Positions 1 to 64,000 of a stretch of DNA of 64,000 bases are shown here, in pieces. The stretch spans positions 57,285 to 121,284 of the forward strand of contig JAQYVY010000002.1 of the NCBI GenBank assembly GCA_030145195.1, in the 5' to 3' direction. Source of the DNA: Desulfuromonadales bacterium. GTDB taxonomy: Bacteria > Desulfobacterota > Desulfuromonadia > Desulfuromonadales > BM103. The translations under genes were made by a program, and so were the position numbers. Below the pieces are notes generated by a model. The model worked only from the letters and a program-made list of their open reading frames with translations, was not told where the DNA came from and made no database searches. How positions within the stretch are numbered: position 1 is the first letter of the stretch; each line of letters opens with the position of its first letter.

Positions 1-1738
1 CAGCAGCCACCAGATAATTGCTGATCAGAAGACCGCTGAACAACTGGTCGAAGAGATCAAGGCTCTACCGGTTCAGGTGTCAGCGGTCAGTCGCACCGAG
101 AAGAAGCGTCGACCCGCCGCGCCCTTTACCACCAGCACCCTGCAGCAGGAGGCCAACCGCAAGCTTGGCTTTTCTGCACGCAAAACCATGTCGCTGGCGC
201 AAAGACTCTATGAAGGTGTTGACACTGGCGATGGTCCTGTTGGTCTGATCACTTACATGCGTACTGACTCGGTAACGCTCTCTAACGTCGCTATCGAAGA
301 AGCTCGCGAGGTCATTGCCGACCGTTACGGCAAGGAATACGTTCCAGCCAAGCCTCGTACCTACAAAAGCAAGGCCAAAAATGCCCAGGAAGCCCACGAA
401 GCAATTCGTCCCTCTGGCCTGATTCGCCATCCAGATGGACTCAAGACCTTTCTGGAGAGCGACGAACTTCGTCTTTACAAACTGATCTGGGAACGGACCA
501 TCGCATCTCAAATGGCAGACGCACTGCTCGATGCGACCACGATAGACATTCTTGCCGGTGAAAAATTTCAGTTCCGCGCTTCGGGGCAGGTCGTTCGCTT
601 CCCCGGTTTCATGAAAGTTTACATTGAAGGCAAGGATACCGAGAATGAGGAAGTCGAAGGGTTGCTACCCAACCTGAACGAAAAAGAAGCTCTCTCGTTT
701 GATCAACTCCAGGGTGAAGAACACACCACCCAACCACCGCCACGCTACACCGAAGCTTCCTTAGTCAAAATTCTGGAAGAGAATGGCATTGGTCGACCTT
801 CAACCTACGCCGCCACCATGAACACCCTGGTGGAGCGCAATTACGTATTACTGACCAAACGAACTTTCTTCCCGCAAGACCTCGGCCGAGAAGTCATCCG
901 TTTTCTATTGCAGTGTTTCAACAAGTACGTCGACTACCAGTTCACTGCCAACATGGAAGATGAACTTGATGAGATTTCTCTTGGCAACGGCGAGTGGAAA
1001 GGTTTCCTGAAAGAATTCTGGGTTCCATTCAAAGAAGAAGTTGACGGTGTCAAAGAGATCCGTTTTGTTGGTGAACCGCTCGACGAGAAGTGCCCTGAAT
1101 GCCAGCAACCGCTGACAAAAAAATATGGCCGTAACGGTTACTTCATCGCCTGTGACGGCTATCCGGAATGCAAATACACCCGCCCGGTCAACGGTGAGGT
1201 CAACCAGGAAGTCGTTTTCTCTGACGAAAAGTGCGAGAAGTGCGGTGCGCTGATGCAATTCAAGGAAGGCCGTTACGGCAAATACCTGGCCTGCTCAGCC
1301 TACCCCGAGTGCAAAAACAACCAACCTTTGATCAAACCGAAGTCACTCGGGATTGACTGTCCAACTTGCAAAGAAGGCGAGATCATGGAAAAGAAGAGCC
1401 GCTACGGCAAGATCTTCTATTCGTGCAATCGCTATCCGAAATGCAAGTACGCTCTATGGGATCAACCTTTTAAAGAACCTTGTCCAAAGTGTGCCTTCCC
1501 GCTGACCGTTGAGAAGACCACCAAACGGTTCGGCACGGTGCGCAAGTGCCCTCAGGAAGAATGTGACTATTCGATTACCCTGATTGAACCCGAGAAAAAA
1601 CCGGAAACCAAAAAGGCACCGGCTAAAAAAATCACAGCCAAAAAACCGGCTGCTAAAAAAGTCCCGGCCAAAAAGGCGGTGGCAAAAAAACCAGCTGCCA
1701 AAAAGCCGGTCTCTAAAAAGACAGAAAAACCGGCCTGA
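1..1738 (+). CDS. topA: DNA topoisomerase I, 5'-truncated by the window edge
   Basis: Frame 2 is open from nt 2, upstream of the ORF-track Met at 77. Motifs TSTLQQEA and ITYMRTDS (catalytic Tyr). Four C4 zinc-ribbon repeats (CPEC..CDGYPEC, CEKC..CSAYPEC, CPTC..CNRYPKC, CPKC..CPQEEC). Lys/Ala/Pro-rich tail. Confidence 0.95.
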   Translation, partial: SSHQIIADQKTAEQLVEEIKALPVQVSAVSRTEKKRRPAAPFTTSTLQQEANRKLGFSARKTMSLAQRLYEGVDTGDGPVGLITYMRTDSVTLSNVAIEEAREVIADRYGKEYVPAKPRTYKSKAKNAQEAHEAIRPSGLIRHPDGLKTFLESDELRLYKLIWERTIASQMADALLDATTIDILAGEKFQFRASGQVVRFPGFMKVYIEGKDTENEEVEGLLPNLNEKEALSFDQLQGEEHTTQPPPRYTEASLVKILEENGIGRPSTYAATMNTLVERNYVLLTKRTFFPQDLGREVIRFLLQCFNKYVDYQFTANMEDELDEISLGNGEWKGFLKEFWVPFKEEVDGVKEIRFVGEPLDEKCPECQQPLTKKYGRNGYFIACDGYPECKYTRPVNGEVNQEVVFSDEKCEKCGALMQFKEGRYGKYLACSAYPECKNNQPLIKPKSLGIDCPTCKEGEIMEKKSRYGKIFYSCNRYPKCKYALWDQPFKEPCPKCAFPLTVEKTTKRFGTVRKCPQEECDYSITLIEPEKKPETKKAPAKKITAKKPAAKKVPAKKAVAKKPAAKKPVSKKTEKPA

Positions 1739-1764
1739 GCCAAGAAGTAATAGAAAGAATCTGT

Positions 1765-1798
1765 ATGGCCGGGCCTGTAACGCCCGGCCATTTCTAAT
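1765..1798 (+). terminator. Rho-independent terminator candidate after topA
   Basis: Perfect 10-bp stem ATGGCCGGGC/GCCCGGCCAT (1765-1774 / 1782-1791), 7-nt loop, then TTTCTAATT. Starts 27 nt after the topA stop. Confidence 0.55.
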
Positions 1799-1809
1799 TC
1801 CTGCCCCTG

Positions 1810-3159
1810 ATGGCAAGCGATGAGATAACCCTGACCATGAAACCAATCACTATTATCGGCGCCGGGCTGGCTGGTTGCGAGGCCGCCTGGCAGATCGCCC
1901 GGCACGGCCTCAAAGTAGACCTTTTTGAAATGCGCCCGCAACGCATGACCCCTGCTCACCAGACAGACCAACTTGGCGAATTGGTCTGTTCCAACAGTCT
2001 GCGTGGCACGGGTATGCACAATGCGGTCGGCTTGTTAAAAGAAGAATTGCGACGCGGCAACAGCCTGTTTATCGCCACTGCCGATGCTCACGCCGTACCG
2101 GCAGGTGGTGCCCTGGCAGTTGATCGCGAAGGTTTTGCCGCACAGATGACCCGGGCAATCGCCGAGCATCCATTGATCACCCTGCGCCGTCAGGAGCTCA
2201 CGGAAATCCCGGAAGACGGCTTGGTGATTATTGCCAGTGGACCACTCACATCAGAAGCACTCACTGCAAAAGTTGCAGCACTCACCGGTCGGGAACATCT
2301 CTATTTCTACGACGCCATCGCACCGATACTCGAAGCCGACTCGATTGATCGGGACAAGGTCTTTGCCGCATCACGCTATGATCGAGGTGGTGCCGACTAC
2401 CTGAATTGTCCTCTGAACAAAGAGGAATATCTGGCGTTTGTCCAGGCTCTGGTGGACGCCGAAAAAGTCGAAACGCGTGATTTTGAAAAATCCATCCATT
2501 TCGAAGGCTGCATGCCGATTGAGGAGTTGGCCCGGCGTGGCGAGATGACTCTCGCCTTCGGCCCGATGAAGCCAGTTGGGCTACGCGACCCACGAACCGA
2601 CATCAACCCTTTTGCGGTTATTCAGCTGCGGCAGGACGACCGTCATGCCAGCCTCTACAACATGGTTGGCTTCCAAACCAAACTGACCTATCCGGAACAA
2701 CAGCGGATTTTCAGCACCATCCCCGGCCTGGAAAAGGTCAAGTTCGCACGACTTGGCAGCATGCATCGCAACACGTTTATCAACGCGCCGAACTGTCTGA
2801 CTGAAACCTTGCAACTTAAACAAGACCCACGCATCTTTTTTGCCGGGCAGATCACTGGGGTCGAAGGTTATGTCGAGTCGGCAGCCAGTGGTTTTCTGGC
2901 TGGCTATTTTGCCGCAGCTTACGCGCAGGAGCAGCCTTGCCAGTTACCACCAACAACCACTGCTCTGGGCGCCCTGCTGAATTACCCTGTGAATGCCGAT
3001 GCTGAAAATTTTCAGCCGATGAATATTACTTACGGCCTCTTCCCGCCGCTTGAACAACGCATCCGCAAGCGCCGGGATCGCCGTCAGGCCATGGCGGATC
3101 GGGCTCTGACTGATCTGGCAGGGTGGCTTCAGCAACTCCCGACAACCATAGGGTTATAA
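1810..3159 (+). CDS. trmFO: Methylenetetrahydrofolate--tRNA-(uracil-5-)-methyltransferase TrmFO
   Basis: 449-aa ORF with N-terminal FAD fold [16 protein letters not shown] and ELVCSNSLR. Length and pattern fit TrmFO/Gid. ATG at 1837 ([10 protein letters not shown]) is an equally plausible start. Confidence 0.9.
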
Positions 3160-3245
3160 CGGTTGGGGATTGTTTGAAAACCGGCCCTCTGTTACAATTT
3201 CGCATTTAGCGACCTAAAGGTCATTGAAGTTGGGCTGCTTGCACA

Positions 3246-5324
3246 ATGATCATTGTTTGCAGGCAGAGGGGAAGATTCGTGGACGTGGCAACGACTAACA
3301 CCACAGCGAAACTGATTGATCCGCGGGATCTGCTGGAGGTTCTGCGGCAGCACCCCCTACCTGCGCCTTTCAACCTGGCCCTGTATAGTGAAGAGAGCGG
3401 TCGTTCTGGCCTGATTAAAACAATCCACACAGTCTGCCCCCCTCTGAGCAGCGAATGTCTCTGCACCGAAAAATGCTGCCAGGCTTGGGAAGAGAACATT
3501 AATCACACGCTGCTGACCAACCAGCCGGTCGTGGCGACCTGTCCTCAGGGCCTCCTCTGCCTTGCCATTCCCCTCCCGGACAACCAGGGTCTTCCCGACT
3601 GTCTGGTCGGTGGCGGCATCTTTGAGAACGCTTCCGTGCCGCATAGCCGGAACCTCACTGTCGACAACAAAAAACCAGGTTCCGGCAAGCCCGGACAAGC
3701 CCCCCAGATGATCAGTCGAGAAGAAGCGCAGTCCTTGGCCGACGAAGTTTTCCGTACGCTGCCACGGCTGCTTGAGCAGAAAGTCCAATTATTTGGCCTG
3801 GCTCGAACGACTCAGCGGCTTGAAGCGGTGCAGAAGCTGGCCCGAGATCTATCGATCTGTCCTGAAGCCGAACAAGCAGTATTGATTGTCAGCGAAGCGC
3901 TGGTGGTCCTTTTTGACCTCCCCAAGGTATTGATTGTTCTGCAACAAAATGGACAGGCCATGTCGGTTCATTCGACCCTCGGCCTCGACCCTGGAACCTT
4001 TCGGCTTGATCAAATTCAGCTAGCCGATCACTTCAACAACATCTCAGGACACCCGGAAACTCTTTCCAAAGAGAAGTTGACGACCTTTTTCCCGGGGATT
4101 AAAACAGAGTCGGCGCAAAGTTTTCCCCTCAGCGCAAACAGTTCTCGCCTCGGCGCAGTCATACTGTTTGATATCAACTTGCATAGCCGTGACCAAGCGT
4201 TAATTGAGCTTCTGACTTCGCGCCTGGCCTCTCGCTTGGAAAGCCTTAAAACCGCCGAAGGCCATCGCCAGGAGCGACAGTTCTCGGCCCGACTGATCTC
4301 CATGATCAGCGATCTCTCCTTGATCGACAATCGAGAGGAGCTCTATCGTCAGATTCTTGAGATGTCATCCGAACTGCTTGAAGCCTCCAGTGGTTCGCTG
4401 ATGCTGCTGAACGAGGTGAAAGGAACTCTGGAGATATCTGCCGCCATGGGCATGACCGATTCCCTGGCCCGAGCCATGTCGGTTCCCTTCGGCGAAGGGA
4501 TTGCGGGCAAAGTCGCCAAAAGCGGATTTCCGATGCTGGTCACCGATATCGAACGCGACAACCGGGTGGCAGTCAAGAATCGACCGCGATTCAAAACCAA
4601 GTCATTCATCAGCCTGCCGCTGGAAGCCAACAAGAAACTTCTCGGTGTCCTCAATCTGGCAGACAAAAGCAACGGCGGTCATTTCACCGAAGCAGATCTC
4701 AACCTGATTCAGACTTTTACCAATCATGCAGTACTGATGGTCAGTCGGGCCGCCACTCTGGAAAAAGCCGGAAAATTTGAGCACCTCTCGATCACCGACC
4801 CCCTGACGGGCCTCTACAACCGGCGCTTCCTTGAGGACCGACTACAAGAGGAGTTCAGCCGCAGTGAACGGCAGCAGCAAACCTTTTGCCTGATCCTGGC
4901 CGACCTCGATAATTTCAAAATTCACAATGACGTCTGCGGTCATTTAGCCGGTGACAACGCCTTAAAGAAAGTAGCAGACCTAATGCGGCGCACCGCCCGC
5001 GATATGGATATAGTAACCCGCTACGGTGGCGAGGAATTCTGTCTGATCCTACCTGGCACTGGCAAAAAAGAATCTCTCTTCGTCGGCGAACGGATTCGGC
5101 GAGCGATTGAAACCGAAGTCTTCCCCGGCGAAAACCTCCTGCCGCTGGGCCGTCTCAGCATCAGCCTTGGCATCGCAACCTTTCCAACGGATGGGACGAC
5201 GGCCAACGAACTAATTCACGCGGCCGACTTGGCCCTGTATAGTGCCAAGAAACTCGGACGCAACCGCCTGGTTCTCTATGAACCGACCCTGGAAGACCAG
5301 GGCCTACTGAAACACCAGCAATAA
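3246..5324 (+). CDS. Sensor diguanylate cyclase (Cys-rich N-terminal sensor, GAF, GGDEF)
   Basis: 692 aa. C-terminal GGDEF domain (DPLTGLYNRR, RYGGEEFCLILPG). GAF-like segment (GIAGKVAKSGFPMLVTDI). N-terminal Cys-rich region ATCPQGLLCLAIPL..LVGGGIF loosely resembles a PocR-type sensor. Confidence 0.85.
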   Translation: MIIVCRQRGRFVDVATTNTTAKLIDPRDLLEVLRQHPLPAPFNLALYSEESGRSGLIKTIHTVCPPLSSECLCTEKCCQAWEENINHTLLTNQPVVATCPQGLLCLAIPLPDNQGLPDCLVGGGIFENASVPHSRNLTVDNKKPGSGKPGQAPQMISREEAQSLADEVFRTLPRLLEQKVQLFGLARTTQRLEAVQKLARDLSICPEAEQAVLIVSEALVVLFDLPKVLIVLQQNGQAMSVHSTLGLDPGTFRLDQIQLADHFNNISGHPETLSKEKLTTFFPGIKTESAQSFPLSANSSRLGAVILFDINLHSRDQALIELLTSRLASRLESLKTAEGHRQERQFSARLISMISDLSLIDNREELYRQILEMSSELLEASSGSLMLLNEVKGTLEISAAMGMTDSLARAMSVPFGEGIAGKVAKSGFPMLVTDIERDNRVAVKNRPRFKTKSFISLPLEANKKLLGVLNLADKSNGGHFTEADLNLIQTFTNHAVLMVSRAATLEKAGKFEHLSITDPLTGLYNRRFLEDRLQEEFSRSERQQQTFCLILADLDNFKIHNDVCGHLAGDNALKKVADLMRRTARDMDIVTRYGGEEFCLILPGTGKKESLFVGERIRRAIETEVFPGENLLPLGRLSISLGIATFPTDGTTANELIHAADLALYSAKKLGRNRLVLYEPTLEDQGLLKHQQ

Positions 5325-5344
5325 CACCTCTAACGGACCTCCTC

Positions 5345-5953
5345 ATGCCCCAAGTTACAGATCGTATCGTACTGGCTTCGGCTTCGCCACGTCGCTGTGA
5401 AATGCTGACCCGACTAGGCCTCGATTTCGAAGTTATACCGAGCAGTACTGATGAAGCCCTGCTAGCGAATGAAGCGCCTGAAGCACATGTGATTCGACTC
5501 AGTCAGGCCAAAGCGCTCGAAGTTGCCAAACACCACGAGCGCTCGGGCCGCTGGTTTATCGGCAGTGACACCGTGGTGGTGCGTGATGAGGCCATTCTCG
5601 GCAAACCGGTCGATGCAGCAGACGCCGCCGCAATGCTCGTCAGCCTTTCCGGCCGCAGTCATCGCGTTATTTCCGGTTATGCGGTGCATGATCGAGAGAG
5701 TGGCCAGACGCTCAGCGCCGCTGTCACCACCAAAGTCTTTTTCAAAGATTTGACAACCCGGGAAATCGAAGGGTACATTGCCACCGGAGAACCTTTCGAC
5801 AAAGCTGGTTCCTACGCCATTCAGGGTATAGGTTCTTTCATGGTGCCGAAGATCGAAGGGAGCTACACTAACGTCGTCGGCCTGCCGTTGTGCGAGGTGA
5901 TTGCCGCGCTGGAAGAGCTGGGCGCCATCGAATTATTCGGGAGTTCAGACTGA
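5345..5953 (+). CDS. maf: Maf-like nucleoside triphosphate pyrophosphatase
   Basis: 202 aa with ILASASPRR, GSDTVV and GSYAIQGIG motifs typical of Maf/YhdE. Confidence 0.85.
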   Translation: MPQVTDRIVLASASPRRCEMLTRLGLDFEVIPSSTDEALLANEAPEAHVIRLSQAKALEVAKHHERSGRWFIGSDTVVVRDEAILGKPVDAADAAAMLVSLSGRSHRVISGYAVHDRESGQTLSAAVTTKVFFKDLTTREIEGYIATGEPFDKAGSYAIQGIGSFMVPKIEGSYTNVVGLPLCEVIAALEELGAIELFGSSD

Positions 5954-5958
5954 ATTTT

Positions 5959-6642
5959 ATGGATATCGCCGCAAACATTGCACAGATTCAGCAGCGGATT
6001 CAAGCTGTCTGCCAAGGCTGTGGACGTGATCCCGGTGAGGTACGGCTGGTCGCCGTCTCCAAAAAGAAACCGGCCACAGATATTGAAGCCGCGATCGCCG
6101 CCGGGCAGACCCTGCTCGGCGAAAGCTATGTTCAGGAGTGCGCGGCCAAAATCAACGAGGTCAAAGCCGTTGCCGAGTGGCACTTCATCGGCGCACTCCA
6201 GAGCAATAAGGTAAAATACCTGCGCGGCAAGGTTGACATGATCCATTCGGTCGACCGCTTTTCTCTGGCCGAAGAGATCAATCGCCAATGGGGCAAGGAC
6301 AACGCCTGCATTGACATTCTCCTCCAGGTCAACCTCGGCGAAGAAGCGAGCAAATCAGGAACCACAGCCAACAAACTGACCGACCTGGCGCGCCAGGTTT
6401 CTCAATTAGAACATGTTCGCATCAAGGGGCTAATGGCCTTGCCGCCGTGGGACGCCGATCTCGAAGAAGTTCGCCCCTATTTCCGCCAACTGCGGGAACT
6501 GGCAGTACAGATCGCAGCTCTTGAGCTGCCAAACGTCACCATGCAGGAGCTCTCCATGGGGATGAGTCACGATTTTGAAGTCGCCATCGAAGAAGGCGCA
6601 ACCCTGATCCGGGTTGGCACAGCCATCTTCGGTACTCGATAA
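5959..6642 (+). CDS. yggS: YggS-family pyridoxal-phosphate homeostasis protein
   Basis: LVAVSKKK (PLP lysine), HFIGALQSNK and MGMSHDFEVAIEEGATLIRVGTAIFG. The ORF-track start at 5890 overlaps maf, so ATG 5959 is preferred. Confidence 0.85.
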   Translation: MDIAANIAQIQQRIQAVCQGCGRDPGEVRLVAVSKKKPATDIEAAIAAGQTLLGESYVQECAAKINEVKAVAEWHFIGALQSNKVKYLRGKVDMIHSVDRFSLAEEINRQWGKDNACIDILLQVNLGEEASKSGTTANKLTDLARQVSQLEHVRIKGLMALPPWDADLEEVRPYFRQLRELAVQIAALELPNVTMQELSMGMSHDFEVAIEEGATLIRVGTAIFGTR

Positions 6643-6705
6643 TTTTTTCTACCTCCAACCAAAACAACGGGTTTCCCCAGGCACTCAACCAAACCCCTCA
6701 ATGGG

Positions 6706-6836
6706 ACGCTGATTTTAAGCCCTGAAGGCCCAGATTTTTCAAGAAATTTATTAACGCGGAGACGCAAAGACGCAGAGCAAACCCTTGGGGCGAGGATAAA
6801 CATAAAAACTCGACCTTCTGGGTTTAAAATCAGCGT
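6706..6836. repeat. 131-bp palindromic (MITE/REP-like) intergenic element
   Basis: Perfect 13-bp terminal inverted repeats ACGCTGATTTTAA (6706-6718) and TTAAAATCAGCGT (6824-6836). Imperfect pairing continues inward (GCCCTGAAGGCCCAGATTTTT vs the complement of AAAAACTCGACCTTCTGGGT). The core holds the dispersed motif TTAACGCGGAGACGCAAAGACGCAGAG (6751-6777). Confidence 0.8.
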
Positions 6837-6863
6837 AAATCAGATTTGATCTGCGTCCAATTA

Positions 6864-6900
6864 CTTTTGCTTTCCTCTGTGTCTCCGTGCCTCTGTGGCC
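6864..6900. repeat. Copy of the dispersed 8-nt-periodic repeat family
   Basis: The reverse complement reads GCCACAGA GGCACGGA GACACAGA GGAAAGCA. Same unit structure as the copies at 22.2, 31.1 and 57-60 kb. Confidence 0.7.
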
Positions 6901-6970
6901 AAGCTTTTTCAGATGACTGACTTGCCAACTCTTTTTTTCGCGCTGAATTCCTCGCGCCACCGGTTTGCAT

Positions 6971-7612
6971 ATGCCCATTGACACCTTTCTCTTCGATCTC
7001 GACGGAACCCTGGTCGACTCCATCCCCGACCTGACCAAAGCTGTCAACCTGCTGCGAGCGGAACTCGACCTGGCCGCGATAACCAGCGATCAGGTGCGCG
7101 GCTACGTCGGCGATGGCGTCGGCCTGCTGCTGCAACGAGCCCTGCCAGAGGCGTTATTCAACCTGTCCCGGCGCCAACGTTTCATGGAAATTTATACCGA
7201 GCATCTGACCGATGAGACTCTGATTTATCCTGGGATCATGAGCTTTCTCGAGATGCACCACGACAAGCCGATGGCCGTCGTTACCAACAAGCCGCAACAG
7301 CTGGCGGATATCATCGTCGACCGCCTCGGACTGGCACCCTTCTTTCAAACGGTGATCGGTGCCGAGCTCGCGCTGCAAAAGAAACCACATCCGGATATGG
7401 TCCACCATGCTCTGAGCCAACTGGGGTCGAGAGCAGAACGAACCGTTCTGTTCGGCGATCATCATGTCGATCTGCGCGCCGCACACGCTGCGGGCGTCAA
7501 GTCTTGCTTCTGCGCCTGGGGGCTCGGTCACAATGACGGTTTAAAATCAGATTTTTTGGCTGAAACCACTGCGGACTTGCCACGGCTCTTTCCCGAGGCC
7601 AACCAGCCTTGA
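6971..7612 (+). CDS. HAD-IA hydrolase, phosphoglycolate phosphatase-like
   Basis: FDLDGTLVDS (motif I), VVTNK (motif II) and FGDHHVD (motif III). The track start at 6965 is TTG, so ATG 6971 is preferred. Confidence 0.75.
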   Translation: MPIDTFLFDLDGTLVDSIPDLTKAVNLLRAELDLAAITSDQVRGYVGDGVGLLLQRALPEALFNLSRRQRFMEIYTEHLTDETLIYPGIMSFLEMHHDKPMAVVTNKPQQLADIIVDRLGLAPFFQTVIGAELALQKKPHPDMVHHALSQLGSRAERTVLFGDHHVDLRAAHAAGVKSCFCAWGLGHNDGLKSDFLAETTADLPRLFPEANQP

Positions 7613-8922
7613 ACACTGTTCGTCTCAGCCAAAAGGATATCGCGCTCTTTTTCTTACCGTTGCTGCTCAATGTGCAGTTGATGAGCGTCTCCCATTCCAT
7701 CATCAACGCTGGCCTGGCACGACTGGATGATGCCGTCGTTGCCTTGGCCGGATTCTCTGTCGCCATGGTGCTGCATCTCTTTGTCGCATCACCTTCCTAC
7801 CAGAATCACACCATCACCCTCGCCATGGTACGCAGCCGCAAATCGCTGCGCGGCATGCTGCTGTTTGTGATCTTGATCGCCAGTTGGGTTTCGATCCTGT
7901 TGGCCCTGCTCGCCTTCAGCCCGATTGGCACCTTTATCCTGAATCGGGTTTTAGGGGTCACGCCCGAAGTGGCCAAGGGTGCCCGCGAGGCCCTGAGCTT
8001 TCTGGTGCTGCTGCCCTTCATCACAGGCCTGCGCGGACTTTTCCAGGGACTGGTCATAAGGGCTCGAAGGACGGGGCTCGTCTCTATCGCTACCGGGGTT
8101 CGCATCGTCATGCTGTTCGGCTATCTCTGGTTGGGACAGTTGTGGTTCAGCGGCACTCAGGTCGCCGCATTTGCCCTGCTGGGCTGCGTTGGTACCGAGA
8201 CTCTGGTGATCGGCTTCTTTGCCTGGAGAGTCCATCTGCCGCCCGACCACGCCGATGAAAAAAACTTCTTCGATATCCTGCGTTTTGGCTTTCCCCTGGC
8301 CTACTCCTCCGGAGTGCAACAGATGGTGCCGCTGCTGATCAATGCCATCATCAGCCGCCTGCCAGATGGCACCCTGGCTCTGGCCGCCTTTGGCGTCATT
8401 CGCGGGTTTCTGTTTCTGCTCGCCGGACCGATGCGCAACCTGCAACAGGCGTATCTCGCCCTGGTTCGCCAAGCGGAAGACTATGCCGTGCTGGTGCGCT
8501 TTTCGATCAAGACCAGTATGGTTATGGCTCTGATCATGTTACTGATCGCCTGGCCGCTGAACGAATGGCTTTTCGGCACGGTGATGGGACTTGACCCCGC
8601 CATGCGCCAATACATCGCCTGGCCGCTGACAGCCTGTACGCTCTTTCCATTTTTCTACGGCGGCACCAACCTGCTGCGCGGCTGGTTTGCTGGGGCCCAC
8701 ATGACAGCACGCCTCGGCCGTTCGACCTTATACAAGGTTCTGTTCCTGGTGATTCTCTGGCCGCTGATCATTGTGCTGCCTTTCCCGGTGCCAGGGGTTG
8801 CCGTTGCCGTCTTCTTGTTGCTCGCCGCAGAAATATGTGAAGCCTGGTACCTACGCAATCAGCGCAACCGCCTGTTAAACGGTCAGCCCCTTGTCCCAAC
8901 TGAAGCAACCAAGGTAAAATAG
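7609..8922 (+). CDS. Polytopic membrane protein, MATE/MOP-superfamily-like
   Basis: 437 aa with about 12 hydrophobic segments. The N-terminus IALFFLPLLLNVQLMSVSHSIINAGLARL resembles MATE TM1. Its TTG start overlaps the upstream TGA stop (TTGA, 7609-7612). Confidence 0.6.
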   Translation: MNTVRLSQKDIALFFLPLLLNVQLMSVSHSIINAGLARLDDAVVALAGFSVAMVLHLFVASPSYQNHTITLAMVRSRKSLRGMLLFVILIASWVSILLALLAFSPIGTFILNRVLGVTPEVAKGAREALSFLVLLPFITGLRGLFQGLVIRARRTGLVSIATGVRIVMLFGYLWLGQLWFSGTQVAAFALLGCVGTETLVIGFFAWRVHLPPDHADEKNFFDILRFGFPLAYSSGVQQMVPLLINAIISRLPDGTLALAAFGVIRGFLFLLAGPMRNLQQAYLALVRQAEDYAVLVRFSIKTSMVMALIMLLIAWPLNEWLFGTVMGLDPAMRQYIAWPLTACTLFPFFYGGTNLLRGWFAGAHMTARLGRSTLYKVLFLVILWPLIIVLPFPVPGVAVAVFLLLAAEICEAWYLRNQRNRLLNGQPLVPTEATKVK

Positions 8923-8925
8923 GAA

Positions 8926-9105
8926 ATGACCTGCCGTGACAAAAAACATCCCTGTGCCGACTGCCGTCAGTGCCAATGGTGTTCAGATGACCGCTGTCGG
9001 CTCTGCTTGAAACCAGGAGTGGGCTGCCGCAAAAAGCTGTCGATGTCGGAGCAGATTGCTCTATATGAACAGTTGAATGGTGCTGACGATAAACCCTCCT
9101 TCTGA
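8926..9105 (+). CDS. Unlisted 59-aa cysteine-rich small protein (8 Cys)
   Basis: My own translation: MTCRDKKHPCADCRQCQWCSDDRCRLCLKPGVGCRKKLSMSEQIALYEQLNGADDKPSF. ATG lies 4 nt after the upstream stop and is preceded by AAGG/AGGA. Stop TGA at 9103-9105. One codon below the ORF-track length cutoff. Confidence 0.4.
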   Translation: MTCRDKKHPCADCRQCQWCSDDRCRLCLKPGVGCRKKLSMSEQIALYEQLNGADDKPSF

Positions 9106-9188
9106 CAACAACCCCATTACATGCTAAAGTGTCTATACCTTGCCTAGACAACACCGGCAATAACCCCGCAAACTTGAAAGGCCGCATC

Positions 9189-11354
9189 ATGTCTTCCCGC
9201 ACTACCAAGCTCGTTCTGATCGTAGCGATAACGATTCTGATCGTGGCTTTTTTCGCTTTTGACCTGCAGCGTTACCTGACTTTGGGCTACCTGAAAACAC
9301 AACAACTAGCCTTTGCTGATTTCTACACCACCAACCGACTGCTGACTATCGCCCTCTACTTTATTCTCTACATCGTGGTCACTGCGCTCTCTTTACCTGG
9401 GGCTGCAGTCATGACCCTGGCCGGTGGTGCCCTGCTCGGCTTCTGGACCGCCTTGGTGACCGTCTCCTTTGCCAGTTCCATTGGTGCCACCCTCGCCTTT
9501 TTGGCGTCACGGTTTCTGTTGCGCGACTGGGTGCAGAATAAATTTGCCAACAAGCTCAAGACCATCAACGAGGGGATTGAGCGTGAAGGCTCTTTCTATC
9601 TCTTTACCTTAAGACTGGTGCCACTCTTCCCCTTCTTCGCCATCAATCTGGCGATGGGCCTGACTCCGATGCGCACCGTCAGTTACTACTGGGTCAGCCA
9701 AGTAGGGATGCTTGCTGGCACCGCCGTCTACGTCAACGCCGGCACCCAACTCGGCCAGATTGAGAGCGCAGCGGGAATCCTCTCACCCGGCATCCTCCTT
9801 TCCTTCGCCCTGCTTGGCATCTTTCCACTGATTGCCAAACGAGTCATTCTGGAGATTGGGGAACGGATCCTGGATATCTCAAAACGCCGCGAAGCCTTCG
9901 AAGGCTGGGACAAACCTTCAAAATTCGACTACAACATCGTGGTCATCGGTGCCGGCTCCGGCGGGTTGGTTTCCGCTTACATTGCCGCTGCGGTTAAAGC
10001 AAAAGTTGCTTTGATTGAAAAGGATAAGATGGGCGGTGATTGCCTGAACACCGGCTGTGTCCCAAGCAAAGCCTTGATCCGTTCGGCCAAGATGCTTTCG
10101 TACGCTCACAGGGCCAAGGAGTTCGGCTTCGAGAAAGCCGACGTTGAATTTGATTTCGCCACTGTCATGGAACGCGTCCAGAAAATCATCGCGCAGGTCG
10201 AACCGCACGATTCAATCGAACGCTACAGCTCTTTAGGCGTCGAATGTCATACCGGCAGTGCGAACATCACCTCGCCCTGGAGCGTCGAAGTCAACGGCCA
10301 GACCCTGACCACCCGCAACATCGTGATTGCCACCGGTGCTCGACCGCTGGTGCCGCCCATCACCGGGCTTGACCAGATCGACTACCTGACCTCGGACAAT
10401 CTCTGGCAGCTCCGGGAGAACCCCGGCCGGCTCGTAGTGCTCGGCGGCGGCCCGATCGGTTCGGAAATGACCCAGGCCTTTGCCCGACTCGGTGCTGAAG
10501 TCACTCAGGTTGAGATGGCCCCGCGCATCATGGGGCGTGAGGATCCGGAAGTCTCTGCCTGCATCGAGCAGAAATTCGCGGCCGAAGGCATTCGCGTCCT
10601 GACCGGGCATGCGGCCAAAGAGGTGGTTCTGGAAGCTGGGCAAAAAATTCTCTGCTGCGAGGCCAACGGTGAAACGGTCAAGATCCCCTTCGACCAGATT
10701 CTGATCGCGGTTGGCCGACGACCGAATGTCACCGGTTTTGGCCTGGAAGAACTCGGAGTAGAACTCGCAGCAAGCGGAACGGTCGCCGTCGATCCGCTGT
10801 TGCGCACCAACTTTCCCAACATCTTTGCGGTCGGCGATGTCGCTGGCCCTTACCAGTTTACCCACACCGCCTCGCACATGGCCTGGTACGCCGCGGTGAA
10901 CGCCCTGTTTGGCGAATTCAAAGCCTTCAAGGTCGACTACAGCGTGATCCCCTGGGCCACCTTCACCGACCCCGAAGTTGCCCGGGTTGGTCTCTCTGAA
11001 GAGGAAGCTAAAGCCCAGGGCGTCGCTTATGAAATCACCCGTTTCGGCATCGACGATCTCGATCGGGCGATTGCCGATTCCGAAGATCACGGCTGGGTCA
11101 AGGTGCTCACCAAACCGGGCAAAGACAAGATTCTTGGCGTCACTATCGTTGGCAGTCATGCCGGAGATCTGCTCGCCGAATATGTTCTGGCGATGAAGCA
11201 CGGCCTTGGCCTCAACAAAATTCTCGGCACCATCCACACCTATCCGACCATGTCGGAAGCAAACAAGGCCGCGGCCGGAGAGTGGAAAAAGGCTCACGCC
11301 CCCGCGACCTTACTGAAATGGGTCGAGAAGTTTCACAGCTGGCGACGTGGGTGA
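9189..11354 (+). CDS. Fusion protein: TVP38/DedA-type membrane domain plus class-I pyridine nucleotide-disulfide oxidoreductase
   Basis: N-terminal about 230 aa have hydrophobic helices and the RLVPLFPFFAINLAMG motif. Then GAGSGG (FAD), redox-active GGDCLNTGCVPSK, GGGPIGSE (NAD(P)H) and the C-terminal dimerisation motif HTYPTMSE. ATG 9189 has GAAAGG upstream; the track start 9129 is GTG. Confidence 0.8.
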   Translation: MSSRTTKLVLIVAITILIVAFFAFDLQRYLTLGYLKTQQLAFADFYTTNRLLTIALYFILYIVVTALSLPGAAVMTLAGGALLGFWTALVTVSFASSIGATLAFLASRFLLRDWVQNKFANKLKTINEGIEREGSFYLFTLRLVPLFPFFAINLAMGLTPMRTVSYYWVSQVGMLAGTAVYVNAGTQLGQIESAAGILSPGILLSFALLGIFPLIAKRVILEIGERILDISKRREAFEGWDKPSKFDYNIVVIGAGSGGLVSAYIAAAVKAKVALIEKDKMGGDCLNTGCVPSKALIRSAKMLSYAHRAKEFGFEKADVEFDFATVMERVQKIIAQVEPHDSIERYSSLGVECHTGSANITSPWSVEVNGQTLTTRNIVIATGARPLVPPITGLDQIDYLTSDNLWQLRENPGRLVVLGGGPIGSEMTQAFARLGAEVTQVEMAPRIMGREDPEVSACIEQKFAAEGIRVLTGHAAKEVVLEAGQKILCCEANGETVKIPFDQILIAVGRRPNVTGFGLEELGVELAASGTVAVDPLLRTNFPNIFAVGDVAGPYQFTHTASHMAWYAAVNALFGEFKAFKVDYSVIPWATFTDPEVARVGLSEEEAKAQGVAYEITRFGIDDLDRAIADSEDHGWVKVLTKPGKDKILGVTIVGSHAGDLLAEYVLAMKHGLGLNKILGTIHTYPTMSEANKAAAGEWKKAHAPATLLKWVEKFHSWRRG

Positions 11355-11382
11355 GCTTGAGGATGCAACTATACAGCAGACC

Positions 11383-11409
11383 TTAACCACGGAGTCGCGG
11401 ACGCCCACC
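11383..11409. repeat. Degenerate copy of the dispersed repeat family
   Basis: TTAACCACGGAGTCGCGGACGCCCACC shares the TTAAC-CAC-GGAG start with the other copies. Confidence 0.35.
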
Positions 11410-11577
11410 TCACCCAGAGTGAATCGCCCCTGGTCTTGTAGACACTTCTGACTAATAACAAAACAAGCCACCTGCAGTCGTGCAGAGTGGCCTGTAGTAA
11501 TCGTTCAATTGTCCCACTAGATTCTCATCCACCACCAACACAGCACACCAACAGAGCCTAAATCCTTTTCATCACTG

Positions 11578-11988
11578 CTACTTGGTAAAGCCCTTGTCAA
11601 AACTCTTGATCGAGGCAATATCAGCAACCCAGGGCAGCATGTTTTCACAATGGAGATTAACCGCCGGCGTCACGCACTGGGGATCATCAAGAGAGCCAAC
11701 ATACACAATAAGCTTGCCCGGGGCCCGTTTGTGTTGGTTGAAAATCGGCGTTCCACAAGTCCCGCAGAAATGTTTTTTGGCCTTTTGAGAGATGAGATAA
11801 CCAACAAGAGCCCCTTTGCCCTGAGTCAGATGAAGACTCTTTTCATCAATGATGGCAAAAACTTCAAAAGGACCGCCGGTAGCTTTCTTACAGGTGTTGC
11901 AGTGGCAATTTCCGGAAAATTCAAAATCCGTACTGGTCGTGTATTTGACGGCGCCGCACAAGCAAGAACCGGTTGCTTTGATTGTCAT
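11578..11988 (-). CDS. GFA/CENP-V family protein (Zn-binding Cys motifs)
   Basis: 136 aa with GSCLCGAVKY, CHCNTCKK and CGTCGTPIF cysteine motifs typical of the GFA fold. Confidence 0.75.
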   Translation of the reverse strand: MTIKATGSCLCGAVKYTTSTDFEFSGNCHCNTCKKATGGPFEVFAIIDEKSLHLTQGKGALVGYLISQKAKKHFCGTCGTPIFNQHKRAPGKLIVYVGSLDDPQCVTPAVNLHCENMLPWVADIASIKSFDKGFTK

Positions 11989-12004
11989 TCTGTCGATCCT
12001 TTTC

Positions 12005-12289
12005 TTAAGTTTTATACGTTGTAATTACCACATTTGCCGCTTTATCCCGAAGAGAAATCAGCGATTGGTATTTTTCGGAACTGAACCAGTTATTCAATTC
12101 AAGCATATCTGAAAATTCTATGACAACCACAAGATCGTATTGGTGTTGACCAGCAAGCACCTGATCGAGTTGACCCCTGAACACAACTTTGCTGTCAAAG
12201 GGCGCGAGCGAGGCTTGTACTCCTGACACATATTTCTGCCAAAGCGCCTCATCTTTTACTAAGATATGTCCGATAAGGTATGCAGCCAC
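12005..12289 (-). CDS. DUF1330-like small protein
   Basis: 94 aa. The N-terminus AAYLIGHILVKDEALWQKYVSGV fits the DUF1330 pattern. The gene is strikingly AT-rich relative to its neighbours. Confidence 0.65.
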   Translation of the reverse strand: MAAYLIGHILVKDEALWQKYVSGVQASLAPFDSKVVFRGQLDQVLAGQHQYDLVVVIEFSDMLELNNWFSSEKYQSLISLRDKAANVVITTYKT

Positions 12290-12369
12290 TGGTTACTCCT
12301 GAATGTCTACCAGGAACGGGAGGTCCCATTCCACGATCGACCTGGACTCAACGGGCTATATCTATCCAT

Positions 12370-13200
12370 CTAATCACGGCTTGCGATTGCCAGGGCAATG
12401 CCGCCTAAAACCAGACTTGCCGAAACCAGCAACCGCCACGAAATCTCCTCGGCCAGAAGAACAACCCCACCACCTGCCGCCAGTACCGGAACCGCCAACT
12501 GGACCAGAGCCGCACGACTGGCGCTTAGACCGGCCAAAGCCTGATACCAGACAACGTAACCACAACCAGAAGCCAGCGCGCCGGAGAGAACCGCCAAAAC
12601 CGCCCCGCTGAAACTGATGTGCAGCGTGCTCATCCAAATCAGGCTGACAGGAAGCGCCAGCACCGCCGCACGGAAAAAATTCCCGGCTGTCTCGGCCAGG
12701 GGCTCGGCCTTGCTCCGCCCACGCAGGGAATAAATCCCCCAGGCGATTCCGGAAGCAGCCATCATCAGCCCAGCCAGGGGGTCGGGTGCGCTCAGTCCCG
12801 GCCAGAGCAGCCAGACCAGCCCGCTCATGGCCAGAAGAAAACCCACCCAGGCCTGAAACGCCAACCGCTCGCCACGGTACAGCGCCCAGAGCAGCATGGT
12901 CAATTGTACCAGACCAAACAAGATCAGGGCACCGGTTCCGGTATCCAGGCGGAGGTACGCAAACGAAAAGCTGGCGGCATAGATGAATAACATCACCGCT
13001 GAAGGCCAACTGCCGAGCAGGCGATTTTCGCCGCGCTTTTTCAGCAGGAAGAGGACCAGCAGCGCCACCGCGCCAGAGCACAAGCGGAGGGTTGTGAAAC
13101 TGGCCGCATCAATGCTTCCGGTTGCCAGAGCCAGACGGCAGAACACAGAGTTGGCAGCAAAGGCCACCAGCGTCAAACTTGTCAAAAAAAACAGTCTCAT
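12370..13200 (-). CDS. EamA/DMT-family transporter
   Basis: About 10 hydrophobic helices in two EamA-like halves. ATG 13200 (MRLFFLTSLTLVAF) is preferred over the track start 13401, whose extra 67 aa are non-hydrophobic. Confidence 0.75.
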   Translation of the reverse strand: MRLFFLTSLTLVAFAANSVFCRLALATGSIDAASFTTLRLCSGAVALLVLFLLKKRGENRLLGSWPSAVMLFIYAASFSFAYLRLDTGTGALILFGLVQLTMLLWALYRGERLAFQAWVGFLLAMSGLVWLLWPGLSAPDPLAGLMMAASGIAWGIYSLRGRSKAEPLAETAGNFFRAAVLALPVSLIWMSTLHISFSGAVLAVLSGALASGCGYVVWYQALAGLSASRAALVQLAVPVLAAGGGVVLLAEEISWRLLVSASLVLGGIALAIASRD

Positions 13201-13308
13201 CAAAGTTGCGCTCGTTTGCTTGCGGATTAAGTCTTTCGAGCCACGCCACAAAGATAGCATTATGTACCCGACTTCGACAGGCTCTTTTCTGCCAGGAGAA
13301 GCTGAACC

Positions 13309-13346
13309 GTAAAACAAAAGCGGAGGCCTTATGCAGGTCTCCGCTT
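13309..13346 (-). terminator. Rho-independent terminator candidate after ettA
   Basis: 8-bp stem AAGCGGAG/CTCCGCTT (13318-13325 / 13339-13346), followed on the minus strand by TTGTTTTAC. Confidence 0.55.
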
Positions 13347-13449
13347 GGTAAGCCGATGTGTATGTGTTTTTGCTTGGCCTTAAGTTTGGGAGAGTGATCA
13401 TTCAGCACCCATCGCCCAGAACCCGGCACTGCTCCGGTTGTCACCCCTA

Positions 13450-15123
13450 TTATCGCGTCAGGCTCCGATACCGAATCCGGTGCGGCTGATCAGCGTCCTT
13501 GCCGAGGCGTCGCTTGCGATCCTCATCGTACTCCGAATAGTTGCCCTCAAACCAGACCACCTGAGAATCACCTTCGAAGGCGAGGATATGGGTGGCGATA
13601 CGATCCAGAAACCAGCGATCATGACTGATCACTACAGCACAGCCAGCGAAATTCTCGACTGCTTCTTCGAGCGCCCGCAAGGTGTTGACGTCGAGATCGT
13701 TGGTCGGTTCGTCAAGCAGCAGCACGTTCGACTCTTCGCGCATAATCTTGGCCAGGTGCACCCGGTTACGCTCGCCACCAGAGAGCACGCCAACCTTCTT
13801 TTGCTGGTCGCCGCCAGAGAAGTTGAAGCGGGCGACATAGCCACGAGAGTTGACCAGTTTATTGCCGAGCATCATCTGCTCCTGACCACCAGTGATCTCC
13901 TCAAAGATGGTCTTGCTGCCATCGAGCGGACGGTCCTGATCGACATAGGCAAGTTTGACCGTATCACCAGTCTTGAAGCTACCACTGTCAGGCTGTTCCT
14001 GGCCGGTGATCATGCGGAACAGCGTGGTCTTGCCTGCTCCGTTAGGACCGATCACACCGACGATGCCGCCAGGCGGCAGCATGAAGTTGAGGTTCTCGTA
14101 AAGCAACCGGTCGCCGTAGCCCTTGGACACATCTTTCGCTTCAACCACGATACTGCCAAGGCGCGGTCCAGGCGGAATATAAATCTCCATGTTGCTTTCG
14201 CGATCAGCCGCTTGCTGACCAAGCAATTTTTCGTAGGAATTGATGCGGGCCTGGCCCTTGGCGTGGCGCGCTTTGGGGGACATGCGAATCCACTCAAGCT
14301 CACGTTGCAAGGTTTTCTGCCGGTTGCTTTCAGTTTTCTCTTCCTTCCGCAGGCGCTCAGACTTCTGTTCCAGCCAACTCGAATAGTTGCCCTTCCAGGG
14401 AATGCCCTGACCACGGTCGAGTTCGAGAATCCAGCCAGCGACGTTGTCGAGGAAGTAACGATCATGGGTGACGGCGATGATCGTGCCTTCGTAGCGTTGC
14501 AGGTGCTGTTCCAGCCAGCCAACAGTCTCGGCATCGAGGTGGTTAGTCGGCTCGTCAAGCAACAGGATGTCAGGTTTCTGCAGCAACAGACGACAGAGCG
14601 CCACGCGACGTTTTTCGCCGCCGGAGAGGACTTCAACCTTGGCGTCGCCGGGAGGACAGCGCAGAGCATCCATCGCCAGGTCGAGCTTTGAATCAAGCTC
14701 CCAGGCATCGAGAGCGTCGAGCCGTTCCTGCACCACGGCCTGGCGATCACAGAGCTTCTCCATGTCGACATCAGGATCGGCAAACGCAGCGTTGATCTCC
14801 TCGAATTCCTTAAGCAGATCAACCGTTTCCTGAACCCCTTCTTCAACAATCTCCCGCACAGTCTTGGAGCTATCAATCAACGGCTCCTGTTCGAGAAAGC
14901 CGACACTATAGCCGTCGGAGAGAGTGGTCTCACCGTTGTATTCCTTGTCGATCCCGGCCATGATCTTGAGCAGGGTCGATTTACCGGAACCGTTCAAACC
15001 GAGAACCCCGATCTTGGCCCCGTAGTAGTAGGACAGAGAGATGTCCTTGATGATCTTCTGGCTGTTGTAGCTCTTATTGACGCCCATCATCGAGTAGATG
15101 ATTTTTTTGGTATCTTCGCTCAT
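13450..15123 (-). CDS. ettA: Energy-dependent translational throttle ABC-F ATPase EttA
   Basis: 557 aa, near-colinear with remembered E. coli EttA ([82 protein letters not shown]). Confidence 0.95.
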
Positions 15124-15300
15124 ATTTATTTCCTGTTTGAAAGATGTACTACAGATGATGGCTTATACACTATATACCGGTCGGGAGCAAGTTTGAGCGC
15201 CGGTTTTACCGGGTTCAGGCCAAACAATTGAGAACGATTTCAACACAACACCGCTGAGAATCCGAACACCATCCAATCATCCTCTCATAGACCCAGACTC

Positions 15301-15332
15301 TTTTCTCTGCGTTCTTTGCGCCTCTGCGTTAA
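15301..15332. repeat. Copy of the dispersed 8-nt-periodic repeat family
   Basis: Reverse complement TTAACGCAGAGGCGCAAAGAACGCAGAGAAAA, roughly 85% identical by eye to 6751-6780. Confidence 0.75.
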
Positions 15333-15432
15333 ACCATCTTTTAATTTCGACTAGTTTGATCGTAATGCAGTTGACACTTTCCTTCCGAACATGTTCAATC
15401 ATCCAATTAAATCAACAAGAGAGGCAACAGCC

Positions 15433-16722
15433 ATGAGTTTTTTAAAGAAGATGTTCGGCAAGAAAGACCCCATCGATGAGATGCGCGAGCTCCACGCCCG
15501 TAAAGACTGGGTGAGCTTGTTGAACGTCATTAAAAGAGTGGACCAAACAGCTCTTGACGCTGAGCTGCAGGCGGAGGTGACCGCCTGGAAGAATGCCGCC
15601 AGCGACGCCCTGGCAACCACCAACCTGGAAGAAGGCCTCTGGGCACATAAGTCAGGCAATCTGTTACGCGCCCGAGAAGACTTTCAACTGGCGATCGAAC
15701 AAGCCCACACCGAGTCACTGCGCGAAGCGGCGCAACAGGCCTTAGCGACATTGGAAGAGGGCGGAGCCCTTGCTGAAGAGGACGCAAGCGAAGACGGACC
15801 GGCCCTGCATGCCGGTTGCAACACCGGCTGCGGCCCAAGTTGCGGTCCAACCGATGCATCAGACGTTGCCGATGACGACATAGGATTAGATGAAGAAGCT
15901 CGCATGGAATTGCTGCTGGCAACCCTGCCCCCCGATTTGGCGCAACGCTACGCCGAGGCTGGCACAGAGTTCAAACAGGCCTGGCTGGCCTCTCAGGATG
16001 GGGAAGATCAGCTGGCGCAGGAGCACCTGGCCAAAGTTCCGGAATCGGAGCGTAACGCCCTGTTCCTTTTCGAACGTGGAGCATTAAAGGCCCGCAGCGG
16101 GCAACCGGCCAAGGCCGCTGACGATTTGCGAGCAGCCCTGACCGCAGAACCAGGCCTCTTTCCGGCCTTCGACACTCTGGTCGGAGTCATGGCAGCAACG
16201 GGTCAACGTGAAAAGCTGGCACTGCTCCTCAAACAGAACATTGCGGCCGAGCAATTCACCGGTTACTGCTGGGCCCGTCTGGCCGAACTGCATGCGCAAC
16301 GCGGCGAAGCAGAACCGGCCCTGGCGGCAGGCCTTAAGTCTTTGGAGGAAGGTTTGGTCGATCCCGGCATCCTGACTATGTGCGCCCAGCTGCTGGAAAG
16401 AAGCGAACGCTTTGACGAAGCTGAAGCCTTGTTGATGCAAATGCCTGGTGGCGGTTGCGGTGGCGGTGCCCATCCCATGCTCGCCGAGTTCTGGGTGCGC
16501 CGCGGTCAGAAGCTTGGCAGTGCACTGGAATCGTTCAAAGGGGCCATGAGACAAGAAAGGGATAACCCGCGCTGGTTGCTGCGGATCGCACAAGTTTACC
16601 TGGCAAAAGGATGGAAGAAAGAAGCCACAGAACAAATTGAGCAGCTGATGCAACAAGGCGGCCTGCCCGAAGAGATTCTTGCTGAAGTCAAGATTGCGGC
16701 AGAGGCCTGCCGCAACGATTAG
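15433..16722 (+). CDS. TPR-repeat-like protein
   Basis: Ala/Leu-rich helical repeats throughout. ATG 15433 (MSFLKKMFGKK) has GAGAGG upstream. No enzymatic motif recognised. Confidence 0.5.
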   Translation: MSFLKKMFGKKDPIDEMRELHARKDWVSLLNVIKRVDQTALDAELQAEVTAWKNAASDALATTNLEEGLWAHKSGNLLRAREDFQLAIEQAHTESLREAAQQALATLEEGGALAEEDASEDGPALHAGCNTGCGPSCGPTDASDVADDDIGLDEEARMELLLATLPPDLAQRYAEAGTEFKQAWLASQDGEDQLAQEHLAKVPESERNALFLFERGALKARSGQPAKAADDLRAALTAEPGLFPAFDTLVGVMAATGQREKLALLLKQNIAAEQFTGYCWARLAELHAQRGEAEPALAAGLKSLEEGLVDPGILTMCAQLLERSERFDEAEALLMQMPGGGCGGGAHPMLAEFWVRRGQKLGSALESFKGAMRQERDNPRWLLRIAQVYLAKGWKKEATEQIEQLMQQGGLPEEILAEVKIAAEACRND

Positions 16723-16744
16723 TCGTCTCCCCCCTGAAAAATGG

Positions 16745-16778
16745 ACAAAAAAATGCCCCCCATCACTCGATGGGGGGC
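16745..16778 (-). terminator. Strong rho-independent terminator (minus-strand orientation)
   Basis: Perfect 10-bp stem GCCCCCCATC/GATGGGGGGC (16755-16764 / 16769-16778), 4-nt loop. A T-run (ATTTTTTTGT) follows on the minus strand only. Confidence 0.6.
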
Positions 16779-16999
16779 CCCCTAAGATTAGATCACAAAC
16801 CCTCGCTATGAAAACTTATCGTAAAGCCTGCAAACACAAACGTTTTTTTTGTGATTGTACACACCACATCTCAAAAACATCTCACAAAAACTAACATTTC
16901 GCAAAAAAAACCATGAGACTTACAATATTCTCATCCAAAGCGGGGTTTCACTGGTTCCATAAAGTCGGAGAAAAGAAGAGGAAGCGATCTTGAGACAGC

Positions 17000-18205
17000 C
17001 TACCCTTTCAACCAGCCTTTTTCCGGTATTTTCTGCGGGAAAGTTCCCAGCACATCACTAATATCTTCTGTGGAATATTTTTCCCGTTCCAGAATTTCGC
17101 AATACTGCCTCAGCACCTGACTGGCTTGTCCAGGATGACCCTGAGCCAAACACAACTGGTAGAGCAACCGAATGAGCTCATCATTAGACGGGCCATAACG
17201 CTGAGCATGACGCAAGACCTTGACCGCCTCTTGGTAACGACCGTTCTCAGCGAGAACCCGAGCAAAGGTCTGACTGGCCTCAAGGTAAAGCTGTTCCAAC
17301 TCGTCCTGAAAAAAGATGGGGGCGTCACTGCCGAAATCAGCAGGTATAAAGGTTCCGTGCCAGAAACTGAAAGCCGAAGAAAAAGAAATTTCCGCGGGCC
17401 AGAGATCACCAGTGGCAACCTGCTGCGTGCCCTTACGAACGAATCGAATGAATTCGTGGGCATCGACGCGACAGTTTTCCAAGCAGAGGTAACCACGCTT
17501 GACCAACAGGTATTTTTTGCTATCGAAAGGCTCTAATAACTGATCAAGAGTCCGGCGCACCCGCGACATCAAGGAATCGAAGCTTGAGCGTGCCCGGGAA
17601 CTTGAACTATCGGGCCACAGCGCAACTTGAATTTCCTCCTGATGGACTTTTCCGGAAGGGGATCCGACCAGCATGGCCATCAACTGCCGTTGTGCCGGGC
17701 TAAAATCCTCCGCCCACGAAAAACGGCGGGCACCATTCGTGATTTCACAGCGCCCGAGAGTCTTAATAATAAGCGGCTCGACGGTCTGTTTTTCGGCAGA
17801 AGATTCAGGCGTGTCGACAGCATCCAGGGAATTGCCACGACGCAATAAGGCTTTGACTCTGGCGGTAAGGAGTTTGGGCGAGAAAGGTTTGGTCATGTAG
17901 TCATCGGCGCCAACTTCGAGCCCGGCGACGATATCATCTTCTTCCGCCTTACCGGTCAGCATCAGAATTGGAATTTTTCCCATCCACAGGTCACGGCGCA
18001 TGGTTCGACAGACATCAAGACCATTCATCCCCGGCAGGGTAAGATCAAGGACCAGCGCATCCGGCGGATCTTCCTCAATCAATTGCAAACCCGCTTCACC
18101 GGTCGGGGCAACCGACACTCGATAATTTGCCTTACTCAGGCAGGAGAAGAGCAGTTCACTAACACTGACATCATCTTCAACAATCAAAAGGTGCGGACGA
18201 TCCAT
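17000..18205 (-). CDS. Response regulator with receiver, winged-helix and BTAD (SARP-like) domains
   Basis: Receiver: LLIVEDD .. DALVLDLTLPGMNG .. MLTGK. Middle OmpR/SARP-type wHTH segment. C-terminal BTAD/TPR-like helices (YQEAVKVLRHAQRY..LIRLLYQLCLAQG). ATG 18205 is preferred to track start 18313. Confidence 0.8.
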   Translation of the reverse strand: MDRPHLLIVEDDVSVSELLFSCLSKANYRVSVAPTGEAGLQLIEEDPPDALVLDLTLPGMNGLDVCRTMRRDLWMGKIPILMLTGKAEEDDIVAGLEVGADDYMTKPFSPKLLTARVKALLRRGNSLDAVDTPESSAEKQTVEPLIIKTLGRCEITNGARRFSWAEDFSPAQRQLMAMLVGSPSGKVHQEEIQVALWPDSSSSRARSSFDSLMSRVRRTLDQLLEPFDSKKYLLVKRGYLCLENCRVDAHEFIRFVRKGTQQVATGDLWPAEISFSSAFSFWHGTFIPADFGSDAPIFFQDELEQLYLEASQTFARVLAENGRYQEAVKVLRHAQRYGPSNDELIRLLYQLCLAQGHPGQASQVLRQYCEILEREKYSTEDISDVLGTFPQKIPEKGWLKG

Positions 18206-18228
18206 GTTAAACCTTTCGAACAAAAAAG

Positions 18229-19023
18229 TTAACGCAACAGAACAAAACCCATCTGGCGACCAGTCCGACCTTGATCCCGGCGATAAGAGAAAAAAGTTTC
18301 CTTGTGACAACAAGTACAGTCCTCAACCATCTCAATCCGCTGACGATGCACACCGGCAGCGTCCAACTGCAGCAGACAACTTTGCCGTAGATCAACTTGC
18401 CAATGGCCAAGACTGACCTCTTGAGAGATCCGCTCCCACTGCCCGACACCCTGACGAAAAGCATCTCGAACCGGACGATCGACTTCATAATTATGGGCAC
18501 CGATACCAGGCCCGATGGCGGCACAAAGATTGTCGGGCTGACAACCAAACATTTCCTGCATGGCATTAACCGTGCGACCCAGCAATCCCGTCGCAGTCCC
18601 ACGCCAACCGAGGTGAACCACCGCCGCTACGCCACAGGTCTTGTCGAAGAGGATGACCGGAAAACAATCAGCGACCAGAATACCGATCATGATATTCCGA
18701 CGATTCGTGATAATCGCATCGCTGTCAACCCGTAGAAAGTGTGAGACTTCGGGATTGGGCTGATCGATCACCAGAATTTCGCTGCCATGCACCTGATTAA
18801 CCGTCAGCAACAGGTGTGGCTCCAGATCGAAGGCCCGCGCAAAAGCCGCGCGGTTGGACTCGACCTGCGTTTCATTATCACCAGAATTGAAACCAAGGTT
18901 CAATGAATTGAACGGCGGCCGGCTACTGCCGCCATTACGGGTGGTAAAGCCAGCGACCATAACCTCAGAATCAACCCACGAGGGTTGCAAATAGCTGATT
19001 TTTCCTTGCTTGACTGTTTTCAT
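18229..19023 (-). CDS. pgeF: YfiH/PgeF (DUF152, laccase-domain) family protein
   Basis: QVHGSEILVID, LVADCFPVILFD, VHLGWRG and CTCCHKETFFSYRRD motifs. Classical position next to rluD. Confidence 0.85.
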   Translation of the reverse strand: MKTVKQGKISYLQPSWVDSEVMVAGFTTRNGGSSRPPFNSLNLGFNSGDNETQVESNRAAFARAFDLEPHLLLTVNQVHGSEILVIDQPNPEVSHFLRVDSDAIITNRRNIMIGILVADCFPVILFDKTCGVAAVVHLGWRGTATGLLGRTVNAMQEMFGCQPDNLCAAIGPGIGAHNYEVDRPVRDAFRQGVGQWERISQEVSLGHWQVDLRQSCLLQLDAAGVHRQRIEMVEDCTCCHKETFFSYRRDQGRTGRQMGFVLLR

Positions 19024-20042
19024 ACTAAAGTCGTTTCTATAACGTCAGTTCCCGGTACTATCTCTAGGCTTGACGAGTCATTTTGATATTTGGTTTCAAG
19101 ATAATTGATGATCTGCTGCAATTCATCCGGCAGGACCGCCTGAAACAGCATCTGCCGACCATCTGGATGCTCAAAACCGAGCTTCCAGGCGTGGAGGAAC
19201 TGCCGTTTCAAGGGTATCACCATAGACCGCAACTTTTCATCAGCAATTGCTTTGATCCGGCTGGAGCCACCGTAGAGAGGATCACCGACCACGGGGCAAT
19301 TCAGTGCCGAAAGATGGACGCGAATCTGATGGGTGCGTCCAGTTTCCAACAGCAGATCCACCAGAGTCAGGCGATCCTGCTCGTAACGACGCAGAACCTG
19401 CCAATGAGTCACTGCCCGCCGACCGCTGCGGGGATTGGTTGTCATCTTCTTGCGATGTACCGGGTGGCGGCCAACCGTCTGATCGACCGTTCCGCGAGAA
19501 TCTTTCAACACACCATGCACCAGAGCGCGATAGCGGCGCTGGATGGTATGTTCTTTGAATTGAAGGGCCAGACATTGATGGGCCAAATCATTTTTGGTGG
19601 CCACCATGACACCCGAGGTGTCCTTATCCAGTCGATGCACAATCCCGGGCCGAAGCTCGCCACCCACCCCGGAAAGATCGTCACAATGATGGAGCAAAGC
19701 GTTGACCAACGTACCAGTCGGGTGCCCAGGCGCCGGATGAACCACCATCCGGGCAGGTTTGTTAACAACAATCAGCGAGGAGTCTTCATAGATGACCGTT
19801 AAGGGAATGGACTCCGCCTGAGCCGTGGCTGGAGCGGGTTCCGGCAACGTCACACAAATATTTTCGCCGCCGCGCAGTTTAGCACCCGCCTTGCTCGAAA
19901 GACCATCTAGCGTCACCGCACCCTCATCAATCAATCGCTTGATCTGGGAGCGGCTCAAGTCCGGTAGCCTCTCATCCAGAAAACGGTCCAGACGCACCGA
20001 AATATGGTCGGAGGTGACCTGCAGACAAGATGTCTCTGTCAT
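19020..20042 (-). CDS. rluD: 23S rRNA pseudouridine synthase RluD family
   Basis: N-terminal S4 domain (RLDRFL), catalytic HRLDKDTSGV and GRTHQIRVH. 4-nt overlap with pgeF. Confidence 0.9.
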   Translation of the reverse strand: MTETSCLQVTSDHISVRLDRFLDERLPDLSRSQIKRLIDEGAVTLDGLSSKAGAKLRGGENICVTLPEPAPATAQAESIPLTVIYEDSSLIVVNKPARMVVHPAPGHPTGTLVNALLHHCDDLSGVGGELRPGIVHRLDKDTSGVMVATKNDLAHQCLALQFKEHTIQRRYRALVHGVLKDSRGTVDQTVGRHPVHRKKMTTNPRSGRRAVTHWQVLRRYEQDRLTLVDLLLETGRTHQIRVHLSALNCPVVGDPLYGGSSRIKAIADEKLRSMVIPLKRQFLHAWKLGFEHPDGRQMLFQAVLPDELQQIINYLETKYQNDSSSLEIVPGTDVIETTLV

Positions 20043-20046
20043 GCGG

Positions 20047-20316
20047 CTACCAGATCGAGCTCTCGATCTTACCTGCCTGTTTAATCATGACATCGACGAT
20101 GGCACGATCATACAGATGATCACGTTCCGACAAATCCGGTGAAACCCGACCATAGAAATGCTCGCGGCCTTCATCCAGTTCCTCGGTCAGGACTTCAAAA
20201 ATTGAATCATTCTTGATGCCTTCCTTAACCTTTTCCTGATTGTAAAGCGCGATATCCGAAACGATGGCACGTGCCAAACGAAACGCCAGCTTAGGGTTAT
20301 CTACCAGTTTGGCCAT
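20047..20316 (-). CDS. Hypothetical 89-aa protein
   Basis: Clean ORF ending 4 nt before the rluD start. No recognisable motif. Confidence 0.45.
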   Translation of the reverse strand: MAKLVDNPKLAFRLARAIVSDIALYNQEKVKEGIKNDSIFEVLTEELDEGREHFYGRVSPDLSERDHLYDRAIVDVMIKQAGKIESSIW

Positions 20317-20514
20317 GAGACCTCCGTACTTGGAGTGAACGTATATTCTGCCGAGTGAACAACACCCGTCGTCATTAATTTCTTGAGCAACAAAGCTACT
20401 GTCATCACGTAAGAAGTTAAAACATTGAGCCTTTCAACTCCCTGACTACGACAAAACAGGGTAGCGAAAACAACGTCTCATGTCAATCTGGACCGACATT
20501 CGCGGGTCGGTATT

Positions 20515-21285
20515 TCACGCCATGGTGTTGCCGGGTGCCTGTAACAGCGGCAAAAGCTCCTCGTGCCGACCTTCCCAGTCCGCCTTAAAGCGCTCTCCTG
20601 GCCGGTCAATACGCCAGGGCGTCAAGAGGCAGGTTCTAATCCCGACCAGGCTGGCCGCCGTATCATGCTGAGTATCGTTGCCAACCATCAGACAAGCCTC
20701 GGCCGGCACCTGCAGTTGTGCGAGCACCTCATCAAAGTAAGCCGGGTTCGGCTTGCAAAAATGTGAAGTTTCATAGGCAGTAACCAGCTGAAACGGTAGG
20801 TCATCCAGTTTTCCCCAGGTCAGGCGAGCATCAACCACTGTGCGCGGAAAAATCGGGTTGGTCGCCACCACAACCTGCAAACCCCGCTCCAGGCAAGCTT
20901 CAATCAACTGTCGCGACAAAGGATGTTCTTTGACCAGCGGCTGCAGATCGTTCAGGTCCTCTTGGCAGAACAACTCCAGGCGCTCGTTGTAATGCTCCGC
21001 GCTGATCAAAAGCTCCGTCTGCAACGCATCGTGCAAAATCGTTTCGAGAGTTTTTTCATGATCCGTGTTGGCAAACATCTCGACCACCGCCCGGTGCAAC
21101 ACAGCGGTCGTCTTTGAGGGTTCAGCAAGATCGCTCATACGTGCAGTCAGGCGACGCAGGTAAAGCGGCACAAAACGGTCCATATCAACATCGATCAGGG
21201 TTCCATCAAGATCAAAAAGAACCGCCTGAAGGTTCGAAAACTCTACTGAGGCGCTCTTTTTATTTTTAAAAAATGACTGGAACAT
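20515..21285 (-). CDS. HAD-superfamily hydrolase
   Basis: FDLDGTLIDVDMD (motif I), VATNP (motif II) and GNDTQHD (motif III). ATG 21285 is preferred over 21342. Confidence 0.65.
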   Translation of the reverse strand: MFQSFFKNKKSASVEFSNLQAVLFDLDGTLIDVDMDRFVPLYLRRLTARMSDLAEPSKTTAVLHRAVVEMFANTDHEKTLETILHDALQTELLISAEHYNERLELFCQEDLNDLQPLVKEHPLSRQLIEACLERGLQVVVATNPIFPRTVVDARLTWGKLDDLPFQLVTAYETSHFCKPNPAYFDEVLAQLQVPAEACLMVGNDTQHDTAASLVGIRTCLLTPWRIDRPGERFKADWEGRHEELLPLLQAPGNTMA

Positions 21286-21497
21286 CTTAAATATATAACA
21301 TGTTCGCACCGATTTCGGCCAGCTAGAAGCCTGTCTGGCCATAATTTACCACCGGTGCATAGGCATTCCGGTTCTTGACATCACAGCAAATTTCCTTAAT
21401 CTTGACAGAGCAAACCCTAGCCGCCCATCGGACAAACAATAAACTTGCGACTGGCAACAAACTTGACGGCTGATATTTGAATCCAAGGAGGTAAAGC

Positions 21498-22166
21498 ATG
21501 GCAAACAGAATTGGTGTCATCCTGTCTGGCTGCGGCGTCTACGACGGCAGTGAAATCCACGAAGCAGTCATCACCCTGTTGGCGATCGATCGGGCCGGAG
21601 CTGAAGCCGTCTGCATGGCACCCGACATTCCGCAGATGCACGTCGTCAATCATCTGACTGGCGAACCGGCCGAAAGTGAAAGCCGTAATGTTCTGGTCGA
21701 ATCGGCCCGCATTGCCCGCGGCAACATCAAGGATCTCGCCACGGTTCAGGTCGGTGACATTGATGCATTGATCTTGCCCGGTGGTTTCGGCGCCGCCAAA
21801 AACCTCTGTGACTTTGCCGTTAAGGGGCCTGACTGTTCGGTGAATGCCGAGGTGGCCCGCCTGATCACGGCGATGCATGCGGCCGGGAAACCAATTGCGG
21901 CGGTCTGCATCGCCCCAGCCGTCCTGTCCAAAATTCTCGGCAACGCCAAGACCTCACCCCAGCTGACAATCGGGACCGATGAGGGCACCGCAGAAGCGCT
22001 TCACAAAATGGGCACGGAGCATATCCAGTGTCCGGTTGAGGACTTTGTGGTCGATCACAACAACAAACTGGTTTCAAGCCCGGCCTACATGCTTGCCGGA
22101 AGCATCTCCGAAGCCGCTGAAGGCATTGAGAAAACGGTTCAGGCACTGATTGGCCTGATTGAATAA
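21498..22166 (+). CDS. elbB: ElbB, DJ-1/PfpI-family glyoxalase
   Basis: IGVILSGCGVYDGSEIHEAV, LILPGGFGAAKNL and CIAPAVL are closely colinear with remembered E. coli ElbB. Confidence 0.85.
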   Translation: MANRIGVILSGCGVYDGSEIHEAVITLLAIDRAGAEAVCMAPDIPQMHVVNHLTGEPAESESRNVLVESARIARGNIKDLATVQVGDIDALILPGGFGAAKNLCDFAVKGPDCSVNAEVARLITAMHAAGKPIAAVCIAPAVLSKILGNAKTSPQLTIGTDEGTAEALHKMGTEHIQCPVEDFVVDHNNKLVSSPAYMLAGSISEAAEGIEKTVQALIGLIE

Positions 22167-22192
22167 GGTTCTATAGCCCAAAAAAGTTATGC

Positions 22193-22318
22193 TTACCACT
22201 AAGGCACCAGAAAAGCGGCTTTATGGGGTTAGGACCAATCTTTTCGATCTTGTCGTTTTGATGTTTGCAGATCATGAGACGGACTGACTCCGTGTCTTGG
22301 TGACTTGGTGGCTAACCT
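22193..22318. repeat. Inverted pair of the dispersed 8-nt-periodic repeat (hairpin element)
   Basis: Left arm TTACCACTAAGGCACCAGAAAAG (22193-22215). The right arm reverse complement reads GGTTAGCCACCAAGTCACCAAGACACGGAGTC (22286-22318). Confidence 0.75.
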
Positions 22319-22479
22319 TATGTTTGGGTTATAAGACCATAAATTAACGCGCCCCGCAGACCATAACCCCATTCATGGCTACAGTGCGCAACCTTCGGCT
22401 AATTCTGAATTTTCGGCTGGTCAGAGCGTTGTCCAGCCACTCGACCGTACAAACTTTTTTCTACCCTAAGGAGTAAATC

Positions 22480-22638
22480 ATGACTAAGTACCGTTGCGTA
22501 ATCTGTGACTACATCTACGACCCAGCAGAAGGCGATTCAGGTAACGGCATCGCCCCCGGAACCTCGTTCGAGGACCTTCCTGAAGATTGGTGCTGCCCAC
22601 TCTGTGGCGCAGATAAAAGCAACTTCGAACCGGCGTGA
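22480..22638 (+). CDS. Rubredoxin (52 aa, not in the ORF track)
   Basis: My own translation: [52 protein letters not shown], with the two CxxC pairs and the canonical rubredoxin pattern. Strong SD AAGGAG lies 7 nt upstream. Confidence 0.9.
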
Positions 22639-23360
22639 GCCCTGCCCCGGCAATAACACCCGCGGAAACAGTTGTTCCGACAAAACCCGCAGGGTTTCAG
22701 GTCTGGCGTCCCGGTCAGTTAAACTACCGGGACGCCCAGACCTGCCAGGAGCAGCTGGTGTCCCTACGGCCGACCTGGCCACACGACCTGCTGATCCTGC
22801 TGGAACATCCAGCCGTTATTACTCTGGGGCGCAATACCGATTCGAACAACCTACGCCACTCCCCGGCTGAGTTACAACAAGCCGGGATCGACTGCGTTTC
22901 AAGCCGCCGCGGCGGCGATATTACCCTGCACAACCCTGGTCAACTGATCGGCTATCCGATCGTCGACCTGAATTATTACCGCCGCGATCTGCATCATTTT
23001 CTGCGCCTTCTGGAAAAGGTTCTGATCCAGACACTGGCGGAGTTTGATCTGACGGCCAGCACCATTCCCGGGAAAACCGGGGTCTGGATTGGCAGTCGAA
23101 AAATTGCCTCAATCGGTATAGCGGTCCGGCGCTGGATCAGCTATCATGGCTTTGCTTTGAATGTCGACAACGACCTCTCAGCGTTCGAAGCGATCGTTCC
23201 CTGCGGTTTGCCGGACGTCACCATGACTTCCATGACCCGTGAGCTGGGTCGGCCCCTCGACCACGAGGTCGTCGCCGAAGCCCTGATCTTACATTTCAGC
23301 ACCCTAATGCAAAGGCCTTATCTTGGCAGCTATGACCACACGCCCACCCCGCAAACCTGA
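22635..23360 (+). CDS. lipB: Octanoyltransferase LipB
   Basis: [26 protein letters not shown] and KIASIGI motifs. The GTG start overlaps the rubredoxin TGA (GTGA). The exact start is uncertain. Confidence 0.85.
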
Positions 23361-24210
23361 CTGGCTCAAGGTCCGTTTCCCGGCCGGGCCAAACTATGCC
23401 CGAATTGATCGTTTTCACCGCGAGCACGGGCTGCATTCGGTCTGCCGCAGCGCCGCCTGCCCCAATCAGGGCGAGTGCTGGGAACAAGGCACCGCAACCT
23501 TCATGATCATGGGTGACCGCTGCACCCGCGATTGCCGCTTCTGCAATGTCCTCCATGAGACCCCACTCGCCATCGACCCGCAAGAAGCCGACAAGGTTGG
23601 CAAAGCGATTGCCGAGCTCGGCTTAAAGCATGCGGTCATCACCTCGGTGACGCGGGACGATCTGGCCGATGGCGGTGCCAGCCAGTTTGCCGCCGTCACG
23701 CGCGCAATCCACCAGTACAGCCCAGAGTGCCGGGTCGAATTATTGATTCCCGATTTACAGGCCAACCATCAGGCCTTGGCAACCATCCTCATGGCCGATC
23801 CAGAAGTTCTGGGACACAATCTGGAGACGGTGCCGAGGCTTTACCCGACCGCCCGAGCAGGAGCAGATTACCAGGGCTCCCTCGAACTGCTCACCGCCGC
23901 CAAAACAATCGCGCCTGAGATCCCAACTAAGTCAGGCTTGATGCTTGGTATGGGCGAGACCATCGAAGAGATTCTGGAGGCGATGCAGGCCCTGCAATCA
24001 GCTGGTTGCAGCATACTGACTCTGGGGCAATATCTGCAACCGACCCGAACCCATCTGCCAGTGGCTCGCTATGTCGAGCCAGCTGAGTTTGCCACCCTGC
24101 GTGACCAAGGCCTGCAACTCGGCTTTGCTCATGTCGAGTCTGGCCCGTTGGTACGTTCTTCCTATCATGCCGCAGAACAATTTGCAGGAGATTGCGATGA
24201 CCAAGCCTGA
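23323..24210 (+). CDS. lipA: Lipoyl synthase LipA (radical SAM)
   Basis: CPNQGECW auxiliary cluster motif, radical-SAM CTRDCRFC, and the SSYHA C-terminal motif. Confidence 0.95.
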   Translation: MAAMTTRPPRKPDWLKVRFPAGPNYARIDRFHREHGLHSVCRSAACPNQGECWEQGTATFMIMGDRCTRDCRFCNVLHETPLAIDPQEADKVGKAIAELGLKHAVITSVTRDDLADGGASQFAAVTRAIHQYSPECRVELLIPDLQANHQALATILMADPEVLGHNLETVPRLYPTARAGADYQGSLELLTAAKTIAPEIPTKSGLMLGMGETIEEILEAMQALQSAGCSILTLGQYLQPTRTHLPVARYVEPAEFATLRDQGLQLGFAHVESGPLVRSSYHAAEQFAGDCDDQA

Positions 24211-25180
24211 CCTGATTTATGAAACCATCATTCTCGGTTCCGGCCCCGCCGGGCTGACCGCAGCCATCTATGCCGCCCGCAGTCGCTGCTGCCCGTTGCT
24301 GATCCACGGTCGGCAACCAGGCGGACAGTTAACCACCACCACCGCAGTCGACAACTTTCCCGGCTTCGCCGCAGGCATTGAGGGTCCGGAGCTGATGGAA
24401 CAGATGCGCCTGCAGGCGGAACGCTTCGGCACTAACTTCGTCGAGGGTGAAGTCACTAAAGTCGACCTTCAGGAGCGGCCTTTCCGGATTTGGCTCGGCG
24501 AAGAGCTGTATCGCTGTCTCTCCCTGGTGATCTCAACCGGGGCTTCGCCCAAGCTGCTCGGTTTGGGTAACGAAGAGTCTCTTTACGGTCGCGGTGTCTC
24601 GGTGTGCGCCACCTGTGACGGCTTCTTTTATCGCGACCGTGAGGTGGTGGTAGTGGGTGGTGGTGACACCGCGATGGAAGAAGCGGTGTTTCTGACCCGG
24701 TTTGCCAGCAAGGTCACCGTGGTGCACCGCCGCGAATCCTTACGGGCAACGCCGGTTCTAGCCGAGCGTGCGCTGACCAACAAGGCGATCCATTTTATCT
24801 GGGATGCCGAACTGTCTGAAATCGTTGCCGACACCAGCGGCGTCACCGGAGTCAAGATCAAGAATCTCAAAACAGCCGAAGAATCGGAACTGACCTGCGA
24901 CGGGGTGTTTATCGCCATCGGCCACCAGCCAAACACCGCGCTGTTTGAGGGGCAACTGGAGATGGACAACGAAGGCTACCTTTTGACCAAGAATGGCACC
25001 GAAACCAACGTCACCGGGGTTTTTGCCGCTGGCGATGTGCAGGATCAACAATTTCGTCAGGCTGTCACCGCCGCCGGGACCGGGTGCATGGCCGCGATTC
25101 AGGCCGAGCGCTTTCTTGATGATCTGCCGTATGATGCCAGCCTGTCGTGCCAGAAAGGGGTCTGCAAAACTAAAGATTAA
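24197..25180 (+). CDS. trxB: Thioredoxin-disulfide reductase
   Basis: GSGPAGLTAAIYAAR, redox-active CATCDG, GGGDTAMEEA and GVFAAGDV. ATG 24197 is preferred over track start 24071 and overlaps the lipA end by 14 nt. Confidence 0.9.
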   Translation: MTKPDLIYETIILGSGPAGLTAAIYAARSRCCPLLIHGRQPGGQLTTTTAVDNFPGFAAGIEGPELMEQMRLQAERFGTNFVEGEVTKVDLQERPFRIWLGEELYRCLSLVISTGASPKLLGLGNEESLYGRGVSVCATCDGFFYRDREVVVVGGGDTAMEEAVFLTRFASKVTVVHRRESLRATPVLAERALTNKAIHFIWDAELSEIVADTSGVTGVKIKNLKTAEESELTCDGVFIAIGHQPNTALFEGQLEMDNEGYLLTKNGTETNVTGVFAAGDVQDQQFRQAVTAAGTGCMAAIQAERFLDDLPYDASLSCQKGVCKTKD

Positions 25181-25431
25181 AGCTACTAATCATCCTGTTT
25201 GCCCTTGCGGAAACCCCGGCAGCCTCTCTCTCCTCGCGATTGTGGCAAGAGAACAAGGGTTCCCAGTCGGCCTGTAAGTTCGCTAAGCTACGGCGGTCAT
25301 CAGCGATGGAGACTGGTTGACCATTCTTCAAGACGGCAGTGTCGCCAGGGCGAGCGACAACGTTGCCCCAAAAGTTTCCTCGCAGGATCTAACTGATTAA
25401 GAGTGGCTTGCCCCAGTTTGGTCTCACTCAA
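25170..25431 (-). pseudogene. Possible frameshifted relic of a Phd/YefM- or VapB-like antitoxin gene
   Basis: My own translation. TTG at 25431 gives LSETKLGQATLNQLDPARKLLG. After a frame change at the T4G4 run (25366-25373) the next frame reads NVVARPGDTAVLKNGQPVSIADDRRSLANLQADWEPLFS.. and stops at 25170. The second frame has no usable start codon. Similarity is judged by eye only. Confidence 0.25.
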
Positions 25432-25443
25432 GCATAAAAGCCT

Positions 25444-25519
25444 TTCCAAGTAACAGGGTCAGCCCTCGACATCGGACAAAATTCCAAGTAACAGGGTCAG
25501 CCCTCGACATCGGACAAAA
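25444..25519. repeat. Perfect 38-bp tandem duplication (2 copies)
   Basis: TTCCAAGTAACAGGGTCAGCCCTCGACATCGGACAAAA occurs at 25444-25481 and again at 25482-25519, with no mismatch and no spacer. Confidence 0.95.
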
Positions 25520-25742
25520 TGGAGGCTGGCTTTTTCCGATAGATTCTTTACCATAACAACAAACCAACGAACCAGGAGCAGGCGCGTCTTGCTGAAAACG
25601 ATCTGATTGGTGGGTTTGGGAAGAGGAAAGGGGTACGTCAATAGAATGGTCACAGATCAAAAATGTGGCCGCGACAAAAATTCGATAAACGTATGATATT
25701 ATAAGTCATCAAAAGCCATCACCTTCGCGGAGCATTCATAAT

Positions 25743-26966
25743 ATGCCAGAAACAATAGCCAGCCCCCAAAAGAAATCCCTGTTAGCCAAGTTCCTCCAGG
25801 AGGAATCCGCTGGTGGGATCCTGCTGGTTGGCGCGTCTCTGCTCGCCATCTTACTGGCCAACTCACCCCTGGCACACATCTACGAGCTTTTGCTAGGCAC
25901 CCCCGTCGCCATCCAGATCGGGACGCTACAGATTTCAAAGCCGCTGCTGCTTTGGGTTAACGACGGCTTCATGGCCATCTTCTTCTTTATTGTCGGCCTC
26001 GAATTAAAAAGGGAATTTCTCGAAGGTGAGCTGTCAAACGCAAGAAAAATCATCCTGCCCGGTCTGGGTGCCATCGGTGGGATGCTTGTTCCGGCGGCAT
26101 TCTATATCGCCCTGAATTTGGATGATGCGACTGCTTTGAAAGGCTGGGCCATTCCTGCTGCAACCGATATCGCCTTTGCGCTGGGAGTTTTGACTCTGCT
26201 GGGGTCGAGGGTTCCGACCAGCCTGAAAATCTTTCTGACCTCATTGGCGATCTTCGACGATATCGGCGCCATCCTGATTATTGCCTTTTTCTATAGCAAC
26301 AACATTTCTTTCGGGGCTTTAGCTGTTGCCGCGTTCTGCATTGTCATCCTGTTTCTGCTTAACAGGTTTGGTTTTTCCGAAAAGGGTTTCTACATTGCGA
26401 TGGGCACCGTTATGTGGATTGCCCTGCTAAAATCCGGCGTCCATGCCACCTTGACCGGCGTCATTCTGGCAATGTTCATTCCCATAAAAGCCAACGGAGA
26501 TTCCAGCAACTCACCCTTGAAGAGCATGGAAAAAGACCTGCATCCGATGGTCGCATTCCTGATCTTGCCAACCTTCGCCTTTTGCAACGCTGGCATCAGC
26601 TTCAGCGGTATCGGCCTTGAGCAGCTTTTACATAATGTCTCTCTCGGAATCGCTCTCGGTTTATTTTTGGGCAAACAGATTGGAGTCTTCGCTTTTTGCT
26701 GGCTCGGCATCAAGCTGCGCATCACTGAGCTGCCTAAAGATGTCTCCTGGACGTCACTTTATGGCACCGCGACCCTCTGCGGGATCGGCTTTACCATGAG
26801 CCTGTTTATCGGCTCGCTCGCTTTCGAGGAAACCGGGGTGAACCTGCTTTTCGACGAACGATTAGGGATTATCCTGGGGTCGCTGGTCTCCGGAATTGCA
26901 GGGTATGTGATCCTCCGGTCGAGCTTGCGGAGAAGGGGTTCCACATCCGATAGACATATACCTTGA
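25743..26966 (+). CDS. nhaA: Na+/H+ antiporter NhaA
   Basis: 407 aa. WVNDGFMAIFFFIVGLELKRE and PAATDIAFALGVL (the conserved Asp pair region) are typical of NhaA. Confidence 0.9.
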   Translation: MPETIASPQKKSLLAKFLQEESAGGILLVGASLLAILLANSPLAHIYELLLGTPVAIQIGTLQISKPLLLWVNDGFMAIFFFIVGLELKREFLEGELSNARKIILPGLGAIGGMLVPAAFYIALNLDDATALKGWAIPAATDIAFALGVLTLLGSRVPTSLKIFLTSLAIFDDIGAILIIAFFYSNNISFGALAVAAFCIVILFLLNRFGFSEKGFYIAMGTVMWIALLKSGVHATLTGVILAMFIPIKANGDSSNSPLKSMEKDLHPMVAFLILPTFAFCNAGISFSGIGLEQLLHNVSLGIALGLFLGKQIGVFAFCWLGIKLRITELPKDVSWTSLYGTATLCGIGFTMSLFIGSLAFEETGVNLLFDERLGIILGSLVSGIAGYVILRSSLRRRGSTSDRHIP

Positions 26967-26993
26967 GATTGCTGTGGTTACGATAATAACGTA

Positions 26994-27021
26994 GGGGAAC
27001 GGCATGCCGTGCCCCTTTTGG
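26994..27021 (+). terminator. Rho-independent terminator candidate after nhaA
   Basis: GGGGAACGGCA/TGCCGTGCCCC stem (one mismatch) followed by TTTTGG, 28 nt after the nhaA stop. Confidence 0.6.
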
Positions 27022-27136
27022 ATGACGTCGGAAAAAACAACATTCAGCACTTCCTCTTACCATTCATTGCACATACTGCAACCCCCTGATACAATTCACA
27101 GAGTTTTGATTAAGTACTGACTCAACAGGGGCATTA

Positions 27137-29842
27137 ATGAGTATCTCTGGCAATGTCAGCCCACAGTGGCTGGAAGAGCAATATCAACTGTGGAAATCAG
27201 ACCCTGGCCAGGTATCGCCAGACTGGCAGGCTTTTTTTGAGGGTTTCGATCTGGCCCGGCAAACACCAGTCTCAGATAGCAACCTGGCGGCCAAAAATTC
27301 TGCTGTCGACTCGCTGATCTATCGTTATCGTGATCTTGGTCACCTGCAAGCCTGCACTGACCCGCTCTCTCCCTGTCTAACCGATCATGCCCAACTGAAC
27401 CTTGCCGCATTCGGTCTTTCTGAGGCCGACCTGGATCAAACCTTCTACCCGTTGCGTTTTCCAAAACAAAGCGCGACCCTGCGCGAAATCGTTGAGTTGC
27501 TGAAAGACACCTATTGCGGCGCAATCGGTGTCGAGTTCATGCACATCCAGGATCCGACCAAACGGGAGTGGCTGAAGCAGCGCATGGAGGAGAAACGCAA
27601 TCGAGCACAGCTGGACCGTGCCGAGCAGTTGCACGTTCTTGAAAAACTCCAGGAGGCAACTCTGTTCGAGGCCTTTCTACATCGCAAGTTTCTCGGTCAG
27701 AAACGCTTCTCGCTGGAAGGCGGCGAGGTTATCATCCCCCTGCTCGACACTCTCTTGACGCAAGCAGCCGAGCGCGGCATCAGTGATTTGATTATGGGGA
27801 TGTCCCATCGCGGTCGCCTCAATGTGCTGGCCAATATTTTCGACAAACCGCTGGAGAATCTCTTCGCCGAATTCCAAGACAACCTCGAACTGGCCTTCGT
27901 CGGTGACGGCGATGTCAAGTATCACAAAGGCTATTCCGCAGATCGAGTCCTCCCGTCCGGGCACAACCTTCACCTCAGTCTGGCCGCCAACCCCAGCCAC
28001 CTGGAGGCGGTTGATCCGGTAGTGATCGGCAAATGCCGCGCCCGCCATGTCGGCTACGGCCCCGGCGGCAAGAAACGAGTCCTGCCGGTACTGATTCACG
28101 GTGATGCCGCCTTTGCCGGTCAAGGCCTGGTCACGGAAGTGCTCAATCTCTCTCAGCTGGACGGCTATCAATCAGGTGGCACCTTCCATCTGGTTGTCAA
28201 CAACCAGATCGGCTTTACCACCGCGCCGGCTCATGCCCGCTCGACCCTCTACGCCACGGATGTTGCGAAAATGCTCATGGTGCCGATCTTCCATGTCAAT
28301 GGTGAGGATCCCGAGGCCGCCGTGTATGCGGCAAGTCTGGCCCTGGAATATCGCCAGACCTTTGGCGATGATGTGGTGGTTGAGGTCATCTGTTATCGCC
28401 TCCATGGCCATAATGAGGGCGACGAACCCTTTTTCACGCAACCACTCATGTACGAAAAAATCCGCCAACGGCCGCCTTTGCATGAAATCTACGCTGCACG
28501 GCTGATTGCCTCCGGCGTTGAACCCCAGGCGGTTACTGAGCGTTCTGACAAAATTAGCAAACGCCTTGAGGCGGCTCTCGATGGAGAACCCAAGCCGCAG
28601 GCTGACGTCGGTTTTCAGGCAAAATGGGCCAACATCCAGCGCGATTACACCCGCGAGGAGCCCGCAACCAAGGTTGATGCCAAGACGCTGAAAAAGCTGG
28701 CTCAGCGCCTCGCATCGCTACCGCCAGGGCTCAATGCGCATCCCAAAATCGAACGTTTGCTCAAACGCCGCGAAGAGAGCCTGCTCGAGGACACCGGGAT
28801 CGACTGGGCCAATGCTGAAGCCCTCGCCTTCGCCTCTCTGTTGACCGAAAACGTTCCCGTGCGTCTTTCCGGGCAGGACTCGCGACGTGGCACCTTCAAT
28901 CAACGCCATTCCACTCTGGTTGATCAGAAGACCGGCCAACTCTATGTGCCGCTGGCCTTTCTGCAAAAGGGCCAGGCCGCAATCCAGATTTACGACAGCA
29001 TGCTTTCCGAAGCGGCGGTTTTAGGCCTTGAATATGGCTATTCTTTAGAGACACCCCATGGCCTGACGATCTGGGAAGCGCAGTTCGGTGACTTTGCCAA
29101 CGGTGCCCAGGTGATTATTGATCAGTTCATCGGCACTAGCGGTACCAAGTGGGATCGCTCCAGCGGGCTGGTGCTGTTTCTGCCGCACGGTTATGAAGGC
29201 CAGGGGCCGGAACATTCGAACGCCCGCATCGAACGTTTCATGAATCTTTGTGCCGACAACAATATGCACATCGCCTATCCAAGCACCCCGGCACAGCTTT
29301 TTCATCTCTTGCGCCGCCAGTGTAAACTGCCCTATCGCCGACCCTTGATCGTCTTCACGCCAAAAAGCCTCTTGCGCCTGCCAGCCTGCAGCAGCACCCT
29401 TAGCGAGTTGAGTGAAGGTTCTTTCCAGGCGATTCTGCCCTGCGCCACACCTGCGGAGCAGGTCGAAACCCTGCTGCTCTGTAGCGGCAAGATTTATTTT
29501 GAGCTGCAAGCAGCCCTTGAAGCTGCAGGCAGAGATGACGTCGGGGTGCTACGGATTGAGAAGCTCTATCCCCTGCACCAGGATGTGTTGCAGGAAGCAG
29601 TCAGCCGTTACCGTAACGTCAAACGCGTCGCCTGGGTTCAGGAAGAACCGAAGAATATGGGACCCTGGCCACACCTGCAATATCGTCTGAGCCGAGCCAT
29701 CGGTAGAAACCCTGAATATTGCGGTCGCAAGGCCGCAGCCGCGCCCGCCGTCGGCTCACATCGTCGCCATCGTGAAGAGCAGCAACAGATTATCGACTTA
29801 GCCCTGGGAGTCCCAAAGGCACCTGGCAACAAGGATAAATAA
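27137..29842 (+). CDS. sucA: 2-oxoglutarate dehydrogenase E1 component
   Basis: 901 aa with the [33 protein letters not shown] and QEEPKNMG motifs. Confidence 0.95.
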
Positions 29843-31059
29843 TGGATATAAAAATTCCCGAAGTCGGCGAATCGATTCTCGAAGCCCTGGTCTCCAGCTG
29901 GCTGAAAGAGGACGGCGCGACCGTCGCTAAAGATGACATCATCTGCGAGCTGGAAACCGACAAGGTCAATGTCGAATTGCCGGCCGAAGCCTCCGGGATT
30001 CTGCACATTGTTGTCCCGGCAGGCCAGACAGTCGCGATCGGCACGCTGATCGCCACCCTTGAAGAGGGTGCGGGAGCACAGGCTCCGCCACCACAGACAA
30101 CCACAGTAAAAGTTGCAACAACAACTGTTGTTGCGGCAGAGACGCCCAAGACGAAACCAGCCACGCAACCGCCAGCAAACCCCGCCGCTCGCCAGCAAGC
30201 CGAACAACGTGGCATCGAGCTACAAGATGTTACCGGGAGTGGTCGTGCCGGCAGAGTCATTCTGGATGACGTTATGGTCCACAAGAAAACCCCACCTTCG
30301 CCGGTTAAAACCGAGGAGGAAAAGAGCGCGGCAGTGGTAGCCGAAACCGCCCTCGATGGTCGACCCGTCACCCGCCAGGCCATGACGCCAATCCGCCAGC
30401 GGATTGCCGCACGACTGCTGCAGGCCCGGCAGCAGACCGCTACACTGACCACCTTCAATGAGGCGGACATGTCGTGGGTTAAAAAGATCCGCAGTCGCCA
30501 TCAAGAGCAATTCACCAAGAAGCACGGCATCAAGCTCGGCATGATGTCGTTCTTCGTCAAAGCCAGCATTGAGGCTCTTAAGGAATTCCCCACGGTCAAC
30601 GCGCGCATCGACGGCACCGACATCGTCCATCAGCACTTTTATGACATCGGCATTGCCGTCGGTACCGAGCGCGGCCTGGTGGTTCCGGTGCTACGCGACG
30701 CCGACCAGCTGACCTTTGCCGAGATCGAACAGCAGATCGCCGATCTTGCCGCCAAGGCCAATGCGCGCAAACTGACTCTGGCTGACCTCGAGGGTGGCAC
30801 CTTCACCATCACCAACGGTGGCGTCTACGGTTCACTGCTGAGCACGCCAATTGTCAACCCGCCGCAATGCGGGGTGCTTGGCATGCACTCAATCCAGGAT
30901 CGCCCGGTCGTCAGAGACGGCGAGATCGTCATTCGTCCGATCATGAACCTGGCCCTAAGCTACGACCACCGGCTCATCGATGGTCGCGAGGCGGTCCACT
31001 TTCTCAAACTGATCAAAGAATTTATTGAGGATCCTTCCGAACTGTTTTTAGAACTCTAA
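29842..31059 (+). CDS. sucB: Dihydrolipoyllysine-residue succinyltransferase E2
   Basis: Lipoyl domain ELETDKV, Ala/Pro/Thr linker, E3-binding segment, and catalytic SYDHRLIDG. Its ATG overlaps the sucA stop (TAATG-type junction at 29840-29844). Confidence 0.95.
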
Positions 31060-31083
31060 CGACAGATCAAACCAGGGATGGCC

Positions 31084-31208
31084 AAAAAGGCACCAAGACA
31101 CAAAGAAGTGATTTCAGCATGAACCCAAAGCTTATAGTCTTGGTCTGTCAAATGACCCAACTGTTCAAAGATGTTTCTTGGTGTCTTAGCGACTTAGTGG
31201 CTAAAAAA
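31084..31208. repeat. Inverted pair of the dispersed 8-nt-periodic repeat in the sucB-lpdA spacer
   Basis: Left arm AAAAAGGCACCAAGACACAAAGAAG (31084-31108). The right arm reverse complement reads TTTTTTAGCCACTAAGTCGCTAAGACACCAAGAAA (31174-31208). Confidence 0.8.
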
Positions 31209-31246
31209 GTCATTCGGATAAAAATCTGCACAAACAGAGGTGCTAA

Positions 31247-32656
31247 ATGAGTGAAACATACGATCTGATCGTCATCGGCGGCGGCCCCGGCGGCTACGTT
31301 GCTGCAATTCGTGCGGCCCAGCTCGGCTCAACGGTGGCCGTCATCGAGAAACGCAAAGCCCTCGGCGGCACCTGCCTCAACGAAGGCTGTATTCCGAGCA
31401 AAGCCTTACTCGATTCGAGTGAACTTTTCACTCAGGCACGCGACAAATTTGCCGATCACGGCATCCTGATCGAACCTCCGGCACTTGACCTTGGCAAGAT
31501 GATGAAGCGCAAGCAAGACGTGGTCACGCGTCTGACCCGTGGCATTGCCAGTCTCTTTAAAAAACACCAGATCGCCCTGATCACCGGCACCGGTCGCCTT
31601 GGTGCTCCGTCAGCAGATGCTTTGTTGCAAGTCGTGGCAACAACGGCTGAAGGCGAGCAGACCCTTCAGGGTAAACGCGTGCTGCTGGCTACCGGCAGCG
31701 TTGCCATTGACCTCCCCGGCTTACCGCAAGATGGCGCACAAGTCGGTCAGGCCCGCGACGCTTTGGAGTACACGGCTGTGCCCGAACATCTGGTGGTGAT
31801 TGGCGGCGGCTACATTGGTCTGGAACTCGGTTCCGTCTGGCTGCGCCTTGGCGCCAAAGTCACCGTCGTGGAGATGCTCGAACAGCTGCTGCCGAGCACC
31901 GATCAGGAGATCACCGCAGCGTTGCTCAAAAGTTTACAGAAGCAGGGGATGACGATTCATGCCGGCACCAAAGTTGCCAGCATGGAGGCGACTGACCAGG
32001 GCATCACCCTTAAGCTTGAAGGCAAAGTGGAACAGAGCTTAAGCTGCGACAAGGTGCTGGTGGCCGCCGGACGCAAGCCCTGTATTGAAGCGCTGGGCCT
32101 TGATGAAGCGGGGGTCAAACTGGACGAAACCGGGCGGATCGCAGTCGATGATAACTATCAAACCAACGTGCCGAACATCTTCGCCCTGGGCGACCTGACT
32201 CACGGCCCGATGCTGGCGCACAAGGCCATGGATGAAGGCGTGGTCTTTGCTGAAAGGTTGGCAGGAGAAAACCCTGCGGTTGATTACAATCTCATTCCAG
32301 GAGTGGTCTATACTCACCCGGAAGCAGCCGCCATCGGCGCGACCGAAGAACAGCTCAAGGCTCAAGAAACACCCTACAAGGTTGGTCGTTATCCTTTTAT
32401 GGCCAGCGGTCGAGCTCGCGCTATGGATAACGTTGATGGCTTTGTCAAGGTTTTGGCCCACCCGGAGAGTGGCCGGATTCTGGGGGTACACATTATCGGC
32501 CCCTGCGCTTCGGAACTGATCAGCGAAGCGGTCACCATCATGGCTTTTGCTGGCAGTGTCGAAGATGTCGCCCTGACCATGCACGCCCACCCGACATTGA
32601 GCGAAGCTTTCAAGGAAGCAGCGCTCGGCGCTATGGGCAAAGCGGTGCACGCATGA
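31247..32656 (+). CDS. lpdA: Dihydrolipoyl dehydrogenase E3
   Basis: GGGPGGYVAAIRAAQLG, redox-active GGTCLNEGCIPSK, and HAHPTLSEA at the C-terminus. Confidence 0.95.
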   Translation: MSETYDLIVIGGGPGGYVAAIRAAQLGSTVAVIEKRKALGGTCLNEGCIPSKALLDSSELFTQARDKFADHGILIEPPALDLGKMMKRKQDVVTRLTRGIASLFKKHQIALITGTGRLGAPSADALLQVVATTAEGEQTLQGKRVLLATGSVAIDLPGLPQDGAQVGQARDALEYTAVPEHLVVIGGGYIGLELGSVWLRLGAKVTVVEMLEQLLPSTDQEITAALLKSLQKQGMTIHAGTKVASMEATDQGITLKLEGKVEQSLSCDKVLVAAGRKPCIEALGLDEAGVKLDETGRIAVDDNYQTNVPNIFALGDLTHGPMLAHKAMDEGVVFAERLAGENPAVDYNLIPGVVYTHPEAAAIGATEEQLKAQETPYKVGRYPFMASGRARAMDNVDGFVKVLAHPESGRILGVHIIGPCASELISEAVTIMAFAGSVEDVALTMHAHPTLSEAFKEAALGAMGKAVHA

Positions 32657-33180
32657 TATACGCTCTGGATGACCGCAAAGTGAGGCTCATCGGCGAACAC
32701 TTTATCGCCCCGAACGCCACGATCATCGGCTCAGCCGTTTTGGAACATAACGTCAGCATCTGGTTTGGCGTCACCGTTCGGGCTGACAACGACATCATTC
32801 ACATCGGTGAAGGAACCAATATTCAAGACGGCTCCGTGCTGCATGTCGACCCGGGCTTTCCACTGACCATCGGCAAAATGGTGACGGTCGGGCACAAGGT
32901 GATTTTGCACGGCTGCAGCATCGGTGACGGCTGCCTGATCGGCATGAACGCGGTGATTCTCAACGGTGCCAGAATTGGCAAGGGCTGCCTGATCGGAGCC
33001 AACGCTCTGATCACGGAAAAAATGGTGGTGCCAGATGGTTCGGTCGTGCTCGGCTCTCCGGGTAAGATCAAACGCACGCTTGATGCTGCGGGACAAAACG
33101 AACTACGAAAGAGTGCGGACCGTTATATCGAGAATGGCCAACGCTATCGCAAGACCCTGACGCCGAAAGCGGCCCCATAA
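32653..33180 (+). CDS. Gamma-carbonic-anhydrase-family (left-handed beta-helix) protein
   Basis: 175 aa of hexapeptide repeats with IWFGVTVRADNDIIHIGEGTNIQDGSVLH. ATGA overlap with lpdA. Confidence 0.85.
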   Translation: MIYALDDRKVRLIGEHFIAPNATIIGSAVLEHNVSIWFGVTVRADNDIIHIGEGTNIQDGSVLHVDPGFPLTIGKMVTVGHKVILHGCSIGDGCLIGMNAVILNGARIGKGCLIGANALITEKMVVPDGSVVLGSPGKIKRTLDAAGQNELRKSADRYIENGQRYRKTLTPKAAP

Positions 33181-33230
33181 ACCACAGGGGACCAAGCGTT
33201 TTGTTTTCACAACGACACTCTCGGCCCCCT

Positions 33231-33260
33231 TTCCCTTAAGCTTTGCGCCTTTGCGTTATT
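33231..33260. repeat. Copy of the dispersed 8-nt-periodic repeat family
   Basis: The reverse complement reads AATAACGCAAAGGCGCAAAGCTTAAGGGAA. Confidence 0.7.
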
Positions 33261-33321
33261 CTTTACGGTTTGAATTTCGCTTGTCAGCCCGAAAGCCATC
33301 AACTAAAAATTTGGGATAATC

Positions 33322-33825
33322 ATGAATCATAAAATAACCGGCACCCAGAATATCTCCAAAAATTGCCTGGTCTGCGGCACCGAAAACGCTTTTGGCTTAA
33401 AGACCCGCTTCTACACCACCGCCGACAATGAAGTCATTGCTCTCTTCCATCCGCTGGAAGAACACCAAAGTTACCCGAACATCACCCATGGCGGCATTTC
33501 TGCGGCAATCCTCGATGAAGTGATTGGCCGAGCGATCATGGCCTTCTACGATCCGAACACCTTTGGCGTGACCGTTGAACTGACAGTCAAATATAAAAGA
33601 CCGGTGCCTCTGGGGGTGGAATTGAAGGCCATCGGCCGGATTACCAATGACCGGGGCCGGGTTTTCGAAGGCACGGGGGAAATTTTTCTGCCTAATGGAG
33701 AAGTCGCGGTCTCAGCGCAAGGCAAATATATGAAACGCCGCCTGGACCAGATCACCAGCGACGAATTTGTCGATCATGAATGGTTCACACCTGACGACAA
33801 ATTGCCTGAGGAAATTTCGCTCTAA
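33322..33825 (+). CDS. PaaI-type hotdog-fold thioesterase
   Basis: 167 aa with CLVCGTENAFGLKTRFY at the N-terminus and HGGISAAILDEVIGRA (hotdog helix). Confidence 0.75.
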   Translation: MNHKITGTQNISKNCLVCGTENAFGLKTRFYTTADNEVIALFHPLEEHQSYPNITHGGISAAILDEVIGRAIMAFYDPNTFGVTVELTVKYKRPVPLGVELKAIGRITNDRGRVFEGTGEIFLPNGEVAVSAQGKYMKRRLDQITSDEFVDHEWFTPDDKLPEEISL

Positions 33826-33841
33826 CTTTAGACCCACCAAC

Positions 33842-33870
33842 AAAAAAGGGCCAGAATCAGCTTCTGGCCC
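33842..33870 (-). terminator. Rho-independent terminator after the LOG-family gene
   Basis: 9-bp stem GGGCCAGAA/TTCTGGCCC (33848-33856 / 33862-33870), 5-nt loop. TTTTTTG follows on the minus strand. Confidence 0.65.
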
Positions 33871-33898
33871 TTACCTGTACGCATCTATTAGTTCTGGA

Positions 33899-34942
33899 TC
33901 AAAACGAATTGAGCCGCCGCAAAAAAGCATTGAGCAATCCATAATTACGCCGATTGAACTTAAAGGCCAACCGCGGCAGATCAACCAGATCAGGCTGATC
34001 ATACTCTTCGGGGAGCGCCTTGATCTGCTGCAGGGATGATCCCGGATCAATGATTTCGCTAAATTCCTCTTCAAGGGTCTTCACCTGTTCTGCGGACAAA
34101 GGCTTGTTAAGACGGAGGACAAAGGTCGACCCAACCCACCGGCTGGAATGGTAGATCCGATAGAAATCGTGGATAATCTGCGCCGCTTCAAAGGGATCAC
34201 GGGTAATGGTAAAAAGACCGAAGTCTTCCCCCGCAATCAGACCACGTTTGAGCATGGTATCTTTGATAAACGCAAGCCAGGGCTCCCAATAACTGCCATC
34301 TTCCCGGTCGATCAGGACCAGCGGAATTGGCGGGTTCTTGCCGGTCTGCAACAGGGTCAGAGTTTCCATGGCCTCATCCATAGTGCCAAAACCACCGGGG
34401 AAAAGTGCCACCGCATCGGCTTCCTTGAGGAAGGCTACCTTCCGATTGAAAAAATACCGGTAAGTGATCGAACGACCGCTATTCTCCATCACCGGATTGG
34501 TTTCCTGCTCGAAAGGGAGACTGATATTCACCGCAAAGGAATTGTCAGCACCAGCGCCCTCGTTGCCCGCCTGCATGATTCCGGGACCGCCACCGGTAAT
34601 CACCATGTAGCCGAGCCGAACCAGTTGCCGGGAAAAAGTCACGCACTTCTTGTAGATCAGTTCCTCTGGTTCAGTCCGGGCCGAGCCAAAAATCGTGACT
34701 TTTTTCCGGTCACGGTAAGGCCCAAACATCTTGCTGGTGTAGCGCATCTCCTTCATGGTGGTACGTAGCATCTTGAGATCAGCGAGGTAGTCGTTCTCCT
34801 GGCCGATTTTGAGCGCGTTGACCAGCATCTCCCTGATTATTTCAGGATGATGCACATTAACCATCGTCATAATCTCTTCGATCAGGTCATCGAGAGGGCC
34901 ATTAGTCCGCTTAAAGCTGATTTTCATGAACTTATCCTTCAA
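33899..34942 (-). CDS. LOG/TIGR00730-family Rossmann protein (nucleotide 5'-monophosphate nucleosidase-like, long form)
   Basis: ITGGGPGIMQAGNEGA and PGGFGTMDE core motifs, with N- and C-terminal extensions. Confidence 0.75.
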   Translation of the reverse strand: MKDKFMKISFKRTNGPLDDLIEEIMTMVNVHHPEIIREMLVNALKIGQENDYLADLKMLRTTMKEMRYTSKMFGPYRDRKKVTIFGSARTEPEELIYKKCVTFSRQLVRLGYMVITGGGPGIMQAGNEGAGADNSFAVNISLPFEQETNPVMENSGRSITYRYFFNRKVAFLKEADAVALFPGGFGTMDEAMETLTLLQTGKNPPIPLVLIDREDGSYWEPWLAFIKDTMLKRGLIAGEDFGLFTITRDPFEAAQIIHDFYRIYHSSRWVGSTFVLRLNKPLSAEQVKTLEEEFSEIIDPGSSLQQIKALPEEYDQPDLVDLPRLAFKFNRRNYGLLNAFLRRLNSF

Positions 34943-34992
34943 GAATTATGTATGCAGCAGGTGCCCCCGCAAGAGAATTGCGAGACGAGAAA

Positions 34993-35553
34993 TTATTCTA
35001 CCATGGCCGCGGCCTGCCGTAATAACGGTTTATCGCCAAGCCTAGCGACGGCAATCCAGAGTCCACGCAGACTGGCACCGGGGCAACGTTCGGCCAGGTG
35101 CTCGTATTCGGCACGCAGTTGCTGATCCAGTGCCTGCAAGCGAAAAGCCTCGGCAGGGTCTAAGCGGCCATCAAGCCGATCACAAAAGAAGGTGATACAG
35201 TTGTATGGCCGTCTGGACACGGGTAGCCGGCAACCTTCAGCACCAAGATAGGGACAGGCTTGCGAGAAGTCGGGAGCAGGAGGGTCTTGGTTCTGGAGCA
35301 GGTAGCCGAGCAGGTTGGTCAGGGTCACATGATGACGACCACAATCGCAGCAGGCACCATCACAACTTGTACACGATTCAATTCCGCCAGCCTTACAGAA
35401 GAGTTCGTCCAAAGCCAGCTGAACTGTTTCAATCACAGCAAGCCGCGCTTTGATCCAGCTTTTTTCAGCCGCGCTTAAAGATTCCAGCTCAGCCTTGATT
35501 CTCTCTAGCAAAGCCGGCCAATCCGGGTGAGTATTTTCATGCGGTTTCGTCAT
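34993..35553 (-). CDS. YkgJ/UPF0153-like cysteine-cluster protein
   Basis: CTSCDGACCDCG, CPYLGAEGCRLPVSRRPYNCITFFC pattern. ATG 35553 is preferred; the track start 35568 is TTG. Confidence 0.55.
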   Translation of the reverse strand: MTKPHENTHPDWPALLERIKAELESLSAAEKSWIKARLAVIETVQLALDELFCKAGGIESCTSCDGACCDCGRHHVTLTNLLGYLLQNQDPPAPDFSQACPYLGAEGCRLPVSRRPYNCITFFCDRLDGRLDPAEAFRLQALDQQLRAEYEHLAERCPGASLRGLWIAVARLGDKPLLRQAAAMVE

Positions 35554-35798
35554 AAGTGAACAAAGCAACTACGCTAGCAGCGTAAACGGTCCTGGATTTT
35601 GGCAACGATAAATTAGCTACGGTTTCAAGGGAGTCTTTAGCCTTTACGAAAGAAATCATTCTAGGCCGAGCGGATGAGAGTGTCAACGTCAGTCGATAGG
35701 GGCTCATGCTGACTGATTCTTTAAGGGAAGTGCTTAAAACGTGACTGAATTGTTACCGTCTGGATTCTTGTTTGAGGCAAGACGCTTGAAGACAAAGA

Positions 35799-36215
35799 TC
35801 AACCGGCCTGATCGAGCGCCTTTTTGCTCCGTATCTCCCGATACTCGCAGATGCCAGCCCGCAGAGCGCTGGCGGCAAGATTGGAACAGTGCAGCTTCTC
35901 ATCGGGGAGCCCGTCCAGGGCGGCGGCGATGCTCTCTTCCGTCACCTCTTCAAGCACCTGGTCGAGGGTTTTCCCACGGGCCATTTCACTCGCCACCGAA
36001 GAGGTGGCGATGGCCGCTCCACAACCGAAGATTTTGTATTTCATGTCGAGGATCGTGTCGTCCTCGATCTTGAGAAAAATCAGCAGGCCGTCGCCGCAAC
36101 CGGGATCGCCGACCTGCACCACCACGTTCGCATCCTCGATGGTGCCCACGTTGCGGGGGCTGGCAAAATGATCCATCACCTTGGCTGAATAAATAGAATT
36201 TTCCATGATTGACAT
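35799..36215 (-). CDS. IscU/NifU-N-type Fe-S cluster scaffold
   Basis: MDHFASPRNVG with three scaffold Cys (GDPGCGD, FGCGAAIATSS, LHCSNLA). ATG 36215 is chosen because the longer track ORF (to 36392) runs through a terminator hairpin. Confidence 0.8.
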   Translation of the reverse strand: MSIMENSIYSAKVMDHFASPRNVGTIEDANVVVQVGDPGCGDGLLIFLKIEDDTILDMKYKIFGCGAAIATSSVASEMARGKTLDQVLEEVTEESIAAALDGLPDEKLHCSNLAASALRAGICEYREIRSKKALDQAG

Positions 36216-36321
36216 ATTTCCATAAAATGGCTTGGCTATCGGTTCAAGTTCTGCCTCGGCGCAAACATCTCCACTCATCTTCGGCTTTCGGCCTGGTTGA
36301 TTTGACGACACATGCTTCATG

Positions 36322-36359
36322 AAAAAGGGCGGTACCAGAAGGGGCTCCGGTACCAGCCC
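36322..36359 (-). terminator. Rho-independent terminator closing the orp-like operon
   Basis: Minus strand reads GGGC-T-GGTACC, a 12-nt loop, then GGTACCGCCC followed by TTTTTC (plus-strand A-run 36322-36326, stems 36327-36336 and 36349-36359). Confidence 0.5.
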
Positions 36360-36441
36360 GAGGCCTCCAGCTCCTAACCCGTTCTGCGGCAAGGACGATC
36401 CGAAGCCTCAATTATTTATCGGCCAGGACCGATAACACGAG

Positions 36442-36687
36442 TTATTTATCGTTTTTTGACTGCTGTTGACGTCCCAAGCCGCGGCCGTCACCAGCGAAGC
36501 GACGGCGCTCTGAAACATCTACAAGACCTTTCCGACCACCTCTCAGACCTTGTCCCCGTCCGAGGCCGGGCGTAGTTACGTTTTCCTGTTTTTTGTCGGA
36601 TGGTTTAGCAGTCTGATTGCATAAGCCAAAACCACCACCGGTTGCAGGCCCTTTTCCGAGAGGACCTTTTTTGTTATACCCAGGCAT
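36442..36687 (-). CDS. DUF5320-like Gly/Arg-rich small protein
   Basis: The N-terminus MPGYNKKGPLGKGPATGGGFGLC matches my memory of the DUF5320 signature (MPxxDxTGPxGxGPxTGRGxGxC). Perfect SD AAGGAGG upstream. Confidence 0.65.
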   Translation of the reverse strand: MPGYNKKGPLGKGPATGGGFGLCNQTAKPSDKKQENVTTPGLGRGQGLRGGRKGLVDVSERRRFAGDGRGLGRQQQSKNDK

Positions 36688-36852
36688 AATGACCTCCTTT
36701 TACTGATAGTTGTTTCCACCCGGACAGCTTGCCGAAAACAGGCGGTGCAGAATATCGTCTATGCTTCCAGGTGGTCTGTCTGTCATACCTAGCGCCAGAT
36801 CTTTTCGCCTCGTCTTTCCCCTTTGCCCCTGTGTGTTAAACCCTGGGTTTAA

Positions 36853-37713
36853 TCATAAGTCTATTTCCGCCAGGCGACTGGCCAGGGTCGCCAGGGCCGC
36901 GGCGGCGGGGGAGTCACCGCGATCGACCACCGGCTCGCCGCGCCGGGCACAGGCACCAACCTCTGGATCGTAGGGGATCTTGGCCAACAGCGGCACTCGC
37001 CGTCGCATACATTCGTCGCTGACCTGCGCGGCAAAGGCCGGGGCCAGATCTGCCTTGTTGATGCAGGCATAGGCGGAGATGCCGAAATGAGCAGCCAAAT
37101 CGAGAAGTCGACACAGGTCGTGCAGACCAGAGGCGCTCGGTTCAGCGACCGCCAACAGGGCATCGTTACCAGCCAACGCCGCCATCGTCGGGCAACCCGT
37201 TCCGGGGGGACCATCACAGAGGAGCCAGCGCACCTGTTGCTCCTTCGCGAGTCGGGTGGCCTCTTCCTTGAGGAGGCTGACCAGCTTTCCAGAATTGCCA
37301 GCACCGGGGAGGAGCCGAGCTCCTAGCACAGTGCCACAGTCTGCCGTGCCAACTGACCAATAACCACCCACATGATCGATCATCTGTAACGCCTGCTCGG
37401 GGCAGGCCAGGGCGCAGAGGCCGCAGCCTTCGCAGGAGAGAGAACGCACGGTCCCTGCGGCAATAGCGTGAAACCGGCACAGTGCTGTGCATCTGCCGCA
37501 ACCACTGCAGCGGGTCTCGTCACAATAGGCCATCCGGCCGCCGACAAAGGGAACCTCAGGGCCGAACGTCGGTTGCAACACCAGGTGCAGGTTGGCGGCA
37601 TCGACATCGGTATCCACACACAGCACCTCTCCCCGCCAGTGGGTCGCCAGCGCAGCGGAGACGGTGGTTTTGCCGGTTCCCCCCTTACCGCTCAATACGA
37701 CGAGTTTCGTCAT
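36853..37713 (-). CDS. MinD/ParA-type P-loop ATPase with inserted 2x[4Fe-4S] ferredoxin motifs (paralogue B)
   Basis: Deviant Walker A SGKGGTGKTT, CSGCGRCTALC and CEGCGLCALACP, and DGPPGTGC. Its ATG overlaps the stop of paralogue A (ATGA). Confidence 0.85.
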   Translation of the reverse strand: MTKLVVLSGKGGTGKTTVSAALATHWRGEVLCVDTDVDAANLHLVLQPTFGPEVPFVGGRMAYCDETRCSGCGRCTALCRFHAIAAGTVRSLSCEGCGLCALACPEQALQMIDHVGGYWSVGTADCGTVLGARLLPGAGNSGKLVSLLKEEATRLAKEQQVRWLLCDGPPGTGCPTMAALAGNDALLAVAEPSASGLHDLCRLLDLAAHFGISAYACINKADLAPAFAAQVSDECMRRRVPLLAKIPYDPEVGACARRGEPVVDRGDSPAAAALATLASRLAEIDL

Positions 37714-38573
37714 GGCGTCTTCCCACCGGCCTCATGGGACTGCAACATCTCCCAGAGCCGAACCAGTTGCGCCCCCCAGGCCGGGTCGATCCTGTTCAGC
37801 GGTACCGCCTCCGCTCCGCGCTCGGCCAACTGCCGATCAAAGGGGATCTCCAACAACACCGGAACACCCCGCGCCCGACACAGAGCCCTGATACCAGAGT
37901 CCTCGTCGTTTGCCTTATTAATGACCACCGCCGCCGGAACCTCCAGGGTGTCAAGGACATCAAGGACGGCAGTCAAGTCGTGCAGACCAAATAGGGTCGG
38001 TTCAGTCACCACTAGCGCGGCATCGGCACCGTCGGCCGCCGCGATCAAAGCACAAGAGGTTCCCGGCGGGCCGTCAATAATCACCGGCGTATCTGCCTGC
38101 GTAGCCTCAAGCACCGCCTCGATCACCGGCACGGAGCGGGGCTCGCCAACCGTCAACTCCCCCCAGATCAGTTCCACGCCAGCGACCGTCCCCTTTTGCA
38201 ACCGGCCGACGGATCGCGGCACCTCCATCAGGGCCTGCTGGGGGCAGGCATAGAGGCAGGCCCCACAGGAATGGCAATGCTCGGCAAAAATCTCCAGGTG
38301 GTCTCCGAAGAGCGCCAGGGCACCAAAGTCGCAGGCACGCTTGCACGCTCCGCACGCTGTGCAGTCCTTCGGGTCCCAGACCGGTACCAACACCGATATC
38401 TCCCTTTTGACAAGAGTGCCTAGCTGCAGGTAAAGGTGCGCGTTCGGCTCCTCCACATCGCAGTCGAGTAAAGTCACAGCGGTGCCTTGCGCTTCGGCCA
38501 AGGCGCACGCAAGTCCAACGCTGAGGGTCGTCTTGCCCGTTCCTCCCTTGCCACTAACAACGCAGAGTTTCAC
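37710..38573 (-). CDS. MinD/ParA-type P-loop ATPase with inserted 2x[4Fe-4S] ferredoxin motifs (paralogue A)
   Basis: SGKGGTGKTT, CTACGACKRAC, CHSCGACLYACP and DGPPGTSC. GTG 38573 (VKLCVVSGKGG, 10 nt after the upstream stop) is preferred over track start 38624, which overlaps the upstream gene. Confidence 0.8.
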   Translation of the reverse strand: MKLCVVSGKGGTGKTTLSVGLACALAEAQGTAVTLLDCDVEEPNAHLYLQLGTLVKREISVLVPVWDPKDCTACGACKRACDFGALALFGDHLEIFAEHCHSCGACLYACPQQALMEVPRSVGRLQKGTVAGVELIWGELTVGEPRSVPVIEAVLEATQADTPVIIDGPPGTSCALIAAADGADAALVVTEPTLFGLHDLTAVLDVLDTLEVPAAVVINKANDEDSGIRALCRARGVPVLLEIPFDRQLAERGAEAVPLNRIDPAWGAQLVRLWEMLQSHEAGGKTP

Positions 38574-38583
38574 GATATTCGAC

Positions 38584-38967
38584 CTAACCGTGGGAGTGAG
38601 CGCCGCAGACATCCCCATCGACAATGGGACGGACCTGGCAGGTCTGATACGCCGCGATCACCTCGGCGACGGTCTCTCCCGGGCCGACCAGCACGTCGAT
38701 TCCAGCTTGGGCGAACCCCATCCGAGGCCGCATGCCGATTCCGGCCACCACCAGCGCCGTCGCCCCGGCCTGGGAGAGAATCTGCACCGGCACCAGGCAC
38801 CCACCTTCCGAGTGTTCGACATTGGGCACGGATAACACTGAATCGATCTCGCCGTTCTTCATCGACACCAAGGTGAAAATATCGCAGCGCCCAAAATGCC
38901 CCGAACGCCCGGCATCCATACCGCCAGGATGATTCGAAGGGATTGCTATGACCTGTACATTTGACAT
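38584..38967 (-). CDS. NifX/NifB-C-terminal-like (dinitrogenase FeMo-cofactor-binding fold) protein 3
   Basis: 127 aa. VIAIPSN.., HFGRCDIFTLV and ALVVAGIGMRPRMGFAQAGIDV are typical of the fold. C-terminal CGAHSHG. Confidence 0.8.
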   Translation of the reverse strand: MSNVQVIAIPSNHPGGMDAGRSGHFGRCDIFTLVSMKNGEIDSVLSVPNVEHSEGGCLVPVQILSQAGATALVVAGIGMRPRMGFAQAGIDVLVGPGETVAEVIAAYQTCQVRPIVDGDVCGAHSHG

Positions 38968-39004
38968 GATTTTTCTCCTTTTGAGCGCTAATGGTTATGT
39001 TGTA

Positions 39005-39364
39005 TCAAGGGGCTCCGACAGCCATGTCGGCACTCGCTTCGGTCAAGCCTCCTGCGCAAAAAATCTGTAAAGCCTCCTGCACTGTCCCCTTGGCTCCGTG
39101 CATCACCCTGACCCCCGCCGCATCCAGCGCCCGGAAAGCCTTGGGGCCGGTAACACCGGTAATCAGGACTGTGGCTTGGTGATCGGAAACGAGCTGGGCC
39201 GCCTGGATGCCCGCTCCCTGCATCGCGTTGCGGGCGACAGAGTTTTCCAGGGCCTCCCAGCTGTCGTCAACCTCGTCGTAAATGAGTATCCAGTACGCCC
39301 TGCCAAACCGCTCATCGACGCTGCTCTCCGGTGTCTCGCCCTGCGATGTAACGGCAATTTTCAT
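39005..39364 (-). CDS. NifX/NifB-C-terminal-like protein 2
   Basis: MKIAVTSQG.., RFGRAYWILIY and VLITGVTGPKAFRALDAAGVRV. ATG 39364 overlaps the stop of the upstream gene (ATGA). Confidence 0.8.
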   Translation of the reverse strand: MKIAVTSQGETPESSVDERFGRAYWILIYDEVDDSWEALENSVARNAMQGAGIQAAQLVSDHQATVLITGVTGPKAFRALDAAGVRVMHGAKGTVQEALQIFCAGGLTEASADMAVGAP

Positions 39365-39780
39365 GATGATTCTCCCTCGCCATCCCGAGGCAAACAGCCC
39401 CAACTCCTCCGCCGGGGTCCGCATTCGGTATGGCCGACAAAAGCGTTAACGTCCTGGAGCCACCGGCAGAGGACCTCTTCTACCTCTCCCCGGAAGCCCC
39501 ACACCACCTCGATCCCTTCGTCACCCAAGGCGACCTGAAACCGGGGGTGAATCCCCCCGCAGAGGACCGTGCAAACACCCTCGTCGTGCAGCCAGCGCAC
39601 GAGTTGGGGCTCCTCGACACGATCCCAGATACGCCGTTGCAGACCGCTCACGCTCCGACCGGCCAAACCGACCTCGGCGAAGACAAATTCCCGCGCCTGG
39701 CCGAAACGGGGCAAGACCCGACTGCCATAACAGGGAACAGCGATCAGCACATCAGCTGTGGTCGGTGAGTTCGTGCTCAT
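39361..39780 (-). CDS. NifX/NifB-C-terminal-like protein 1 with Cys/His/Arg-rich tail
   Basis: VLIAVPCYGSRVLPRFGQAREFVFAEV and TVLCGGIHPRFQVALGDEGIEVV. Tail HTECGPRRRSWGCLPRD. ATG 39780 is preferred over 39828. Confidence 0.7.
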   Translation of the reverse strand: MSTNSPTTADVLIAVPCYGSRVLPRFGQAREFVFAEVGLAGRSVSGLQRRIWDRVEEPQLVRWLHDEGVCTVLCGGIHPRFQVALGDEGIEVVWGFRGEVEEVLCRWLQDVNAFVGHTECGPRRRSWGCLPRDGEGESS

Positions 39781-39793
39781 ATCCCTGAGTACT

Positions 39794-39808
39794 CCAAGGA
39801 CCGTGCCG
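39794..39808 (-). promoter_or_regulatory. Imperfect sigma-54 -24/-12-like element
   Basis: Minus strand reads CGGCACG-GTCC-TTGG against consensus TGGCACG-N4-TTGC. It lies about 105 bp downstream of the 22-bp palindrome. However, the -12 has GG instead of GC, and it overlaps the likely SD of the first gene. Confidence 0.25.
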
Positions 39809-39902
39809 AAAGCTACAGTCAGCAACAAATAGATAAAAACTGCGTAATTTTAGCAAGATAGACTGGAGAGGAAGGAGAGTAGATCAAAAAGGAGGGGCTT
39901 GC

Positions 39903-39924
39903 TACTGTTGCAGATGCAACAGTA
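39903..39924. promoter_or_regulatory. Perfect 22-bp palindrome, candidate activator binding site (UAS)
   Basis: TACTGTTGCA-GA-TGCAACAGTA, perfect 10-2-10 dyad. The inner 16 bp fit TGT-N10-ACA. Confidence 0.55.
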
Positions 39925-39970
39925 AGTTTTGCGGAACAATGAAAATATATATTAGGTTTCAGTCAGTTAG

Positions 39971-40030
39971 AGACAATGCAAAGACTCGCGCATCCGTTGC
40001 AGACAATGCAACACCTGCAACGGATGCAAC
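39971..40030. promoter_or_regulatory. Array of TGCAAC/GTTGCA half-sites with nested inverted and direct repeats
   Basis: GTTGCA at 39996; TGCAAC at 40007, 40016 and 40025; TGCAAA at 39977. 12-bp inverted repeat GCATCCGTTGCA (39990-40001) / TGCAACGGATGC (40016-40027). 11-nt direct repeat AGACAATGCAA at 39971 and 40001, exactly 30 bp apart. Confidence 0.55.
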
Positions 40031-40123
40031 ATAGACAAGACAACAACAGCCGCCTAAAATCCAAAAGTTTTCCGCTTTTTACACGATAAATTCAATCTGT
40101 GCGTATTCCGTCCATCCCCGCCG

Positions 40124-41155
40124 TTACCATCCCATAAGAATGCCCACCAGCCCAACCACCACCCCCACGATGAAGTTGATCCCCTTGACCCGGAAAAAAT
40201 CCAGCCGCGACTCGGCGAGGAGTGGCAGCATGCCGTGACCATCCTGAACGATGGAACTGGCGAGGAGGACGCTGAAGGGGACGACCCCCTGGGCGTAGAG
40301 GGTGAGAAAGACCAGGTGCGGCCCAGACTCAGGGACCAGCCCAACGACGCAGGCCAACACCACCAGCAGCAGGGGATTGTCGGCGATCCAGTCGCCCAGG
40401 TTCAGGTAGGTCAACAGCACGTGCATTAGCAGGATGGCGCCGAAGGTCCAGAGAAAGATCTTCGGCACGTGGACCCGGGCCACATGCTGCCACAGATGTT
40501 CTTTGAGAAAGTGATCGGGAACGGTGGCGACGATGAACAACCCCACGGATGTCGTCAGCAACAAGGTCACCCGGAGCCAACTCCACTCGGCTGGTCCGAG
40601 GCGTCCCGCGCCCAAGCCCAAGGCAAAGAGGCTCAACACCAGCATCAGTACGGCTCGGGCCAATGAGCAGTGTCGCCATTGCTCGAGAATCATGCCGCGG
40701 GGGAAACAGTTGCACGTCTCCTGCTCGTGGTAGAGCATGCCCCCCCCTTCCATCTCGCAGCCACCCCGGCCCGGCCCGGCGAGTAGATCGGTTAGCACCC
40801 CCGCCAGCAGACCGATGACCAGCAGCAACAGAAAGACCCACAGCGCCGTTTCGGGAATCATCGACAGCATGACAAAGGCTTCGTCACCGCTGGTGGCGAC
40901 CATGGCGGCGACGACCGCCCCCAGTGACACCACCCGGTGGGAATAAAGGGAGACAACCGCGAAGGCCCCGAGGCAGCCGGGAGTGACACCGAGGAGTACC
41001 GCAAGCAAATACTGCTGCCAGCGGCTGCCGCTCAGCCCCCGTTGCCAGACCCCCTGGGTGAGGACGTTGAGGTATTCGATGACCAGCATCATCCCGAAGA
41101 CGAAGCCGGTGATCATCAGGGCGTGGGCCAGACTGTCGAGAAGGGTATCGATCAT
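40124..41155 (-). CDS. 10-TM membrane protein, tentatively ArsP_2/DUF2899-like putative metal(loid) permease
   Basis: 343 aa with about 10 hydrophobic segments. The N-terminus MIDTLLDSLAHALMITGFVFGMMLVIEYLNV resembles my memory of that family. Central loop GGCEMEGGGMLYHEQETCNCFPRG. Confidence 0.5.
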   Translation of the reverse strand: MIDTLLDSLAHALMITGFVFGMMLVIEYLNVLTQGVWQRGLSGSRWQQYLLAVLLGVTPGCLGAFAVVSLYSHRVVSLGAVVAAMVATSGDEAFVMLSMIPETALWVFLLLLVIGLLAGVLTDLLAGPGRGGCEMEGGGMLYHEQETCNCFPRGMILEQWRHCSLARAVLMLVLSLFALGLGAGRLGPAEWSWLRVTLLLTTSVGLFIVATVPDHFLKEHLWQHVARVHVPKIFLWTFGAILLMHVLLTYLNLGDWIADNPLLLVVLACVVGLVPESGPHLVFLTLYAQGVVPFSVLLASSIVQDGHGMLPLLAESRLDFFRVKGINFIVGVVVGLVGILMGW

Positions 41156-41183
41156 GATGGTTTCACCAGGAAAAGACTTCGAG

Positions 41184-42521
41184 TTACTCGGTCTGCTGGA
41201 GCTTCAGCCAGCGCCAGAGGGTGGTGCGGTTCACCCCCAACTCCTGAGCAGCGAGGGTGCGGTTACCGCCATGGCGACGCAGCATCTGCTGCAGATGCTC
41301 GGCGGCAGGAACCGTCCCGCTCGGCACCAGCGACGGTAAGGCCGCCCGTATTTGGGGGAAGAGTTCAGCAGGCAGTATATCGCTTTTTGAAAGGATCACA
41401 GCCCGCTCGACGATATTGAGAAGCTCCCGTACATTCCCCAAATAGGGTTGGTCGAGGAGCAGGCTCAGGGCTTCGGCAGAAAAACCGCGGATCTTCTTGC
41501 CGTAGCTGCGGTTGAAGCGGTCGATGGCCATGTCGAGAAGGAGGGGGATGTCTTCGGGGCGTTCGCGCAAGGGGGGAATCTTCAGGTTAACGACGTTGAT
41601 ACGAAAAAACAAGTCGCGGCGAAAGGTCCCTTCGTCGACCATCACCTCCAGATCCCTGTGGGTGGCGGCAAGAAAGCGAACGTTAGCGGTCCGCGAACGC
41701 TTGGCGCCTAAGGGCTGATATTCGCGGTTTTCGAGGACCCGCAGCAGCTTGACCTGTAGCGACAGGGGGAGATCGCCGATTTCATCGAGAAACAGGGTCC
41801 CATTTTCCGCCTGTTCCAGTCGGCCGGGACGATCTTCAACTGCCCCCGTATAGGCCCCCTTTTTGGCACCAAAGATCTCCGACTCAAGGAGGGGTTCGGG
41901 AAGCGCGCCGCAATTCACCACCACCAGCGGTCCCTTGCGCTTCGGGCTGAGATCGTGCAAAGCCTGGGCGAAGAGTTCCTTGCCGGTGCCGCTCTCCCCC
42001 TGTAGCAGCACCGTGGCCCCACTCGCCGCCACATCGGGAAGAACGTCGAACAATCGGCGCATAGCGGGATGACGGCTGATCAGATCGTGAAAAGTGTATT
42101 TCCCCTCGACTTCACGCTTCAGTGCCTGCAGTTGGGATAAATCACGAAAGGTCTCGACCCCGCCGACAGCCCGCCCGGCTCCATCCCGCAGCACCGAGGC
42201 GCTTACCGAGATCGGAACCTCGCGGTTGTTTTTGTCCAGGATATCAACCTCACGATTGCCCACGTTTTTGCCGCTGGCCATCGCCTCGCGCACCGGGCAG
42301 CCGGTGAAACAGATACTGCTACGAAAGATCTCGCAGCAGCTTTGCCCCAACGCTTCGTCCCGGTTGAAGCCAGTGATCTCCTCGGCGGCCCGGTTGAACC
42401 AGGTGATCCGCATCTCGGCATCGACGGTGAAGACGCCATCGGCGACACTGTCGAGGATGGTCGAAAGATGAGACTGTTGGTCAAGGGGAGGACTTTGCAT
42501 AGACCAAAAGATACCATGCAC
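41184..42521 (-). CDS. Sigma-54-dependent transcriptional activator (PAS, AAA+, Fis-type HTH)
   Basis: PAS (ILDSVADGVFTVDAEMRITWFNRAAEEITG), Walker A GESGTGKELFA, sigma-54 contact loop GAKKGAYTGA (GAFTGA variant), ELFPRI-type region, and C-terminal HTH LAAQELGVNRTTLWRWLK. The start is either GTG 42521 or ATG 42500. Confidence 0.9.
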   Translation of the reverse strand: MHGIFWSMQSPPLDQQSHLSTILDSVADGVFTVDAEMRITWFNRAAEEITGFNRDEALGQSCCEIFRSSICFTGCPVREAMASGKNVGNREVDILDKNNREVPISVSASVLRDGAGRAVGGVETFRDLSQLQALKREVEGKYTFHDLISRHPAMRRLFDVLPDVAASGATVLLQGESGTGKELFAQALHDLSPKRKGPLVVVNCGALPEPLLESEIFGAKKGAYTGAVEDRPGRLEQAENGTLFLDEIGDLPLSLQVKLLRVLENREYQPLGAKRSRTANVRFLAATHRDLEVMVDEGTFRRDLFFRINVVNLKIPPLRERPEDIPLLLDMAIDRFNRSYGKKIRGFSAEALSLLLDQPYLGNVRELLNIVERAVILSKSDILPAELFPQIRAALPSLVPSGTVPAAEHLQQMLRRHGGNRTLAAQELGVNRTTLWRWLKLQQTE

Positions 42522-42819
42522 TCATTAATTTTCAAACACAAACCGAGCCGCAACATTCAGGGTTCAGAGTCCAGAAAGTGCCCCTTTTCCCCCTGCTTTC
42601 GCCAGCGGATTGCGGCGCGGGTTCAAAAGGATAAGCCTGTCCCGGTCAAAAGCCAGAGGATAAGGGTCCGTATGATTTCACTGCTGGCGTAGATGTGCTC
42701 GTCCTCCGAAAGGTGTTCTCCCGAAGTATCCATGTAAGCGAGCCCAGCTATATTGAACGCGGTCAATACAGCTGGAAATTCAACAGAAGTCAGAGGCTCC
42801 CTTAGCGGTGCCTATTGCT

Positions 42820-44148
42820 TCAGTTCTTTTTAAACTGGTCACGGGTGACCTTAGCGAGAACCCCGGAAAGACCCAGCAGACCAATCAGGTTAGGAATCGC
42901 CATGGCACCATTCATAGTGTCTGAGAAGTCCCAGACGAAACCGACTTTCTGGAATGCACCGAGAAAAATTACCAGGCAGAAAAGATAACGATATGGGGTG
43001 CGGGCCTTGATGCCGAAAAGGTATTCGATGCACTCTTCACCGTAGTAGGCCCAACCGATCATGGTCGAATAAGCAAACACCGCCAGGCCGACAGTCACGA
43101 TCAATCCTCCCGTGCCGGGCAACCCACTATTAAAAGCCAGGTGGGTCAAAGCACTAGAGGTTTCACCGCTCTGCCAGGCACCGGTCATAATGATCACTAG
43201 CGCAGTCATGGTACAGACGATGATGGTGTCGAAGAACACGCCTGTCATTGCTATCAGTCCCTGCTGCACGGGGTTATTGGTTCGTGCTGCGGCGTGGGCG
43301 ATTGGGGCGCTGCCCAGACCTGCCTCGTTGGAAAAAATCCCCCGTGCTATCCCGAAGCGCATGGCTGCACTCACGGTCGCCCCAGCAAAACCGCCAGCCG
43401 CAGAGGCGGGAGCGAAGGCATGGGAGAAAATCAGGGCAAAGGCCTCGGGAAGCTTTTCGATATTCAGTATGATAATGATCAGAGCCCCGAGGACATAAAA
43501 CAAGGCCATAGCCGGGACCAGTTTCGCGGTGACCTTGCCAATACGTTTGATCCCACCGATAATCACCACCCCAGTTAGAACGGCCAGGACAAGCCCGGTG
43601 GCAATGCTTGGCACACCCCAGCTCGCATCAAGGGCCAGGGCGACGGAATTCGACTGCACCATTGATCCGATGCCAAAAGCAGCAATAGCACCACAAGAGG
43701 CAAAGACCATGCCGAGCCACTTCCAGCCAAGGCCATCGGCGATATATCTCATAGGGCCACCTTGCATGGTGCCATCCGGCAGCATGTGGCGATATTTTAC
43801 AGCCAGCACTGCCTCGCCATACTTGGTTGCCATACCAAACACGGCGCAGACCCACATCCAGAAGATAGCGCCAGGCCCGCCAAGGAAGATGGCCGTGGCC
43901 ACCCCGGCGATATTCCCGGTACCGATGGTTGCTGCCAGTGCCGTAGTCAGAGCCTGGAATGGTGAGATATCCCCGACACCTTCCGCAGAGCTTTTAGAGA
44001 AAACCAGTTTAAGCGCCTGTGGAAGTTGCAAGAACTGAACGAAGCCGCAGCGAAAAGTTAAGTAGACACCGGTACCCACCAGCAGGGTCAGCATAATCGG
44101 TCCCCACACAAAACTATTGATCGTTCCCATCAATCCAGCTAAATCCAT
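42820..44148 (-). CDS. Alanine/glycine:cation symporter (AGCS family)
   Basis: GPGAIFWMWV, FSNEAGLGSAPIAHAAA. ATG 44148 (MDLAGLMGTINSFVWGP) with GGGAGA SD is preferred over 44223. Confidence 0.9.
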   Translation of the reverse strand: MDLAGLMGTINSFVWGPIMLTLLVGTGVYLTFRCGFVQFLQLPQALKLVFSKSSAEGVGDISPFQALTTALAATIGTGNIAGVATAIFLGGPGAIFWMWVCAVFGMATKYGEAVLAVKYRHMLPDGTMQGGPMRYIADGLGWKWLGMVFASCGAIAAFGIGSMVQSNSVALALDASWGVPSIATGLVLAVLTGVVIIGGIKRIGKVTAKLVPAMALFYVLGALIIIILNIEKLPEAFALIFSHAFAPASAAGGFAGATVSAAMRFGIARGIFSNEAGLGSAPIAHAAARTNNPVQQGLIAMTGVFFDTIIVCTMTALVIIMTGAWQSGETSSALTHLAFNSGLPGTGGLIVTVGLAVFAYSTMIGWAYYGEECIEYLFGIKARTPYRYLFCLVIFLGAFQKVGFVWDFSDTMNGAMAIPNLIGLLGLSGVLAKVTRDQFKKN

Positions 44149-44450
44149 AAACACGTCTCCCTGAAAGAAGTCATTGCTTTGGTGATTATCAACAAAAAGC
44201 CGCGTCAGGTCAAAAAATATCAATAAAGACTCCTTTTACTGTGCCGGAGTCGGACCATGTCAACTAACGGCTTTTACAATAAAAGTCTCTGAGAAAAAGA
44301 AGAGAAAAGATGTCAGCCTTACTTTAAAGCTAATGCGTACAACATCAGATGGCGATAAAAATACCCTTTAATGGTTTTTGCTCCTGGTCTATAATGAATG
44401 GATTAAGCCATAACGTAAACTCGCAAAAGGAGTTTGAGAGGGGGATCACC

Positions 44451-46796
44451 ATGTCCAGGAACAGAGAGATCATTCACATTCTGTTGGTTGAACACAACGA
44501 AACAATTGTTAAAGAAGCCCTGAAGTCTTGGCAGGCCCAGGTCAAGTTAACAGTTGTGCAAACCCTTGCTGCAGCGCATGACTTTTTGAGAAAGGCTTTA
44601 CCCCATCTTGTGCTCGTTGATTCACTTCTGCCAGATGGAAAAGGCATTGATCTTTTACCCATCACCCAAAGAGGGTCGGGCTGTCCTGTGGTAATAATGG
44701 GCAGCCATGGCGATGAAACTGCTGCGGTCACTGCGTTGAAAGCAGGTGCGATCGATTACGTGGTCAAGTCCTCCGCGATACGGGTCAACATCGCCAGTAT
44801 TGTAGAAAACACCTTGCAAGAGTGGAGACAGCTTGCCGAGCACAAACAAGCTCAGGACACTCAACGAAAGAGTGAAGCGCAATTCCTCTCAATCTTCAAG
44901 TCGGCCTCCGCAGGTATTGCCATTCTTGGAGTGCAAGGCGAGATCCTGCAAGCCAATCCGATGTTTTGTCAGCTTCTCGGTTATTCCAACAAGGAACTCC
45001 TGAAGTTAAAGCTAAACGATATAACCCACCCGGAGGATCGTCAGAGGACACAAAGCCTCTACGCAGACCTCCTTGCCGATCGAAGAAAGACCATCGACTA
45101 TGAAAAGCGTTATTTGAAGAAAGACGGCTCCAGCTTCTGGGGGCACCCAACGGTCGCCCGAGTTGCTGGCTCTGACCAGACCCTGCTTCACTTCGTGGCT
45201 CAGATTCAGGATATCAGCGAGCGCCGTCGGGCGGAAAAAGAACTGCTCACGGCTCACCAGCAGCTGCAGAATATTATAGAGTTTCTTCCAGACGCGACCT
45301 TCGTAATTGATCGAGAAAAAAGGGTTACCGCCTGGAATCGGTCCATGGAGGAGAAGACCGGGATTCGCAAAGAGGACATTCTCGGCCGGGGGGAAAACGC
45401 TTATTCCGAAGCACTATACGGAGAACACAAACCGATTCTGATTGATTTGATCGGAGGCTCCGATACTGAAAAAGAGGCCCAGTACAGCTTTTTTGAAAAA
45501 AAAGGAAAAACTTTGTTCGCCGAGCGGTTTATGCCAACCCTCTATGGTGGCAAAGGCGGCCACGTCTGGCTTAAGGCTTCGCCGCTGTATGATCTGGAGG
45601 GGAATCTCGTCGGTGCCATAGAATCGATCCGAAACATTACCGACCGCAAGCTGGCCGAGCAGGAGCTTCGTCTCGCTCACCAACAAATGCAGGACATCAT
45701 CGAGTTTTTGCCTGACGCCACCTTTGTGATCGGCAAGAGCAAAAAAGTTTTAGCCTGGAACCGGGCCATGGAGGAGATGAGCGGAGTCAACAAGGAAGAG
45801 ATGGTTGGTCAGGAAGACTATGCCTACTCCGTTCCTTTTTATGGGAAAAGAAGGCCAATCCTGATTGATCTGATCGGCTCCCCTGACTTGGAGAAAAAGG
45901 CCCAATACGATTTCGTAGGGAACCGGGGCGAGACAATCTTCGTCGAACAGTATCTGCCCAACCTTTACGGCGAAAAGGGCGCTTATGTCTGGGCAACGGC
46001 ATCGCAACTTCTTGATCAAGAGGGGAATCCTGCCGGTGCCATTGAGTCGATACGTGATATTACCGACCGCAAGCAGACTGAAGAAAAACTAAAAGAAGCA
46101 AACCGCGAGCTGGATTCCTTTGTTTACACCGTTGCGCACGATTTGCGTTCTCCTTTGACACCCATCATTGGCTATGCTCAGCATCTAAAGGTTACGTATG
46201 AGGAGCAACTTGATGAGCAAGCCCTTAATTGCCTGATGCAGATCGAAACCCAGGGGGATAAAATGGCTGCCTTGTTGGAAGATCTGCTGTCGCTTGCCAA
46301 GGTCGGCCATCTTGAGAGACCAACCGCTCCCGTTGATCTTGACCTGGTCGCGCAAGAGGTCATCACTGGTTTGGGGAGCTTAATCGCCAGCAAGGAAGGG
46401 GTTGTTCTCAGGAAAGCTCTACCAAAGCTTTTCGTGCCCAAAATGCTTTTGTTTCAGGTTCTCAATAATCTGATCGGCAATGCCGTTCGCTATGCAGACA
46501 ATGATGCTGGCCCGATAGAAGTCGGAGGGGAACGATCCGGAGCGCGGGTTAGCCTCTATGTGCGTGACCATGGTCCAGGAGCCACCGTCGAAGAGCGTAA
46601 CCGCATCTTTGATGTATTCACCCGGGGTGCTGCCAGCAAAGATATTAAGGGAACAGGGGTGGGCCTCGCCATAGTGCAAAAGATTGCGCGGCTCTATGAA
46701 GGCAAGGCCTGGGTGGAGGACACGCCCGGTGGTGGTAGCACCTTCTGGGTGGAGATGGTGGATACTCCCCGACAGTATCCCCCCTCCAAGGCATAA
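44451..46796 (+). CDS. Hybrid sensor: N-terminal receiver, three PAS modules, HisKA and HATPase_c
   Basis: Receiver ILLVEHNE..LVLVDSLLPDGKG. PAS/PAC modules. H-box FVYTVAHDLRSPLTPI. N/G boxes NLIGNAVRY and GTGVGLAIV. ATG 44451 has GAGAGGGGGA upstream. Confidence 0.85.
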   Translation: MSRNREIIHILLVEHNETIVKEALKSWQAQVKLTVVQTLAAAHDFLRKALPHLVLVDSLLPDGKGIDLLPITQRGSGCPVVIMGSHGDETAAVTALKAGAIDYVVKSSAIRVNIASIVENTLQEWRQLAEHKQAQDTQRKSEAQFLSIFKSASAGIAILGVQGEILQANPMFCQLLGYSNKELLKLKLNDITHPEDRQRTQSLYADLLADRRKTIDYEKRYLKKDGSSFWGHPTVARVAGSDQTLLHFVAQIQDISERRRAEKELLTAHQQLQNIIEFLPDATFVIDREKRVTAWNRSMEEKTGIRKEDILGRGENAYSEALYGEHKPILIDLIGGSDTEKEAQYSFFEKKGKTLFAERFMPTLYGGKGGHVWLKASPLYDLEGNLVGAIESIRNITDRKLAEQELRLAHQQMQDIIEFLPDATFVIGKSKKVLAWNRAMEEMSGVNKEEMVGQEDYAYSVPFYGKRRPILIDLIGSPDLEKKAQYDFVGNRGETIFVEQYLPNLYGEKGAYVWATASQLLDQEGNPAGAIESIRDITDRKQTEEKLKEANRELDSFVYTVAHDLRSPLTPIIGYAQHLKVTYEEQLDEQALNCLMQIETQGDKMAALLEDLLSLAKVGHLERPTAPVDLDLVAQEVITGLGSLIASKEGVVLRKALPKLFVPKMLLFQVLNNLIGNAVRYADNDAGPIEVGGERSGARVSLYVRDHGPGATVEERNRIFDVFTRGAASKDIKGTGVGLAIVQKIARLYEGKAWVEDTPGGGSTFWVEMVDTPRQYPPSKA

Positions 46797-46923
46797 CCTC
46801 GGCCGGAAGCCAACAGCGGATTCCGAACCACAGTGGCGTCTGGTTCGTCTAATACCAGGGGATAACGAGGGTTAGGGCCTCGCTGCTAATCAAATAAATC
46901 ACGAACTGGTTTGCCAACAAAAA

Positions 46924-47395
46924 AGTGGCCGAAGATAACAGTAAGCCGGGTTCTGTTCCCCGCAACGGTTACCCGTTTCGGAGCGACGATCATTCCTCTA
47001 GGACCATTGTTGCCAATGGCCTCAAGCAGCCAACCCGGGAGTCTCGGACGGGCCGTCCTCAAACACTCCCCTATTCGGCCTTGCTCCGGATGGGGTTTAC
47101 CGAGCTGCCGACGTCACCGCCAGCACTGGTGAGCTCTTACCTCACCCTTTCACCCTTACTCCACCTACGCCACCGCAAGCGGCGGCTACGGCGGACAGGC
47201 CTTTCACATGGATCGGCTCGTTCGCCGAAGCTATAGCGAAGGAGAAGCGGTCTTCTCTCTGTGGCACTTTCCCTGGGGTTGCCCCCGGTCCCCGTTAAGG
47301 ACCATCCTGCCCTGCGGAGCCCGGACTTTCCTCCCGTCCACCAAGGCCCAATTAAGGACAACGGTAAACCGGCGATCGCCTGGTTATCTCCGACC
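46924..47395 (-). ncRNA. rnpB: RNase P RNA, bacterial type A
   Basis: Minus strand contains GGGAGGAAAGTCCGGGCTCC, GTAAGGGTGAAAGGGTGAGGTAAGAGCTCACC, GGTAAACCCCATCCGGAGCAAGGCCGAATAGGGG and ACAGAACCCGGCTTAC. The 5' GGTCGGAGATAAC pairs with the 3' GTTATCTTCGGCC (P1, including G-U pairs). Confidence 0.92.
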
Positions 47396-47405
47396 ACATT
47401 AACTG

Positions 47406-48116
47406 TTAGCTTAGCGCGATAACAAAGAGTAAACGATTACAGTGTGGACAAGTCTGCAACTCATTTAGGATGAACAAGCTATTGTACATCTGCGGCGGCA
47501 AGTGCATGTGGCAACCCTGGCAAGCGCCGTTTCTCGCCTCGACCACAGCCACACCAGCTCGGCGCGCCATCAACAGTTCGTAGCGCTTGCGCAGGCTTGT
47601 CGGCAGACCCTTCATGAGATTATCACGTTGCCGACCCATTTTATCAAGCTTGGCCTTCACGTCGACCAGCAAGGTGTCAATCTCGGAACGCTTGGCATTG
47701 GCTTGCTCAGTCTGGCTAGCCAATTCAGCGTCCTTTTCTGCCTTGTCAGCATTGAGAGACTCCAGAACCTGATTCTTGGCATCGATCTGCGCCTGCAGTT
47801 CCTTCTCCATTTTTTTAGCCGTATCGACTTCCTTGAGAACTGCTACGTACTCCTTCTGCGTCTTGATCTGAGGCAGACGTTCTTCTGAACGGGTGACGTT
47901 CTCCAACTCCAGAGTCATAGCATTCAAAAGTTCTTTCTTTCCACTTTCAAGAAGGCTAATTTCCTCAGCGAGACTGTTAGACATCTCCTGCAACCGATCA
48001 AGGCCCTGCTGAAGTTCCTGCTGTTCGGCAAGACCGACCTGCTGCTGTTTTTCAATGTCCAGTTTGCCCTTGTCCAACTCCTGTAAGTCTTGCAGCAATT
48101 GTAACTGCTTCTGCAC
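47406..48116 (-). CDS. Coiled-coil C4 zinc-ribbon protein (DUF164/COG1579-like)
   Basis: Long Gln/Glu/Leu/Lys coiled coil followed by CQGCHMHL..CPHCNRLL. GTG start. Usual partner of the Nif3-family gene upstream. Confidence 0.75.
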   Translation of the reverse strand: MQKQLQLLQDLQELDKGKLDIEKQQQVGLAEQQELQQGLDRLQEMSNSLAEEISLLESGKKELLNAMTLELENVTRSEERLPQIKTQKEYVAVLKEVDTAKKMEKELQAQIDAKNQVLESLNADKAEKDAELASQTEQANAKRSEIDTLLVDVKAKLDKMGRQRDNLMKGLPTSLRKRYELLMARRAGVAVVEARNGACQGCHMHLPPQMYNSLFILNELQTCPHCNRLLFVIALS

Positions 48117-48214
48117 GATAAACGCCTCCCTTGTCTAGTTACACGTTGTTAACAGCTGCGATAAAGCTGCTATTTGGCCTGACTCCATGTGTCGTCCAGT
48201 GAGTCAGGCTTGAC

Positions 48215-49339
48215 TCAGTAAATCCGGAAAGGATCGTGCTCTCCGGAATATTCTTCAACCACAATGTCCCAACCACGGCCCAATGCTGACTGTCGCAGAA
48301 CCTCGGACATCTGTCCAATCATCAGCCGTTCAGTCGCAAAGTGACCAGCATCAACCAACACTATGCCGAGGTCTTCGGCCTGTCGGGCCTCATGATACTT
48401 GACGTCGCCAGTAACCAGCACATCTGCGCCCTGGCGATGAGCAGTCCGAAGAAGCCCAGCACCAGCACCGCCGCAAACGGCAACCTTGCGAATGGGGCGG
48501 GTCGACAGACCCGACACACGAACAGACTGGCAGCCGAGGCTCGCCTTAATCTGAGCGACAAAATCATCCAGTGTCAGCTCCTGTTCCAAACGCCCAATCC
48601 GACCCATGCCGACACCAGGAGACTCTTTCTGCAAAGGGATCAGATCATAAGCCACCTCTTCGTAGGGGTGAGCCTTGAGCATCTTCTCCAGCACACGTGC
48701 CAGCCGACCTCGCGGCACAATCATCTCCAGCCTGATTTCGGCAACCGTCTCCGACTGGCCGACTTTGCCGATAAAAGGTTTGCTACCCTCTCCAGGCCGG
48801 AAGGTGCCTTCGCCGCAGCTACGAAAAGAACAACCGGCGTAATTGCCAATTTCCCCGGCACCGGCGGCAAAGAGTGCTTCAGCAACGGCCTCTTCATAGC
48901 CAGTCGGCACAAAAACAACCAGCTTGAGATAATTGCCAGCGGCCGGTTGCAATGGCAGCGTCTGCGTCAGACCCAGGCAATCAGCCAGCCAACTATTGAG
49001 ACCGTCAGCAGCAGAATCAAGATTGGTATGAGCACTGATAATTGCCACTCCTGATTGCACCGCTGTCCAAACAATCTCTCCAACTGGATCATCTGGCGTC
49101 AATTTCTTCAACGGGCTAAAAAGCAGCGGGTGATGAGTAACCAGTGCCTGGGCACCGGCACTATGGGCGGCATGCACAGCAGCCAAGCAGGGGTCAAGCG
49201 ACACCATGACCCGCTCCAGCGCTGCACCAGGATCGCCAACTTGAAGGCCGACATTGTCCCAAGCCTCGGCCAACTCCGGTGCATAAAGGGCATGCACTAG
49301 CCCGACCAGATCGTGTATGCGTTGAAACCTTTTACCCAT
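48215..49339 (-). CDS. Nif3-family dinuclear metal centre protein (YqfO/YbgI-like, with PII-like insert)
   Basis: WDNVGLQVGD, LVTHHPLLF, ISAHTNLD and DAGHFATE motifs. ATG 49339 is preferred over 49414. Confidence 0.85.
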   Translation of the reverse strand: MGKRFQRIHDLVGLVHALYAPELAEAWDNVGLQVGDPGAALERVMVSLDPCLAAVHAAHSAGAQALVTHHPLLFSPLKKLTPDDPVGEIVWTAVQSGVAIISAHTNLDSAADGLNSWLADCLGLTQTLPLQPAAGNYLKLVVFVPTGYEEAVAEALFAAGAGEIGNYAGCSFRSCGEGTFRPGEGSKPFIGKVGQSETVAEIRLEMIVPRGRLARVLEKMLKAHPYEEVAYDLIPLQKESPGVGMGRIGRLEQELTLDDFVAQIKASLGCQSVRVSGLSTRPIRKVAVCGGAGAGLLRTAHRQGADVLVTGDVKYHEARQAEDLGIVLVDAGHFATERLMIGQMSEVLRQSALGRGWDIVVEEYSGEHDPFRIY

Positions 49340-49439
49340 ATCCCCTAATAAAAAAGAGTGCAACCTTGTTTTCGGCTGCACTCTTTTCCTTCCTGAGAAT
49401 CTATGTTTAAGCACATTTTATTCATGGCACTCGGGCGGG

Positions 49440-49515
49440 TGGTGGGCCCACCAGGGTTCGAACCTGGGACCGACCGGTTATGAGCCGGTGGCTCTTCCAA
49501 CTGAGCTATGGGCCC
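49440..49515 (-). tRNA. tRNA with CAT anticodon (elongator Met, or Ile2 if lysidine-modified)
   Basis: Minus strand reads GGGCCCATAGCTCAGTTGGAAGAGCCACCGGCTCATAACCGGTCGGTCCCAGGTTCGAACCCTGGTGGGCCCACCA. 7-bp acceptor stem, GCTC/GAGC D stem, ACCGG/CCGGT anticodon stem, loop CTCATAA, T arm CCAGG-TTCGAAC-CCTGG, and an encoded CCA. Confidence 0.92.
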
Positions 49516-49597
49516 GCAAAAGTTCAAAGTAAAAGTGTATGTTGCGTATTCTGCTCTGTCAATCACTATACAGTGCACGACTCCAGTGGAGAAAACT

Positions 49598-51361
49598 TTA
49601 GTTGTTGCTGTTGGTCTCAATAAAACTTTTCAAACGCTTGGCCCGGCTCGGATGACGTAATTTACGCAGAGCTTTGGCTTCGATCTGACGAATCCGCTCA
49701 CGAGTCACGGCAAAGTCCTGGCCAACCTCTTCGAGAGTATGATCCGATTTCTCACCGATGCCAAAACGCATCCGCAGCACACGCTCTTCGCGCGGGGTCA
49801 AGGTGGCAAGTACCTTGGCCGTCTGATCAGAGAGATTGCCTTTAATAACGGCTTCAAGCGGTGAGATCACACCCTTGTCTTCAATAAAATCACCCAGCGA
49901 GGAATCCTCTTCCTCACCGATTGGTGTTTCCAGACTGATCGGTTCCTTTGCAATCTTCAGCACCCGACGAACTTTTTCCAGCGGCAATTCCATGCGCTCG
50001 GCGATCTCTTCTGGAATTGGCTCACGGCCAATTTCCTGAACCAACTGTCGGCTAGTGCGGATCAACTTGTTGATCGTCTCGATCATATGAACCGGGATAC
50101 GAATGGTCCGTGCCTGATCGGCAATCGCCCGGGTAATTGCCTGACGAATCCACCAGGTAGCATAAGTCGAAAACTTGTAGCCCCGCTGGTACTCAAACTT
50201 GTCAACGGCCTTCATCAGACCAATGTTGCCTTCCTGAATCAGGTCGAGAAATTGTAGGCCACGGTTGGTGTATTTTTTGGCAATAGAAACCACCAGCCGC
50301 AGGTTGGCTTCGACCAACTCAGTCTTGGCCTGTTTGGCCCGCCACTCGCCCTTATTGACTTCTTTGAGTGACTCAAGCAGCTCTTCAGGAGCAAACCCCG
50401 ATTCCTCTTCGACCTTTAGGAATTTGCGATCCGTGCCCTTCAAGCGCTTCTCAACAACCAACAAGGTATCCATTGGCTGATTGAGTTCTTCAGAGACAGC
50501 TCGGGCATCTTTTTCACTCTTGCGCATTTTGCGCAAAAGCTTGCTGATCTCGGCATAAGGCCGACCGAGACTCTCTTCACAAGCATTGACTTCTTGCCTG
50601 GCTTTTTTAACCTGTTTGGCCAGCTCTTTGAGCTGGTCCACAATTTTGGCAATCTGGTAATCTTTGAGACGGATCTGGTTCATCAGATCACCCATTTCCG
50701 CCTTAAGGGTTTCCATCTCTTTATCGAGAGGCTTGCGCGCCGTTTTAGTGGCAGCGGCAGCATCATCTCGCAGGGTCATGAAACGATCGTAGCGTCCCTT
50801 AATTTCTTCGAGTAAGCCGACGACCCGTACGCGATGACGGTCTTCTGCTTCGGCACCTTCTTCCTCGTCGTAATCCTTGGTGATCTCGGCGATACTCAGC
50901 TGTCCTTTGAGATGCCGATCCCCCAAAGCAACTACTTCTTTAAACGCAATCGGCGTCTTGACAATCACCCGCGCGACCAAGGCTTCACCCTCTTCAATTC
51001 GCTTGGCAATTTCGACCTCACCTTCCCTGGTCAAAAGAGAAACCTGCCCCATCTCGCGCAGGTACATCCTGACCGGGTCACTGGTGCGGCCCATCACATC
51101 GGTATCGAATTCAGCTTCTTCCTCGCTGTCATCGTTTGAGGACGACTCGGCACGTTGCTCTTTCGCTGCAGCAGCCTTGCGCTCCGTATCGACGACTTCG
51201 ATATCCATCTCACCGAACATGCTCATAACATCATCAAGCTGTTCCGAAGAAACCATATCAGCAGGCAAGACATCATTGACCTCATCATAGGTAAGGTAAC
51301 CCTTTTCCTTGCCGAGATCGATTAACTGCTGGACTTCTTCTATACTGGTCTTTTTGGCCAT
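49598..51361 (-). CDS. rpoD: RNA polymerase sigma-70 factor RpoD
   Basis: Regions 1.1 to 4.2 are present ([91 protein letters not shown]). ATG 51361 is preferred. Confidence 0.95.
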
Positions 51362-51447
51362 CAAGACTCCCCTCAACGATACTTAGCCAAGCATAGCGTT
51401 GGTAATTTTTAGACAAGCTAGGAACTATATGCTCTCAGCGCCACAAT

Positions 51448-53235
51448 TCAAAGCTTTTTTTTGAGTTTCTGGTTTATTTCTGTACGCTCACGCAAATATT
51501 GCATCAGCGTGTCTTCATCATTATTGCTTTTTGCCTCTATTTCCAGAGCCCCAATCTCTTTCAGCCTGCGCTTCAGCACGTAATGACTCACCGCGCGGCG
51601 GCAATCGGTAAAGATCTTTTCAGGGTTGTCCGCCCAGCCGAGGTCTTCCCCCAGAGTGAGGCCGCTTAACAGGGACTGCTGCGTCTCACTCAAGTGCGGA
51701 CTGAACAGATCATCGGGCAAGCGACCGTCTTCGTCCTCACAGCCGAGGAGGTACTCGGCCAAGCCGCGGTTTTCTTCGTTAAAAAACAACCCGGCAAGAC
51801 CCTCTTCTCGAACCCTTTGACGTTGTTGATCGTCGACCATCATCAAGCGCAACAGGTATTTTTGCGCTTGCCCCGTCTCAATAGCTGGTGGCTTGGGGTC
51901 CGCTACTGGCCGCGCCGCCGCCCGACGAACGGGCGCAACGGCGGAGCCGCCGCGACTTTTGCCCTGCAACAACTCGACATCAAAACCGGTCAACTCAGCC
52001 AAACGTTTGGTATAAAGACTCCGTTCGAGATCCCCCGGCAAGCGGCGGATGCGTTCCAGCACCTGCTCAGCAGCCCGCGCCCGGCCTTCGACACTGTCAT
52101 CCTGAACTCGCAACTGGTCTTCGATAAAGACTTCAAGCACTGGCCGAGCTGCGTCCAGACACTCGCGGAAACCGGCTTCACCTCTAGCCTTGACCAAGGA
52201 GTCAGGATCTTCTCCAACCGGCAGACCAACAACGCTGACCGCCAGACCGACTGACAGCAAAGCGTCCATGGCCCGAAAAGTGGCCTTACGACCAGCAGCA
52301 TCTTCATCAAAAATCAACAAAATCTTCTCGGCATAGCGCTTGAGCAACCGAGCGTGTTCAGCAGTCAGAGCCGTACCACAGGTGGCAACCGCTCCGGCGA
52401 AACCCGCGCGATGCAGGGCCAACACATCAAAGTAGCCCTCGACCACCAGCGCTTCCCCGCTATGCCGCATCGCATCTCGGGCCTGATAAAGACCGTAAAA
52501 AATCTCGCTCTTGTGATAAACCGTTGTCTCCGGGGAGTTGATGTACTTGGGTAAACTGTCATCGAGCACCCGACCACCGAAAGCCACGACCCGACCCTGC
52601 AGATCGTGAATTGGGAAAAGCAGCCGGTTGCGGAAAAGGTCGTAATCACCCCGCCCCTGCTTGCCGGGGCGGACCAGTCCGGTCTGGCGAACATCTTCCG
52701 TCGAGAAACCTTTTTGCGCCAAATGAGTGGCGAGCGCATCCCAACCTTCTGGGGCAAAACCAAGCTGGTAGGAACGGACCGTTTCGCCTTCGTAACCACG
52801 CTGACGCAGGTAGCGTCGTCCGGCGACCGCGCCGTCCCCTTCAAGGAGCACCTGATGATAAAAGTCGTTGGCGACTTCATTGATCCGCACTAAGCGCTCG
52901 CGGGCCTCCCGCTGTCGAAGTTCTTCAGGAGAGACCGCCTCCTCCTCAACCTCGATCCCGACCCGTTCGCCCATCCGTTTGACCGCTTCAGGAAAGCTGA
53001 CGCCCTCCATGCGCATCAGAAAGGAGAAAACATTGCCGCCGACCCCACAACCAAAACAATGAAAAATTTGCCGCGTGGAGTTGACGTTGAAAGAGGGCGA
53101 TTTCTCCTGATGAAACGGGCAGAGCCCCTGATGATTGGCGCCTGAGTGTTTAAGCGGCAGATAACTCGAAATCACCTCGACGATATCGGTGCGATCACGA
53201 ATTTCCTGAATTTTGTCATCCGGTATGCGTCCCAT
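51448..53235 (-). CDS. dnaG: DNA primase
   Basis: Zinc finger CPFHQEKSPSFNV..FHCFGCG, and Toprim EGYFDVLAL .. LIFDEDAAGRKA. Confidence 0.95.
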   Translation of the reverse strand: MGRIPDDKIQEIRDRTDIVEVISSYLPLKHSGANHQGLCPFHQEKSPSFNVNSTRQIFHCFGCGVGGNVFSFLMRMEGVSFPEAVKRMGERVGIEVEEEAVSPEELRQREARERLVRINEVANDFYHQVLLEGDGAVAGRRYLRQRGYEGETVRSYQLGFAPEGWDALATHLAQKGFSTEDVRQTGLVRPGKQGRGDYDLFRNRLLFPIHDLQGRVVAFGGRVLDDSLPKYINSPETTVYHKSEIFYGLYQARDAMRHSGEALVVEGYFDVLALHRAGFAGAVATCGTALTAEHARLLKRYAEKILLIFDEDAAGRKATFRAMDALLSVGLAVSVVGLPVGEDPDSLVKARGEAGFRECLDAARPVLEVFIEDQLRVQDDSVEGRARAAEQVLERIRRLPGDLERSLYTKRLAELTGFDVELLQGKSRGGSAVAPVRRAAARPVADPKPPAIETGQAQKYLLRLMMVDDQQRQRVREEGLAGLFFNEENRGLAEYLLGCEDEDGRLPDDLFSPHLSETQQSLLSGLTLGEDLGWADNPEKIFTDCRRAVSHYVLKRRLKEIGALEIEAKSNNDEDTLMQYLRERTEINQKLKKKL

Positions 53236-55628
53236 CAGTGCCGCAACTCCACAACTGTCACATTATCGCCCCCGGCATCAATCCCGGCGGCCTGAAAAAC
53301 TGCCACTTCATTATGGGCAGCCAGAAATTCACGAACCGCCCGCCGCAGAATGCCCTGGCCAGCACCATGAACCACCTCCAAGTTCTGTTCACCATGTAAC
53401 AGAGCCTCATCGATGAAGCGATCGAGAAGAGCCTGAGCTTCCTCGACCCGCTTACCGACCAGCACCAACCGGGGCAGAAACGCTGTCCGTGGCACCCGGT
53501 CACGAATTCTTGGGGTGGAGGATTGCGGCTGCGCATACCGACGCGGCTGAAACTGGCGTAATGCCGACATCGACTGACGCAATTTCTTGCCTCCGGCCAG
53601 CAACTCAACCCGGTCACCGTCAACACGCACGACTTCAGCCTCAACCCCCAAGGCCGGGACATAGAGCTTTTCTCTGAGCTCCACATTCTCCGGAATCTGC
53701 TCGGGGCCCTGGGCTACCGGTTGCGGTAAGGCCGCTTTCAAGGCTCGCATTTCGCCCGTCAAGGCCGCGCGATCTTTAGGCTGAATCTGACCGGCAGGGA
53801 CGCTTTTAAACAGGGTCTGCAGTTGTCTTTCTGCATCAGCCAGCAAACGGACTCCCTGTTGGCGGGTCTCTTCCAGAATCTTCTGCCGCTTGACATCAAG
53901 CTCTTCACGCTGGCTCTGACTCTGTCGTCGTTCCGTCTCCGCCTCGGATCGCAGCTGTTGCGCGCTGTTCAGCTCATCTTCAAGACTGGAGCGCAGGGTC
54001 TGCAAGCGTTCAATAATCGCCACCCCTTCACGCTCACCCTGGCCGAGGTATTCAACGGCATCGACCAGCACCTTTTCCGGCAAGCCGATCCGTCGAGCAA
54101 TGGTAAAGGCATGGCTGGCCCCTGGAATTCCATAATGCAGTCGAAAGGTCGGCTGTAAAGTCTCGGGATCAAACTCGACAGCGGCATTTTCAACCTCAGT
54201 CTCAAGCTGGGCGTAACCTTTGACCACATGCAGATGAGTCGTTGCCATAACCCGGGCACCGGCAGCCCGGAGGCTGTCAACAGCAGCCAGAGCCAGAGCC
54301 GAGCCCTCGCCGGGGTCGGTCCCGGTACCGAGTTCGTCCATCAGCACCAGAGTTCCACCATCAGCCCGTTCGAGAATCCTGCGCAACCGCAGCAAATGAC
54401 CGGAAAAAGTTGACAGGTTGTGCTCAATACTCTGTTCATCGCCGATGTCGGCCATAACCGGGGCAAACGGGAAGAGACGACTGCCCGGGGCACAGGGGAT
54501 TGGCAAGCCGGAACGCACCATCAGAATCAACAGCCCGGCGGTCTTGAGCGCCACGGTTTTGCCGCCGGTGTTCGGACCACTGATAATCAGGACACTGCAA
54601 TCCTCCGGCAGGCGCAGATCAATCGGTATCACATTGTCAGTACCCTGATCGGCACGCTGCGCCATAACCAGCAACGGATGTTTAACGTCTCGCAGATCAA
54701 GTAAGGGGACGCTCGCCAGCTCAGGGACAGTGGCATCTAGTTCGAGCCCGAGCCGGGCAATCGCCTGGCGCAGATCAAGGTGAGCCAGCACACCCTGGTT
54801 GACCACCAGCTCGGCTCTGACTTCACGAACTGACGCGGTCAGGAGAGTCAGGATTCGCTCTTCTTCACGCACAATTTTACGGAGCAAGGTCTGAACCCGG
54901 TTATTGCTTTCCAGGGCCGCAGTCGGCTCCAGATAAAGGGTTTGACCACTCGCCGAGACATCGTGTACAAAGCCTTTGAGCCGGCCGCTGTGATCAGTTC
55001 GCACCGGCAAAACGTAACGCCCATTGCGATCGGTGATCAGCGATTCCTGAAACACCCCTTGTAGCCTCTCATCATGGAGCAATTTATCCAGCAGGCGACG
55101 AACCCGATTGCGCTCCTGCTTGAGGCTGTCACGCAAGTCGGCCAGTTCAAAGGAGGCCGTATCGAGGATTTCCGCCCGAGGTCCGATACTGCGCCGGATC
55201 TCTGCGGCCAGGCCAGGCAGGGCCACTAACTTTTCGGCCAGAGGCCGCAAACAACAACAGGTTTCACTGGCGAGCAGCTGCCGACGGCAAGTTACGGCCA
55301 CCTCGGCAACGGCTTGAATCTCACGCAAAACTTCGGCCTCAAGCCGCAAACCCTCAGTGCGCAGCTGCTCCAGATAGGGCAGCAGATCGACACCTGAGCC
55401 CAGCGCCAACGGACCACCCTTCTGCAAAAGTTGTCCCGCCTCGGCCGCCTCAGCCAACGCCGAGCTGATCTGGTGTCGGTCCTCATAAGGTTTAAGCGCA
55501 ACCGCCAGCGCGCGACCGTACTGCGTTTGGGTGCGACCAATGACCAGCTCGACGACCTTGGCGAACTCTAGCTGAACCAAGCTGTCTGCCGTCTCTATTT
55601 GCAAAGAACCCTCGGTGGCAGCGATCAT
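53235..55628 (-). CDS. mutS2: Endonuclease MutS2 (MutS domain V plus C-terminal Smr)
   Basis: Walker A GPNTGGKT, DELGTGTDP, and the C-terminal Smr motif LEVVHGAGQGILR. Its stop shares one nt with the dnaG ATG (TGATG). Confidence 0.9.
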   Translation of the reverse strand: MIAATEGSLQIETADSLVQLEFAKVVELVIGRTQTQYGRALAVALKPYEDRHQISSALAEAAEAGQLLQKGGPLALGSGVDLLPYLEQLRTEGLRLEAEVLREIQAVAEVAVTCRRQLLASETCCCLRPLAEKLVALPGLAAEIRRSIGPRAEILDTASFELADLRDSLKQERNRVRRLLDKLLHDERLQGVFQESLITDRNGRYVLPVRTDHSGRLKGFVHDVSASGQTLYLEPTAALESNNRVQTLLRKIVREEERILTLLTASVREVRAELVVNQGVLAHLDLRQAIARLGLELDATVPELASVPLLDLRDVKHPLLVMAQRADQGTDNVIPIDLRLPEDCSVLIISGPNTGGKTVALKTAGLLILMVRSGLPIPCAPGSRLFPFAPVMADIGDEQSIEHNLSTFSGHLLRLRRILERADGGTLVLMDELGTGTDPGEGSALALAAVDSLRAAGARVMATTHLHVVKGYAQLETEVENAAVEFDPETLQPTFRLHYGIPGASHAFTIARRIGLPEKVLVDAVEYLGQGEREGVAIIERLQTLRSSLEDELNSAQQLRSEAETERRQSQSQREELDVKRQKILEETRQQGVRLLADAERQLQTLFKSVPAGQIQPKDRAALTGEMRALKAALPQPVAQGPEQIPENVELREKLYVPALGVEAEVVRVDGDRVELLAGGKKLRQSMSALRQFQPRRYAQPQSSTPRIRDRVPRTAFLPRLVLVGKRVEEAQALLDRFIDEALLHGEQNLEVVHGAGQGILRRAVREFLAAHNEVAVFQAAGIDAGGDNVTVVELRH

Positions 55629-56107
55629 TTCAAAATACGCCTGCTCCCCTCCAGGACCGATCCACCCAAGTTAATGAATGGCGGTGACAGATATGCACTC
55701 GTCAGCATTTTATCCAGCCCCCAGGGCAGCGGCCGCAACGACAAGGTGAAGAGCACAACCGCCAGCAGAAGCACGCCTTGACTCAAGCCAAACACGCCAC
55801 CAATCAATCGATTAAAGCCCCCGAGAAAAAGCAGTTTCATAAAACGCGACAAGAGGAAGCCAAGCAGCAGAAAAAAGGTCATGGTCGCCAAAAAGAGCGT
55901 CGTAAAGGTAATTGCCACGGCAACCTGGGTCGGCAGGTCAACCTGCTCCAGCAAGGCGTCGGCCAGAGGGCCATGATAACGAAAAGCCAGAAATGCACCA
56001 ACAAAAAGGCCTGCCAAAGAAAAGACTTCTTTGAGCAGGCCGCGCAGCAACCCCTTCAGCAAAAAGCCGCAGAGGAGAACAAGGATAGCGATATCGATGC
56101 CGTTCAT
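55625..56107 (-). CDS. cvpA: CvpA-family membrane protein
   Basis: About 160 aa with four hydrophobic helices and an N-terminus IDIAILVLLCGFLLKGLLRGLLKEV. ATGA overlap with mutS2. Confidence 0.75.
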   Translation of the reverse strand: MNGIDIAILVLLCGFLLKGLLRGLLKEVFSLAGLFVGAFLAFRYHGPLADALLEQVDLPTQVAVAITFTTLFLATMTFFLLLGFLLSRFMKLLFLGGFNRLIGGVFGLSQGVLLLAVVLFTLSLRPLPWGLDKMLTSAYLSPPFINLGGSVLEGSRRILK

Positions 56108-56129
56108 CGTTGAGACCAACTCCCCTCGT

Positions 56130-56573
56130 TCACCCCGCCAGCAGCTTACGAACCAGCTGACTGACTAACTTGCCATCAGCGCGACCGGTGGTCTGTGGTG
56201 TGACCAGCTTCATGACCGCGCCCATATCTTGCATCGAACTGGCTCCGCTTTCAGCAACCGCCTTAACAACCAACGCCTCCAGCTCCGTCTCGCTTAACTG
56301 GGTCGGCAGGAACTCCTGCAAGATAACCAGTTCCAGTTCTTCTTTTTCAGCCAGCTCTGGACGAGTGTCCCGATAGGCCTCAGCCGCTTCACGCCGTTGC
56401 TTGACCAGGGTGGAAAGAATTTTGATCACCCCAGCTTCATCAAGGTCCTGCCGCGCGGCAATTTCGGCGTTCTTCACGGCAGTACGAGCCATGCGAATCG
56501 TAGTTAAACGCAGGCTGTCCTTGGCTTTCATCGCCACCTTCATGGCGTCAAGTAATTGTTCCTGGATACTCAT
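56130..56573 (-). CDS. GatB/YqeY-domain protein
   Basis: 147 aa. MKAKDSLRLTTIRMARTAVKNAEI.., typical YqeY pattern. Confidence 0.8.
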   Translation of the reverse strand: MSIQEQLLDAMKVAMKAKDSLRLTTIRMARTAVKNAEIAARQDLDEAGVIKILSTLVKQRREAAEAYRDTRPELAEKEELELVILQEFLPTQLSETELEALVVKAVAESGASSMQDMGAVMKLVTPQTTGRADGKLVSQLVRKLLAG

Positions 56574-56628
56574 TTGCTACGATCTCCTTAAAAACTCGGA
56601 ATTACATCACAACCAAAACCGACCTGTT

Positions 56629-56735
56629 TTAACGCAAAGGCGCAAAGGGTTAAGGCAAGAGCGCAAAGGAAACCTTTGAGATTTTAGATTCACTCTTTGC
56701 GTCTTTGTCCGCTATCCTTAGCGGCATTGCGTTAT
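56629..56735. repeat. Inverted pair of the dispersed 8-nt-periodic repeat (yqeY-hisE spacer)
   Basis: Left arm TTAACGCAAAGGCGCAAAGGGTTAAGGCAAGAGCGCAAAGGAAACC. Right arm CTCTTTGCGTCTTTGTCC..GCATTGCGTTAT is its imperfect complement. Confidence 0.8.
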
Positions 56736-56785
56736 CTTTTTGCTTTAAGCCCTTAATGCTTTTCTCAACAAAACCCGACCAGGTA

Positions 56786-57112
56786 TCAACTGGTACGGCT
56801 GGCTTTTTCTTCCAGCCCGGAGAGACCGAACCGGCGCTTTAATTCTGCATAGATCCGCTCTGGAGGCAACTCATAATAGTTGAGCAGCACCAGAGTGTGG
56901 AACCAGAGGTCTGCCACTTCACTGACCACTTCATCAACTTGACCGCCCTTGCCAGCAATGGCAACCTCCGTGGCCTCTTCACCGATCTTGCCCAGAATCT
57001 TGTCGAGGCCTTTGGCGTGGAGTGACGCGACGTAAGACTTTTCCGTAGGATTCTGCTTGCGATCCTGAATCACCTGGTAAATCGCGGTCAGGATTTCATT
57101 GTCATTTTTCAT
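56786..57112 (-). CDS. hisE: Phosphoribosyl-ATP pyrophosphatase (stand-alone HisE)
   Basis: 108 aa. SYVASLHAKGLDKILGKIGEEATEVAIA and EVADLWFHTLVLL. Confidence 0.85.
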   Translation of the reverse strand: MKNDNEILTAIYQVIQDRKQNPTEKSYVASLHAKGLDKILGKIGEEATEVAIAGKGGQVDEVVSEVADLWFHTLVLLNYYELPPERIYAELKRRFGLSGLEEKASRTS

Positions 57113-57140
57113 CAGTCCAACCTCAAGTTAACCTAAAAAT

Positions 57141-57233
57141 GCCACCAAGCCGCAAAGACTAAAGAGCAAGCAATAAAACTCTAAACTTATTTGTTCATGT
57201 CTTTGTGGCGAAAATCTTCTCTTTGCGAAAACC
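57141..57233. repeat. Inverted pair of the dispersed 8-nt-periodic repeat (hisE-hisF spacer)
   Basis: Left arm GCCACCAAGCCGCAAAGACTAAAGAGCAAGC. Right arm GTCTTTGTGGCGAAAATCTTCTCTTTGCGAAAACC abuts the hisF stop. Confidence 0.75.
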
Positions 57234-58001
57234 TCAAAACCGGACCGGCACACCATGCTCACGCAGGTATTCCTTGCATTCGCCAATCGTGTATTCCCGG
57301 AAATGAAAAATGCTGGCCGCTAAAGCAGCGCTCGCGCGGCCTTCGACAAAACCCTCGCGAATGTGCTCGAGGTTGCCGACGCCACCAGAAGCAATCACCG
57401 GAATCTCGACGCGGTCGCTGACGGAGCGGGTCAGAGGAATATCGTAGCCGTCCTTGGTGCCGTCACAGTCCATCGAGGTCAACAGGATTTCACCAGCGCC
57501 ATAACCGGCCATCCGTTCGGCCCATTCCAGAGCGTTGATCCCGGTGGGGTTACGCCCACCGTGGGTGTAGACTTCCCAGGCCAGCGGCTCGCTTCCTGGA
57601 ACCCTGCGGGCGTCAATCGCGACCACAATGCACTGAGAACCAAATCTCTCCGCTGCCTCGCGCACGAATTCAGGCCGATGCACCGCCGCAGTATTAATCG
57701 AAACTTTGTCAGCGCCAGCGTTGAGCAGATTGCGGATGTCGGCGATCTCGCGCACCCCGCCACCAACAGTGAGCGGCATGAAGACACGTTCAGCGGTCTT
57801 GGCCACCACATCCAGGATAATGCTACGTTTGTCACTCGACGCGGTGATATCAAGAAAGGTCAACTCGTCGGCGCCTTGCGCACAGTAAGCCTCGGCCGCC
57901 TCCACCGGGTCACCGGCATCGCGCAGTTCGAGGAACTGCACGCCTTTAACAACGCGGCCGTCCTTGACATCTAAACAGGGGATAATTCGTTTTGTCAGCA
58001 T
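57234..58001 (-). CDS. hisF: Imidazole glycerol phosphate synthase cyclase subunit
   Basis: [30 protein letters not shown], and [23 protein letters not shown] 58001 is preferred; the track start 58028 is TTG. Confidence 0.95.
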
Positions 58002-58010
58002 AAACCTGAT

Positions 58011-58072
58011 GGGCCACCAAGACTCCAAGACACAAAGAAAACGATTCTTAATGCCTTAGTGACTTTGTGGCC
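58011..58072. repeat. Inverted pair of the dispersed 8-nt-periodic repeat filling the hisF-hisA spacer
   Basis: GGGCCACCAAGACTCCAAGACACAAAGAAAAC .. GCCTTAGTGACTTTGTGGCC. The whole spacer is only 77 nt. Confidence 0.85.
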
Positions 58073-58078
58073 ATCTCC

Positions 58079-58807
58079 TTAAGCTTTTTTGGTTAAGGCA
58101 ACCGCTTCACGCAAATCTAGCGACCCGGTATAAATTGCCTTGCCGGTGATCACACCGGCAACACCGGAGGCTTCGATTTTCAATAGGTTGCGAATATCAT
58201 CAAGGCTCGAAACACCACCGGAGGCAATCACTGGAATCGAAATGGCCTCGGCCAGAGCTGCCGTTGCTTCAAGGTTCGGCCCCTGCATCATGCCGTCACG
58301 AGCGATATCAGTGTAGATAATCGCGGCCACGCCGAGACCTTCCATCTCGCGAGCCAGGTCTATCGCTTTTTTCTCGGTCACCTCTGCCCACCCCCGAACC
58401 GCCACCAAACCCTCCTTGGCGTCGATGCCAACGACAATCTGGCCAGGGAACCTGCGGCACGCCTCAGCCACCAGCGCCGGGTTCTCTTTGGCCACGGTCC
58501 CAAGGATAACGCGATCAATCCCGAGCCCCAGATAAGCCTCAATGGTCTCAAGGTCGCGAATGCCGCCGCCCAGTTCGGTAGGGATATCGATCGCCGCGAC
58601 GATCTGCTCGATCGCCTGTTTGTTGCACGGTACCCCGGCAAAGGCTCCATCCAGGTCGACAATATGCAGCAACTCACCGCCCTGATCCTGCCAGTATTTC
58701 GCTTGGGCACCAGGATCGTCACTATAGACCGTATCCTTTTCCATCAGCCCCTGCTCCAGCCGAACACACTTACCTTCTTTCAAATCAATCGCGGGTATGA
58801 CTATCAT
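58079..58807 (-). CDS. hisA: ProFAR isomerase
   Basis: [26 protein letters not shown] and [13 protein letters not shown]. Confidence 0.95.
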
Positions 58808-58834
58808 TTAAAACCTTCCAAAGTTTGCAAATAA

Positions 58835-58913
58835 GCCACCAAGACACAAAGGCTCAAAGAAAAACCAAAGGCAACAGACCTCAAGGGTCTTTGTGACTTA
58901 GTGCCTTCGTGGC
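58835..58913. repeat. Inverted pair of the dispersed 8-nt-periodic repeat (hisA-hisH spacer)
   Basis: Left arm GCCACCAA GACACAAA GGCTCAAA GA... Right arm GGGTCTTTGTGACTTAGTGCCTTCGTGGC. Confidence 0.85.
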
Positions 58914-58923
58914 AATGATTCGT

Positions 58924-59547
58924 TTAAAGTTTGCCGAAGTTATCAAAAATATTCAGACCCACATCCTGGCTTTTTTCCGGATGGAACTGAGTCGCCATCA
59001 AGTTGTCGCGCCAGACCGCCGCACAGAACTCGACCTCGCCATAACGGCAGGTCGCAGCAATATCAGAGGTGTTATCTGCCGAGCAGTAGTAGGAATGCAC
59101 GAAATAAACATAGCTGCCATCAGCCGTATCCTTGAAAATCGGCGCCGCTTGCTTGAGCTGAATGTCGTTCCAGCCCATGTGCGGAACTTTGAGGCGCTCA
59201 CCGCCTTCTTCCATCCCGGCCGGGAAACGAACCACCCGCCCCGGAACCAGCCCCAGTCCCTGATGACGACCGAACTCTTCACTCTCATCAAACAACATCT
59301 GCATCCCGACACAGATCCCGAGCAACGGCTTGCCAGACGCAACATGCTGCAACAACGGCTCAACAAAACCGCCCGCCCGCAGGTTATTAATGCAATCGCG
59401 AAAAGCACCGACGCCGGGAAGAACAATCTTCTCGGTGGTCAAAAGATCCTCAGGGTTGCTGCTGACCCTGGCCTCGTAACCAAGCTTTTCGAATGCTTTC
59501 TCGACGCTGCGCAGGTTACCCATTTCATAATCGATGATTGTAATCAT
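58924..59547 (-). CDS. hisH: Imidazole glycerol phosphate synthase glutamine amidotransferase subunit
   Basis: ITIIDYEMGNLRSV, LPGVGAF, GICVGMQ (catalytic Cys) and QFHPEKS. Confidence 0.95.
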   Translation of the reverse strand: MITIIDYEMGNLRSVEKAFEKLGYEARVSSNPEDLLTTEKIVLPGVGAFRDCINNLRAGGFVEPLLQHVASGKPLLGICVGMQMLFDESEEFGRHQGLGLVPGRVVRFPAGMEEGGERLKVPHMGWNDIQLKQAAPIFKDTADGSYVYFVHSYYCSADNTSDIAATCRYGEVEFCAAVWRDNLMATQFHPEKSQDVGLNIFDNFGKL

Positions 59548-59556
59548 TCGTCGCTA

Positions 59557-60147
59557 TTACTCGAGAGTTCCTTTTGAGGAGAGGACTCCATCAACCCTGG
59601 AATCAAACTGGGTTGCTTCGTCAAGAGCCTTGCCGAACGCCTTAAAGACCGCTTCTACAATGTGGTGCAGGTTATCACCATAGGCCAGGTTGACGTGTAC
59701 ATTGGCCCCGGCATGGTTGCAGAACGCGGTGAAGAATTCCTCGACCAGTTCCAGGTCAAAGGCTCCTACCTGGGCCTTGGGCAAGGGCACGTTATAGACC
59801 AAAAACGGCCGCCCGGAAAAATCGAGAACCACTGAGGCCAAGGCTTCATGCATCGGCATGGTGCCACGACCGTAACGACGCACCCCGGTCTTGTCACCCA
59901 GCGCCTGTTTGAAGGCTTCGCCAAGGCTGATCCCAAGGTCTTCCACCGTGTGATGGGCGTCCACTTCCAGGTCACCCTTAGCACTGATCTGCAGATCGAA
60001 GAAACCGTGACGGGCGATCTGGGTCAGCATATGGTCGAAAAAAGGCACTTCGGATTCAATCTGATGTTCACCGCGACCATCCAGGTTAAGAATCAAACTG
60101 ATATTAGTCTCTTTGGTGGAGCGGTTAATCGTAGCAGTCCGTGCCAT
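59557..60147 (-). CDS. hisB: Imidazoleglycerol-phosphate dehydratase
   Basis: [21 protein letters not shown] and [16 protein letters not shown]. Confidence 0.95.
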
Positions 60148-60203
60148 GGGTTCCTCCTCAAAAACGTTCTATAAAATCTCAGAATATGACGCCCACAACC
60201 AAT

Positions 60204-60295
60204 AAAGACGCAAAGCAGGACGTTTGGTTTTCTTTGCGGACTTGCCTTCAAACATTTGCGTCTTCGCCTAGAGGCGCCTACTTCTGGTGCGTTAA
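60204..60295. repeat. Copies of the dispersed 8-nt-periodic repeat (hisB-hisD spacer)
   Basis: AAAGACGCAAAGCAGGACG .. TTCTTTGCGGACTTGCC .. ATTTGCGTCTTCGCCTAGAGGCGCC .. GGTGCGTTAA, with the TTAACGCA end on the reverse strand. Confidence 0.7.
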
Positions 60296-60308
60296 ACGCT
60301 TATAGCCA

Positions 60309-61610
60309 TTATTCAGGTCTTTGCTTCAAACGAATCGAAACCGATTTGGCGTGAGCCTCCAAACCTTCAAGCTCGGCAATTTTGACAATACTCTCACCGA
60401 GCCGATTCAGCCCTTCCGCACTGAATGAGACCAGACTGGTCTTCTTGACAAAGTCCCCGGTGCCAAGCGGCGAAAAAAAGCGGGCAGTGCCACCGGTCGG
60501 CAGAGTATGATTCGGCCCGGCCAGATAGTCGCCAGCAGCTTCCGGGGTATGATGGCCAAGAAAAACCGCACCGGCATGTCGAATCTGCGGCAACAGTTCA
60601 AAGGGCTCATCAACCGCCAGCTCCAGATGCTCCGGTGCAATCCGGTTGCTGAAGGCTGCGGCTTCCGCCAGGTCGCGAGCGAGGATAATCGCACCAAACT
60701 GGTCGATTGACTGACGGGCAATCGCGGCGCGCGACAATTGCTCCAACTGAATCTCAAGCGCTTCGGCCACCTGCCGACCGAACGCTTCATCGGTGGTAAT
60801 CAAAATCGCGGCAGCCAATTCGTCGTGCTCAGCTTGAGACAACAGGTCGGCAGCAATATGAGCCGGGTTACCGCTACCGTCATTGATGATCAGGATTTCA
60901 CTCGGGCCAGCGATCATGTCGATATCGACGGTACCAAAGACCAATCGCTTGGCGGTGGCGACATAGATATTGCCGGGACCGGTGATTTTGTCCACCCGGG
61001 GAACCGTTGCCGTCCCATACGCCAGAGCGGCCACGGCCTGAGCGCCACCGATCTTGAAAATCCGATCGACTCCGGCAATATGGGCCGCAGCCAGGACATA
61101 GGGGTTGACCACCCCGTCGGGCATCGGCACCGTCATGATGATTTCACCAACCCCGGCCACCTTGGCCGGCACCGCATTCATCAACACCGACGACGGGTAA
61201 GCCGCCTTTCCGCCCGGGACATAGATACCAACCCGGTCGAGCGGGGTTACCATCTGGCCAAGCTGGATATCCGGTTCATCGTCAGAAAGCCAGGTCGCTT
61301 CCTTTTGCTTGCTATGAAAGGCCGCAATTCGCTCTGCGGCAAGTTGCAGCGTTGCCATGGTGTCGCTATCAACCGCGTCAAGGGCCTGCGCGATTTCAGC
61401 CGCAGAGACCTCCAGAGTCTCCGCCTCCAGCTTGAGCCGATCAAACCGCTCGGTATATTCACAAAGCGCCGCATCACCGCGTTCTCGCACGGCCAGTAAA
61501 ATCTCCTGAACCGTTTCGACCACTCCGGCAGGAATGGTCTCGCCACGCGCAGTGATCTGACGAAAAGTTTCAGCAAAACCGGCATCTGAAAACCGCAGAA
61601 ACCGAATCAT
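60309..61610 (-). CDS. hisD: Histidinol dehydrogenase
   Basis: 433 aa. YVPGGKAAYPSSVLMN, AGPSEILII, SQAEHD and GDYLAGPNHTLPT. Confidence 0.95.
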   Translation of the reverse strand: MIRFLRFSDAGFAETFRQITARGETIPAGVVETVQEILLAVRERGDAALCEYTERFDRLKLEAETLEVSAAEIAQALDAVDSDTMATLQLAAERIAAFHSKQKEATWLSDDEPDIQLGQMVTPLDRVGIYVPGGKAAYPSSVLMNAVPAKVAGVGEIIMTVPMPDGVVNPYVLAAAHIAGVDRIFKIGGAQAVAALAYGTATVPRVDKITGPGNIYVATAKRLVFGTVDIDMIAGPSEILIINDGSGNPAHIAADLLSQAEHDELAAAILITTDEAFGRQVAEALEIQLEQLSRAAIARQSIDQFGAIILARDLAEAAAFSNRIAPEHLELAVDEPFELLPQIRHAGAVFLGHHTPEAAGDYLAGPNHTLPTGGTARFFSPLGTGDFVKKTSLVSFSAEGLNRLGESIVKIAELEGLEAHAKSVSIRLKQRPE

Positions 61611-61635
61611 AGTTAACTCCTCTTACACCAGGGGC

Positions 61636-62298
61636 TCATTCGGAAATCCGCGGGCCCGCTTCGATAACTTTTTCCAAATCTTCGATCAACCGGGTAATGC
61701 GTCGATGCTTGGTTTTAAGACTGGCGCGGTTAACAATCAAACGACTGGTCACTTCGGCAATCGTTTCCACCTCGACCAGACCATTCTCACGCATGGTTCC
61801 ACCGGTCGACACCAGATCAACGATCCGCTCCGTCAAACCGACCAACGGCGCAAGTTCAATCGAACCGTACAGCTTGATGACTTCGACCTGAATGCCTTTG
61901 GCCGCGAAATATTTTTCTGTCATATTTGGATATTTGCTGGCCACCCGGATATTCGACCAACCGGCAGGATCATCATCCTGACGTAACTCTTTCGGCTCAG
62001 CGACCACCAGACGGCAGTAACCAAATTGCAGGTCGAGCGGTTCGTACAGATCCTTCTCCTGCTCCAGCAAAGTGTCCTTGCCAACGACCCCGATATCGGC
62101 GCAACCCTGCTCGACATACGTCGGCACGTCCTGAGAACGCACCGCCATAAAACGCAGCTTATCAGCATGATTCTCAAAGACCAGCTTGCGACCAGGATCG
62201 TCCATTTCCGGGCAGGTAATGCCAATCTTGGCAAACAGCTCCATGGAGTCCTGCATAATGCGCCCCTTGGGCAGGGCAAATGTCAGATAATCATTCAT
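61636..62298 (-). CDS. hisG: ATP phosphoribosyltransferase, short form
   Basis: LTFALPKGRI, CADIGVVGKD and DLVSTGGTMRENGL. About 220 aa from ATG 62298; the track start 62364 adds 22 unrelated residues. Confidence 0.9.
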   Translation of the reverse strand: MNDYLTFALPKGRIMQDSMELFAKIGITCPEMDDPGRKLVFENHADKLRFMAVRSQDVPTYVEQGCADIGVVGKDTLLEQEKDLYEPLDLQFGYCRLVVAEPKELRQDDDPAGWSNIRVASKYPNMTEKYFAAKGIQVEVIKLYGSIELAPLVGLTERIVDLVSTGGTMRENGLVEVETIAEVTSRLIVNRASLKTKHRRITRLIEDLEKVIEAGPRISE

Positions 62299-62405
62299 AA
62301 TTATACATCCGTGGCTCATATCCAGAGGAAAGCGGCTGGCGGCAAAAGTCAGGGTTCCCAGCAACCTGACATTCTAACCAGTCCTCAGCCCCTAGTCACT
62401 AGTTT

Positions 62406-63659
62406 TTATGTCGAAATGCGCTCGATATCCGCACCCAGACTGCGAAACTTCTCTTCCAACTTCTCGTAACCGCGATCAAGATGATAGATGCGGCTGATTT
62501 CGGTGGTGCCCTCAGCGGCCAACCCGGCAAGGACCAGACAGGCGCTGGCACGTAGATCAGTCGCCATCACCGGTGCGCCAAACAAACCAGCGCCCCCCTT
62601 GACCGCTGCCGTACGGCCTTCAATAGAGATGTCAGCACCCATCCTCTGCAGCTCACTGACATGCATGAACCGATTTTCAAAGACCGCCTCGGTAATCATG
62701 CTGGTGCCATGACCAAGGGTCATCATCGCCATAAACTGAGCCTGCATATCGGTGGGGAAGCCAGGATGCGGTTGGGTTTTGAGGTTGACTGAACGAATCT
62801 CCTCCGGGCCTTCGACCCAGAGCGTTTCCGGAGTCGCAGCAACCGTCGCCCCTGCTTCTTCGAGTTTACTGAGCAACGCCTCCAAATGTTCAGCGCAACC
62901 CCCTTTAACACCAACCCGGCCACCGGTCATCGCCGCCGCCACCAGAAAGGTCCCGGCTTCAATTCGATCCGGCATCACCTGATAATCCATCGGTGTCAGG
63001 TCGTCAACGCCTTCAATCATTATGGTGTCGGTTCCGGCACCTTCGATACAAGCACCCATCCCCTGCAAGGCCTTGGCGAGGTCAATAATTTCCGGCTCAC
63101 GCGCAGCATTCTCCAGAGTGGTGATCCCTTTGGCCAGGGTTGCGGCCATCATCAGATTCTCTGTGCCGCCGACGGTTGGAGTATCAAGGAGGATTCGAGC
63201 GCCTACAAGCCGTGAGGCACTGGCTTCAACATAACCATGCTCAAGCTTGATTTCCGCGCCCATGGCTTCAAGGCCCTTGAGATGCAGATTAATTGGCCGA
63301 GCGCCGATAGCACAGCCACCCGGCAAGCTGACCCGAGCTTTACCGTAACGGGCCAACAGCGGGCCGAGCACCAGCACCGAGGCCCGCATGGTCCGCACCA
63401 GATCATAAGGTGCCTCCATGCTGTTGATCTGCTCAGTCGTCACCTTGAGACGACCGTTGCTACTGTCAACTTCAGCGCCGAGTCCGGCCAACAGGCGCTC
63501 TGCCGTAGTAATGTCGCGCAAGCGCGGCAAGTTACCAATCAAATGCGGCCCAGGTGCCAGCAACGTCGCAAACAGCAATGGCAAAGCGGCGTTTTTGGCC
63601 CCGCTGACTGCGACTGCGCCTTCCAGTCGGCGACCGCCATGTATAATCAATTTATCCAA
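62406..63659 (-). CDS. murA: UDP-N-acetylglucosamine 1-carboxyvinyltransferase
   Basis: (M)[32 protein letters not shown] (active-site Cys) and HLDRGYE. TTG start with AGAGGAA SD. Confidence 0.95.
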
Positions 63660-63786
63660 GGGACTGTTCCTCTATATATTCTATTTACCACGAAAACCAC
63701 CAAACACTCGAAGTTCCAGAGGTGAAATCGGAAGAAGTCTTCTGGATCGTCGTTGTTGTTTGGTTTGCTGTTTGATTGTAACCCGT

Positions 63787-64000
63787 TTATGGCTTGTTTT
63801 CTTCGTGGCCCACATGGTTAAGATTTTTACGTCCCACCACCACTCGAGGAATTCCGGCGTAATCATCACGCTGGGAAACTTCACTCAGGCCGACCGTCTC
63901 GAACAGGGCACGAACATCTGCAGCTTGGTCAATACCGACCTCAACCAGCAACCAGCCACCGGGAGTCAGGACTTGCCCGGCCTGGGCGGTAAGCTGGCGA
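63787..64000 (-). CDS. prmC: Release-factor glutamine methyltransferase PrmC/HemK, 3' end only (start lies beyond the window)
   Basis: My own translation of the minus strand: ..PGGWLLVEVGIDQAADVRALFETVGLSEVSQRDDYAGIPRVVVGRKNLNHVGHEENKP, stop at 63787-63789. This fits the C-terminal pattern of HemK-type methyltransferases. It is absent from the ORF track because no start codon lies in the window. Confidence 0.7.
   Translation of the reverse strand, partial: RQLTAQAGQVLTPGGWLLVEVGIDQAADVRALFETVGLSEVSQRDDYAGIPRVVVGRKNLNHVGHEENKP

Follow-up and report, generated by a model that had tools for sequence, protein, structure and literature searches.

Orp systems of anaerobes combine small metal-cluster-binding proteins with iron-sulfur ATPases and are turned on by a redox-sensing sigma-54 activator. 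In Desulfovibrio vulgaris (DvH), the activity of this activator, OrpR, is restricted to low redox potential, its cysteine triad is required for redox sensing, and its regulon consists of the orp operons only (PMC8359166). Furthermore, the DvH Orp3, Orp4 and Orp8 proteins co-purify and hold Fe-S clusters (PMC6345978). Here, we describe a locus in a 64-kb window (the whole stretch of DNA that was analyzed) that represents the previously described Orp ("orange protein") gene cluster in a Desulfuromonas-type form, i.e., a fresh example of a known system and not a new sort of system. The best explanation of the locus as a whole, which we consider probable, is a gene cluster of the Orp type ('orange protein complex') with an OrpR-type regulator.

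A first-pass annotation had proposed an Orp-like NifX/MinD-ferredoxin/DUF5320 unit with its own sigma-54 activator, and this proposal was supported by the domain matches, the OrpR triad and the match to structure 2WFB described below. All of the open reading frames that it listed were found, on the minus strand, as are all features given here, and a Pfam search of the kind that it had suggested placed every predicted domain above the curated cut-off. Its inventory was incomplete in that it overlooked a NifU_N gene just downstream and the absence of an Mrp/Orp9 gene.

The regulator and the adjoining permease

The regulator gene, orpR (41184-42500), encodes a sigma-54 enhancer-binding protein with PAS, AAA+ and Fis-type HTH domains (Pfam PAS, Sigma54_activat and HTH_8; 221 bits for Sigma54_activat in 41184-42521). 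Its earlier identification as a sigma-54 activator with a PAS domain stood, but not the GTG start at 42521, to which the reading frame can be extended; the start is probably ATG 42500 (438 aa), because the alignment with relatives begins at residue 8 and the orthologue in locus L086 has 438 aa. The protein contains the OrpR cysteine triad, C-x-E-x6-C-x3-C, and the residues concerned (C62/E64/C71/C75, numbering from the GTG) were invariant in an alignment of 18 homologues. Their spacing equals that of C52/E54/C61/C65 in DvH OrpR, which are its [4Fe-4S] ligands (PMC8359166); this published role as an Fe-S redox sensor had been missed. A consensus scan found a candidate sigma-70-type promoter of orpR, TTGAAA-16-TATCTT (42508-42535), with 9 of 12 consensus matches, weak on its own, and a -10 box that ends 7 nt before ATG 42500. 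No rpoN gene was seen in the window.

An ArsP_2-family polytopic permease (40124-41155) starts 28 nt downstream of orpR and is followed by a 343-bp spacer, both distances being borne out by direct reading. It matched Pfam ArsP_2 with 119 bits and NCBIfam NF037962 ('arsenic_eff') with 139 bits against a cut-off of 100, and its structural matches were not significant. A conserved cytoplasmic loop, H-x4-C-x-C-F, was evident, and C61, TSGDE, H143, C150, PESGPHL and VQDGHG were invariant in 42 permease homologues, in which C148 was nearly invariant. The membrane protein had been listed as a difference from DvH; this difference is real, and the protein recurs in Desulfuromonadales. The orpR-arsP_2 pair also occurs in L004 and L086, and ArsP_2 adjoined NifX-domain genes in all seven of the other contexts examined. 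ArsP_2 permeases are, as a new lead, recurrent neighbors of NifX-domain genes.

The gene unit and its control region

Three genes encoding Nitro_FeMo-Co-fold proteins lie beyond the spacer. The product of nifX1 (39361-39780; Pfam, 45 bits) belongs by subfamily alignment to a 'first gene' subfamily, marked by LPRFG, CGGIHPRF and a Cys/Arg-rich tail, and this type was the commonest first gene after orpR. The Cys-bearing tail noted in the first-pass annotation is present, but the alignment identified it as a hallmark of the subfamily and not a local oddity, and the residues quoted there do not reach the very C-terminus, since NifX-1 ends ...SWGCLPRDGEGESS. The second gene, nifX2 (39005-39364; 119 aa; Pfam Nitro_FeMo-Co, 73 bits), encodes an orange-protein (Orp8) homologue without a conserved Cys. 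Its best solved relative was 2WFB, the orange protein of D. gigas (E 2.9e-19, 108 residues). The product of nifX3 (38584-38967; Pfam, 66 bits) is TM1816-like (E 1.5e-11 to PDB 1O13/1T3V), with the conserved motifs GHFGRCD, EHSEGGC and C-terminal DVCGAHSHG in the alignment.

The next gene, minD/fer-1 (37710-38573; GTG start at 38573), encodes a SIMIBI P-loop ATPase (SGKGGTGKT; Pfam CbiA, ParA and Fer4) with an inserted 2x[4Fe-4S] ferredoxin domain of the Orp3/Orp4 type, and a search of solved structures found none with this architecture. Its paralogue, minD/fer-2 (36853-37713; CbiA/ParA and Fer4), has more than 7900 homologues at E <= 1e-10, and its start overlaps the minD/fer-1 stop (ATGA). 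Direct reading of the junctions confirmed the ATGA overlaps at 39361-39364 and 37710-37713 and the 10-nt gap at 38574-38583 that had been reported, and showed good Shine-Dalgarno sites before the internal genes of the unit. Thus, nifX1-nifX2-nifX3-minD/fer1-minD/fer2 are probably translationally coupled and, judging from their position, may form a single transcript.

After a 165-nt spacer, which a fold check found to be unstructured, follows a gene for an 81-aa protein (36442-36687) that matched Pfam DUF5320 (38 bits) and aligned with this family; it has a pI of 10.8, 23% Gly and one Cys, in MPGYNKKGPLGKGPATGGGFGLC. Because of this spacer, its co-transcription is uncertain. It had been described as an addition relative to DvH, which is probably wrong: DvH orp5 opens with codons for MPYGD, the DUF5320 N-terminal signature, making the protein a probable Orp5 counterpart. 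A hairpin plus T-run terminator had been assigned to 36322-36359, and a terminator scan did place an intrinsic terminator after DUF5320, at 36355-36330, with an 11-bp stem (GGTACCGGAG...CTTCTGGTACC) followed by CCCTTTTT. Folding of the 136-nt 3' region is much more stable than that of shuffled sequences (z = -3.75, 0/200).

Past the terminator lies the gene for a NifU_N/IscU-type Fe-S scaffold (35799-36206; Pfam NifU_N, 132 bits). The product, which has the three Cys, Asp and His, shares 83% identity with the NifU_N protein encoded at the end of the L086 locus, and its identity to the product of the first gene of the L005 operon is 66%. NifU_N was found in 12 of 80 OrpR loci. The gene is probably an associated component, although its position past the terminator makes co-transcription uncertain. 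The 64-kb window contains no Mrp/NBP35 (Orp9) gene.

A gene-neighborhood comparison, as the first-pass annotation had advised, showed that the five-gene string is kept in other genomes: L001-L003 have nifX1-2-3 and the two minD/fer genes with equal lengths and overlaps, as does L005, where a DUF5320 gene directly follows minD/fer-2. DUF5320 genes were present in 25 of 80 OrpR loci. At 40 of 58 loci, OrpR-like genes were followed by same-strand NifX, DUF5320, MinD/Fer4 or NifU genes, and one was divergent, so the colinear layout that had been singled out here does differ from DvH but is no peculiarity. Domain architecture and motifs suggest orthology to DvH Orp3, Orp4, Orp5 and Orp7, in the case of Orp5 through the five N-terminal residues.

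The 343-bp spacer contains a predicted sigma-54 (-24/-12) promoter, CGGCAC-GGTCC-TTGGA (39793-39808), recognized by motif and conservation, that ends 12 nt before the nifX1 ATG; its -12 element is TTGG, not TTGC ('GG' in place of 'GC'). The motif occurs at equal spacing in L001, L003, L006, L086 and many other OrpR loci, and sigma-54-like motifs were ~5-fold enriched downstream of orpR. In many phyla it abuts the start codon (12-13 nt), which implies leaderless transcripts and offers a new lead. Direct reading also identified a putative proximal enhancer palindrome, TGTTGCA-TC-TGCAACA (39906-39921), ~105 bp upstream of the -24 element, and a putative distal enhancer (UAS) cluster of TGTTGCA/CGTTGCA half-sites (39990-40031) that includes a 13-bp inverted repeat, GCATCCGTTGCAG...CTGCAACGGATGC. 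Four of the 20 copies of TGTTGCA in the window fall within 39906-40031. The GTTGCA-N2-TGCAAC palindrome recurs in L003, where it precedes nifX1, and in L007, L011, L013 and L014, where it comes right after orpR, with variants in L001, L006 and L086, the last of which also has a similar array of direct half-sites. The enhancer sequence is unlike the DvH OrpR site (GGGCGYRTTTTGCGCCC). Between enhancer and promoter lies a candidate IHF site, TATCTATTTGTTG (39823-39835), a weak, single match with one mismatch to WATCAANNNNTTR, in a position resembling that of the DvH orp2 IHF site at -43 (PMC3897727).

Proposed mechanism and alternative explanations

We infer the biochemical function of the locus as follows. 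By homology with D. vulgaris, the PAS domain of OrpR would hold a [4Fe-4S] cluster, and OrpR, active only at low redox potential, would bind TGTTGCA-N2-TGCAACA ~105 bp upstream together with the distal half-site array and spend ATP to open the sigma-54 promoter CGGCAC-N5-TTGGA. As 12 nt separate the end of this promoter from the nifX1 ATG, the transcript would be effectively leaderless, and its position suggests that it covers nifX1-nifX2-nifX3-minD/fer1-minD/fer2, then the 165-nt spacer, DUF5320 and the strong terminator. The two MinD-type ATPases, with two [4Fe-4S] sites each, would form an ATP-dependent, redox-active core like Orp3/Orp4, in association with the NifX-fold proteins (the orange-protein homologue and two Cys-bearing paralogues) and the cationic, single-Cys DUF5320/Orp5-type protein. 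Core and partners might then hold or hand on a metal-sulfur cluster, Fe-S or thiometallate, while the downstream NifU-type scaffold may supply Fe-S units in place of the Mrp/Orp9 carrier, and the ArsP_2 permease, presumably co-transcribed with orpR, may transport the metal ion or anion concerned through the membrane.

Individual parts of the locus recall other systems. The Nitro_FeMo-Co matches (Pfam) of the three small proteins, the adjacent NifU_N gene and the score of the regulator on the NifA model, although below its cut-off (306 vs 529 bits), might be expected if NifX/NafY/NifB-C-terminal carriers served nitrogenase cofactor maturation for nif genes elsewhere in the genome. However, nifHDKENB are absent from the 64-kb window, which otherwise shows only housekeeping genes, in agreement with the non-nif context noted earlier; among solved structures, ORP, MTH1175 and TM1816 come closest, rather than NifX or NafY; the regulator carries the PAS triad of OrpR in place of a NifA GAF domain; and this string of genes is found in many phyla, frequently together with DUF5320 and MinD/Fer4, without nif in the examined flanks. 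This explanation is hardly credible. An arsenic or heavy-metal resistance operon, with an ArsP_2 efflux pump, ArsA-like P-loop ATPases and small metallochaperones, also appears very unlikely. The permease has database names such as 'arsenic efflux protein' and '10TM heavy-metal exporter', but these are annotation labels, not test results, and ArsP_2 and the characterized ArsP (ArsP_1/PF03773) are separate Pfam families. Both ATPases have weak ArsA_ATPase matches, but limited to the P-loop (~30-35 residues, 21-25 bits); the C-x-C loop of the permease is conserved, and CDF and P-type metal ATPases are common beside its homologues, but no arsR, arsC, arsB or arsD is present and the regulator senses redox, not metal. 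Similarly, there is little reason to expect a cell-division or positioning module, in which MinD-like ATPases would determine where the cell divides or where a polar complex sits, with the small proteins as adaptors. Both ATPases have the MinD-type deviant Walker A motif and archaeal MinD proteins as closest solved relatives, and in DvH the Orp complex was proposed for cell division and MrpORP is polar (PMC6345978, PMC4641369), but an effect on division may come about indirectly, the neighborhood lacks minC, minE and any other division gene, and metal-cluster chemistry is indicated by the ferredoxin insert, by the Fe-S found in the DvH complex and by the NifX, NifU and transporter neighbors.

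Finally, an IssA-like system that buffers and traffics iron or iron-sulfide under reducing, Fe(II)- and sulfide-rich conditions would be a narrower version of the Orp explanation, and not a different identity; we regard it as conceivable, though unlikely. The NifX-fold and cationic Gly/Arg DUF5320 proteins would bind anionic iron-sulfide, as in P. furiosus IssA/thioferrate, the ATPases would load or unload it, and ArsP_2 would, on this view, carry iron through the membrane. None of the three NifX paralogues (pI 4.6-5.4, without a Gly-rich tail) has the features of the IssA clade, to which the NifX-2 relative MTH1175 belongs (PMC5524996). IssA itself joins a Nitro_FeMo-Co fold to a cationic Gly/Arg/aromatic tail that holds its one Cys (PMC5524996), and DUF5320 proteins, including the window's member, share this Gly/Arg/Trp/Tyr-rich, single-Cys makeup, but the likeness is in composition only. 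Moreover, a [2Fe-2S] cluster, and not thioferrate, is the ligand of a published Orp5 relative (cited in PMC6345978), and that of the orange protein is a Mo/Cu sulfide cluster. On the other side, the restriction of OrpR to low redox potential (PMC8359166) would fit such conditions, ArsP_2 genes adjoin CDF transporters fused to a NifX-like domain in L087, L089 and L090, and a natural fusion in L039 (3086-3733) joins an ORP-like domain to a GRGM-repeat and coiled-coil tail.

The regulator and the structural genes

The minus-strand genes at 36322-42521 form a cluster of the Orp type, governed by an OrpR regulator, in what looks like a Desulfuromonadales genome, and their make-up is a lineage-typical variant in which ArsP_2 and NifU genes are present and no Mrp gene lies within the window. 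The first-pass annotation had identified the locus as Orp-like, and the regulator motif, the structural genes and the gene string all fit. The open reading frames that it placed on this strand are all present exactly as listed, and the Pfam matches that it expected all exceed the curated cut-offs.

The regulator gene, orpR (41184-42521, minus strand), matches Pfam PAS, Sigma54_activat, AAA_lid_14 and HTH_8, and most likely starts at the ATG at 42500; the Trichloromonas orthologue (locus L086) has 438 aa and the alignment of relatives begins at residue 8. Previously, the PAS domain of OrpR (DVU2106) from Desulfovibrio vulgaris Hildenborough (DvH) was shown to hold a redox-sensitive [4Fe-4S] cluster, at a site marked by four conserved residues, the cysteines C52, C61 and C65 and, at position 54, an acidic one; deletion of the PAS domain or mutation of the cysteines led to constitutive expression, and the regulon determined by ChIP-seq consisted of the two orp operons (PMC8359166). 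The window regulator carries C62-x-E64-x6-C71-x3-C75, with the spacing published for DvH OrpR, and in a PAS alignment of 18 homologues the three cysteines were invariant and the +2 residue was always Asp or Glu. By this sensor motif, matched in spacing to the published DVU2106 positions, the window regulator is an OrpR orthologue. Its GAFTGA loop reads GAYTGA, and that of DvH OrpR reads GAFTDA. Scanning species-representative genomes with the 18-homologue alignment yielded at least 594 loci, the best 80 of which were annotated; these 80 come from Thermodesulfobacteriota, Planctomycetota, Acidobacteriota, Ignavibacteria, Zixibacteria, Lentisphaerota and others, and do not include the DvH orp locus. 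Among the matches listed, a Trichloromonas MAG was closest to the window regulator (84% over the PAS domain).

Of the structural genes, all on the minus strand, nifX1 (39361-39780), nifX2 (39005-39364) and nifX3 (38584-38967) match Pfam Nitro_FeMo-Co, minD/fer1 (37710-38573) and minD/fer2 (36853-37713) each match CbiA/ParA and two Fer4 stretches, and the last gene (36442-36687) matches DUF5320. The ATGA overlaps annotated at 39361-39364 and 37710-37713 were both read directly in the sequence, as were the 10-nt gap, after which the next start is the GTG at 38573, a 37-nt gap ahead of nifX3 that contains AGGAG, and AGGAGG before the DUF5320 gene.

NifX-1, NifX-2 and NifX-3 are single-domain proteins of 119-139 aa (pI 5.4, 4.6 and 5.3, respectively), which the NCBIfam MrpORP model matched with its C-terminal part only, far below cut-off. 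The solved structure closest to NifX-2 (119 aa) is the D. gigas orange protein 2WFB (E 2.9e-19; residues 2-109 versus 6-114, 108 residues), followed by TM1290 and MTH1175. NifX-2 is identified by this sequence match as a homologue of the orange protein (Orp8); the DvH-related literature describes a Mo/Cu sulfide cluster bound by the orange protein. For NifX-3, which has the conserved motifs GHFGRCD, EHSEGGC and a C-terminal DVCGAHSHG, TM1816 is the closest solved structure, and for NifX-1 a search of solved structures gave no relative. Nearly every member of the NifX-1 subfamily (LPRFG, CGGIHPRF) ends in a Cys and an Arg-rich tail, and in the best 80 of the at least 594 loci the first gene after orpR belongs most often to this subfamily.

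In both ATPases the Walker A motif is of the deviant type (SGKGGTGKT) and a 2x[4Fe-4S] domain is inserted, an architecture that was found in none of the solved structures and is that of Orp3 and Orp4, to which the two paralogues appear to correspond by architecture alone. In DvH, Orp3, Orp4 and Orp8 co-purify with Fe-S clusters, and MrpORP (Orp9) is able to load them (PMC6345978). A jackhmmer search and a Pfam/NCBIfam survey found the Mrp/NBP35-NifX gene that encodes Orp9/MrpORP to be absent from the 64-kb window.

The DUF5320 gene had been regarded as an addition to the DvH gene set, a view that probably does not hold. The family alignment has the N-terminal signature MP[RGY]GD[GR]TGP.G.GP.TGR.AG.C, and DvH orp5, the first gene in the published orp2 promoter figure, begins ATG CCA TAC GGA GAT, i.e., MPYGD. 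Because this start fits the signature, over the five DvH residues compared, DUF5320 is probably the Orp5 family and the window gene a probable orp5 counterpart. An Orp5 relative is reported to bind a [2Fe-2S] cluster (Maiti 2016, as cited in PMC6345978); the literature searched contained nothing of use on DUF5320 or COG1149. In two of the related loci (L039, 3086-3733, minus strand; L016, 14760-15179), an ORP-like NifX domain is fused to a Gly/Arg tail of GRGM repeats; IssA, which stores thioferrate, has a cationic tail of similar composition. In L039 the tail is followed by a coiled coil, as in the C-terminal half of DUF5320 proteins of the long type.

The annotated terminator, a hairpin plus T-run, was recovered by a terminator scan (36355-36330, minus strand), and the 136 nt after the DUF5320 gene fold far better than shuffled sequences (z = -3.75). 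While the genes in the original parts list stood, the list had overlooked a NifU_N/IscU-type scaffold gene directly after the terminator (35799-36206; Pfam, 132 bits), the product of which has all three cluster-ligand cysteines. An attenuator in the 165-nt spacer between minD/fer2 and the DUF5320 gene was considered and dropped because this spacer is not unusually structured (z = +0.77). A perfect palindrome, TTAAACCC-A-GGGTTTAA, lies at 36836-36852, directly past the minD/fer2 stop codon. An Rfam scan of the locus found no riboswitch and no RNA family.

Conservation of the gene string and the ArsP_2 permease

The neighbourhood comparison that had been proposed showed the core string to be conserved. 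The five-gene core nifX1-nifX2-nifX3-minD/fer1-minD/fer2 is also found in two groundwater Deltaproteobacteria MAGs (L001-L003), with products of 135-142, 119, 126, 288-290 and 288-316 aa and overlaps as in the window, and in a Thermodesulfobacteriota MAG (L005) with the order orpR-nifU-nifX1-nifX2-nifX3-minD/fer1-minD/fer2-DUF5320. The Trichloromonas locus L086 reads DUF134-orpR-arsP_2-(CDF remnant)-nifX1-nifX2-nifX3-ParA-M23-nifU, and its proteins are 60-83% identical to their window counterparts. When the best 80 of at least 594 OrpR loci were annotated by jackhmmer, the genes near orpR included NifX-like gene(s) in 61/80 loci, DUF5320 in 25, a MinD/Fer4 pair in 22, an Mrp-like ATPase in 18 and NifU_N in 12. 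Layout was counted in the 58 of these loci with at least 2 kb on either side of orpR: the genes are colinear and directly downstream of orpR in 40, and divergent as in DvH in one (L069). Therefore, the window layout is the common one, and the first-pass description, "colinear rather than divergent", is right as a contrast with DvH but does not mark a peculiarity of this locus.

In the related MAGs, CODH (Prismane) and acetyl-CoA synthase (CdhC) genes directly follow the MinD/Fer4 pair, and a MoaE gene adjoins in both (L003 8932-13106; L001 8948-9343; L003 5130-5525). These neighbours may hint at client enzymes or at a connection with molybdenum.

The permease gene (40124-41155, minus strand) matches Pfam ArsP_2 (PF11449) with 119 bits against a cut-off of 32.5 and NCBIfam 'arsenic_eff' (NF037962) with 139 bits against 100. 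By these matches it encodes a full-length, well-conserved member of the ArsP_2/NF037962 family; the 120 homologues listed are 60-80% identical to it, and 96 of them have the query length of 343 aa. Residue C61, TSGDE, H143, C150, PESGPHL and VQDGHG are invariant and C148 nearly so. The database names 'arsenic efflux', 'manganese transporter' and 'heavy-metal exporter' are labels, and no characterised ArsP_2 member was found in the literature searched. Comparison of the AlphaFold model (pLDDT 76.5) with solved structures gave no significant match; the best non-significant ones (SLC13/NaS1, YdaH, INDY and TRAP; TM 0.38-0.45, E >= 0.012) give a faint hint that the permease might be an elevator-type anion carrier.

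The genes that surround ArsP_2 elsewhere recur. In Syntrophotalea carbinolica DSM 2380 (L084) they encode NifX, DUF5320, CGGC, NifX, MinD/Fer4, radical SAM, methyltransferase, MinD/Fer4 and Mrp proteins; in Malonomonas rubra (L085), NifX and two MinD/Fer4 proteins; and in Trichloromonas sp. (L086), the orpR, CDF-remnant, nifX1-nifX2-nifX3, ParA, M23 and nifU products. Among MAGs, the neighbours are a CDF transporter with a fused C-terminal Nitro_FeMo-Co domain (L087), a CDF-NifX fusion with a ParA-like ATPase, NifX and two MinD/Fer4 proteins (L089), a CDF-NifX fusion with a ParA/Mrp-like ATPase (L090) and, less clearly, a CDF gene and a NifX fragment within 5 kb (L088). These contexts make the permease a recurrent partner of NifX-domain proteins, and the membrane protein that had been singled out as a difference from DvH is a real one. 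The CDF-NifX fusion genes, of about 402 aa, lie at L087 8038-9249, L090 8036-9244 and L089 14221-15032, and in L086 a 111-aa remnant of such a gene (9132-9467) lies between arsP_2 and nifX1.

The Orp system has so far been studied in one Desulfovibrio lineage. The present survey finds OrpR-type Fe-S redox sensors with NifX, MinD-ferredoxin and DUF5320 targets across many anaerobic phyla, usually as a single colinear operon; the Mrp carrier may be missing, with a NifU-type scaffold nearby instead, and the neighbourhood in Desulfuromonadales includes a conserved ArsP_2 permease that has a Cys-rich loop.

Predicted promoter architecture ahead of nifX1

A sigma-54 promoter and palindromic activator sites are predicted ahead of the structural genes. 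Four of the 20 TGTTGCA heptamers in the window fall in 126 bp of the 343-bp spacer upstream of nifX1, where they form a perfect palindrome, TGTTGCA-TC-TGCAACA (39906-39921), and a distal half-site array with a 13-bp inverted repeat (39990-40031). The palindrome GTTGCA-N2-TGCAAC also precedes nifX1 in L003 and occurs shortly after orpR in L007, L011, L013 and L014, and variants precede nifX1 in L001, L006 and L086. The window enhancer, TGTTGCA-N2-TGCAACA, differs from the DvH OrpR site, GGGCGYRTTTTGCGCCC, and DNA specificity appears, therefore, to have diverged. In L014 (Desulfuromonadaceae), the region downstream of orpR has four copies of GTTGCA-N2-TGCAAC (11347-12904) and two sigma-54-like promoters (11606 and 13004), which suggests two OrpR-controlled transcription units.

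Downstream of the palindromes, the sole -24/-12 candidate is CGGCAC-GGTCC-TTGGA (39808-39793), which is weak taken alone because its -12 C reads G. Equivalent motifs occur in the same place in related loci (CGGCACGCCGTTCGCA in L001/L002, CGGCACGGCTCTTGTA in L003, TGGCACGATCCGTGTA in L006 and AGGCATGTTATTTGAA in L086), and more distant OrpR loci have the canonical TGGCAC-N5-TTGCA. Of 164 strong sigma-54-like motifs, 50 fall within 1.8 kb downstream of orpR, about five times the 6% expected. A candidate IHF-like site with one mismatch lies between enhancer and promoter (39835-39823).

The nifX1 ATG follows the end of the window promoter at a distance of 12 nt (39781-39808), which leaves no room for a Shine-Dalgarno leader. 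In 38 promoter/first-gene pairs of OrpR loci, this spacing was 12-13 nt in 15, in lineages from Thermodesulfobacteriota to Planctomycetota and Ignavibacteria, and 10-17 nt in about 22, in several phyla (the window, L001, L003, L006, L009, L011-L014, L016, L017, L019, L028, L029, L032, L049, L051, L053, L075, L079, L080 and L086); the remaining pairs are spaced by 23-39 nt, and in several of them a ribosome-binding site can be seen. The first-gene start codons are credible because a conserved M-K/R-I/V-A-I/V-P strand comes directly after them. An mRNA usually counts as leaderless when its leader does not exceed 5 nt. If the -12 C is placed at position -12, the ATG would fall at about +3 or +4, and such positions imply that the window transcript and similarly spaced sigma-54-dependent, redox-gated transcripts would be translated as leaderless mRNAs, whereas the DvH orp genes have short leaders with Shine-Dalgarno sites. 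For orpR, a consensus scan gave a candidate sigma-70-like promoter, TTGAAA-16-TATCTT (42500-42535 region), which ends 7 nt before the ATG at 42500, so that the mRNA of the regulator may be leaderless too. No description of sigma-54-driven leaderless transcripts was found in the literature searched, although one may exist elsewhere; if confirmed, they would be an unusual pairing of promoter class and translation mode. Neither the promoter-start placement nor the partnership of ArsP_2 and CDF-NifX proteins is described in the Orp literature examined, and that both are general properties of OrpR regulons is a tentative proposal, which we consider rather unlikely. The ArsP_2 link and the promoter-start-codon spacing are the two leads worth following.

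Related systems, proposed role and flanking genes

The DvH Orp system (DVU2103-DVU2109) and the window system have in common a sigma-54 activator of PAS/AAA+/HTH architecture that carries the C-x-[DE]-x6-C-x3-C triad, one or more sigma-54 promoters preceded by palindromic enhancers and possibly IHF, an orange-protein homologue with further Nitro_FeMo-Co-fold proteins, two paralogous MinD-type ATPases with two [4Fe-4S] motifs each, a small protein starting MP.GD (DUF5320, probably the Orp5 family), and restriction to anaerobes. They differ in that the window has one colinear operon downstream of the regulator, whereas DvH has two divergent operons (orp5-orp4-orp3 and orp7-orp8-orp9 with OrpR), and in that the window lacks the Mrp/NBP35-NifX fusion (Orp9/MrpORP) and has an ArsP_2 permease gene between regulator and operon and a NifU_N scaffold gene downstream.

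DvH OrpR senses redox potential through its Fe-S cluster and activates sigma-54 transcription of the orp genes (PMC8359166). We propose that the window regulator would work in the same way on the TGTTGCA palindromes. The operon would then produce an ATP-dependent, redox-active MinD/ferredoxin pair that, together with the three NifX-fold proteins and the cationic single-Cys DUF5320 protein, would hold or transfer a metal-sulfur cluster; NifU would provide Fe-S units, replacing MrpORP, and ArsP_2 would transport the relevant ion.

A more specific reading, iron-sulfide buffering of the kind performed by IssA in the thioferrate iron-sulfur storage of Pyrococcus furiosus, draws encouragement from the likeness in composition between DUF5320 proteins and the IssA tail (PMC5524996), the natural fusion of an ORP-like domain to a GRGM-repeat tail (L039) and the existence of CDF-NifX fusions. 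IssA shares the Nitro_FeMo-Co/IPR003731 fold family with the window NifX proteins, and NifX-2 is related to MTH1175, an IssA-clade member. However, NifX-1/2/3 are acidic (pI 4.6-5.4) and without a Gly-rich tail, and they fall outside the IssA clade as delimited in the PMC5524996 supplement (a pI of 9 or more, no more than 4 Cys and, over the final 40 residues, a Gly content of 20% or more); the IssA-like cationic Gly/Arg-rich single-Cys polypeptide of the window is the separate DUF5320 protein.

Nitrogenase cofactor assembly by NifX/NafY/NifB with NifH and NifU has the same logic of Nitro_FeMo-Co carriers, a SIMIBI-class [4Fe-4S] ATPase and a NifU scaffold. We rejected membership in this system: the window has no nifHDKENB genes, in agreement with the earlier statement that nif genes are absent (the Pfam/NCBIfam survey of the window found no nif, Mrp or molybdenum genes), its NifX proteins are single-domain, without a radical-SAM NifB domain, its ATPases are MinD-like with a ferredoxin insert rather than NifH, and its regulator is not NifA. 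Membership in an ars operon was likewise rejected, since no ArsR, ArsC, ArsB/Acr3 or ArsA/ArsD partner is encoded beside the permease, elsewhere in the locus or in the 64-kb window. ArsP, the organoarsenical efflux permease, belongs to ArsP_1, a Pfam family separate from ArsP_2/DUF2899, the recurrent neighbours of which are NifX-domain proteins, CDF-NifX fusions and Mrp/MinD ATPases. If the ArsP_2/CDF-NifX partnership is general, the Orp machinery would be one of membrane-linked trafficking or buffering of iron (or other metal) sulfide and not a cell-division factor. The locus has some value, and its transporter, scaffold and cationic single-Cys protein offer concrete handles on the role of the Orp complex.

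In the rest of the window, the Pfam/NCBIfam survey found housekeeping genes only: topA, trmFO, those for the 2-oxoglutarate dehydrogenase complex, lipoate genes, rpoD, dnaG, mutS2 and the his operon. A class A RNase P RNA (306 bits) lies at 46927-47391 and a tRNA gene at 49443-49515, both on the minus strand. A gene at 34993-35568 (minus strand), preceded by a near-consensus TTGACA-17-TAGAAT (35658-35686), encodes a 191-aa protein with 12 Cys and the patterns C.SC.G.CC.C...H and CP.L...C...RP..C..F.C; we excluded it from the system because it has no Pfam/NCBIfam match and no homologue in any related locus. Finally, the G+C content is 0.59-0.60 at 36000-42000, with 0.53 on one flank and 0.49-0.56 on the other, and from this raised value the locus may have been acquired by transfer.

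Follow-up and report, generated by a model that had tools for sequence, protein, structure and literature searches.

The stretch of DNA analysed here, called the window throughout, is 64,000 nucleotides long and carries an orp-like ("orange protein") gene cluster on its minus strand. Read along that strand, the order is an activator gene, an ArsP_2 gene, a 343-bp spacer, three NifX-like genes and two ATPase genes. The activator gene (41184–42521, minus strand) encodes an OrpR-like protein with PAS, Sigma54_activat AAA+ and HTH_8 domains (Pfam). Between it and the predicted enhancer described below lies the ArsP_2 gene (40124–41155, minus strand), which encodes an arsenic-efflux-like membrane protein with ten transmembrane (TM) segments.

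The operon itself opens with the first NifX-like (Nitro_FeMo-Co) gene (39361–39780, minus strand; ATG at 39780–39778). The remainder (36853–39364, minus strand) comprises the second and third NifX-like genes (39005–39364 and 38584–38967) and two genes for MinD/ParA-type ATPases, each with a 4Fe-4S ferredoxin insert (37710–38624 and 36853–37713). A first-pass annotation had placed a cluster of TGCAAC/GTTGCA boxes upstream of this orp-like operon; since the operon and the activator gene are both on the minus strand, "upstream" is correct in the minus-strand sense.

Half-sites in the spacer

Reading both strands of the spacer gives GTTGCA starting at 39907 and 39996, and TGCAAC starting at 39915, 40007, 40016 and 40025. 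The interval 39907–40030 thus holds six exact half-sites and one degenerate one, TGCAAA at 39977–39982. The first-pass annotation had every half-site coordinate right and gave a total of seven; six are exact and the seventh is the degenerate copy. The latter sits inside an 11-nt direct repeat, AGACAATGCAA, whose copies (39971–39981 and 40001–40011) are 30 bp apart and were recovered by the repeat finder just as annotated. In the aligned loci of relatives, the spacers have no equivalent of TGCAAA at that position, and this half-site looks window-specific.

The exact half-sites form two groups. The predicted proximal enhancer dyad (39903–39924) is a perfect 22-bp palindrome of 10-2-10 form, TACTGTTGCA-GA-TGCAACAGTA, which the repeat finder returned as the annotation had described it. 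Its conserved core, GTTGCA-N2-TGCAAC, occupies 39907–39920 and starts at -113 relative to the -24 GG of the promoter element described below. The predicted distal enhancer array (39996–40030) contains four exact half-sites, at -223 to -189 from the same GG, and reads GTTGCA-tcc-GTTGCA-ggt-GTTGCA-ttgtc-TGCAAC on the minus strand. It includes a GTTGCA-N5-TGCAAC dyad and a perfect inverted repeat, 39990–40002 / 40015–40027; this nested repeat had been reported as 12 nt long and is present, with a length of 13 nt.

Clustering of this kind is far from what the genome's composition would produce. The 3.4-Mb assembly contains 2275 half-sites in total, or 0.67 per kb, which corresponds to a chance expectation of 0.083 per 124 bp (the earlier estimate had been 0.06) against six exact sites observed. 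Under a Poisson model, about 7e-5 clusters of six such sites are expected over the entire genome, and the spacer is the densest 130-bp interval for half-sites in the whole 3.4 Mb. The runner-up, four sites at C66:20984–21079, lies within a coding region and has no dyads; it was dropped as a target.

The dyads are rarer still. In a whole-genome scan, GTTGCR-N2-YGCAAC, GTTGCA-N5-TGCAAC and TGTTGCA-N1-3-TGCAACA were each found solely in this spacer. The annotation had proposed a genome search for two dyad forms and had held that the motif was missing from the other spacers of the locus; the search extends that statement, as the dyads are unique genome-wide. It had also raised the possibility of a common genome-wide repeat, and the motif is not a dispersed repeat. 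Over the full 64-kb window, GTTGCA has 51 matches against 44 expected; the window as a whole is not enriched, so the signal is purely local.

Related loci and the shared candidate promoter

When the second NifX-like protein was used to query 40 relatives, orthologous loci (43–68% identity) turned up in seven further families of the order, and only weak matches in two other genomes of the window's own family. None of the 24 other genomes of that family has more than a weak match to the orp-like locus, and the distribution is patchy, suggesting loss or transfer. A second scan, with one genome per species, returned 80 loci, the closest being from Desulfuromonadaceae, Desulfuromonas and Trichloromonas MAGs.

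The hexamer cluster is present in every Desulfuromonadales locus with enough upstream sequence. Nineteen non-redundant Desulfuromonadales spacers were right-aligned on their shared -24/-12 element, giving the comparison of orthologous spacers that the annotation had suggested, and the same half-site recurs in all of them. In 19/19 loci the proximal dyad, GTTGC(A/G)-N1-2-(T/C/A)GCAAC, begins between -110 and -116, counted from the leading G of the -24 GG; its spacing is N2, except in three loci with N1. Upstream of it, at about -160 to -300, a distal array of two to six further half-sites is likewise found in 19/19. The spacers are otherwise essentially unalignable (45–57% identical in global alignment). 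In an unbiased count the top 6-mer was GTTGCA/TGCAAC, with 103 occurrences spread over 19/19 spacers; the best unrelated 6-mer occurred 26 times, and equal lengths of adjacent coding DNA held GTTGCA/TGCAAC seven times. The aligned half-sites give the logo YGTTGCA.

The distal array is more variable in layout than the proximal dyad. Direct repeats of 9-bp period are its most frequent arrangement, and overlapping GTTGCAAC and N5 dyads also occur. Orientation and spacing differ by genome (FFFR in the window, FRFR in loci L023 and L026), so what is conserved is a DNA word and not a pairing pattern. The related loci L023, L026 and L027 have an N1-spaced proximal dyad, GTTGCAcTGCAAC, and distal arrays in which an everted ATGCAAC-N3-GTTGCAT occurs. 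In the Deferrisomatales locus L021, GTTGCA-c-CGCAAC stands at -90 from TGGCACG-N4-TTGCT. In the locus scan the boxes were absent from loci of Desulfobacterales, Syntrophales and other groups.

The element used for the alignment is a predicted sigma-54-type promoter, cGGCACG-gtcc-TTGGa (39793–39808, minus strand), conserved in the 19 loci. The -24 GG lies at 39807–39806 and is correctly spaced from the -12 element (cGGCACG-N4-TTGG, 39808–39794), and the genome encodes an rpoN product (Sigma54_DBD match, 217 bits). In place of the canonical GC at -13/-12, the window has the dinucleotide GG. Of the 19 loci (among L003–L009 and L015–L079), 15 have G at -12, four have A and none has C; the preceding T-G is kept. 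The genome's other best sigma-54 candidates have the canonical TTGCT, as does the Deferrisomatales orthologue.

The start codon is unusually close to this element. In the window, the ATG of the first NifX-like gene begins 13 nt after the -12 dinucleotide, and an in-frame ATG stands 13–14 nt after it in 14/19 loci; a leaderless or near-leaderless sigma-54 transcript is accordingly what this geometry predicts, and the transcript may be of that type. Because the -12 C is missing and the ATG is only 13 nt away, it is conservation that argues for promoter activity, and the element is treated here as a candidate promoter. The first NifX-like protein has an N-terminal extension of 9–12 residues that is kept in frame, and some loci have an AGGA-like box positioned upstream of the predicted transcription start.

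Midway between the dyad and the promoter lies an AT-rich block, taaaattacgcagtttttat (39833–39852, minus strand; 80% A+T), at about -45 from the -24 GG. A 20-mer of 75–95% A+T is present at -33 to -62 in 19/19 loci. The block is a candidate bending or IHF-type site. A scan with the Escherichia coli IHF consensus between dyad and promoter gave, at best, matches with one mismatch, in 7/19 loci. Given this weak match, the claim made here extends to an AT-rich block and not to an IHF site.

The adjacent activator and the probable function of the boxes

Most loci with a long enough upstream stretch encode there, in matching orientation, an orthologue of the activator (54–84% identical), which is either directly adjacent or set off by an ArsP_2 gene. 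No activator gene was found within ~4 kb upstream in L023 and L026, or within ~0.3 kb in L027. The ArsP_2 gene separates the activator gene from the predicted enhancer in the window, L016 and L019; in L018 it is also upstream of the enhancer, with the activator outside the stretch covered. L015, whose activator is the closest (84% identical), lacks it, as do several other families (L004, L005, L008, L009). In loci without it, the distal boxes start directly after the activator's stop codon.

The activator belongs with the OrpR family in its domain architecture, its sigma-54 contact loop (GAYTGA, of GAFTGA type), its cysteine and acidic residues and its adjacency to orp genes. Its PAS signature is C62-x-E64-x6-C71-x3-C75, which, on comparison with published residue positions, has the spacing of OrpR from Desulfovibrio vulgaris Hildenborough (DvH). 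The C-x-E-x6-C-x3-C signature occurs in all orp-linked activators examined. In OrpR homologues, C52, D/E54, C61 and C65 (DvH numbering) are reported to be conserved, and mutants without the three cysteines lost the redox gating that the [4Fe-4S] PAS domain provides (PMC8359166). NCBIfam has no OrpR-specific model, and the activator falls under every equivalog cut-off there.

The recognition helix of the window's activator reads NRTTLWRWLK. In box-bearing loci, every activator ends in G(V/I)(N/D/E)R(T/S)TLWR(W/R)(L/M)K, whereas the OrpR-like activators of box-free loci, from other orders, carry H..TL(W/F)RK.K. Within the window's own genome, the box-type helix is unique to this activator among 19 EBP homologues. 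These data suggest that the boxes are the sites of this activator; the assignment draws on covariation and adjacency, as the operator known for OrpR, GGGCGYRTTTTGCGCCC, does not occur here.

Taken together, the boxes are very probably the upstream activating sequence (enhancer) of the minus-strand orp-like operon, serving an OrpR-type activator. They lie at -113 (proximal dyad) and -189 to -223 (distal array) from the -24 GG, inside the roughly 80–250 bp typical of such enhancers upstream of a -24/-12 promoter, consist of conserved repeats and dyads, and track the adjacent activator. The first-pass annotation had likewise proposed a multi-site enhancer for the neighbouring PAS sigma-54 activator, a proposal that footprinting across the 19 loci, genome uniqueness, activator adjacency and helix covariation all support.

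In the proposed mechanism, the OrpR-type activator, encoded 1.2 kb upstream, would use its C-terminal Fis-type helix-turn-helix to bind YGTTGCA half-sites, with one dimer on the proximal dyad, whose centre is ~106 bp upstream of the -24 GG, and further subunits on the distal four to five half-sites, ~90 bp further upstream. The bound subunits would then assemble into an active AAA+ ring. DNA looping, probably aided by the AT-rich block, would bring this ring to the sigma-54 RNA polymerase at cGGCACG-N4-TTGG, and ATP hydrolysis by the ring would open the promoter. By analogy with Desulfovibrio OrpR, the [4Fe-4S] cluster of the PAS domain might permit activation only at low redox potential. Physical binding and ring assembly on split sites are predicted steps in this scheme; looping, any IHF involvement and redox control are carried over from DvH and may apply here by analogy.

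For the Desulfuromonadales orp promoter, a specialised sigma-54 design is possible, though doubtful. It would combine a -12 element lacking C, a leaderless or nearly leaderless transcript and a ring built on a strict proximal dyad together with a flexible array of direct half-sites of 9-bp period; the window's six boxes would then provide one per subunit.

Other readings of the boxes have to be weighed. They might be the operator of an unlinked factor, for example a Fur/Zur-type metal regulator, that represses or modulates the operon or the ArsP_2 gene. The predicted Desulfovibrio Zur site, ATGCAAC-N3-GTTGCAT, uses the same two hexamers, TGCAAC and GTTGCA (PMC545781). L023 and L026 have exactly this everted form in their distal arrays, and in the window a putative metal-efflux gene adjoins the array. 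In the relative G033, moreover, a single dyad identical to the window's, GTTGCAGATGCAAC (L096:2980–2993; G033:C2:343179), lies in an operator-like position ahead of a flavodiiron-like gene, with a TATAAT-like box on one side and the ribosome-binding site on the other. However, the Zur half-sites are everted and N3-spaced and form a Fur-family repressor site at znuABC promoters (PMC545781), and TGCAAC-N3-GTTGCA occurs nowhere in the window or its genome. An operator of the Desulfovibrio Zur type is expected to overlap a sigma-70 promoter, and a global metal regulator should have several targets, but the dyad is unique in the genome. Finally, with or without an ArsP_2 gene, the sites keep their fixed distance of -110 to -116 from a -24/-12 promoter, and presence of the motif follows the recognition helix of the activator. 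A Fur/Zur-type operator is therefore considered unlikely.

The inverted repeats could instead act in RNA, forming hairpins at which read-through from the activator/ArsP_2 transcript is terminated or attenuated. Folding of the minus-strand RNA of 39890–40060 does give two strong hairpins (-53.4 kcal/mol; z = -4.1 relative to shuffled sequences), but any palindrome folds well and no U-run comes after either of them. Most distal boxes in relatives are direct repeats, which cannot pair; the hexamer words are conserved and the complementarity is not. The changing orientation and spacing of the distal boxes (direct FFF(R) against FRFR) fits a protein reading DNA boxes and not a conserved RNA fold. 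On these comparative grounds the hairpin reading, very improbable as it now stands, was dropped.

The palindrome could also be a NifA-type enhancer (TGT-N10-ACA) tying the NifX-like genes to nitrogen-fixation control; its core in the window, TGTTGCAGATGCAACA, formally fits that pattern, as the annotation had remarked. Both the outer T and the outer A are kept in only 7/19 orthologous dyads, however, the conserved part being the inner GTTGCA word, and the best protein in the genome scores 399 bits against the TIGR01817 cut-off of 528.85, leaving no NifA above it. The NifA reading is thus largely refuted and hardly credible; the fit to TGT-N10-ACA is incidental. A functionless chance cluster or repeat-element artefact, which the lack of GTTGCA enrichment over the 64 kb might favour, has next to no probability in view of the local density, the non-dispersed motif and a position conserved in 19 loci of several families, and is refuted by the comparative data.

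Known systems and the breadth of the regulon

For the enhancer reading, two known systems offer comparisons. NtrC-type enhancers, for example at glnAp2, nucleate an AAA+ ring on multiple dimer sites. The locus described here resembles them in having several dyad or half-site elements 100–250 bp upstream of a sigma-54 promoter, and, as predicted for the present case, in being bound by a C-terminal Fis-type HTH whose protein oligomerises over the sites. It differs in its recognition word, in a PAS Fe-S domain where NtrC-type activators have a phosphorylated receiver, and in distal sites that are largely direct repeats of 9-bp period.

In DvH, OrpR (DVU2106) uses upstream activating sequences at the orp1 and orp2 operons, and its operator is the 17-bp palindrome given above (PMC3897727; PMC8359166). 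In both systems, orp genes of the NifX-like and MinD/Mrp-like kinds have beside them the gene for a PAS/AAA+/Fis-HTH sigma-54 activator that bears the C-x-(D/E)-x6-C-x3-C signature. Both have a palindromic site ~90–130 bp upstream of a -24/-12 promoter and a regulon apparently confined to the local orp genes. In contrast to the single palindrome per promoter in DvH, the six to seven half-sites of the present spacer form a split array, and the YGTTGCA boxes are unrelated to the DvH operator. There is one co-directional operon here and there are two divergent ones in DvH; the loop is GAYTGA here and GAFTDA there. Further differences from DvH are a -12 element without C, a start codon that nearly abuts the predicted transcription start, and the lack of a box over the activator's own promoter.

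The OrpR/sigma-54/orp system is thus a known one, whereas the recognition word was not found described in the literature searched. On GTTGCA/TGCAAC with EBPs or Geobacter, that literature yielded solely the Desulfovibrio Zur prediction and primer sequences. Only the Desulfovibrio site has been known so far for the OrpR family. The present analysis offers a testable recognition word for OrpR-type redox-sensing activators of Desulfuromonadales: YGTTGCA, with the core GTTGCR-N2-TGCAAC. The change of helix between …RTTLWRWLK and …H..TLWRK.K could represent a natural specificity-swap pair. The analysis also flags an unusual sigma-54 promoter variant, while the general understanding of sigma-54 enhancers is unchanged.

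The breadth of the regulon was assessed in seven relatives, where extra GTTGCR-N2-YGCAAC matches number one to four per genome and reversed-pattern controls zero to two. Four of the extra dyads were inspected; three lie inside ORFs, the fourth is the lone site of G033, and these four give no evidence of a wider regulon. The G033 site could be a chance occurrence or another factor's operator; the NifX-linked activator of that genome has the other type of recognition helix. The single-locus pattern supports the view of OrpR regulons as strictly local.

The DvH-type operator pattern was absent from all Desulfuromonadales loci scanned. Its sole occurrence among the scanned loci is in an orp-like locus of the Desulfobulbaceae (L085:5845–5861), where GGGCGTATTCTGCGCCC is near-identical to the DvH site established by experiment, so the DvH operator type reaches beyond Desulfovibrionales. 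Its absence in the one order and near-copy in the other lineage indicate a shared regulator family whose operator has changed between lineages.
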